Source: Gemmatimonadales bacterium
GTDB lineage: Bacteria > Gemmatimonadota > Gemmatimonadetes > Gemmatimonadales > GWC2-71-9
Length of the DNA: 31,713 bases
NCBI GenBank assembly: GCA_035472975.1
Contig: DATIOP010000022.1
Coordinates: forward strand, 1 to 31,713
Reading direction: 5' to 3'
Below, in pieces: positions 1 through 31,713 of the stretch (its first letter is position 1; each line of letters begins with the position of its first letter). A program made the translations under genes and the position numbers. Under the pieces are notes generated by a model, which was not told the origin of the DNA, did not search any database, and was given only the letters and a program-made list of their open reading frames with translations.

Positions 1-1384
1 GCAGCTGATTGAGGCCATCCGCTTGCACCAGGGCTACACCCTGGATGCGTCCGGTGTTGACCCGGTTCCCCAGTCTGAATCCCCGGGCATCAACGATCCC
101 CTGATCGATGTGCCACACCAGGAGACCAGGCCCCTTGGCACAGGAACGGGTACCGAACACGCACGCCTCATTGATCTGTGCGCTGTCGCTACCGATCGGC
201 TGCCGGTTTTCCAGCAGGAAGTATTCGTCGGTGTTGGGGACCCCGATATAGAGGACAGTATCGCTCGTCGAGACTGGACTCAGCCGAACCGAGCGCGAGG
301 TTCCCAGAGTATCAATCGCCACCCAGCCAAGCTCGGCGAGAGACCACGCCTCGAAGCGGGACGGGCTGTAGGGCTGGGTGTAGTTGCCGCTCCCCATGAT
401 TCCCCATTCGCCGATTCCCTGGGTTACCGACGGGCTGCGCAGGTCGGTGTCGTAGAGATCCGGAAGCCCGAAAGCATGCCCGGTTTCGTGGGCCACCGTT
501 CCCACCGGCATGATGGCGGATCCATTGCACGCGGTGGTCCCGCCAACCGCGCTCTGCATGGTGTAGTCATCCACCAGGATGAACTGACCGGGAAGGATTG
601 CTCCTCCCGCACCACGCCGCGGGCTTTTCGTTTTGTATGGCGAGCCGTTCCAGGCGCTCATGAAATAGCGGTGAGCCCAGATGCCGGGCGCCCCACACGC
701 GCCGTCCACCTTAGGCTGCAGGAAGGTGACGAAGTCCACCACACCGTCGTCATCCCCCGAATTCGGCAGACCGTCCGTTCCGTCGTTGTCGAACTGCCCC
801 CAATCCAGCGCGCCGGTATCGTTGGCCTTGAGCGCCTCGAGGAGCAGATCCACGAAGGGGCGCCCGCCGTGCGGGCATGAGACCTTCACGCCGACGCCGT
901 TGCAACCGTCTTCGTAGTACACATCGGCGCTGTCTGCCACGACCCAATCCAGCACCACCCCGCTGATGGTGACCGATCCCCGAGACATCTCCTGGTAGTA
1001 ACTGCGGACGCTGTACGGCTCGCTGGTGGGCGACGGGTTGAACAGGACGTTCTCGTACTGGGCGGCGGGGAATGGCGGAGTCGTGTTGCTGAAGGTGATC
1101 GGGACGACCGGAACGAAATAGGTGCCTGCGACACGCGTCATGGCGCTACGACCGTTCAGAACCGACAGAGCGCGCAGGCCGAGCAGCCCAAGCCGGTTGG
1201 ATCGCACTCGCTCCGAGCCCGTGCGCCAGGCCCCTTCGGGACGGAAATCGAACCCGTCTACTTCGAATCTCCCGATCCTGGACCGCGGGTATGCTTCCTG
1301 CCCCCCCAGCGACCCAATCTTGACCTGGTAGAAGCATCCGACCAGGCCAAGGACGGTACAGAAGTATCGAAAGCGGCTAGACAA
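1..1384 (-). CDS. M6-family (immune inhibitor A-like) secreted zinc metalloprotease, 3' end outside window
   Basis: Manual minus-strand translation (absent from the ORF track because it has no stop in the window) gives ...VAHETGHAFGLPDLYD...GIGEWGIMGSG..., i.e. HExxH plus GLPDLYD plus Met-turn, with DNDG/DDDG Ca-binding-like loops and a late VQADG motif. The start is uncertain: TTG at 1384 follows in-frame stops and gives a signal-like N-terminus. Confidence 0.85.
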   Translation of the reverse strand, partial: MSSRFRYFCTVLGLVGCFYQVKIGSLGGQEAYPRSRIGRFEVDGFDFRPEGAWRTGSERVRSNRLGLLGLRALSVLNGRSAMTRVAGTYFVPVVPITFSNTTPPFPAAQYENVLFNPSPTSEPYSVRSYYQEMSRGSVTISGVVLDWVVADSADVYYEDGCNGVGVKVSCPHGGRPFVDLLLEALKANDTGALDWGQFDNDGTDGLPNSGDDDGVVDFVTFLQPKVDGACGAPGIWAHRYFMSAWNGSPYKTKSPRRGAGGAILPGQFILVDDYTMQSAVGGTTACNGSAIMPVGTVAHETGHAFGLPDLYDTDLRSPSVTQGIGEWGIMGSGNYTQPYSPSRFEAWSLAELGWVAIDTLGTSRSVRLSPVSTSDTVLYIGVPNTDEYFLLENRQPIGSDSAQINEACVFGTRSCAKGPGLLVWHIDQGIVDARGFRLGNRVNTGRIQGVALVQADGLNQL

Positions 1385-1469
1385 GAAAGAAACCGGCTTG
1401 GGCTGAGTTCAGGCTCAAGTTAGCGGCAAAACCACGCCGGGGCGGGACCGTAACGACGCGGCGGGGTAC

Positions 1470-1536
1470 GGGTTAATGCCTAACCCCAATCCCCAGCTTG
1501 TGTCGAGTTGTCCAACCCGTTAGAATGTAACGGGTT
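1470..1536. promoter_or_regulatory. Two inverted repeats sharing a GTTA-N5-TAAC core (candidate operators)
   Basis: GGGTTA-ATGCC-TAACCC at 1470-1486 and AACCCGTTA-GAATG-TAACGGGTT at 1514-1536, in the divergent intergenic region. Confidence 0.5.
1498..1526 (+). promoter_or_regulatory. Candidate sigma70 promoter of the spt operon
   Basis: TTGTGT (1498-1503), 17-bp spacer, TAGAAT (1521-1526), about 50 nt upstream of the GTG start. Confidence 0.45.
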
Positions 1537-1578
1537 AGTGACGATCCCTCATCCGGCCAGCGATTGAATCGAGGCACC

Positions 1579-2784
1579 GTGGATATTCAGACTCTGCAGA
1601 CTGTCGCTCTGTTTGAAAAGTGCCGTCAGTTCACCAAAGCCCGAGAAATTCAGACCGCCGGGCTCTATCCCTATTTCAAGCCGATTTCCGATTCCGAGGA
1701 TACCTCGGTCGTCATAGAAGGTCAGAAGCGCATCATGCTGGGGTCGAACAACTACCTCGGCCTGACTCACCACCCCAAGGTTCTCGAAGCCGCCTCCCGA
1801 GCCCTTCATCGCTATGGATCGGGCTGCACCGGCAGCCGGTTTCTCAATGGCACCCTCGACCTGCACGGCCAGCTCGAGCGCGCCTTGGCTGAATTCCTCG
1901 GCAAGGAAGACTGCCTCGTTTTCTCCACCGGGTACTCGGCCAACCTCGGCCTCATTTCCGGCCTCATCGGCCGGGGTGAGGTGGTGTACCTGGACAAACT
2001 GGACCACGCCTCGATTGTCGACGGGGCCAAGATGTCCTACGGCGATACCCTGCGCTTCACTCATGGAGATCTTCCTGCGCTGGAGCGGATGATCGAGCGG
2101 ACCAGGAACGGCCGCGGCGCCATGATCATCGTAGACGGCGTGTATTCCATGGAAGGCGACATCGCCAACGTCCCGGAGCTGGTTCGCATCGCGAAGAAGT
2201 ACGGTATCGCGTTGGCCCTGGATGACGCCCATTCGATCGGCGTGCTGGGCCCCAACGGCGACGGCACGGCGGCCCATTTCGGAATGACCGATGACGTTGA
2301 TATCATCGCGGGGACCTTTTCCAAGTCTCTCGCATCGATCGGCGGCTTCGTGGCCGGCGCCGAGAGCGTGATTCACTATCTCAAGCACCACAGCCGCCCG
2401 CTCATCTTCACGGCCTCCCTGCCGCCAGCCAACACGGCCGGAGTGCTGGCGGCGCTCGAAGTGATCAAGACGGAACCGGAGCGGCGGGAGAACCTCTGGG
2501 CCAACACCCGCCGGCTTCAGGATGGCTTCCGGCAGCTGGGATACGACATCGGCGAAACCGAGACTCCGATCGTTCCGGTGCTGATCGGCCCGCTGGAGAA
2601 GACCTTCATCTTCTGGCGCAAGCTGTTCGACGCCGGAGTATTCACCAACCCCGTTGCGCCGCCCGCGGTGCCGCCTTCGCAGTGCCGTCTTCGCACCAGC
2701 CTTATGGCAACCCACTCGTTCGACCAGATCGACTTCTGCCTGGAGCAGTTCGCCTCGATCGGACGCGAGCTGGGGGTCATCTGA
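1579..2784 (+). CDS. spt: Serine palmitoyltransferase-like PLP-dependent alpha-oxoamine synthase
   Basis: Motifs MLGSNNYLGL, GSRFLNGT, DHASI, DDAHS and GTFSKS (PLP Lys, SPT-type spelling); adjacent to bCerS-like and CerR-like genes. GTG at 1579 follows GAGG; the ORF track starts at TTG 1564. Confidence 0.75.
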   Translation: MDIQTLQTVALFEKCRQFTKAREIQTAGLYPYFKPISDSEDTSVVIEGQKRIMLGSNNYLGLTHHPKVLEAASRALHRYGSGCTGSRFLNGTLDLHGQLERALAEFLGKEDCLVFSTGYSANLGLISGLIGRGEVVYLDKLDHASIVDGAKMSYGDTLRFTHGDLPALERMIERTRNGRGAMIIVDGVYSMEGDIANVPELVRIAKKYGIALALDDAHSIGVLGPNGDGTAAHFGMTDDVDIIAGTFSKSLASIGGFVAGAESVIHYLKHHSRPLIFTASLPPANTAGVLAALEVIKTEPERRENLWANTRRLQDGFRQLGYDIGETETPIVPVLIGPLEKTFIFWRKLFDAGVFTNPVAPPAVPPSQCRLRTSLMATHSFDQIDFCLEQFASIGRELGVI

Positions 2785-3923
2785 CCGCAGCAGACGTTCA
2801 GGTCCGGCCCGTTCAGGGCCGGGCCGATCTGGATCGCTTCATCGCACTGCCCTACGAACTCTACGCGCGGGACCCGCACTGGGTCCCGCCGTTGCGTATG
2901 GACGTGCGGAAACTGCTTGACCGCAAGAAGAATCCCTTCTTCGAGCACGCCGAGGCCGAGTATTTCCTGGCGGAGCGCGGTGGGAGGGTGGTGGGCCGGA
3001 TCGCCGCCATCGCTAACCAGCTGCACAACGAGACCCATCAGGACAAAGTCGGTTTCTTCGGCTTCTTCGAGTGCGAATACGATGAGGGAGCCATCCATGC
3101 TCTCTTCGCCGCCGCTACCGAATGGGTCCGGGCCCGAGGTTTCGATACCCTGCGGGGGCCGGCATCGTTTTCTGTGAATGACGAATGCGGCCTCCTGGTG
3201 GACGGCTACGACACTCCGCCCACCCTGATGATGCCGCACAATCCTCCCTGGTACCGGCGGTTAATCGAAGCCGAAGGATTCAAGAAGGCCAAGGACCTGC
3301 TGGTGTACCGCGGCGGATCTGAGGCGTCGTATGTCCCGGTCCCTGAGCGGCTGGCGCGAGGCACCGAGCTGATCCGGCAACGCCAGGGCGTCACCCTCCG
3401 GCCATTCAACATGGCCGATTTCAAGAATGAAGTAGAGAAGATCAAGGTTCTCTACAACCAGGCCTGGGAGAAGAATTGGGGCTTCGTCCCCATGACTGAC
3501 AAAGAGCTGGATCACCTGGCAGACCAATTCAAACCGATTGCGATACCGGAATTGATTCCCTTCGCCGAACACAACGGCGAAATCATCGGCTTCGGCCTGT
3601 GCCTGCCCGATCTCAATGCGATCTTTCGGCGACATCGATCCGGCCGGCTCACGCCGGCTCTCCTGGCGGACCTTCTCCTGACCCTTCGCTTCAACCGGCT
3701 CCGCCGGCTCCGCATCCTCCTCCTGGGCATCAAGCCGGAATGGAGAGGCAAGGGCGTGGATGCGATGCTGTATCACTGGATCTGGACCAAGTCGAAGGAG
3801 CGGGAGATTTATTGGGGTGAGGCGGGGTGGATCCTCGAGGACAACCCGGCCATGAACGCCGGTCTCGAGAAGATGGAATTCACCGTCTATAAGACCTACC
3901 GCATGTACGATCGACCGGTATGA
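2781..3923 (+). CDS. bcerS: GNAT-fold N-acyltransferase, bacterial ceramide synthase (bCerS)-like
   Basis: DPHWVPPL...KNPFFEHAEAEYFLA...VVGRIAA...GFFGFFE, WEKNWGFVPMT and GWILEDN match my recollection of the bCerS/GNAT family; directly downstream of spt. Start proposed at a CTG overlapping the spt TGA; the alternative is GTG 2682. Confidence 0.7.
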   Translation: MTAADVQVRPVQGRADLDRFIALPYELYARDPHWVPPLRMDVRKLLDRKKNPFFEHAEAEYFLAERGGRVVGRIAAIANQLHNETHQDKVGFFGFFECEYDEGAIHALFAAATEWVRARGFDTLRGPASFSVNDECGLLVDGYDTPPTLMMPHNPPWYRRLIEAEGFKKAKDLLVYRGGSEASYVPVPERLARGTELIRQRQGVTLRPFNMADFKNEVEKIKVLYNQAWEKNWGFVPMTDKELDHLADQFKPIAIPELIPFAEHNGEIIGFGLCLPDLNAIFRRHRSGRLTPALLADLLLTLRFNRLRRLRILLLGIKPEWRGKGVDAMLYHWIWTKSKEREIYWGEAGWILEDNPAMNAGLEKMEFTVYKTYRMYDRPV

Positions 3924-4918
3924 AGGCGCTGGTGACCGGGGCGACGGGGTTCGTCGGGAGTCACCTCGTCGAGGCACTCGTTGGGAATGGGGATGAAGTC
4001 ACCGCGCTGGTCCGCTCCCCCGGCAAAGCCAAACTCCTCACACAACTCGGGATCCGGCAGGTCCCAGGCGACCTGTACGACGCAGCCGCCCTGGTCAGCG
4101 CGGTAAGGGACCAGGACGTTATCTACCACGTTGCCGGGGTGACCGCCGCGCGCAACGAGGCGGACTTCCTCCGCGCCAATCGAGATGGGACCCACAATCT
4201 CCTCGCTGCCGTACATTCATCTCTTTCGACGGAGCCCTCCCATCGCGGCGGTGAGCCGCCGAGATTCGTCCTCGTCTCCAGCATGGCGGCGGGCGGCGCT
4301 TCGGAGCGGGGGCGGCCTCTCAAGGGAGACGAACCTCCCCGTCCAGTGACCGCGTATGGCCGGAGCAAGCTCGCCGGCGAGGCTGTCGTTCGCGTTTCAG
4401 CCCTTCCATGGACCATCATTCGTCCGCCGATGGTCTATGGTCCGCGCGATACAGAGGTGTTCAAGGTCTTCAAGCTGGTTCGCAGCGGACTGACCCCGGT
4501 ATTCGGAGATGGGCGACAGGAGCTTTCTGCGGTGACTGGCCCCGACCTTGGGCGGGCCTTGATGCTCGCCGCCACCAGCGCTGCAACGGTGGGTAAGACC
4601 TATTACGCCTGTCACCCTGAGGTCTTTACCAGTGAACAATTCGCCCATGCCGTTGCCGCCGCGATGCATCGCGAAGTGAGGGTGATCAAGCTGCCCAACT
4701 GGCTCGCCGTCGTTGCCCTCGGCGCGACCGGCGCCTGGGCCTGGGCCACCAAAAAGCCCACAATTCTGACACCGGACAAGGCGAACGAGTTCTACCAGCC
4801 GGCCTGGACCGGAGATCCAGCCGCTCTGATGCGCGATACCGCGTGGAGGCCGGCCCAGAATCTGGCAATCGGGCTTGCGGGCACGGCGCAGTGGTACCGG
4901 GACGCAGGATGGCTTTGA
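3920..4918 (+). CDS. NAD(P)-dependent epimerase/dehydratase (extended SDR); candidate ceramide reductase, CerR-like
   Basis: TGATGFVG Rossmann motif, VSS and YGRSK catalytic motif; ATGA overlap with the upstream gene. The family call is strong; the CerR function is inferred from context. Confidence 0.8.
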   Translation: MKALVTGATGFVGSHLVEALVGNGDEVTALVRSPGKAKLLTQLGIRQVPGDLYDAAALVSAVRDQDVIYHVAGVTAARNEADFLRANRDGTHNLLAAVHSSLSTEPSHRGGEPPRFVLVSSMAAGGASERGRPLKGDEPPRPVTAYGRSKLAGEAVVRVSALPWTIIRPPMVYGPRDTEVFKVFKLVRSGLTPVFGDGRQELSAVTGPDLGRALMLAATSAATVGKTYYACHPEVFTSEQFAHAVAAAMHREVRVIKLPNWLAVVALGATGAWAWATKKPTILTPDKANEFYQPAWTGDPAALMRDTAWRPAQNLAIGLAGTAQWYRDAGWL

Positions 4919-5850
4919 TGCAGGTAGAAGCCGGGCATCGCGTCCGTTCGCTCGAGTACCTGGTGGGCGGTTATCTCGTGATCACCAGCGTCCTGGCCTT
5001 GATCCGTCTCGAGAATCAGCCGGCGTGTGCGTGGGTGCTCCTGGCCAATGCGCTCTACCTCCTGCTGATTGGGCTGTTCGCGCGGGCGAAGCTGGGGCCG
5101 ATCGGAACGGGACTCCGCGAGATCTTCCCCCTGGTCCTGCTCACCTCGACCTATGGTGCGCTGGATCTCCTCAACAATTTCGGAGCCATCCCGACCCATG
5201 ATCAGTGGGCCATGCATGCCGACCGGGTGTTGTTCGGCGGTCAGATCTCGCGGGAATGGTGGCAGGCGCACCCCAGCCCGTTTCTCTCGACCCTCTTCCA
5301 CGCGTCCTACTTCGCCTACTACCCGATCGTTGCGGTACCCGTGCTGTACTTCCTGTTCACGGGGCGGATCGAAGCCTGCCGCCGCTCGGTCCTGTGGCTC
5401 ACAGCGACATTCCTCGGCTGCTATGTCCTGTTCCTTGCCGTTCCGGTAGCCGGACCGTACTACGATTTTCCACGACCCGACCCCGTGATCGTGGACAATC
5501 CAATGGCCAGGCTGGTCTATGCAACACTTGCCCGTGGGAGTTCCTATGGCGCGGCGTTCCCCTCGTCTCACGTGGCAGCCGCGCTCGTTGCCACGGTGGC
5601 GGGATTTCTCGGGGCCCGATGGATCGGATGGGTACTGACGGTGCCGTCGATCCTTCTTTGTATCGGAGTGGTCTACTGCCAGATGCACTACGGAGTTGAT
5701 GCCTTGGCCGGGGGAGCGGTTGGGCTGCTGGTGATCGGAACAGGCTGGTGGGCGGAACGTGGCGGGGAGGAAAATGAATCGAGGACCAAGGCGAGGCATC
5801 GCGCCTCACACTCGGTCCTCGACTCTCAAAACCTCAGTCCTCAGTCCTGA
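4918..5850 (+). CDS. PAP2-superfamily integral membrane protein, AUR1/IPC-synthase-like
   Basis: Several hydrophobic segments, with PVAGPYY, AAFPSSH and MHYGVD motifs and no K-x6-RP motif. ATG overlaps the upstream TGA (TGATG at 4916-4920). Confidence 0.75.
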   Translation: MQVEAGHRVRSLEYLVGGYLVITSVLALIRLENQPACAWVLLANALYLLLIGLFARAKLGPIGTGLREIFPLVLLTSTYGALDLLNNFGAIPTHDQWAMHADRVLFGGQISREWWQAHPSPFLSTLFHASYFAYYPIVAVPVLYFLFTGRIEACRRSVLWLTATFLGCYVLFLAVPVAGPYYDFPRPDPVIVDNPMARLVYATLARGSSYGAAFPSSHVAAALVATVAGFLGARWIGWVLTVPSILLCIGVVYCQMHYGVDALAGGAVGLLVIGTGWWAERGGEENESRTKARHRASHSVLDSQNLSPQS

Positions 5851-5856
5851 CTCCTC
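5814..5856. repeat. Degenerate heptamer array (AGTCCTC-like)
   Basis: GGTCCTC GACTCTC A AAACCTC AGTCCTC AGTCCTG ACTCCTC at the junction of convergent genes, overlapping the PAP2 stop. Confidence 0.45.
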
Positions 5857-5863
5857 GTCACAC

Positions 5864-6346
5864 CTACTGAACGGTGATCGTGCCCCGCATGTTGAAGGCC
5901 AGGTGAGGAGTACAATGGACGTGGTACACTCCCGCCGGAGCGCCCGCGAAGGAGATCTCGTAGGTCTGGTCGGGCTGGACCAGCATCGGACCCGTCAGCG
6001 GAGCGATCACGTCCTTCATCGCCTTATCGAGAACCGGCTGCCCGCCCGCCGGGATGCTATCCTTATCGAAGGCGACGTTGTGCGGGCCGCCGGAGTGGTT
6101 ATGAAAGCGCACGACGTCGCCGGACTTGATGGTGACACTCGCGGGATCGAACTTGCCGACCTTGCCGTCGAAATCCATGTTCACGTCAACCGTGTTGCCG
6201 GCGGCGGCCATCGCCTGCTGGCCCGACGGGGTCTGAGCCATGGCGGCACCCGTGTCCGCCGCGGCGGTCTGCTCCGGGGCCTTCTTTTCACCACCGCACG
6301 CGGCAACAGCGAGCAGCAGCCCCGCCGCGAGAGAAGTCACACGCAT
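5864..6346 (-). CDS. Plastocyanin/azurin-family blue copper lipoprotein
   Basis: Lipobox LAVAAC; type-1 copper ligands PHNV...CTPHLAFNM; GGAGG 9 nt upstream of ATG 6346. Confidence 0.9.
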   Translation of the reverse strand: MRVTSLAAGLLLAVAACGGEKKAPEQTAAADTGAAMAQTPSGQQAMAAAGNTVDVNMDFDGKVGKFDPASVTIKSGDVVRFHNHSGGPHNVAFDKDSIPAGGQPVLDKAMKDVIAPLTGPMLVQPDQTYEISFAGAPAGVYHVHCTPHLAFNMRGTITVQ

Positions 6347-6382
6347 TGCGACCATCCTCCATCAGAGTGTTTGAGAGCGGGC

Positions 6383-6400
6383 TTGTGAATTCGGGCACAA
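6383..6400. promoter_or_regulatory. Rex/CRP-like palindromic box upstream of the plastocyanin gene
   Basis: TTGTGAA-TTCG-GGCACAA: TTGTG-N8-CACAA is perfect; 2 mismatches to Rex TTGTGAA-N4-TTCACAA, 1 mismatch to CRP TGTGA-N6-TCACA. Confidence 0.5.
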
Positions 6401-6432
6401 AGATAGCGAGCCGGTCTGAAAATGGGAGGGCT

Positions 6433-7200
6433 GTGCCCTCGTGTTCCGGCCTGGGAAAACAGTGTCGTGAGCTCCCTGTGCTCCTCAAGATAGGAAGCCT
6501 CGAAGAAGGCCCCGACTCGCTGGATCATGAATCAACCTGGCTGCTGGGGCATACAGCGCAGGTTACCTTCGGCGAACTTCGCATAAAGGGGCAGGATTTG
6601 CTCGTTCCGGCGGTGCTCCACGTCACATGCCGGTATTTGAAGGAGGCGCCGACCGGCAAAGCGCGCTGTCAGATCCACGGCTTTGAAGGCCCGGCGCCTC
6701 CGGTCACGGTCGGAGCCCCTCAGCCCCGTCAGTTGGGCCCCGACCGGTTTCAGGTGATCCAGCGTCACCGGCCGGTCAGGAAGGTCCTCCCAAACGTGCG
6801 ACGAAGCCTCCCCGTGTTGCAGGGAGAGAACCCCTGCGCCACTGCCCCGTGTTCCACTGCCGACAACCGTCGTGGAGCTGCCTGTTGCCGGGACCTCCAG
6901 GTCGAGATCCTGTGCGAGCGCGACAACGTGGAGTTGGAGGCCCTCGTTCGTTCCCGTCGCTCCCCCTATCTTTGTAAGGTCACCAGGGAGGGGGATCATT
7001 CCCTGGAGGCCGAAATCATCTCGGCCTGCGGGTATCTCGAGGCCGGCACCCGGAATTGCTCGCTCCACGGCCGCACCAGGGAGGATGGCCGTCCGGCCAA
7101 ACCCGACCTGTGCAGCGACTGGCCCCCCAAGGGAAAGGGGCTGCATCCGGGATGTGTTTTCGGGCCCTCCTCGGGCCGGAAAAGAAAGAAAAAGTTGTAG
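6433..7200 (+). CDS. Cysteine-rich protein with two YkgJ-like (zinc/iron-chelating) modules
   Basis: 14 Cys; CRYL...RCQIH and CC...CGYL...NCSLH...KPDLC..WP patterns; GC3-rich codons. GTG start at 6433 is uncertain. Confidence 0.6.
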   Translation: MPSCSGLGKQCRELPVLLKIGSLEEGPDSLDHESTWLLGHTAQVTFGELRIKGQDLLVPAVLHVTCRYLKEAPTGKARCQIHGFEGPAPPVTVGAPQPRQLGPDRFQVIQRHRPVRKVLPNVRRSLPVLQGENPCATAPCSTADNRRGAACCRDLQVEILCERDNVELEALVRSRRSPYLCKVTREGDHSLEAEIISACGYLEAGTRNCSLHGRTREDGRPAKPDLCSDWPPKGKGLHPGCVFGPSSGRKRKKKL

Positions 7201-7279
7201 CAGCACAAACAGTCAAGTGTGTGGGTCAAACGGAGTTCCGCGTCAACCTTGGAGCCGCGGGACTTCCGGAGAAAAGCCG

Positions 7280-7792
7280 ATGGCGGATGAACTGGAGGAA
7301 CTCTACCGCACTACCTACCCCACCGTCGTACGTTTTCTGTACCGACGGGTCTGGGATGCGGATAGAGCACAGGATCTGGCCCAGGAGGTCTTTATGCGGC
7401 TCATGGCCCACCGGCCGGAGAAGCCGCGGGCCTGGTTGTTTGCGGTGGCAGCGAACCTGGCGCGGGATGAAGCTCGCGCCGCGGTGAGGCGCAAGCGGCA
7501 CCTGACGCTGCTGAAGGACGACCCGGTAACCCTCCCGTCGATTCAGCCCTCCGCGGAAGAGACGGTCGAGCAGGACGAACGGCGTTCGAAGGTGGAAGCG
7601 GCGTTGGGAGCTCTCACCAAGCGGGACCGGGAGGTGCTGCTGCTATGGGACGCAGGTATGAGTTATCCCGAAATCGCCCAGCAAACTGGACTTGCTCTGG
7701 GAGCTGTGGGCACGACATTGGCCCGGGCCCGGAAGCGGTTGGTCGACGCATATGATCGAATGGAGCAGCAGAGCCGTGCGGCACATTCCTGA
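7280..7792 (+). CDS. ECF (group 4) RNA polymerase sigma factor
   Basis: AQDLAQEVFMRL, RAWLFAVAANLARD (region 2) and GMSYPEIAQQTGLALGAVGTTLARAR (region 4); GGAG upstream of ATG. Confidence 0.92.
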   Translation: MADELEELYRTTYPTVVRFLYRRVWDADRAQDLAQEVFMRLMAHRPEKPRAWLFAVAANLARDEARAAVRRKRHLTLLKDDPVTLPSIQPSAEETVEQDERRSKVEAALGALTKRDREVLLLWDAGMSYPEIAQQTGLALGAVGTTLARARKRLVDAYDRMEQQSRAAHS

Positions 7793-8798
7793 CGAAGAAT
7801 TGCATGCCTATCTCGACCAGGCGCTGAGCCGTTCTCAGTGCGTGGAGATCGAGAGCCACCTCGCCGAATGTCCCGGCTGTAGCGCGCTGCGGGATGACAC
7901 GGCGGCGCTCAGGGACCGCACCACCGCCCTGCTCGCCCGTCTGGGTCCCGGACCGATTGTGCCGCCAAGCTTCGCCACATTGAGCGACCGCTACGAAGCG
8001 GAACGCCGGTGGCGTCGCCAGTGGACGGTGCGGGCCGGTTGGGCCGCCAGCCTGATCGTGGCGGCCGGCCTCGGCTGGAGCGTAAATCAGCGGGTCCACT
8101 CCCAAGTGGTCCGACTCGACACCGAAGCGCCGATCGTCGTCGCGCCGGTCGCGATTCGCCCGCTCCCATCCGATGCCCGTCCCGCCACCCTTCCTGCCAT
8201 TCAGACCACCAAGCCTCAGTCGACCCGCCCCAGGCAAGCCGTGGCACTTCGCGAGCCGACTTCGGCCCGTCTGCCGGTGGCAGCGTTCCAGGTGGCGGAC
8301 GAATCGGCCGAGGTAATGGTGGCGTCCTACGCGCCGGCTCCGGAGGGAACCGACCAGGCGTCTCGGGAAGTGTTCTCGGTAGAGAGCCAGCCCGCGGTGA
8401 GCGGCGGCAACCTGCAGGGCTTCTGGCGTAGCGTCGGCGTAGACGGGCTGGAGCCGTCGACTCCCGGCCAGCTCGCTCGCGTCCCCGGGTTGCCGGTGAT
8501 CCAGGTGCAGGTACAGCCCGGCGAGGCAGGTGCCGAAGTCACCGCGGTTGATCAGCAGTTGGAAGACGGTCAGCTCATCCGGACTATCGAGGGTCCGGCC
8601 GCCAAAGTCTCCTCGCTGATTGCCAACCAGGAGGCGGAGGACGCGTCAAGCCGCCAACCGGACACTGCGAACGGAAACCAGCCGGACAAAATGACCCTGA
8701 CGTTGCGCCAGGGAGACCGGATGCTCGCCGTGACCGGGCCCTCGAAGGTGCTCGGGAACCTGATGATTTCGCGTGGGGGCGTGCGGAGGCGATACTAG
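7776..8798 (+). CDS. Membrane-anchored zinc-binding anti-sigma factor (zf-HC2/ZAS) with extracytoplasmic domain
   Basis: HIPDEELHAYLD...HLAECPGC (HxxxCxxC), one TM segment, Pro/Ala linker; GTG start overlaps the end of the sigma gene. Confidence 0.85.
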   Translation: MRHIPDEELHAYLDQALSRSQCVEIESHLAECPGCSALRDDTAALRDRTTALLARLGPGPIVPPSFATLSDRYEAERRWRRQWTVRAGWAASLIVAAGLGWSVNQRVHSQVVRLDTEAPIVVAPVAIRPLPSDARPATLPAIQTTKPQSTRPRQAVALREPTSARLPVAAFQVADESAEVMVASYAPAPEGTDQASREVFSVESQPAVSGGNLQGFWRSVGVDGLEPSTPGQLARVPGLPVIQVQVQPGEAGAEVTAVDQQLEDGQLIRTIEGPAAKVSSLIANQEAEDASSRQPDTANGNQPDKMTLTLRQGDRMLAVTGPSKVLGNLMISRGGVRRRY

Positions 8799-8803
8799 AC
8801 TGC

Positions 8804-8922
8804 GGGAACGGGGAACGGGCCAGCCGAAAAATATCACAGCCCTCCTTGGCGAAGCGCCAACGGAGGGCTGATTGTTTTACGAGCAACCGTTCCCTGTTCC
8901 CCGTTCCCTGTTCCCCGTTCCC
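8804..8922. repeat. Inverted heptamer arms (GGGAACR) around a central hairpin
   Basis: GGGAACG x2 (8804-8817) and alternating CGTTCCC/TGTTCCC x5 (8888-8922). Confidence 0.85.
8837..8878. terminator. Probable bidirectional intrinsic terminator
   Basis: CAGCCCTCC-TTGGCG-aag-CGCCAA-c-GGAGGGCTG stem with A-rich left and T-rich right flanks, between convergent genes. Confidence 0.7.
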
Positions 8923-8926
8923 CGCT

Positions 8927-10288
8927 TTACCGCTGCTTATGCCTCCGATCAATCACGTCCGCGGCCACATAATCCCCCGGCGCCTCTTCATGCTCGAACT
9001 CGCCGGTGATTTCCTGATGTGAATGTCCGCGTTCCCGATCCAGCGTGATTTCGGCGAGCCGGGGGGAGACCATCGGGAAGGTGCGAGCGAAGATCCCGTA
9101 GCAGAGCAGGAAGAGTCCCAGAAATAGGGCGGTCGAGGCGAGCTCCGGCATGCCGAACACCGGACCCGGCTCTCGAGTCACCGAGGGCATCACGTCGAGA
9201 TAGCGCTCCAGCCAGAGCGACACCAGACTGATCGAGGTGAAGAGCGCGAAGGTAAACGGCACCTTCTTGGGCAGCACGCCGAGCAGGCCGAAGAAGGGAA
9301 TGACGAACATGCCGAGGAACACGGTGCTGCCGATCGGGCGCCAGGGACCCCATAGCCGGGCAAACAGGAATCCAGTTTCCTCGGGAAGGTTGCCGTACCA
9401 GATCACCAGGAACTGAGCCCACATGAGGTAGGCCCAGAATACGGTGAAGCCGAAGCAGAGCTTGCCCAGGTCGTGCCGCTGCTTGGGAGAGACGAAAGCG
9501 GCGATTCCCACCTCGTTGCGCCCGTAGAGCATCAGTAGCGCGAGAAGGGTATGGGCTCCCAGGAACGCGCCCATGAAGAACCAGCCGCCGAACAGGTTGG
9601 AGAACCAGTGGGGCTGCAGACCCATGACCATGTCGAATGCCACCAAGGTAAAGACGATGGCATAGACCACCACATACGCCGGAGCGAGGGTATAGATGGT
9701 GTGATCATTCCGCGTCCTGGCCTCGGGCGAGTCGTCATAGCCCGCGGTCCAGCGATCGTACATGGTGCGGCGCCGGCCGGTGAGCAGGGCCTTGGTCTCG
9801 AACATGTCGGGTATCATGTCCGCGCGGATCAGCCGATAGCCCAGATAGTAGAGCAGGCAGAGGCCGATGAAGAGCCGCCAGAACATGAAGCTGTGCGATA
9901 GCCAGAGCTCTTTCGCGTGCCCCAGCCCTTGCATCGCCGGGAAGATGTGACTGTAGCCGACGGTAAAGATCAGCAGGAATCCAATGAGCGATATGGGGAA
10001 GAACAGGAAGGCGGCGGCCTCGGAGAACCGGATCATCAGGCCGGACCACTTCGCTTTGGTCACCTTCTGCACCGCCACGAAGGCCATGCTGCCCCCGGTG
10101 AGGCTGGTGAAGAAGACCCAGTTCACGTGAAAGAGGTGCCAGGCTCGATCGGCCTGAGCGCCGGTAAGGGAAATGCCGAGCAGGATCAGACCGACCACGC
10201 TCAACACCGCTCCGACGCCGACGAAAAGACTGTAGCGTGCCGAGAGCGCCCGGATTGCGAGAGTTTCCCGTACGACTGTGCTGGCCAT
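8927..10288 (-). CDS. actF: Alternative complex III membrane subunit F
   Basis: Polytopic NrfD-paralogue with WFSNLFG, HDLGKLCFGF and YLMWAQFLVIWYGNLPEE; TAATG overlap with actE. Confidence 0.88.
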   Translation of the reverse strand: MASTVVRETLAIRALSARYSLFVGVGAVLSVVGLILLGISLTGAQADRAWHLFHVNWVFFTSLTGGSMAFVAVQKVTKAKWSGLMIRFSEAAAFLFFPISLIGFLLIFTVGYSHIFPAMQGLGHAKELWLSHSFMFWRLFIGLCLLYYLGYRLIRADMIPDMFETKALLTGRRRTMYDRWTAGYDDSPEARTRNDHTIYTLAPAYVVVYAIVFTLVAFDMVMGLQPHWFSNLFGGWFFMGAFLGAHTLLALLMLYGRNEVGIAAFVSPKQRHDLGKLCFGFTVFWAYLMWAQFLVIWYGNLPEETGFLFARLWGPWRPIGSTVFLGMFVIPFFGLLGVLPKKVPFTFALFTSISLVSLWLERYLDVMPSVTREPGPVFGMPELASTALFLGLFLLCYGIFARTFPMVSPRLAEITLDRERGHSHQEITGEFEHEEAPGDYVAADVIDRRHKQR

Positions 10289-10887
10289 TATTGGGCTCCT
10301 CCCGGGGCGGGAGCCGGCCCGGATCCCTGGAGCTGGCGGACGAAGTTCACGATCTGCCACCGATTTTCGCCGCGGACCTTGTCGCCGTAGAGCGGCATGA
10401 CCCCTCGGCCGTAGCGGATGAGGCTGTAGATGTAGCCGTCGGTGTATCCCTTGGCCCGATCGGTGAGAAGCGACGGCGCACCAATCTTGACCCCCACGAG
10501 TCCGTCGCCCGCCCCGACCGGTCCGTGACAGACGCTGCAATAGGTGTGGTAGAGGGTATCGCCAACGGCAGTAGCCGGCTGCCCCGCGAGCGGATTCACC
10601 ACCTTGTCCGCCACGGCCTGATCGAAACCGTAGGCCAGCTGCAGCGGGTCTCCAACCTGCCAGCTCTCCTCCCCACCACTGACCGGCACGGTCCCCGGGA
10701 CGGTATTCCGCGGGATGTCGCCGCGCTGATAGGGAGAGATCGAGCGCTGGAAGATCATCGCGTCGAACCAGGGCACCAGGTGCAGGGCATCATCCGGCGA
10801 GGGCACGTCGTTGTAGTAGAAGTCGCACGATGCCCCGAGGCCCACCAGCAAGATTATTGCGGACGCGCGCAGTGTCTTACGCCGCAT
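10288..10887 (-). CDS. actE: Alternative complex III monoheme cytochrome c lipoprotein, subunit E
   Basis: Lipobox LGASC, a single CSVCH, distal GRGVMP Met, PGTVP motif; GGAGG RBS. Confidence 0.88.
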   Translation of the reverse strand: MRRKTLRASAIILLVGLGASCDFYYNDVPSPDDALHLVPWFDAMIFQRSISPYQRGDIPRNTVPGTVPVSGGEESWQVGDPLQLAYGFDQAVADKVVNPLAGQPATAVGDTLYHTYCSVCHGPVGAGDGLVGVKIGAPSLLTDRAKGYTDGYIYSLIRYGRGVMPLYGDKVRGENRWQIVNFVRQLQGSGPAPAPGGAQ

Positions 10888-11386
10888 TGCGCACCTCCAC
10901 CGCACCCGCGTCCCGCACGATCCGCTCGATGTCCGACCCTGTCCCGCCGACGGCCGGCACGAAGATGCCAATCCGGTCGTCCGAGAAGGAAGGATCATAG
11001 GCCAGGCCGGTGGTCCGCTTGGTGAGACTGAGCAGTACCAGTCCGGTGACCGTGCTGAGTGCGCCGATCAGCACCATCAGCTCGAACATGAATACCACGT
11101 AGGGCGGGACGGTCGCGATGGGCTTGCCGCCCACCAGGAGAGGCCAGTCGAGCGACATCCAGAAGGTCATGCCCACTCCAGCTAGACACCCGGTCATCCC
11201 GCCGATCAGGGTGAAAAGGCGGACCGGACTGTTGGTCACGCCGAGGGCTTCCTCCAGCTCGTGATTCGGCGCCGCGGAATAGACCGTGAAGTTTCCCTTG
11301 CCCTGAGCCCGTAGTGACTTGATGGCGTCACAAGCCGCGTCGATGTGCTCGAAGATTGCGAGGACGCCGGGAACGGGTTTGGCCAT
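10877..11386 (-). CDS. actD: Alternative complex III subunit D (DUF3341-like)
   Basis: Two TM segments, DWPLLVGGKP and FELMVL motifs; TGATG overlap with actC. Confidence 0.88.
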   Translation of the reverse strand: MAKPVPGVLAIFEHIDAACDAIKSLRAQGKGNFTVYSAAPNHELEEALGVTNSPVRLFTLIGGMTGCLAGVGMTFWMSLDWPLLVGGKPIATVPPYVVFMFELMVLIGALSTVTGLVLLSLTKRTTGLAYDPSFSDDRIGIFVPAVGGTGSDIERIVRDAGAVEVRNAA

Positions 11387-12735
11387 CAGTGGCCTACCTT
11401 TCTCAACCGCGGCATCGGAATCATCTCCTTCAACTCCTGAATCGCCACGACCGGGAAGGTCCGGGCAAAGAGCAGGAACCACATGCTGAACCAGCCGAAG
11501 GAGCCGAGCAGGATGCCCCAGTCGGCCCAGGTCGGGGTCATCTGGCCCCAGGCATACGGGTCATAATCGTTGCTGAGACTCGAGACGATGATGACGTACC
11601 GCTCGAACCACATCCCGATGTTGACGAAGATCGAGATCACGAAGAGCGCCGTCAGGTTGGTGCGGATCTTCCGGAACCAGAAGAGCTGGGACACGAACGC
11701 GTTGCAGATGATCATGGTCCAGCCGGCCCACCACATGGGACCAAAAGCACGGCACCAGAACGTCTCCTGCTCGAACGGGTTGCCGCTGTACCACGCGATG
11801 AAGTACTCCATCGCGTAGGCGTAGAACAGGATCGACCCGGTCAGCAGGGTCAGCTTCGCCAGATTGTCGAAGTGGTAATCGGTGATCATGTGCTCGATCT
11901 TGAGCGCCTTGCGGAGCGGGATCAGGATCGTCAGCACCATGCCAACGCCGGAGTAGATGGCGCCGGCGACGAAATAGGGAGCGAAGATGGTCCCGTGCCA
12001 TCCCGGGATGATGCTCATCGCGAAATCCCAGGACACCACCGAGTGCACCGACAGCACCAGCGGAGTCGCGAGCGCCGCGAGGTAGAGGTAGGCACGGGTG
12101 TAATGGCGCCACTGATTGTCGGTGCCTTTCCATCCCAGCGAGAAAAACGAATACACCTTGTGCCGCCATCCCCGCATCTTGTCGCGCGCCGCGGCTATGT
12201 CCGGTACCAGCCCCACGCACAGGAACGTGGTGGAGACCGTGAGGTAGGTGGAGATCGCGAAGACGTCCCAGATCAGGGGCGACTTGAAGTTGGGCCAGAG
12301 GAACCGGGCATTGGGATACGGAAGCAGCCAGTAGAAGAACCACTGGCGGCCGATGTGGATGATCGGGAAGAGGCCCGCCGTCATCACGGCGAACACCGTC
12401 ATCGCCTCGGTGGCCCGGTAGACCGCGGTGCGCCACGGGGAGCGGAACAGGAACAGGATCGCCGAGATCAGTGTTCCCGCATGGCCGATACCGATCCAGA
12501 ACACGAAGGTCGTGATGTAGACCGCCCACATGACGGGCGGTGAGTAGCCCGCCAGCCCCAACCCATCCTTCAGTAGCATCGTGAAGGTGCCGATGCCCAC
12601 CAGGAAGCAGAGCACCGCCACACCGAGCGCAATGAAATAACCCCGGTCCGCGGTCCCCAGCGTGTTGACGACGTCGCGGGTGACCTCGGCGTGGGTCTGA
12701 TTCGGATGCTGCGGGTCGTGCGCTATAACGGCCAT
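11386..12735 (-). CDS. actC: Alternative complex III quinol-oxidising NrfD-family subunit C
   Basis: FVFWIGIGHAGTLISAIL, RATEAMTVFA, SPLIWDVFAISTY, LSVHSVVSWDF and GMWFERY. Confidence 0.93.
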   Translation of the reverse strand: MAVIAHDPQHPNQTHAEVTRDVVNTLGTADRGYFIALGVAVLCFLVGIGTFTMLLKDGLGLAGYSPPVMWAVYITTFVFWIGIGHAGTLISAILFLFRSPWRTAVYRATEAMTVFAVMTAGLFPIIHIGRQWFFYWLLPYPNARFLWPNFKSPLIWDVFAISTYLTVSTTFLCVGLVPDIAAARDKMRGWRHKVYSFFSLGWKGTDNQWRHYTRAYLYLAALATPLVLSVHSVVSWDFAMSIIPGWHGTIFAPYFVAGAIYSGVGMVLTILIPLRKALKIEHMITDYHFDNLAKLTLLTGSILFYAYAMEYFIAWYSGNPFEQETFWCRAFGPMWWAGWTMIICNAFVSQLFWFRKIRTNLTALFVISIFVNIGMWFERYVIIVSSLSNDYDPYAWGQMTPTWADWGILLGSFGWFSMWFLLFARTFPVVAIQELKEMIPMPRLRKVGH

Positions 12736-12738
12736 TGC

Positions 12739-15700
12739 TCAGGCCTCCGTCCGGTGGAGAACCTTGGCCAGATACGTAATCGCCGGCCGCACGTTGATCT
12801 CTTCGAAGACATGGTAGCCGCGGTGGTTGGTCTTGAGCGCCATCACCTTGCTGCCGGGATCCTTCATGTTGCCGAAGACGATGGCGTCCGAGGGACAGGC
12901 CTGAGCGCAGGCGGTGTTGACGTCGCCCTCTCTGAGTTCCCTGCCCTCCAGGCGCGCTGCATTCTGGGCGCCCCGGATCCGATGGACGCACATCGTGCAC
13001 TTCTCCATCACGCCGCGGGCCCGGACCGTCACGTCGGGATTGAGCTGCAGGTTGAGTGGTTCGGGGAACGCTTTCTTCGCGTAGGCGAACCAGTTGAAGT
13101 ACCGAACCTTGTAAGGACAGTTGTTGGAGCAGTATCGGGTGCCCACGCAGCGGTTGTAGATCTGCCCGTTCAGACCGTCGGGCGTGTGGTACGCGGCGTA
13201 AACCGGGCAGACCGGCTCGCAGGGCGCCGCGTCGCAGTGCTGGCATAGCATTGGAATGACCCGCGTCTCCAGCGGATCGCCGGTATCACCCCCGCCCTCC
13301 CAGAACCGCTCGATGCGGATCCAGGTCATTTCGCGACCCCGCCGGACTTCATCCTCGCCCACATAGGGGATGTTGTTCTCGGCGTAGCACGCGGTGACGC
13401 AGGCAGAGCATCCGGTGCACTTGGCGAGGTCGATCGCCATGCCCCACATGGGCTGGTCGCCGACGTAGGCGCCGTGCTTCCGCTTCTCCAGCTGGCTTTC
13501 CCGGAAGCCGTGGATCGCTTCGACCTCGCGCTCGGTATTGATCTCGTGCTCCTCGTGGCCCTGTTCCTCGAGCGCAAGCGCGGGAGTGAGGCCCTTCTTG
13601 GCCTGGTCCAACGTCATCGCGTCTGCGATCCCGCGACCAAGCTGGCGGGTCGTGCCTTCGGTCTTCGCCAGCTTCTTGTACTGCCCGGTCTTGCTCAGGG
13701 TGACGCGAGTCGCGAGGTAGGGCAGGAATCCCTCCCCATCCTTGGCATCGAGCAGGTCCAGCGCGTTGACCCCACGGTCCTTGGCGAAATCGCCGAAAGC
13801 GGTATGTCCCAGCCCGAGCGGGACCGCGACGACGTCAGGGTGGATTCCGGGATAGATGTAGACCGGAGCCTCGATGTTTCCGTGGGGAGAAGAGAGCCGG
13901 AGGATTTCCCCTTCCCGCACGTCGAGGCGCTTGGCCAGCTCGGGATGAACCTCAACCCACGAGTGCCAGGTGATCTTGGTGACTGGATCGGACAGCTCGA
14001 GCAGCCACGGACGGTTGGCGAAGCGGCCATCGCCCAGAACCGAGGCGTAGGGCGCGAACCAGTAACTGTCTCCCCCCTCGCTGCCATCGAAAGACGCCGG
14101 GGTCGAACCGATCTGACCAGCGTTGGCTGCGAGGCGCACCGGTGTCACCGGCGCTTCGGTGTACACCCCGCCGCGCTGCAGCGCGGCGCGCCAGAAGCTC
14201 TCGGTATCGGTCGCGCCCTGCGCGCGCGCCACGGTCTGCCACTGGGTCTTGAGGTAGGCCTCCCAGGACGGAGCATTGAAGCGGCTGAAGGCGCCACCGG
14301 CCTTCTGCGCCGTCTTGAGCAGCACATCGCCGGTCGCCATGCCGTTGAAGACCGGCTGCATCACCGGCTGCATCAGGCCGATTACCCCGCGGCGAGGCCG
14401 GAGATCGTCCCAGCGCTCCAGGGCGTGCAAGCCGGGCAACAGCAGGTCGCACAACGCGGCGGTCTCATCCAGGTAGAGCGAGGTCGAGACCTTGAAGGGA
14501 ACCTTCTTGAATTTCGCAGCGAAGCCGCCCTTGGCCGGCAGCGAGTAGATCGGGTTGGCCTCGTGGACGAGCACCAGCGAGACCCGCCCGCCGTCCGTGT
14601 CGGAGCCGAGGGCTTCGAGGGCGCCGTAGCCTTCACCACCGTCGAGGTCGGAGCCGAAGTTGACCGTGGTCCCGACGTTCCCGGCGATGTAATTGAGCAG
14701 GTTGACCGCCGCGCAAAGATCAACGGCGGCGCGATGCTGGTTCCCGATCCCGCCCGCTACGGCAAGGCTGGGCTTGGCGGAAGCAAACTCGCGCGCTACC
14801 CGGCGAATCACCTCGGCGCCGACACCGCTGGCTTCCTGCGCCTTCTCCGGGGTGAACGCCCCGAGCGCGCCGCGAAGCGCGTTGGAATCGGCCGGATTGC
14901 CGCTCCGCTCGCTCAGCAGCACGTTCGCCATCGCGAGCACGATCGCGGTGTCTGCGCCGGGCTTGGTGGGGTGCCACTCGTCGGCGTTCATCCCGGTGAG
15001 CGACATGCGCGGCGCGAAGGCGACATGCTTCGCCATGTTCCCATTGTCGTAGCCATGGGACTTGGCGAATCCGCGCTGGTTCTCCAGCGGGGAGAGCCAG
15101 TTTTCCAGGAAGTCGGCGCCGAAGGAGACGATGTACTTCGCGGCCGAGAAATCATGGGCCGGCAGCTCGTTGGTGCCGAAGGTGCGGAGATTGGCCGCCC
15201 GCATCGCCTCGTGCGCGAAGGGCTCGTAGCGAACGACCCGGCCCCCTGCGGCGGCAGTCCACTCAGCCAGGAAATCGGAGAAGGTGCCGCGGCCGGCGCC
15301 CGAGATCACCGCGACCTTGCCGGCGGCGCCGCTCAGTTTTCCGGCGAGGGCCGCGATCGCTTCATCCCACGTCACATCCTTGAAGCTGCCGTCCGGCTGA
15401 CGGGTCTTGGGTCCGGTTAGCCGTCCCGGATTGTAGAGACCCTGAAGTGCCGATTCTCCCTGGGAACACATCTTCCCCGCGTTCACCGGATGCTGGGGAT
15501 TCCCTTCCAGCTTGATCGCCCGGCCTTCGCGAGTCTTTACGTGCAGCCCGCAGCCCGCCGAACATTCGGTGCAGGTGCTGGCGTAGTAGGTGGGAATGCC
15601 CGGCACCTGGTCCTCGGATTGAACCAGGTAAGGAACCAGCTTCTCTATCCGCTCAGTCGAACAGCCGGAAACCACCATCGCCCCAGCGCCCGTCGCCCCG

Positions 15701-15756
15701 AGGACAGTGAGGAAGCGGCGGCGATCCATGCCTTCGTTCGGAGTTTCGTCTGACAT
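12739..15756 (-). CDS. actB: Alternative complex III subunit B (molybdopterin-oxidoreductase-like domain fused to a 4-cluster Fe-S domain)
   Basis: TAT RRRFL plus lipobox VSGC; N-terminal CX2CX3CX27C; C-terminal CTGCSACVTAC, CQHCDAAPCEPVCP, CVGTRYCSNNCP and KCTMC...CAQACP. Confidence 0.93.
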   Translation of the reverse strand: MSDETPNEGMDRRRFLTVLGATGAGAMVVSGCSTERIEKLVPYLVQSEDQVPGIPTYYASTCTECSAGCGLHVKTREGRAIKLEGNPQHPVNAGKMCSQGESALQGLYNPGRLTGPKTRQPDGSFKDVTWDEAIAALAGKLSGAAGKVAVISGAGRGTFSDFLAEWTAAAGGRVVRYEPFAHEAMRAANLRTFGTNELPAHDFSAAKYIVSFGADFLENWLSPLENQRGFAKSHGYDNGNMAKHVAFAPRMSLTGMNADEWHPTKPGADTAIVLAMANVLLSERSGNPADSNALRGALGAFTPEKAQEASGVGAEVIRRVAREFASAKPSLAVAGGIGNQHRAAVDLCAAVNLLNYIAGNVGTTVNFGSDLDGGEGYGALEALGSDTDGGRVSLVLVHEANPIYSLPAKGGFAAKFKKVPFKVSTSLYLDETAALCDLLLPGLHALERWDDLRPRRGVIGLMQPVMQPVFNGMATGDVLLKTAQKAGGAFSRFNAPSWEAYLKTQWQTVARAQGATDTESFWRAALQRGGVYTEAPVTPVRLAANAGQIGSTPASFDGSEGGDSYWFAPYASVLGDGRFANRPWLLELSDPVTKITWHSWVEVHPELAKRLDVREGEILRLSSPHGNIEAPVYIYPGIHPDVVAVPLGLGHTAFGDFAKDRGVNALDLLDAKDGEGFLPYLATRVTLSKTGQYKKLAKTEGTTRQLGRGIADAMTLDQAKKGLTPALALEEQGHEEHEINTEREVEAIHGFRESQLEKRKHGAYVGDQPMWGMAIDLAKCTGCSACVTACYAENNIPYVGEDEVRRGREMTWIRIERFWEGGGDTGDPLETRVIPMLCQHCDAAPCEPVCPVYAAYHTPDGLNGQIYNRCVGTRYCSNNCPYKVRYFNWFAYAKKAFPEPLNLQLNPDVTVRARGVMEKCTMCVHRIRGAQNAARLEGRELREGDVNTACAQACPSDAIVFGNMKDPGSKVMALKTNHRGYHVFEEINVRPAITYLAKVLHRTEA

Positions 15757-15770
15757 TCGTGCTCCGAGTA

Positions 15771-15815
15771 AGCCGTCAGCCGTTAGCCATCAGCCCTGAC
15801 GGCTGACGGCTCGCG
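15771..15815. repeat. Inverted heptamer arms (GCTGACG family) in the actA-actB spacer
   Basis: AGCCGTC AGCCGTT AGCCATC AGCC followed by CTGACGG CTGACGG CT; up to about 16 bp of pairing. Confidence 0.8.
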
Positions 15816-15816
15816 G

Positions 15817-16422
15817 CTAGTAGTGACACGCCGTGCAATCCCGATTGACCTTCCGCTCGGTATGACAGGTGATGCAGAAGCCCATATTCGTCACGTTGTT
15901 GACCTTGAAGACCTGGGGCATGCGGGCGACGTCGCCATGGCAGGTGTTGCAGGCGTTGGGTCCCAGAGCCTGGATGTGGCGGCTGTGAGGAAAGTGCACG
16001 TGCCTCGCCAGCGCATGAATGCGGGACCATTCCAGATGCGGTTTGGCGGGATCGCTCTTGTCGGCCCAGAACTGGCGCAACTTCTTGATTTCCGTCTTGC
16101 CCCCGCTGTCGCTCCCCGAGATGACCATGTGGCAGCCCATGCAGGTCTGGAGACTCGGGATGCCTGGCTCATTCGATACGGCCACGCTGTAGTGGCAGTA
16201 CTGGCACTGGATCTTGTACTGGCCGGCGTGGATGTCGTGACGAAAGAAGATGGGCTGGCGGGGACCGTAGAGGTCTGAGGTGTCTCCGGCGGCGATTGCC
16301 GTTGCGGTCACCGAGTCGGGGGCAGGTTTCCCCTGCTGAGCACCCCCGGATCGTTGCAACAGGCCCGCCCCGCCCAGGGCGAGGAAAACCGACCCAGCTG
16401 CGAGAATGGCCAGCTTGCGCAT
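15817..16422 (-). CDS. actA: Alternative complex III pentaheme cytochrome c subunit A
   Basis: Five CxxCH motifs (CQYCH, CMGCH, CNTCH, CITCH, CTACH), QPIFFRHDIH, HVHFPH and an N-terminal hydrophobic segment. Confidence 0.93.
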   Translation of the reverse strand: MRKLAILAAGSVFLALGGAGLLQRSGGAQQGKPAPDSVTATAIAAGDTSDLYGPRQPIFFRHDIHAGQYKIQCQYCHYSVAVSNEPGIPSLQTCMGCHMVISGSDSGGKTEIKKLRQFWADKSDPAKPHLEWSRIHALARHVHFPHSRHIQALGPNACNTCHGDVARMPQVFKVNNVTNMGFCITCHTERKVNRDCTACHY

Positions 16423-16491
16423 GATCGCTCAGGAACGGGAGAGGAGTCGCCCGCAGACCGGTTCCAAGTCCAAGTCAGCGGAGCCAGAAGT

Positions 16492-16509
16492 TTGTGAATT
16501 ATTTCACGA
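16492..16509. promoter_or_regulatory. Rex-type operator upstream of actA
   Basis: TTGTGAA-TTAT-TTCACGA: 1 mismatch to TTGTGAA-N4-TTCACAA, with an A/T-only centre, 70 nt upstream of the actA start. It also fits CRP TGTGA-N6-TCACA with 1 mismatch. Confidence 0.7.
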
Positions 16510-16577
16510 ATTTTCAAGGGCCGGCATGCGCGCCAAGTATAGCGCCTCCAGCCCCTTCAACAACCAGCACTTTGGTG

Positions 16578-17072
16578 CTAGCCGGTCAGCGTTCTCCGCG
16601 CCAGCACAGCGGCGGGCGTCTCGGCCGTGAGCCACGCCAGCTTGCGCCGGGCAAAGCCGACGAAAACGTCAGCTGCCTTCTGATCGGTAATCTCGATGCT
16701 GCACCAGCGAAGAGGGCCGGTGCGGTGACCACTCTGAATCGCGTCGCTAATGACGGAGGGGAGCCGGGAGATCGCGAGAGCCTTCCGCTCCTCACCATCA
16801 CTGAGGGTAAAGGTCCCCCCTACTCCGTTCTGCATGACGTGGAGCCAGCAAAGCTTCCGGCTTCCGGCCGCATACTCCCAGGCCCAACGCCAACTGGGGC
16901 CCATGAACTTGACCGATTCGGAGACGCCCTGCAGCGCCAGGAGTCCTTCCCTGACCTTGCGAAAACGCGCGCCGATCGGACCGGGGAGGTCCCGGTACGG
17001 GGCAGAGGGCTTGGGTTCTTGGCGGGATTCGGGATAGAGATTGGCGGCCCAGTACGCGGCGGATCGGCCCAC
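16578..17072 (-). CDS. Hypothetical protein, DUF3788-like
   Basis: KFMGPSWRWAWEY...KLCWL...RWCSIEI pattern recalls DUF3788. GTG 17072 has GGAG upstream; the alternative start is TTG 17114. Confidence 0.55.
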   Translation of the reverse strand: MGRSAAYWAANLYPESRQEPKPSAPYRDLPGPIGARFRKVREGLLALQGVSESVKFMGPSWRWAWEYAAGSRKLCWLHVMQNGVGGTFTLSDGEERKALAISRLPSVISDAIQSGHRTGPLRWCSIEITDQKAADVFVGFARRKLAWLTAETPAAVLARRTLTG

Positions 17073-17116
17073 GTGGTTCTCTCCCGGTTGGCTTGGGTGA
17101 ATCTTCCGCGACAAAC

Positions 17117-17890
17117 CTAATCGGGGACCGGTGGGTGATCCAAGGGCGGCACCTGTACGCCGCTGCGTTCGAGAAAACGGACTACCTCGATTCCCATCGC
17201 CCGGATCAGGGCCGCCTCCCGGCCGTCCAGGTCCGCCCGGTAGATGATTTCACGGAAAGACCGCATCACATGCTCGGCCTGGCGGGTCTTGAAGAAATCG
17301 ATGCCCCAGAGGGCCCGCTCCCAGTCGGCGAAGAGCCGCTCGAGCAATCCGGACTCCGGGGAGCCTACCAGCTTGCGGGGCGGCTTCAAGGGTTGGCGTT
17401 CGCCGCCGGCCGCCAGGCGGATCTCGTAGCACATGATGGCCACGGCCTGCGCCAGGTTGAGGGAGCGATACGCCGGATTGGTCGGGATGGTGACCAGGGC
17501 GTGACAGCAGTCCAGCTCTTCGTTGGTGAGGCCCTTGTCCTCGCGACCGGCTACGATCGCGACGGTGCCGCGATCCGAGCGGGCCATCAGCTCGGCAGCC
17601 GCAGCGCCGGGACGAATCACGGTGCGTTTGGCGGCGCGCTCGCGTGCGGTCAGAGCGACGACGTAAACACAGTCCTCTATCGCTTCCTGCAGCGTGTTGT
17701 GGATGCTGATGCTGTCTACGTAATCGGCCGTGCTATGCGCGATCCCCTCGATGCGGTACGGGTCGAAGATCGCCGGCGCGACGAGCCGCACCTGGCTCAG
17801 GGCGAAGTTCTTCGCCACCCGGACCGCACTGCCGATATTCACCGCGTCCTGAGGCTCGACCAGCACCAGCACCGGCGCCTGCAGGCTCAC
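17117..17890 (-). CDS. trmJ: SPOUT RNA methyltransferase, TrmJ/LasT-like
   Basis: VLVEPQDAVNIGSAVR, GREDKGLTNEEL and IPTNPAYRSLNLAQAV. Confidence 0.85.
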   Translation of the reverse strand: MSLQAPVLVLVEPQDAVNIGSAVRVAKNFALSQVRLVAPAIFDPYRIEGIAHSTADYVDSISIHNTLQEAIEDCVYVVALTARERAAKRTVIRPGAAAAELMARSDRGTVAIVAGREDKGLTNEELDCCHALVTIPTNPAYRSLNLAQAVAIMCYEIRLAAGGERQPLKPPRKLVGSPESGLLERLFADWERALWGIDFFKTRQAEHVMRSFREIIYRADLDGREAALIRAMGIEVVRFLERSGVQVPPLDHPPVPD

Positions 17891-17896
17891 GCGGTG

Positions 17897-19390
17897 TCAC
17901 TCCCCTAGAAACGAGGTGTCGAGCCGCTTCGCCTTGAGCGCTGCGGCAAATCCAGTCTTGTCGGCCGACTTGGCATACGCGTCTTTCGCCTCCACCGCTT
18001 TCTTCTCCACCAGCTCGATCAGCGCATCATTCAGGGTAACCATTCCCGCCTTGCGATTGGTCTGCATGATCGAGGGAATCTGGAAGGTTTTCCCCTCGCG
18101 GATCAGGTTGGCAATGGCCGGAATCGAGAGCAGCACTTCCTTCGCCGCAACCCGCCCGCCCCCGATCTTCGGGCAGAGCACCTGGGCGATGACGCCCTTG
18201 AGCGACTCGGAGAGCATCACCCGGATCTGCGACTGCCGGTCGGCCGGGAACTGGTCGATAATCCGGTCTACCGTCGAAGCGGCGGTGGTAGTGTGCAGGG
18301 TTCCGAAGACCAGGTGTCCGGTTTCGGCGGTCTCGATCGCGATGGAGACGGTCTCCAAGTCGCGCATCTCGCCCACCATGATCACGTCGGGATCTTCCCG
18401 AAGCGCGGCACGCAGCGCCTGCTTGAAGGACTTGGTATGGAACCCGACCTGACGCTGGGTCACGACGCACTTCTGCGGCGAATGGACGAACTCGATCGGG
18501 TCTTCGATGGTCAGGATGTGATCGGTTCGGGTCCGGTTGATCAGATCCACCAGTGCCGCAAGCGTTGTCGACTTGCCAGAGCCGGTTGGGCCGGTGACCA
18601 GGACCAGTCCCTTCGGCAGGTAGCAGAGTTTCTGAATCTCGGCCGAGATGCCGAGCTGCTCCACGGTCTGAATCTGGGAGGGAATGACCCGGAAGACCCC
18701 CATCGGGCCACGGCGCTCCACCGCCGCGTTGGCACGGAACCGCGCGGTGTTCGGAAGCTCATACGCCCAGTCGGCGTCACCACCATCGCGGAATTCGTCG
18801 AGCTCTCTCGTAGCCATGATGCTGGTCAGCATCGCCTCCACTTCCTCGGCGCGGAGCTCCGGGCCCTCGTGACGCTCCAGGTCGCCGTCCCGGCGGAAGA
18901 TGGGAGGTTCACCGGTGCGCAGGTGCAGATCGCTCGAGCCGGTTTCAACAGTTCGACGGAGCAGCGCTTCCATGCGCGCACGCGCGTCAGGCGCTGGCGG
19001 AGTCAGGAGCGAGGGCGTGATCTTCGGCTCCGCTACGGGAGCGGCTGCCGGTGTTGCCGCGGGCGATCCGTTGGTTGGCGTCGTGGTGGGCGCCACCAGG
19101 CCGTCAGGCGGCCGGATTGTGGCGCTTCCCTTCGCCAGTTCGACGTCCACTTTGCCGCTCGGCGAGAGGTAGCCGAACGCGAAGCTCGCCCCGTCGGTAA
19201 AGTTGGGTTGGAGCTGACTCGGCGCGATTTCCTTGACCAGCATGGTCACCTGAGCCGCGGTCAGCGGTTCCTTGGTGACAGGACGAGTCGAGTCTCCCAC
19301 CATCAGAGAGGCCGGCTTGCCGGCGTGGAGCGCCAAGCCTCTGGCGCCGTGTTCATGCATGGCCTGGATGAACTTGTCGAGACGGGGCAC
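17897..19390 (-). CDS. pilT: PilT/PilU-family retraction ATPase with an extra N-terminal domain copy
   Basis: SSDLHL, GPTGSGKSTT, TIEDPIE, EDPDVIMVGEMRD, GHLVFGTLH and AIANLIRE. Confidence 0.9.
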   Translation of the reverse strand: MPRLDKFIQAMHEHGARGLALHAGKPASLMVGDSTRPVTKEPLTAAQVTMLVKEIAPSQLQPNFTDGASFAFGYLSPSGKVDVELAKGSATIRPPDGLVAPTTTPTNGSPAATPAAAPVAEPKITPSLLTPPAPDARARMEALLRRTVETGSSDLHLRTGEPPIFRRDGDLERHEGPELRAEEVEAMLTSIMATRELDEFRDGGDADWAYELPNTARFRANAAVERRGPMGVFRVIPSQIQTVEQLGISAEIQKLCYLPKGLVLVTGPTGSGKSTTLAALVDLINRTRTDHILTIEDPIEFVHSPQKCVVTQRQVGFHTKSFKQALRAALREDPDVIMVGEMRDLETVSIAIETAETGHLVFGTLHTTTAASTVDRIIDQFPADRQSQIRVMLSESLKGVIAQVLCPKIGGGRVAAKEVLLSIPAIANLIREGKTFQIPSIMQTNRKAGMVTLNDALIELVEKKAVEAKDAYAKSADKTGFAAALKAKRLDTSFLGE

Positions 19391-19398
19391 TTAAATCC

Positions 19399-19863
19399 TC
19401 AGCTCAGGGGACGGGCGGCGCGGACATGGCTACGGTTCAGACAAACCGTGGTCTCGCCGACGACAAGACTGAAAAAGCGCTCGGGTGCGTTCAGGTAATC
19501 GGAGGCACGGCTCCGGTTGGGCGGAAGCTCGGTGGCGGCAAAGCCGCGATACTCGTCACCGCCGCTCATGATGACCTCGAGCCCAATGTGGAGAGCGGCG
19601 GATTCGCGCTCCGGGTCCTGACTCATCGGACCCTGGTAGGCGAGAGCCCTGACCTGGGCTTTGGCCAGAAAGACAACCTCGCCGCCGGGCAACGAGAGCG
19701 GGAAGAAGTCCTCCTGACGGTTGAGCAGTTCGAGCGGGGTCTCCCGCGACTCGTGGAGCGCGGTGCTGGGCTGCAGGTGGAGGTCTCCGTCGATAGACAT
19801 TCCCTCAACCATCAGAACCCGAACCTGCTGTCTTTCCGTTGCCGCCCACTGGGTAGATGCCAA
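19399..19863 (-). CDS. Hypothetical protein with an internal two-fold repeat (DUF6812-like)
   Basis: LLNRQEDFFPL...LAKAQVRA and YLNAPERFFSL...LNRSHVRA; AGGAG RBS before the TTG start. Confidence 0.65.
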   Translation of the reverse strand: MASTQWAATERQQVRVLMVEGMSIDGDLHLQPSTALHESRETPLELLNRQEDFFPLSLPGGEVVFLAKAQVRALAYQGPMSQDPERESAALHIGLEVIMSGGDEYRGFAATELPPNRSRASDYLNAPERFFSLVVGETTVCLNRSHVRAARPLS

Positions 19864-19872
19864 TGTCTTCTC

Positions 19873-20760
19873 CTAGCCTCGAATCTCGGCGCCCGCGTCC
19901 TGTTCCTGCAGGCGGATTGCTTCCATGTAGTCAGCACCCTCGCCCAGACGGGCACGGGCCTCATCCAACAGCTCCGACACCCGGTGCAGCAGCGGAGACT
20001 TGATCCCCTGCTCCTCCAGGAAACGGCAGGCGATATCCACATCCTTGGCCAGGAGTGCGAGGCGAAACGTCACCGGCCATGCTCCGGTCATTACCCGGTC
20101 GGGAACCAGCACCTCGCTCACGAAACTGCGCCCGCTCGATGCATTGAGGACATCGAGTGCCTTCCTGGCCTGAACACCGCCCCTAACCAGCCCTACCATT
20201 CCCTCACCGAACGCCAGGATGCCGACCGCGAGGAGCGCATTGTTGATCGCCTTCATCGCGTGACCGGTACCGACCGGCCCCATATGCTCGATCCGCTTGG
20301 CAAACTGGGCCAGAATCGGCTTGGCCCGCTCGAACGTGGCATCGCTGCCGCCAACCATCACCGTCAGAGTCCCGGCCTCGGCGCCGTTCGTACCACCGCT
20401 CACCGGGGCATCGGCAAAGTCCACCCCCTGGGCCTCCAGCCGTGCTGCGATCCGCACCGAAGCAGCGGGCTCGCCAGAGGTACAGTCAAGAAATAGTGCG
20501 CCTGTTTGAATTCCTGACAGTATTCCCTCGGGGCCTTCGAGGATTTGTTGCACCTCGCCCGAGTTTGGCAGGCAAGTGAGAAGGACATCGGCGTTCTCGG
20601 CCGCCATCTGCGGGGTTTGTGCCACGCGTGCGCCATGTGTCTGGGCAAATTCGACCGCCCGCCTCGCGGTGCGATTCCATACCGTAAGCTCGTGGCTGCG
20701 CGCCAAATGAGCCGCCATCGGACGACCGATGGCACCCAGACCGAGGAAGGAGATTCGCAT
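19873..20760 (-). CDS. NAD(P)-dependent 3-hydroxyacid dehydrogenase (3-hydroxyisobutyrate/tartronate-semialdehyde family)
   Basis: FLGLGAIGRPMA, DAPVSGG, GTLTVMVGG and GHAMKAINN. Confidence 0.9.
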   Translation of the reverse strand: MRISFLGLGAIGRPMAAHLARSHELTVWNRTARRAVEFAQTHGARVAQTPQMAAENADVLLTCLPNSGEVQQILEGPEGILSGIQTGALFLDCTSGEPAASVRIAARLEAQGVDFADAPVSGGTNGAEAGTLTVMVGGSDATFERAKPILAQFAKRIEHMGPVGTGHAMKAINNALLAVGILAFGEGMVGLVRGGVQARKALDVLNASSGRSFVSEVLVPDRVMTGAWPVTFRLALLAKDVDIACRFLEEQGIKSPLLHRVSELLDEARARLGEGADYMEAIRLQEQDAGAEIRG

Positions 20761-20873
20761 AAGTGGGCTAAAGGCTAAGTGCGGGGGCACCGGCGTGGTA
20801 GCCGGGTAAATGACCGAGGGTAGATTTCCATGTCCGAGGAAGGGAATTCACCCGCTATTCGTCTGGAGGAAAA

Positions 20874-21869
20874 GTGAGGTCGTCAATTTTGAGCGGCGGG
20901 GCGGTGCTTGGGCTGCTGGCGTTTGCCCTGGCCTGTGCCCCGAAGCAGCAAGCGGCAGAGAAAGCAGAAAACAAGGAGCCCGCGGATTCCAACGCGCGGA
21001 CTCTGGCCGTCATAGGGGGTCCTGGTTCCCATATCGAGGGAATCGCCGAACATGGCGGGAAACTGTACGTGGCAGACTGGAAGGACGCGGCGGTCTATCG
21101 CATTGATCCGGCGAATCCGGCGCCGACCCGGGTGGCTGTGCTTCCTGTACCGGGAGTCGGGATACTCGGCATCGCGGCCGACGATGCGGGGAATCTCTAT
21201 TTCGCTGTGCCCGATTCAGGCCTTGTGTTGAAGGTCGCCGCAGACCGGATTGGCGCCTCGGACTTCAGCGCGACCACTGACGTTACGAAGTTCGCCACCG
21301 GCGCAAAGGGAGCCAACGGTCTCGCATTCGATCGTTCGGGACACCTCTGGATTGGTGGTGGAGACAGTCACGCCCTCTACCATGTAGGACCGAAGGGTGG
21401 AAAGGCGCGGGTCTTTGCGAAGGACTACTCCCCGATGAATTCCGACACCACTGTAGGCGTCCGGCCCTATACGGTGAACGGTGTGGCAGTGGACTCCAAG
21501 GGGCTCGTCTACACAGTGAATACCGGAACCGGCGAGGTGAGCCGGCTCGAGGTCAAGCCCGACTACAAACCGGGTAAGATCGAGAGTTTCGTGAAGGATG
21601 GCCGGCTGATGGGCGCCGATGGCGTGGTCGTCGACGGGCAGGACAACCTCTGGATTGCCTGCAACATCCGGAACGCACTGGTGAAAGTGACCCAGGCGGG
21701 AGAAATCAGTGAGATCGCGGTCAACGGACCGGGAGGCCCGATGCACTTCCCGGCCGAGCTCAAGTTGGCCGGCAAGGTGGTCTATCTGGCGAACCTCAAT
21801 CTGCCGATGGGGGCGAACGCCGGATCAACCGACTCGAGCGCGAGTGTCGTGGAAGTGAAGCTTCCGTAG
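20874..21869 (+). CDS. SMP-30/gluconolactonase-like beta-propeller lipoprotein
   Basis: Lipobox FALAC; IEG, ANGLAFD, NGVAVD and ADGVVVDGQDNLWIA blades; GGAGG RBS. Confidence 0.8.
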   Translation: MRSSILSGGAVLGLLAFALACAPKQQAAEKAENKEPADSNARTLAVIGGPGSHIEGIAEHGGKLYVADWKDAAVYRIDPANPAPTRVAVLPVPGVGILGIAADDAGNLYFAVPDSGLVLKVAADRIGASDFSATTDVTKFATGAKGANGLAFDRSGHLWIGGGDSHALYHVGPKGGKARVFAKDYSPMNSDTTVGVRPYTVNGVAVDSKGLVYTVNTGTGEVSRLEVKPDYKPGKIESFVKDGRLMGADGVVVDGQDNLWIACNIRNALVKVTQAGEISEIAVNGPGGPMHFPAELKLAGKVVYLANLNLPMGANAGSTDSSASVVEVKLP

Positions 21870-21891
21870 GGCCTCGGAGCATGGAGACCTG

Positions 21892-23085
21892 ATGGCTGCA
21901 CGCACGCTGCATCTGGACCTGGACGCCTTCTTCGTCGAGGTGTGCCGGCAGCGTCATCCGGAGTTGCGAAACGTCGAGTGCCTCGTGGTGGGAGGACGGC
22001 GAGAAGAACGGGGAGTCGTTCAGTCAGCCTCCTACGCGGCGCGGAAATTTGGAGTTCGGGCGGGAATGCCGATCGCGGAAGCCGCGCGGCGCTGTCCTCA
22101 AGCCACCTTCTTCCGGGGTTCATTCCGGCACTACCGCGACGCGTCGCGGGCGGTGCTCGCTGTCCTCCGCAGATATTCGCCCACGGTAGTAATGGCTTCG
22201 CTCGATGAGGCGTATCTCGATTTCACCGGGACAGAGCGCATGTTTCCGGTTTCCCTGTTGCCCGAGGCGGAGCGAATCCGTGATGCGGTAAAGCAGGAGA
22301 CGGGGCTCGACAGCAGCATCGGGATCGGCACCAATCGGATGATCGCGAAGCTGGCCTCGGATCACGCCAAGCCGAGGGGATTGATGGAGATTCGCGCCGG
22401 CTGGGAGGAAGGATTCCTGGCAGGACTCCCGCTTCGCGCGTTGCCAGGCGTAGGACCCAAGACGGCAGAGCGCTGGGCCGGCCTGGGGCTCACCGAAGTC
22501 CGCCAGATCCAGGAAATGGAGCTGGAGAACCTGCAGCGGATTCTGGGAGACGGCGCCCGGGAGCTCAAGCTCCGAGCCCACGGACATGGGTCCTCTCGCC
22601 TTAGTGCGGATCGGCTCCCTCGCTCGGTGAGCAGGGAGACGACCCTGTCGCGCGATGCCACCGACAAAGGTCGGCTCGATCCGCTGCTGGCGCTTTTTGT
22701 GAGCCGGGTAGCGGGTCAGCTTCGGGAAGAGGGGCTCGCCGCGCGCACCGTGGTCCTCAAGCTGCGGCACGGCGATTTCTACACCGTCACCCGCCGGCAT
22801 ACGCTGGACGAACCGACCTCTCTGGACAAGGAGATTCTGGTCGCGGCCCGGGCGTTGTTCGATCGCGCGTTTGAGGATGTGGTACGAAGGAAGAAGGGCG
22901 TCCGGCTGATCGGCGTCGCGGCGACCAATATCGTGGAATCGGCCACCGAGGATCTCTTCGAGCCGGTCGAGCGTACAAGATTACGGGAACTCACCACCGC
23001 TATAGATCAGGTGAGGAAGAAGTTCGGGTTTGATGCGGTAGCGACGGCGGAAACGCTGCCGCTCAGGAGACAGGAGCGGGAATGA
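21892..23085 (+). CDS. dinB: DNA polymerase IV (Y family)
   Basis: LHLDLDAFF, ASYAARKFGVRAGMP, SLDEAYLD, AKLASDHAKPRG, LPGVG and VRLIGV. Confidence 0.93.
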   Translation: MAARTLHLDLDAFFVEVCRQRHPELRNVECLVVGGRREERGVVQSASYAARKFGVRAGMPIAEAARRCPQATFFRGSFRHYRDASRAVLAVLRRYSPTVVMASLDEAYLDFTGTERMFPVSLLPEAERIRDAVKQETGLDSSIGIGTNRMIAKLASDHAKPRGLMEIRAGWEEGFLAGLPLRALPGVGPKTAERWAGLGLTEVRQIQEMELENLQRILGDGARELKLRAHGHGSSRLSADRLPRSVSRETTLSRDATDKGRLDPLLALFVSRVAGQLREEGLAARTVVLKLRHGDFYTVTRRHTLDEPTSLDKEILVAARALFDRAFEDVVRRKKGVRLIGVAATNIVESATEDLFEPVERTRLRELTTAIDQVRKKFGFDAVATAETLPLRRQERE

Positions 23086-23789
23086 GATGGATTCTGGCGG
23101 CCGTGGTACTGGTGGCCGCGACAACTACAGAGGCGCAGGCACAGCTCGCGCTGACACCGCAGGAGATTCTGCAGGCCTGTCAGGCTGGGGATTACCCGGA
23201 ATGCGTCCACTATGCGGATTTACTCGCGGGCGGGCGCGGAGTGACCCAATCGAACGACGAGGCGGTGCGAATTCTGAGCGGAACCTGTGACAACGGCTAT
23301 GCGCCGGCTTGCACGCAGCTAGGGATCTGGAACGAGTCAGGCGTTCAGATGAACCCGAACCGGGAACGGGCCAACTCTTATTATCGCCGCGGATGTGAGA
23401 TGGGCTCGGCTGAGGGATGCTCCAGACTGGGCACCTCCTACGAGCAAGGCACGGGGGTAATCCAGAACTCCACCAATGCGGTTTCCTATTATACCCAGGC
23501 CTGCGGACTCGGCCGCCAGTCATCCTGCGTGAAGCTGGGTACGCTCTATGAGAATGGGCAGGGAGTGAGTCAGGATCGCGGTCGAGCGGCGGCGCTCTAC
23601 CTCCAGGCATGTCAGGAGCTCGACGCGAATGGATGTGTGCTGCTGGGGAACATGTACGAGAACGGGCGGGGGGTAGACCATGATCCGGATCGCGCGGCAG
23701 CGCTGTATCGCCGCGCCTGTGAAATCGGAAACGTCCATGCCTGCCGGGTCCCGCTGCCGGGAGACCGCAGCACCTTCGAGAACCCCTGA
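23082..23789 (+). CDS. Exported Sel1-like repeat protein (Cys-paired, HcpA-like)
   Basis: Signal peptide; six C-x7-C pairs at about 36-aa period with A..LY..AC and LG..Y..G.GV motifs; ATGA overlap with dinB. Confidence 0.88.
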   Translation: MRWILAAVVLVAATTTEAQAQLALTPQEILQACQAGDYPECVHYADLLAGGRGVTQSNDEAVRILSGTCDNGYAPACTQLGIWNESGVQMNPNRERANSYYRRGCEMGSAEGCSRLGTSYEQGTGVIQNSTNAVSYYTQACGLGRQSSCVKLGTLYENGQGVSQDRGRAAALYLQACQELDANGCVLLGNMYENGRGVDHDPDRAAALYRRACEIGNVHACRVPLPGDRSTFENP

Positions 23790-23795
23790 GGCAGG

Positions 23796-25502
23796 CTAGC
23801 GGAAGTCTTTGGCCTCGAAACGGAGTCCCACGGTTCCTGAAGTCCGATCCGCTTCGGGCCCCAGGTTCTGGAAGGTGGCGCGAGTCCCCGCGGGGGTGTA
23901 GGCCTGGACGGTGCTGTTAAGGAACAGCGGCCAGTAGCCAACGTGAGCTCGGGTGGTGCCGGCGGGTATCGAGCAATTGCAGTCGGCCGCGCCCGCCAAC
24001 CCTGCATTGATCGTCACACCGACCGCACCCGAAGTCATATTGGTCACGAGCGGGGCGAACACCGGCATCGCTCCGGCGCCCGCATCGACCAACCGATTGA
24101 GCCGGCCGCGAGGCCTGGCCTCCGTGATCGTTCCCTGCACATCGACACCCATCGGCTTTCCCGACGCCGATTGAGGACGGACCAGGAACCACTGAGCCGC
24201 CAGTGGTCGTCCGCGGCGGATTCTGACCGACGAGATCTCACCGGGCGCAATCTTGTAGGTCGCGCCATCTACCACGAGGTTGATCGGCTCGATCAGTTGG
24301 TTCTCGACCGCGAGGACAGGGCCTCCGCGGGCAATCACCAGGAGCACCGCCACGCCAAGCAGCAGCACCAGGAGCAGGAGCGCCGGCCACCGCCGGCTGC
24401 TCTTAGCTGCGGGAGGCTTGCTGACGACCGTAGGGGCTCCTGCCGCCGGCCGTTCGTGGCTGGTGAGTAGTACGGTTGAGTCCTGATTCTGAATCTTCTT
24501 GGCAACCCGTTCGGCACTCACGGTGCCCTGCGGTCCGGTGTTCCGTCCGCTGTGGAGCGCTTCGGTCATGTCCTTTGCCGACTGGAAACGGTCGGCCGGA
24601 CGCTTGGCCATTGCCCGCACGATCACGTTGGACAGCCACATCGGAATCCGGGCGTTCTTGGTCGTGGCGATCGGCACCGGTTCGCTAAGGTGCTTGCCGA
24701 CGATTTCCTGGGACGATTCCCCTTCGTAGGGCGGGGTGCCAGTGACCATCTGGAAGAGCACCGCGCCCATCGCATAGAGATCGGACCGAGCGTCCACGTC
24801 GCCCTGCCCCAGCGCCTGCTCCGGGCTCATGTATTGCGGCGTCCCAACGACGAAACCGGTCTGGGTGAAGTGCGCCACCTCGCCATCCACCCTCTTGGCA
24901 ATCCCGAAGTCCACGAGTAGCGGGCGGCCGCTCGAGGCCTCGATCATCACGTTGTCGGGCTTGATGTCCCGGTGAACCAGGCCGCTCTCGTGAGCGTGGG
25001 ACAGGGCATCGAGCAATGGCCGGGTCAGGCCGAGAGCGCGATCAGAATCCAGCGCCCCGCGGGTTCGCAACAACTCGGCGAGGGACTGCCCCTCGACGAA
25101 CGGCATGGCGTAGTACACCAGCCCTTCGCCATCTCCCACGAAGTGAATGGCCAGAATGTTAGCGTGATTGAGCCGGGCAATCGCTCGCGCCTCGTGCTTG
25201 AAGCGGTCCAGCATGCCGGCGGACCATGCGATGTCCGGCTTGAGTACCTTGACCGCAAGCCGCCGCTGGAGATCCTTGTCCCAGACCTCATACACCTCAG
25301 CGAAGCCACCCTGCCCCAGCAGGCGACGGACCTCGTACTTCTGACCCAGCGCCCGGGCGAGGCGTTCCTGTACCGGCACGTCGGTCGCGAACGACGTCGC
25401 CGCTGCAGCCGCTCCAGGATGCCCCTTGCCACAGCCGGGACAGAAGTTGGCCGTCGCAGGGATAGGAGTGCGACAGGTAGGACAAGGTATTTCAGGGGGC
25501 AT
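23796..25502 (-). CDS. Hanks-type Ser/Thr protein kinase with N-terminal zinc ribbon, TM helix and extracellular domain
   Basis: CPTC...CPGC; GQGGFAEV, AVKVL, HRDIKPDN, DFGIA, GTPQYMSPE and DLYAMG; TM segment LLLLVLLLGVAVLLVI. Confidence 0.92.
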   Translation of the reverse strand: MPPEIPCPTCRTPIPATANFCPGCGKGHPGAAAAATSFATDVPVQERLARALGQKYEVRRLLGQGGFAEVYEVWDKDLQRRLAVKVLKPDIAWSAGMLDRFKHEARAIARLNHANILAIHFVGDGEGLVYYAMPFVEGQSLAELLRTRGALDSDRALGLTRPLLDALSHAHESGLVHRDIKPDNVMIEASSGRPLLVDFGIAKRVDGEVAHFTQTGFVVGTPQYMSPEQALGQGDVDARSDLYAMGAVLFQMVTGTPPYEGESSQEIVGKHLSEPVPIATTKNARIPMWLSNVIVRAMAKRPADRFQSAKDMTEALHSGRNTGPQGTVSAERVAKKIQNQDSTVLLTSHERPAAGAPTVVSKPPAAKSSRRWPALLLLVLLLGVAVLLVIARGGPVLAVENQLIEPINLVVDGATYKIAPGEISSVRIRRGRPLAAQWFLVRPQSASGKPMGVDVQGTITEARPRGRLNRLVDAGAGAMPVFAPLVTNMTSGAVGVTINAGLAGAADCNCSIPAGTTRAHVGYWPLFLNSTVQAYTPAGTRATFQNLGPEADRTSGTVGLRFEAKDFR

Positions 25503-25564
25503 AGATGGAATCTGGGGGTGGGCGCCGATCGGTGGTAGGGAGGGAGGCCTGCTGTCTCTCCCGA

Positions 25565-25592
25565 CGTCGCCTGTCGCCTGTCACCGGTCGCC
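25565..25592. repeat. Heptamer array (NGTCRCC x4)
   Basis: CGTCGCC TGTCGCC TGTCACC GGTCGCC, just downstream of an imperfect GGGAGGGA/TCTCTCCC hairpin (25538-25562). Confidence 0.7.
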
Positions 25593-25615
25593 TGTAATTT
25601 GGAACCACCTCTCCA

Positions 25616-26152
25616 GTGGCTCACGATATGACCGCAACGCGCCCGCACCGGATTACCCTCCGATTCCTCGCCGAGCCGATCCATGTGAACTTTGGCGGCA
25701 AGGTTCATGGCGGCGCCGTCATGAAATGGATCGACCAGGCAGGCTACAGCTGTGCCGTCGGGTGGACCGGGGACTACTGTGTGACCCAGTTTGTAGGCAG
25801 CATCTATTTCCTGCGGCCAATCCACGTGGGCGAGCTGGTAGAGATGCGGGCCCAGATTATCAGGACCGGCACCACGAGTCTGCACATCGCGGTGGATGTT
25901 TACGCCGGCGATCCAATGGGAACCACCATGCAGCGCGCGTCGCACTGCGTGATCGTCTTCGTGGCGCTGGATCCCCAGGGCAGACCAAAAGAGGTCCCCA
26001 AGTGGACACCAAGCTCGGCGGTGGATGGGGCGCTCGAGCAGTATGCCGTCCGGCTCCAGGAATTCCGCAAGCAACTCGATCAGGAAATGGAAGCTCGGCT
26101 CAAATGGCTCGATGAACAGCGGCCAGACAACCTCTCGCGGGTCCATGCCTGA
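25616..26152 (+). CDS. Hotdog-fold acyl-CoA thioesterase (YciA-like)
   Basis: NFGGKVHGGAVMKWIDQAG, FLRPIHVGELV and VFVALD; start is GTG 25616 or ATG 25628. Confidence 0.88.
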   Translation: MAHDMTATRPHRITLRFLAEPIHVNFGGKVHGGAVMKWIDQAGYSCAVGWTGDYCVTQFVGSIYFLRPIHVGELVEMRAQIIRTGTTSLHIAVDVYAGDPMGTTMQRASHCVIVFVALDPQGRPKEVPKWTPSSAVDGALEQYAVRLQEFRKQLDQEMEARLKWLDEQRPDNLSRVHA

Positions 26153-26765
26153 CCAGCGTCACGTGGGTGTGCTCGTCTTCGACGAGGCCGAGGTGCTCGA
26201 TGTGGCCGGACCGTTCGAGGTGTTCTCGATTGCGGGCCGCCGGAGCGGCATTCAACCGTTCAACGTGTCGCTCGTCGGAATCGGCAAGGGACCCGTCACC
26301 ATGCGGAGTGGGTTCATGGTGGAGCCCAAGTACACGATCCACACGGTTCCTCACATCGATGTGCTGCTGATCCCGGGGGGATATGGCACCCGGCGCGAGC
26401 TCGATAACCACGCCCTGCTGGGATGGATCAGAGGCCGCGCGGCCGAAGCCGAGTTGCTGCTCTCGGTGTGCACCGGGTCGCTCTTGCTCGCAAAAGCAGG
26501 ATTGCTCGACGGGCTCGCCGCCACCACTCATCATGGTGCGCTCAACCTCTTACAAGACCTTGCCCCCTCCACCAGGGTAGATGGCCGCGAGCGTTTCATC
26601 GATAACGGCAAGGTGATCACTGCAGCCGGAGTCTCGGCCGGAGTGGATATGGCGCTGCATGTGGTAGAGCGGCTCTTGGGCGAGGAGCTGGCGGTGGAAG
26701 CCGCCCACTACATGGAGTGGCATTGGGACCGAAGCGTGGACCAATTGACCGATCAGGGGGTCTAA
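26145..26765 (+). CDS. DJ-1/PfpI family protein (isonitrile hydratase-like)
   Basis: EVLDVAGPFEVF, LLIPGG, SVCTGS nucleophile, ATTH and TAAGVSAGVD; overlaps the thioesterase stop. Confidence 0.88.
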   Translation: MPDQRHVGVLVFDEAEVLDVAGPFEVFSIAGRRSGIQPFNVSLVGIGKGPVTMRSGFMVEPKYTIHTVPHIDVLLIPGGYGTRRELDNHALLGWIRGRAAEAELLLSVCTGSLLLAKAGLLDGLAATTHHGALNLLQDLAPSTRVDGRERFIDNGKVITAAGVSAGVDMALHVVERLLGEELAVEAAHYMEWHWDRSVDQLTDQGV

Positions 26766-26834
26766 CCGCTGTAACGCATTGCCACGCCATGATTTATTCG
26801 ATGGCCAACTGAACGTTGGCCTCCTGTGACCCCG

Positions 26835-26862
26835 AAACCGCACCGGCATCCGGTGCGGTTTT
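26835..26862 (+). terminator. Intrinsic terminator after the thioesterase-DJ-1 pair
   Basis: Perfect 12-bp stem AAACCGCACCGG-cat-CCGGTGCGGTTT followed by T-rich sequence. Confidence 0.75.
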
Positions 26863-26948
26863 GTCATTTGGACATTCAACAATTGTGGAAATATTCAATA
26901 AAAAGTGCATAAGTGTGAACGATATTTTGCAAAATCTGCACATCCTGC

Positions 26949-26977
26949 TTGACACTTTGTAAACCCAGCATTAGTCT
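26949..26977 (+). promoter_or_regulatory. sigma70 promoter of glnA
   Basis: TTGACA (26949-26954), 17 bp, TAGTCT (26972-26977) in an AT-rich island. Confidence 0.7.
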
Positions 26978-26983
26978 AACATC

Positions 26984-27156
26984 CAGGCGGCCGGAAGAGG
27001 TCACACCCCGAGATTTTCTCCGGAGACGTGGGACTTTTCATTCCCGCCCCCGACCTTCGCGTCGAGGTCACCACCCAACGATGCTGGCTGGGGCGAGCAT
27101 TTTTTTCTGTAGATCGGCGAACGATTCCGCGTACCCTCCACCTCTGGACGACATCC
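26984..27156 (+). promoter_or_regulatory. Long structured glnA 5' leader with a terminator-like element
   Basis: About 170 nt between the predicted TSS and ATG; hairpin ATGCT..AGCAT followed by a T-run (27081-27106); GACCT can pair with either of two AGGTC copies. Confidence 0.35.
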
Positions 27157-28617
27157 ATGGCCGCAACCACCAAACCCACAGCCGCCAAGCCTAGCTCGGC
27201 TGGCGAGCTGAAGCGCATCACCGACCTGATCAAAGAGCGCGGGATCAAGGTCATCGACGTCAAGTTCACCGACCTTCCAGGCACCTGGCAGCATTTCTCG
27301 ATTCCCGCGGAGTCGCTCGACGAGGACATGGTGAAGGACGGGCTGGGTTTCGACGGCTCCTCTATTCGCGGGTTCCAAGCGATCAACGAGAGCGACATGC
27401 TGCTCATCCCGGACCTCTCGACCGCGTTCGCGGATCCGGTGCTCGAGGTGCCCACGCTTTCGATCATCTGCGACATCTACGACCCGATCACGCTGGAGCC
27501 GTACTCGCGGGATCCGCGCTTCATCGCGTTCAAGGCTGAGGAGTACCTGAAGACCACTGGGATTGCGACGGCCTCCTACTGGGGGCCCGAAGCCGAGTTC
27601 TTCATCTTCAACTCGGTCCGGTTCGACCAGAACGCGCACGAGGGCTACTACCACATCGATTCGGATGAGGGGATCTGGAACTCCGGCCGGAATGGGACAC
27701 CCAATGCGGGCCACCGGCCGCGGCACAAGGAAGGCTATTTCCCGGTCCCGCCGGTGGATCGGCTGCAGGATGTTCGCAGCAAGATCATGCTGGCGCTCAT
27801 CGCGGCGGGCGTCCCGGTCGAGGTGCAGCACCACGAGGTGGGTACCGCCGGTCAGGCGGAAATCGACTTCCGCTTTGGCCCGCTGGTGCAGACCGCCGAC
27901 CGGCTGTTGACCTACAAGTACATCGTCAAGAACGTCTGCCACAACCTGGGCCTGACGGCGACGTTCATGCCCAAGCCGCTCTTCGGCGACAACGGCTCCG
28001 GGATGCATTGCCACCAGTCGCTCTGGAAGGACAGCACTCCCCTGTTCTTCGACAAGAAGGGCTACGCGCTCCTTTCCGACACGGCGCGCTGGTATATCGG
28101 CGGGCTTATCTCGCACGCGCCGGCGCTGCTCGGGCTCTGCGCTCCCACTACCAACAGCTATCGGCGGCTGGTGCCGGGTTTCGAGGCGCCGGTCAACCTG
28201 ATGTACTCACAGCGGAACCGTTCGGCGATCTGCCGGATCCCGACCTATTCCGACAACCCCAAGGCTCGGCGGGTCGAGTTCCGGGCGCCGGATCCCTCCT
28301 GCAATCCCTATCTCGCGTTCTCCGCGATGCTGATGGCCGGACTGGATGGGGTGAAGCGGAAGATCGAGCCGCCTCAGCCGATCGACGAAGATCTTTACGA
28401 GCTGCATGACGATCGGAAGGCGACCATCAAGACCGTTCCCGGCTCGCTCTCCGAAGCCCTAGACGCGCTGGAGAAGGATCACGCCTTCCTGCTCGAGGGC
28501 GATGTCTTCACGCCGGACGTGATCGATACCTGGATCTCGATGAAGCGGACGAAGGATGTGGCGCCTGTCTCACTGCGGCCGCATCCGTATGAGTTTTTCC
28601 TCTATTACGATGCGTGA
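27157..28617 (+). CDS. glnA: Glutamine synthetase type I (beta)
   Basis: FDGSSI, GPEAEFF, HHEVG, ATFMPKP...[29 protein letters not shown] and DLYEL (adenylylation Tyr). Confidence 0.97.
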
Positions 28618-28625
28618 GGGGTTGG

Positions 28626-28753
28626 AGCTGTTAGCTGTTAGCGGTGAGCGGTCGGGCAAGGTGGCGTCAACGAGAAGCCGTAGGTCATAAGCGCAGAGCT
28701 CATGACCTACGGCTTTTGGCTAACAGCTAACAGCTAACAGCTAACCGCTGATC
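28626..28753. repeat. Inverted heptamer arms (GCTAACA) around a central hairpin
   Basis: TGTTAGC x2 plus GGTGAGC (28629-28649); GCTAACA x3 plus GCTAACC plus GCTGATC (28719-28753). Confidence 0.88.
28675..28717. terminator. Probable bidirectional terminator between glnA and glnK
   Basis: Perfect 14-bp stem AAGCCGTAGGTCAT / ATGACCTACGGCTT ending in TTTT. Confidence 0.78.
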
Positions 28754-28765
28754 TCTGGCGACTTC

Positions 28766-29128
28766 TCAGACCTCAACCGGAACAGCAGGCGTCACCGCCG
28801 CCTCATCCCGCTCGCCGGTCCGGATGCGATGCACCTGCTCGACGTCCAGGACGAACACCTTCCCATCTCCCACCTCTCCCGAGCGGGCGGAGCCGAGGAT
28901 GGCGCGGGTAGTGATGTCCACGAAGGAATCGGAAACGCCGATCTCCAGCCGGACCTTCTCCTGCAGACCCAATTTCACTGTCGTTCCACGGTAATTCTCC
29001 ACCCGCTCGGTCTCCCCGCCGTGTCCCATGACTCGGGAAACGGTCAGCCCACGGACCTCCGCGTGATAGAGCGCCTCCAGAACGTTGTTGAGACGATCGG
29101 GGCGGATGATGGCGATAATGAGTTTCAT
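28766..29128 (-). CDS. glnK: PII nitrogen regulatory protein (atypical T-loop)
   Basis: MKLIIAIIRP, GLTV, YRG, GEVGDGKVFV and RIRTGE; directly downstream of amtB. Confidence 0.93.
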   Translation of the reverse strand: MKLIIAIIRPDRLNNVLEALYHAEVRGLTVSRVMGHGGETERVENYRGTTVKLGLQEKVRLEIGVSDSFVDITTRAILGSARSGEVGDGKVFVLDVEQVHRIRTGERDEAAVTPAVPVEV

Positions 29129-29144
29129 GATTTGGCCTCGATGG

Positions 29145-30467
29145 TCAGCGTGCTGCAGGCTGAGGAGTGAGTTGGGGAGCCGGCACGGGGACCTCGACTT
29201 CGGGGAGCACCAGAATAGAGCCCTCGCCGCTACTGTAGGCCTCTTCCCCATGCTGGGTCACGTCCAGTCCCAGCCCCTCGAGCGGAGTCGCCACCCGGAG
29301 AGGAGCCACCAGGGCCAGCAGCTTCAGAATGACGAAGGTCATGGTGCCGGCATACGCCATCGATGCGAATGCGGCGATGGCCTGAATGCCCAGCTGTGAA
29401 GGATTGCCCCCGAGCAGTCCGTCGGTTCCACCCCACGCCTTGAGGGCGAACACCCCGGTGAGAAGCGCGCCGGTGAGGCCACCGATGCCGTGGCCGGCAA
29501 ACACGTCGAGCGAATCGTCGAGCCGGGTCCGGGAACGCAGCACGATGGCGAAGTAGCTCGGGAACGCCGCGATCGCACCGAGGGCCAAGGCACCCACGGG
29601 GCTCACAAATCCGGCGGCCGGCGTGATGGCCACGAGACCCACGACGATGCCTGTCGCCCCGCCCACTGCGGTCGCATGGCCAGTCCGGAAGGAGTCGAGG
29701 CCCACCCACACCATCAAGGTGGCCATCGGCGCCAGGAAAGTATTGACGAAGGCGAGTGCCGCCGAGCCGTTCGCGGCCAGCGCGCTTCCTCCGTTGAAAC
29801 CGAACCAGCCGAACCAGAGGAGGCCGGCGCCGAGCAGCGTGAAGGGCACGTTATGCGGGAGAATGGCTTGGCGGGCGTAGTCCTTCCGCGCCCCCAGCAC
29901 ACTTGCCGCGACGAGGGCCGAGATACCGGCGTTGATGTGCACGACGGTGCCTCCGGCGAAGTCCAGGACGCCCAGCTTGCCCAACCAGCCTCCGCCCCAG
30001 ACCCAGTGCGCCACAGGACCGTAAACGACGACGGTCCAGATGCAGAGGAACGCCACGTAGGGACCAAACCGCATCCGCTCGACAATGGCTCCCGAGATCA
30101 GGGCCGCAGTGATGATCGCGAAGGTTCCCTGGAACGCCATGAAGAGCACGTGAGGGATTGTCCCTTTGGGCTCGACGCCCACTCCGTTCAGAAAGGCGTT
30201 CTGGAAGGAGCCCAGGAATCCGCTGCCCTCGGCAAATGCCTCGCTGTAAGCGACGAGTGCCCAGGTGACTCCGACGGCGCCCAGGGCCACGAAGCTCATC
30301 ATCATCGTGTTGAGCGAGTTCTTGGAACGGACCAGGCCACCATAAAAGAAGGCAAGCGCGGGTGTCATCAGCAGCACGAGCGCGGTGGACGTCAGCATCC
30401 AGGCCGTGTCGGCCGGAACGATGGTTGGCTGCGCATCCTGCACCATGGCAAGCAACGGGAGAGTCAT
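29145..30467 (-). CDS. amtB: Ammonium transporter
   Basis: LMTPALAFFYGG, DFAGGTVVHINAG (His), LLWFGWFGFNGGS and DDSLDVFAGHGIGG (His). Confidence 0.96.
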   Translation of the reverse strand: MTLPLLAMVQDAQPTIVPADTAWMLTSTALVLLMTPALAFFYGGLVRSKNSLNTMMMSFVALGAVGVTWALVAYSEAFAEGSGFLGSFQNAFLNGVGVEPKGTIPHVLFMAFQGTFAIITAALISGAIVERMRFGPYVAFLCIWTVVVYGPVAHWVWGGGWLGKLGVLDFAGGTVVHINAGISALVAASVLGARKDYARQAILPHNVPFTLLGAGLLWFGWFGFNGGSALAANGSAALAFVNTFLAPMATLMVWVGLDSFRTGHATAVGGATGIVVGLVAITPAAGFVSPVGALALGAIAAFPSYFAIVLRSRTRLDDSLDVFAGHGIGGLTGALLTGVFALKAWGGTDGLLGGNPSQLGIQAIAAFASMAYAGTMTFVILKLLALVAPLRVATPLEGLGLDVTQHGEEAYSSGEGSILVLPEVEVPVPAPQLTPQPAAR

Positions 30468-30513
30468 GGCGGTGGGGCCTCGTAGGGTGGCGAGAGGGTC
30501 AATAACCGAGGGA

Positions 30514-30667
30514 CTGCATAATTAATACGGCTCGGGCGAGGGCCGCGCAAGGCCAGTGATCACGAAACCATGCACAAATCGCAGAGTAACGTGCACGATA
30601 GTGCAAATATACACTCACAACTGCATAATTCTGCCTATAATTCATGCTTCAATTGCAGAATTATCAG
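30514..30667. promoter_or_regulatory. AT-rich amtB/ilvD divergent control region with a TGCA array
   Basis: TGCA at 30515, 30571, 30592, 30602, 30622 and 30654; CTGCATAATT twice; near-perfect inverted repeat 30621-30634 / 30655-30667. Confidence 0.5.
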
Positions 30668-30772
30668 TTCACCATAACGTATGGCTGAGCGACTCGCCCG
30701 GGCCTGTCCAAGCGGGGTGGTGGTTCGTATGTTTATGCGGTTGAGTACTTTAGCTCCATGCTCCCAGGCCTC

Positions 30773-31713
30773 ATGACCGATCAATCCGAACCCCAGAACC
30801 GCCGCTCCCGCCTGATCACCCAGGGCGTCCAACGGTCCCCTAACCGCGCGATGCTCCGCGCCGTCGGATTCGGCGACGGCGACTTTGAGAAACCCATCGT
30901 CGGCATCGCGAATGGCTATAGCACGATCACGCCGTGCAATGCCGGGCTCAACGAGTTGGCGGACAGGGCGGACAAGGCGGTCAAGGCGGCGGGCGCAATG
31001 CCTCAGATGTTCGGCACCATCACCGTCTCGGACGGCATCTCGATGGGCACGGAGGGGATGAAATACTCGCTGGTCTCCCGTGAAGTCATCGCCGATGCGA
31101 TCGAGACCGCCTGTGGTGCCGAATCGATGGATGGGGTTGTGTGCGTCGGCGGCTGCGACAAAAACATGCCGGGCGCCATGATCGCGATGGCCCGGATGAA
31201 CATCCCGGGGATCTTCGTCTACGGCGGCACCATCAAGCCGGGACATCTCCACGGGCAGGATCTCACTGTCGTGAGCGCCTTCGAGGCAGTGGGTCAGCAC
31301 AGCGCGGGAAAAATCGGAGACCAGGAGCTGCTCGAGATCGAGCGGCACGCCTGTCCTGGCAAGGGCTCCTGCGGCGGAATGTTCACTGCCAATACCATGT
31401 CGTCGATCTTCGAGGCGATGGGGATGAGTCTCCCCTACTCATCGACCATGGCGGCGGAAGATGGCGAGAAGGCGGAGAGTGCGGCGGAATCGGGTCGCGT
31501 CCTGGTCGAGGCGATCAAGGCCCAGTTGCTGCCGCGCCAGATCCTCACCCGACAGGCGTTCGAAAACGGAATCGCTGTTTGCATGGCGCTGGGCGGCTCG
31601 ACCAACGCCGTACTGCACCTGCTCGCCATCGCTCACGCGGCGGAGGTCCCGCTCTCGCTCGACGATTTCGAGACGATTCGGGCGAGGGTGCCGGTGCTGT
31701 GCGACCTCAAGCC
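30773..31713 (+). CDS. ilvD: Dihydroxy-acid dehydratase, 3' end outside window
   Basis: Manual translation gives [54 protein letters not shown] and [14 protein letters not shown]; an alternative ATG lies at 30758. Confidence 0.95.

Follow-up and report, generated by a model that had tools for sequence, protein, structure and literature searches.

An Aur1-like PAP2_3 gene at the end of a ceramide operon in Gemmatimonadota: a candidate ceramide phospho-head-group transferase

The ceramide operon

The DNA analyzed (the window) is a stretch of 31,713 nucleotides from an uncultured Gemmatimonadales bacterium. It carries a four-gene ceramide operon in the order Spt, bCerS, CerR, PAP2_3, which ends with a translationally coupled PAP2_3 gene. 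The genes and the coupling signals are as follows.

1564–2784, + strand: serine palmitoyltransferase-like gene, operon gene 1, exact start uncertain (NF047600 534 bits, below the 640-bit cut-off; Aminotran_1_2 E = 1e-51)
2682–3923, + strand: bCerS-like GNAT acyltransferase, bacterial ceramide synthase candidate (Pfam Acetyltransf_1, 28.5 bits)
3920–4918, + strand: CerR-like NAD(P)-dependent SDR/epimerase-family reductase (Pfam Epimerase, E = 3e-29)
4906–4920, + strand: AGGA ribosome-binding site (4906–4909) and TGATG stop/start overlap (4916–4920), read from the sequence, coupling cerR to the PAP2_3 gene
4918–5850, + strand: Aur1-like PAP2_3 membrane protein of 310 aa, termed P0001 (PF14378, 60.3 bits); candidate ceramide phospho-head-group transferase

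The best NCBIfam match of the Spt-like gene is the serine palmitoyltransferase model NF047600, and relatives with 72%–86% identity are found at the same position. The listed start of the bCerS-like gene overlaps spt; its true start may be later. The ends of the open reading frames show that the cerR ATG overlaps the bCerS stop codon.

An earlier note on this DNA had named the Aur1-like gene as the terminal gene of the operon. This is borne out by the overlap with the CerR stop codon and by the next gene (5864–6355, minus strand), a convergent cupredoxin gene. Homologues of P0001 begin at the same position as the ATG at 4918, and this start is therefore favored over the GTG at 4843.

Sequence motifs of P0001

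Translation of positions 4918–5850 gives an open frame of 310 aa that encodes an eight-helix membrane protein. Three motifs stand out.

5443–5463, + strand: PVAGPYY, aa positions 176–182, in the periplasmic loop before TM6; invariant in 27 homologues; aligns with Aur1 PAAPPWY
5551–5571, + strand: C2 motif AAFPSSH, aa positions 212–218, His218 being the predicted catalytic histidine; invariant; aligns with Aur1 AFPSLH (H255)
5683–5700, + strand: C3 motif MHYGVD, aa positions 256–261, with His257 as predicted nucleophile and Asp261 as predicted activator; invariant; aligns with Aur1 HHYFVD (H294, D298)

The complete signature of PAP2 phosphatases (C1-C2-C3) is K-x6-RP, PSGH and SR-x5-H-x3-D. P0001 does not display this complete signature. 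K-x6-RP (C1) is absent from the 310 aa sequence, where G179 stands seven residues before R186, and the S-R pair before the C3 histidine is absent as well (the local sequence is VVYCQMHYGVD). The translation thus agrees with the earlier note, which had listed the three motifs and the missing K-x6-RP. Fungal Aur1, the catalytic subunit of IPC synthase, likewise has an H-H-D triad in PSxH and HYxxD, no C1, and a P-x-A-x-P-x-Y loop motif. In Aur1, H255 is essential, and the changes H294A and D298A abolish activity (PMC13133130).

Residues F214, P215, S216, H218, H257 and D261 are invariant both in an alignment of 27 close homologues and in one of 24 more distant family representatives. This invariance excludes a chance origin of the motifs. 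The pair R186-P187 is invariant in the 27 close homologues and unconserved in the 24 distant representatives; there is therefore no family-wide C1 remnant, and the reading of R186-P187 as a degenerate C1 motif was dropped as a family feature.

The Pfam score of P0001 is 60.3 bits for PAP2_3 (PF14378, cut-off 27) versus 31.5 bits for PAP2. The PAP2_3 model also matches sphingolipid-free control genomes, e.g. E. coli, and family membership alone is therefore no sign of transferase activity. The sphingomyelin-synthase-type model PAP2_C (PF14360) gives no match in P0001 at E ≤ 0.01.

These properties leave room for a hydrolytic enzyme. P0001 might be a lipid phosphate phosphatase of sphingolipid metabolism, whose substrate is, for example, ceramide-1-phosphate, the phosphate of a sphingoid base or some other intermediate. 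PgpB, LpxE and G6PC1 have the PAP2 core and the H-H-D triad as well, the Pfam family is not transferase-specific, and the R186-P187 of close homologues is placed where the “RP” of C1 could sit. The missing C1 lysine and the lack of conservation of this pair in the wider family argue against a phosphatase, as does a Pfam/NCBIfam scan of the operon, which shows no ceramide-kinase-type gene.

Comparison of fold and sequence

An AlphaFold model of P0001 (pLDDT 83.6, pTM 0.81) was compared with solved structures. The best matches are IPC synthases: 9vj4_A (Z = 16.4, 258 residues, model positions 8–284) and 9ivc_A (Z = 15.9, 268 residues), whose alignments together cover model residues 4–297. The eight-helix architecture of fungal Aur1 (9vj3/9vj4, 9ivc) is therefore matched over 258–268 residues, albeit with an identity of only 13%–14%. 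The phosphatases LpxE, B. subtilis PgpB, G6PC1 and E. coli PgpB match with Z = 10–12.4 over only 160–168 residues, from residue 95 on; this segment is the six-helix catalytic core with its H-H-D triad. Foldseek gives the same ranking, with IPC synthases above phosphatases. An ESM Atlas search displayed generic PAP2_3 clusters only.

Sphingomyelin synthase/SMSr (PAP2_C; 8ijq) likewise has C2 and C3, and no C1, on a core of PAP2 type, and its ceramide phosphotransferase chemistry is a candidate for P0001. Its fold match is however lower (Z = 11.5, 202 residues), and the additional catalytic residues that have been proposed for SMSr sit outside C2/C3.

At the sequence level, the resemblance is much fainter. 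Searches of PDB sequences with the single sequence and with a narrow profile found nothing relevant; only a broader profile reached AUR1 and phosphatases. The alignment of the family profile with AUR1 is full-length (positions 20–279 of the profile, 48–313 of Aur1), although with a marginal E-value of 0.035, and it pairs PVAGPxY with PAAPPWY, AFPSSH with AFPSLH, and HYxVD with HHYFVD. In local HMM comparisons phosphatases score higher (31.3 bits for B. subtilis PgpB, and 27 bits), in the C2–C3 region only, and this favors a phosphatase. On the other hand, P0001 has three extra N-terminal TM helices and long periplasmic loops, which fit Aur1 and not the six-helix phosphatases, and its gene lies in a context of ceramide synthesis. 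Taken with the points given above, hydrolytic activity as the function of P0001 seems unlikely.

K+R residues make up 8/43 of the loops predicted to be cytoplasmic versus 5/86 of the loops that bear the motifs. The active site of P0001 is thus predicted to be on the non-cytoplasmic face, as in Aur1. The modeled fold supports an overall architecture that is Aur1-like rather than phosphatase-like. There are also clear differences from Aur1: P0001 is shorter (310 aa versus 401 aa), its operon specifies a ceramide pathway of non-eukaryotic type, and the four-gene operon has no Kei1-like gene, i.e. no small four-helix membrane protein, while the fungal Aur1 complex has a Kei1 subunit.

The best NCBIfam match of P0001 is the model NF052609, which describes BT_1522, the PI-dihydroceramide synthase of Bacteroides thetaiotaomicron (15.1 bits, E = 0.012, aa positions 68–272; 10.7 bits in the genome scan). 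The cut-off of this model is 480 bits, and by this measure P0001 is a remote relative and not an ortholog. Searches of the source genome and of four relatives for further candidates of the Aur1 or BT_1522 type gave none. What the earlier note says of an Aur1-like Bacteroides protein agrees with the literature: PI-dihydroceramide formation requires BT_1522, a homologue of AUR1 whose gene lies together with those for MIPS and PIP synthase (PMC9246714).

Linkage to ceramide synthesis in Gemmatimonadota

The comparison set consisted of 151 Gemmatimonadota genomes, i.e. the source genome and 150 others. A homologue of P0001 is present in 80 of the 150 other genomes (81/151 with the source), and bCerS homologues are present in 96/151, with spt and cerR adjoining wherever contigs allow. 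Each of the 81 carriers of the P0001 homologue also has bCerS, and the homologue is absent from all 55 genomes that lack bCerS. In 70 of the 80 non-self genomes the homologue shares the strand of bCerS and lies downstream of it by 0.96–1.2 kb. The earlier note had taken rare linkage to spt/bCerS in relatives as evidence against its proposal; the linkage is very tight.

Further named loci come from metagenome-assembled genomes (MAGs) and are the best 80 of 508 confirmed matches. Among these 80, the order spt-bCerS-cerR-PAP2_3 is found at all loci with enough upstream DNA, except at one gammaproteobacterial locus (L047), where the family member is two genes downstream of a bCerS-like gene. None of these best 80 of 508 loci is from a cultured organism. 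The gene order is fixed across genomes whose proteins fall to about 30% identity.

This distribution bears on a further possibility, namely that the substrate of P0001 is no sphingolipid but, for example, lipid A, undecaprenyl pyrophosphate or a different lipid of the envelope, and that the gene is in the operon only for co-regulated outer-membrane remodeling. Lipid A modification and C55-PP recycling are tasks of many PAP2 proteins in bacteria, and family members display weak NCBIfam matches to undecaprenyl-diphosphatases. However, the strict co-occurrence with bCerS, the retention of gene order and translational coupling down to about 30% protein identity, and the independent placement near a bCerS-like gene in the gammaproteobacterial MAG make such a role very improbable.

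Inositol-lipid genes and the head group

The source genome has, on another contig (C397), a PIP-synthase-like gene directly upstream of a MIPS gene. The former scores 162.8 bits with NF045883, just below the cut-off of 170; the latter matches PF07994 (320 bits) and PF01658 (117 bits). MIPS is found in 142/151 Gemmatimonadota genomes. Since these two genes are adjacent in the genome and MIPS is found in most genomes of the phylum, phosphatidylinositol is an available donor in the source organism.

The earlier note was right that the window has no inositol genes. The step from there to a possibly new phosphosphingolipid does not hold: inositol-lipid genes are present elsewhere in the genome, and ordinary inositol phosphoceramide is therefore the leading candidate over a new lipid. 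It is the likeliest product, with inositol phosphate as the candidate head group.

The inositol link of P0001 is nevertheless weak. MIPS is present in 80/81 carriers of the P0001 homologue versus 62/70 non-carriers; being nearly universal in the phylum, its co-occurrence has little power to indicate the head group. The MIPS/PIPS pair never adjoins the ceramide operon and is 20–85 kb away in relatives. This differs from BT_1522, which is in an inositol-lipid cluster (MIPS, PIP synthase, PIP phosphatase), although both host genomes have MIPS and PIP synthase genes. The main text of the Aur1 structure paper gives no specific PI-head-group-binding residues for comparison.

A role of P0001 as the PIP phosphatase of the inositol-lipid pathway was considered and dropped. 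MIPS is present without the homologue in 62 genomes and the homologue tracks bCerS; therefore, P0001 is not a general PIP phosphatase, and this also counts against a phosphatase more widely.

The same chemistry with the same acceptor may use another donor. With PE, PG or PC, the product would be ceramide phosphoethanolamine, ceramide phosphoglycerol or a sphingomyelin-like lipid. The evidence of fold, motifs and operon fits equally, and PE and PG should be on hand as donors too. P0001 is no equivalog of the one IPC synthase that is proven in bacteria (15.1 versus 480 bits) and is not encoded with inositol genes, and in one genome that lacks MIPS (G027) a divergent homologue adjoins bCerS. Bacteroidota also form PE- and PG-dihydroceramides, the enzymes for which were not identified in the study of BT_1522; loss of BT_1522 did not alter PE-DHC there (PMC9246714). 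Set against this, the nearest solved folds are those of the PI-specific Aur1 and not of the PE-using SMSr (Z = 16 versus 11.5), there is no PAP2_C match, and nearly all carriers have genes for PI synthesis. A donor other than PI is possible, though we hold it only tentatively. With similar reserve, P0001 might stand for a subfamily of bacterial ceramide phosphotransferases that are encoded in operons, face the periplasm and use a donor other than PI, with members in Gemmatimonadota and in other phyla. This would give a phosphosphingolipid head group that has no known bacterial synthase, e.g. ceramide phosphoglycerol, ceramide phosphoethanolamine or a sphingomyelin-like one.

Proposed function of P0001

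The reading that we prefer, with a probability of roughly 45%, is that P0001 is an Aur1-type lipid phosphotransferase which performs the last step of the operon, using phosphatidylinositol to form inositol phosphoceramide. It is based on the motifs, the fold, the topology signal, operon coupling, synteny, co-occurrence and the inositol-lipid genes. From these we infer all three elements: that P0001 is a transferase rather than a hydrolase, that ceramide is the acceptor and that PI is the donor. The earlier note had also proposed an Aur1-like ceramide phosphotransferase; its architecture, its triad, the lack of C1 and the operon linkage stand as observations, and transferase activity and the acceptor follow from them by inference only. 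The marginal sequence likeness to Aur1 and BT_1522 speaks against the proposal.

In the proposed pathway, Spt and bCerS would build an oxidized ceramide in the cytoplasm, which CerR would reduce. CerR is periplasmic in Caulobacter (PMC11087976), and the finished ceramide and the P0001 active site would therefore lie at the same face of the membrane. P0001 would be an eight-helix inner-membrane enzyme whose His218/His257/Asp261 site faces the periplasm. It may take the phospho-head group from a glycerophospholipid by way of a phospho-histidine intermediate on His257 and pass it to the 1-OH of ceramide, with release of diacylglycerol. The most likely donor would be phosphatidylinositol, whose synthesis the MIPS and PIP-synthase genes elsewhere in the genome would provide, and the product would be inositol phosphoceramide.

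The Aur1-like gene at the end of the ceramide operon suggests that Gemmatimonadota, a soil phylum, probably make phosphosphingolipids, most likely inositol-linked ones. The literature searched contains no report of Gemmatimonadota sphingolipids, nor of a PAP2 gene in bacterial sphingolipid clusters; the locus therefore constitutes a prediction that many members of the phylum make phosphosphingolipids. Within bacterial sphingolipid synthesis, the enzymes that add head groups are understood least, and in the literature searched the only bacterial head-group routes are that of Bacteroides BT_1522 and the ceramide phosphoglycerate route of Caulobacter. The place of the P0001 gene as fourth in the operon is fixed throughout a large family that is uncultured and abundant in soil, and the gene is a clear and cheap candidate for testing. 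If it is indeed of Aur1 type, P0001 would give work on the mechanism and structure of an antifungal target family a compact bacterial enzyme whose operon lacks a Kei1-like gene.

Loci that depart from the common order

Several Gemmatimonadota genomes display variations at this locus, and these replacements and absences say nothing of the head group. G043 has the three-gene operon without a P0001 homologue and is the sole genome of family f1 without MIPS. In G096 the homologue is missing only through a contig end. G110 and G144 have two conserved open reading frames without Pfam matches where the homologue is missing. In G033 the homologue is found elsewhere in the genome, where it adjoins a saccharopine-dehydrogenase-like gene and MgtE.

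Organization of the ceramide gene locus

The window is contig C22, from a metagenome-assembled genome (3.5 Mb, 579 contigs, 80.75% complete) of the Gemmatimonadota (Gemmatimonadales). The PAP2_3 gene is the last of four plus-strand genes on this contig. These are flanked by a divergent and a convergent gene:

2-1384, minus strand, M6-peptidase gene
1564-2784, plus strand, serine palmitoyltransferase-like gene (spt; best match NF047600, 534 bits, below the 640-bit cut-off)
2682-3923, plus strand, bCerS-like gene, GNAT-type
3920-4918, plus strand, CerR-like gene (cerR), SDR/epimerase-type
4918-5850, plus strand, PAP2_3 gene
5864-6355, minus strand, cupredoxin gene

The cerR stop codon overlaps the ATG of the PAP2_3 gene in TGATG (4916-4920), AGGA is present eight bases 5′ of this ATG, and homologues have the same start position. 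The PAP2_3 gene is real and well conserved.

Similarity to Aur1 and to phosphatases

As the earlier note had read, the 310-aa translation displays PVAGPYY (176-182), AAFPSSH (212-218) and MHYGVD (256-261), and K-x6-RP is absent from it. The three motifs are invariant in 27 homologues (50-85% identity), and F214, P215, S216, H218, H257 and D261 are still invariant in 24 representatives of 26-35% identity. R186-P187 is invariant in the close homologue set only and was therefore rejected as a general C1 remnant.

The AlphaFold model from the homologue alignment A1 (pLDDT 83.6, pTM 0.81) has eight long helices. Its top two Foldseek matches are solved inositol phosphoceramide (IPC) synthases, 9vj4_A and 9ivc_A (Aur1-Kei1 complex). 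VIA-align gives Z 16.4 over 258 residues (model 8-284) with the former and Z 15.9 over 268 residues with the latter, compared with Z 10-12.4 for LpxE, B. subtilis PgpB, G6PC1 and E. coli PgpB, and 11.5 for SMSr. In the model, likeness to the phosphatases is confined to 160-168 residues from residue 95; the longer alignment with IPC synthases shows that the Aur1 match also takes in three predicted N-terminal helices and long loops beyond the PAP2 core. The overlay thus favours the Aur1-type assignment proposed earlier.

The protein scores 60.3 bits with Pfam PAP2_3 and 31.5 bits with PAP2. A broader profile (A2) aligns end-to-end with AUR1 (E = 0.035), pairing PVAGPxY with PAAPPWY, AFPSSH with AFPSLH (H255) and HYxVD with HHYFVD (H294, D298); H255, H294 and D298 are essential in Aur1 (PMC13133130). 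The C2-C3 region by itself, however, gives higher scores against phosphatases (31 and 27 bits). A phosphatase role, with which the C2-C3 scores agree and the structural overlay does not, is ranked third and considered unlikely. The PAP2_3 protein is a divergent member of the Aur1/IPC-synthase type in a new genomic arrangement. The literature searched, which leaves most subscription journals outside its scope and does not prove novelty, gave no report of sphingolipids in Gemmatimonadota, nor any that describes PAP2 as part of a ceramide operon in bacteria.

Linkage to ceramide synthesis

Among 150 other Gemmatimonadota genomes, 95 have bCerS and 80 have a PAP2_3 homologue (E ≤ 1e-10). All 80 carriers also have bCerS, and the homologue is found in 0 of 55 bCerS-negative genomes. 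By coordinate comparison it lies on the same strand 0.96-1.2 kb downstream of bCerS in 70 carriers, the gap being the length of cerR. The linkage to spt/bCerS in relatives, on which the earlier note had staked its reading, is upheld, with counts that overstate statistical support because related genomes are not independent. In G027 the homologue follows bCerS immediately, and in G077 it is 1.2 kb away on the opposite strand; the remaining eight comprise two in which a contig end separates the genes (G148, G149) and six with the homologue elsewhere in the genome. Two of the genomes are unpublished, and no conclusion hangs on either: G057, one of the 70 and included in the MIPS counts below, and G097, bCerS-positive without the PAP2_3 enzyme or MIPS.

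The Pfam PAP2_3 model also matches E. coli and other sphingolipid-free control genomes; therefore Pfam membership alone tells little of function. An unrelated substrate is ranked last and, beside the co-occurrence with bCerS, seems very improbable. The protein is very probably the head-group transferase of a Gemmatimonadota sphingolipid pathway.

A second, independent set comprised the best 80 of 508 confirmed matches at named GTDB loci; these 80 all derive from metagenome-assembled genomes, with no cultured strain among them. With one exception, every locus with enough upstream DNA shows spt-bCerS-cerR-PAP2_3. The exception is a gammaproteobacterial genome (L047, JAOUNS010000001.1), where a bCerS-like GNAT, a FemAB-like GNAT/Acetyltransf_6 protein, the PAP2_3 member and a rhomboid are in a row (3489-7856), with neither spt nor cerR within 6 kb. 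A second phylum thus has a family member close to a bCerS-like gene, and the arrangement may represent a different N-acyl-lipid pathway with the same head-group enzyme family.

Several other loci depart from the common pattern. The operon-linked PAP2_3 gene of G127, a single-contig genome, is interrupted: it gives two matches that overlap and contains an internal TGA (C1, 3128412-3129060), possibly a pseudogene or frameshift. In G110 and G144, of one genus, PAP2_3 is missing after cerR (L128, 3962-5455; L129, 3993-5490), and in its place are two conserved open reading frames (~208 and ~262 aa) that match no Pfam family and could encode an alternative head-group function. Two genomes labelled Candidatus Rokubacteria (L077, L099) have all four genes of the operon, and their Spt shares 73% identity with that of the window; these could be mis-binned Gemmatimonadota contigs or horizontal transfer.

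Predicted topology and order of reactions

With helix positions taken from the model, K+R account for 8 of 43 residues in predicted cytoplasmic loops vs. 5 of 86 in motif-bearing loops. This fits an N-in/C-in protein with a periplasmic active site, the predicted counterpart of the luminal site of Aur1. Caulobacter has Spt and bCerS in the cytoplasm and CerR in the periplasm (PMC11087976); by this precedent, finished ceramide would emerge on the same membrane face as the PAP2_3 active site. The gene order spt-bCerS-cerR-PAP2_3 would then mirror the order of reactions.

Inositol genes and the head group

The earlier note found no inositol genes in the window, and their absence there is real. Its step from this to a new phosphosphingolipid is not the leading reading, although such a product is possible: a genome search shows a PIP-synthase-like gene and a MIPS gene adjacent on contig C397 (L044) of the same genome, in three consecutive genes with overlapping ends:

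35-1264, NamZ-like exo-muramidase gene
1261-2064, PIP-synthase-like CDP-alcohol phosphatidyltransferase gene (162.8 bits on NF045883, cut-off 170)
2064-3398, myo-inositol-1-phosphate synthase (MIPS) gene, directly downstream (PF07994, 320 bits)

The PIP-synthase-like/MIPS pair is also present in four of four relatives examined. Of 151 Gemmatimonadota genomes, 142 have MIPS (80/81 with the PAP2_3 enzyme, 62/70 without), a frequency that points to inositol lipids as a trait of the phylum in general. From the C397 pair and this prevalence, phosphatidylinositol (PI) is very probably available as donor. With MIPS in nearly all genomes of the phylum, its co-occurrence with the enzyme is consistency, not proof. 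G043, the only family-f1 genome without MIPS, also lacks the PAP2_3 enzyme; G027, with a divergent homologue and no MIPS, is a counter-example. MIPS and the operon are 20-85 kb apart in relatives; this resembles conservation of gene order and not a functional cluster.

In Bacteroides thetaiotaomicron the gene for the AUR1 homologue BT_1522 clusters with those for MIPS, PIP synthase and a PgpA-like phosphatase, and its deletion removes PI-dihydroceramide only (PMC9246714). The PAP2_3 protein is a remote relative of BT_1522, not an orthologue: its best NCBIfam match, the BT_1522 model NF052609 (phosphoinositol dihydroceramide synthase), gives 15.1 bits vs. a cut-off of 480. The source genome and four relatives yielded no better candidate of the Aur1 or BT_1522 type. 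The main text of an Aur1 structure paper describes a pocket into which the inositol ring fits, without naming residues for comparison. Caulobacter forms phosphosphingolipids via another route, and PAP2 is absent from the paper on it.

Inositol phosphoceramide is tentatively ranked first as the product (probability about 0.45), given the likeness to IPC synthases and the probable PI supply. Another phospho-head group on ceramide, with which G027 and the distance from BT_1522 would agree and the inositol genes on C397 less so, is ranked second as a weaker possibility.

Other genes of the window

Positions 17897-31711 contain housekeeping genes (T2SS/T4P ATPase, 3-hydroxyisobutyrate-dehydrogenase-like protein, DinB-type polymerase, Sel1-repeat protein, Ser/Thr kinase, DJ-1/PfpI protein, glutamine synthetase, ammonium transporter, dihydroxy-acid dehydratase), with no lipid genes among them. 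An anti-sigma factor of 368 aa with an N-terminal zf-HC2 zinc finger is encoded at 7692-8798 (plus strand), preceded by open reading frames without family match (5759-7200). The cupredoxin gene is near a minus-strand region (8927-16422) that resembles an alternative-complex-III-like gene set and includes:

10288-10998, minus strand, cbb3-type cytochrome c domain protein
12739-15756, minus strand, molybdopterin/4Fe-4S ActB-like protein, 1005 aa
15817-16422, minus strand, multihaem cytochrome c
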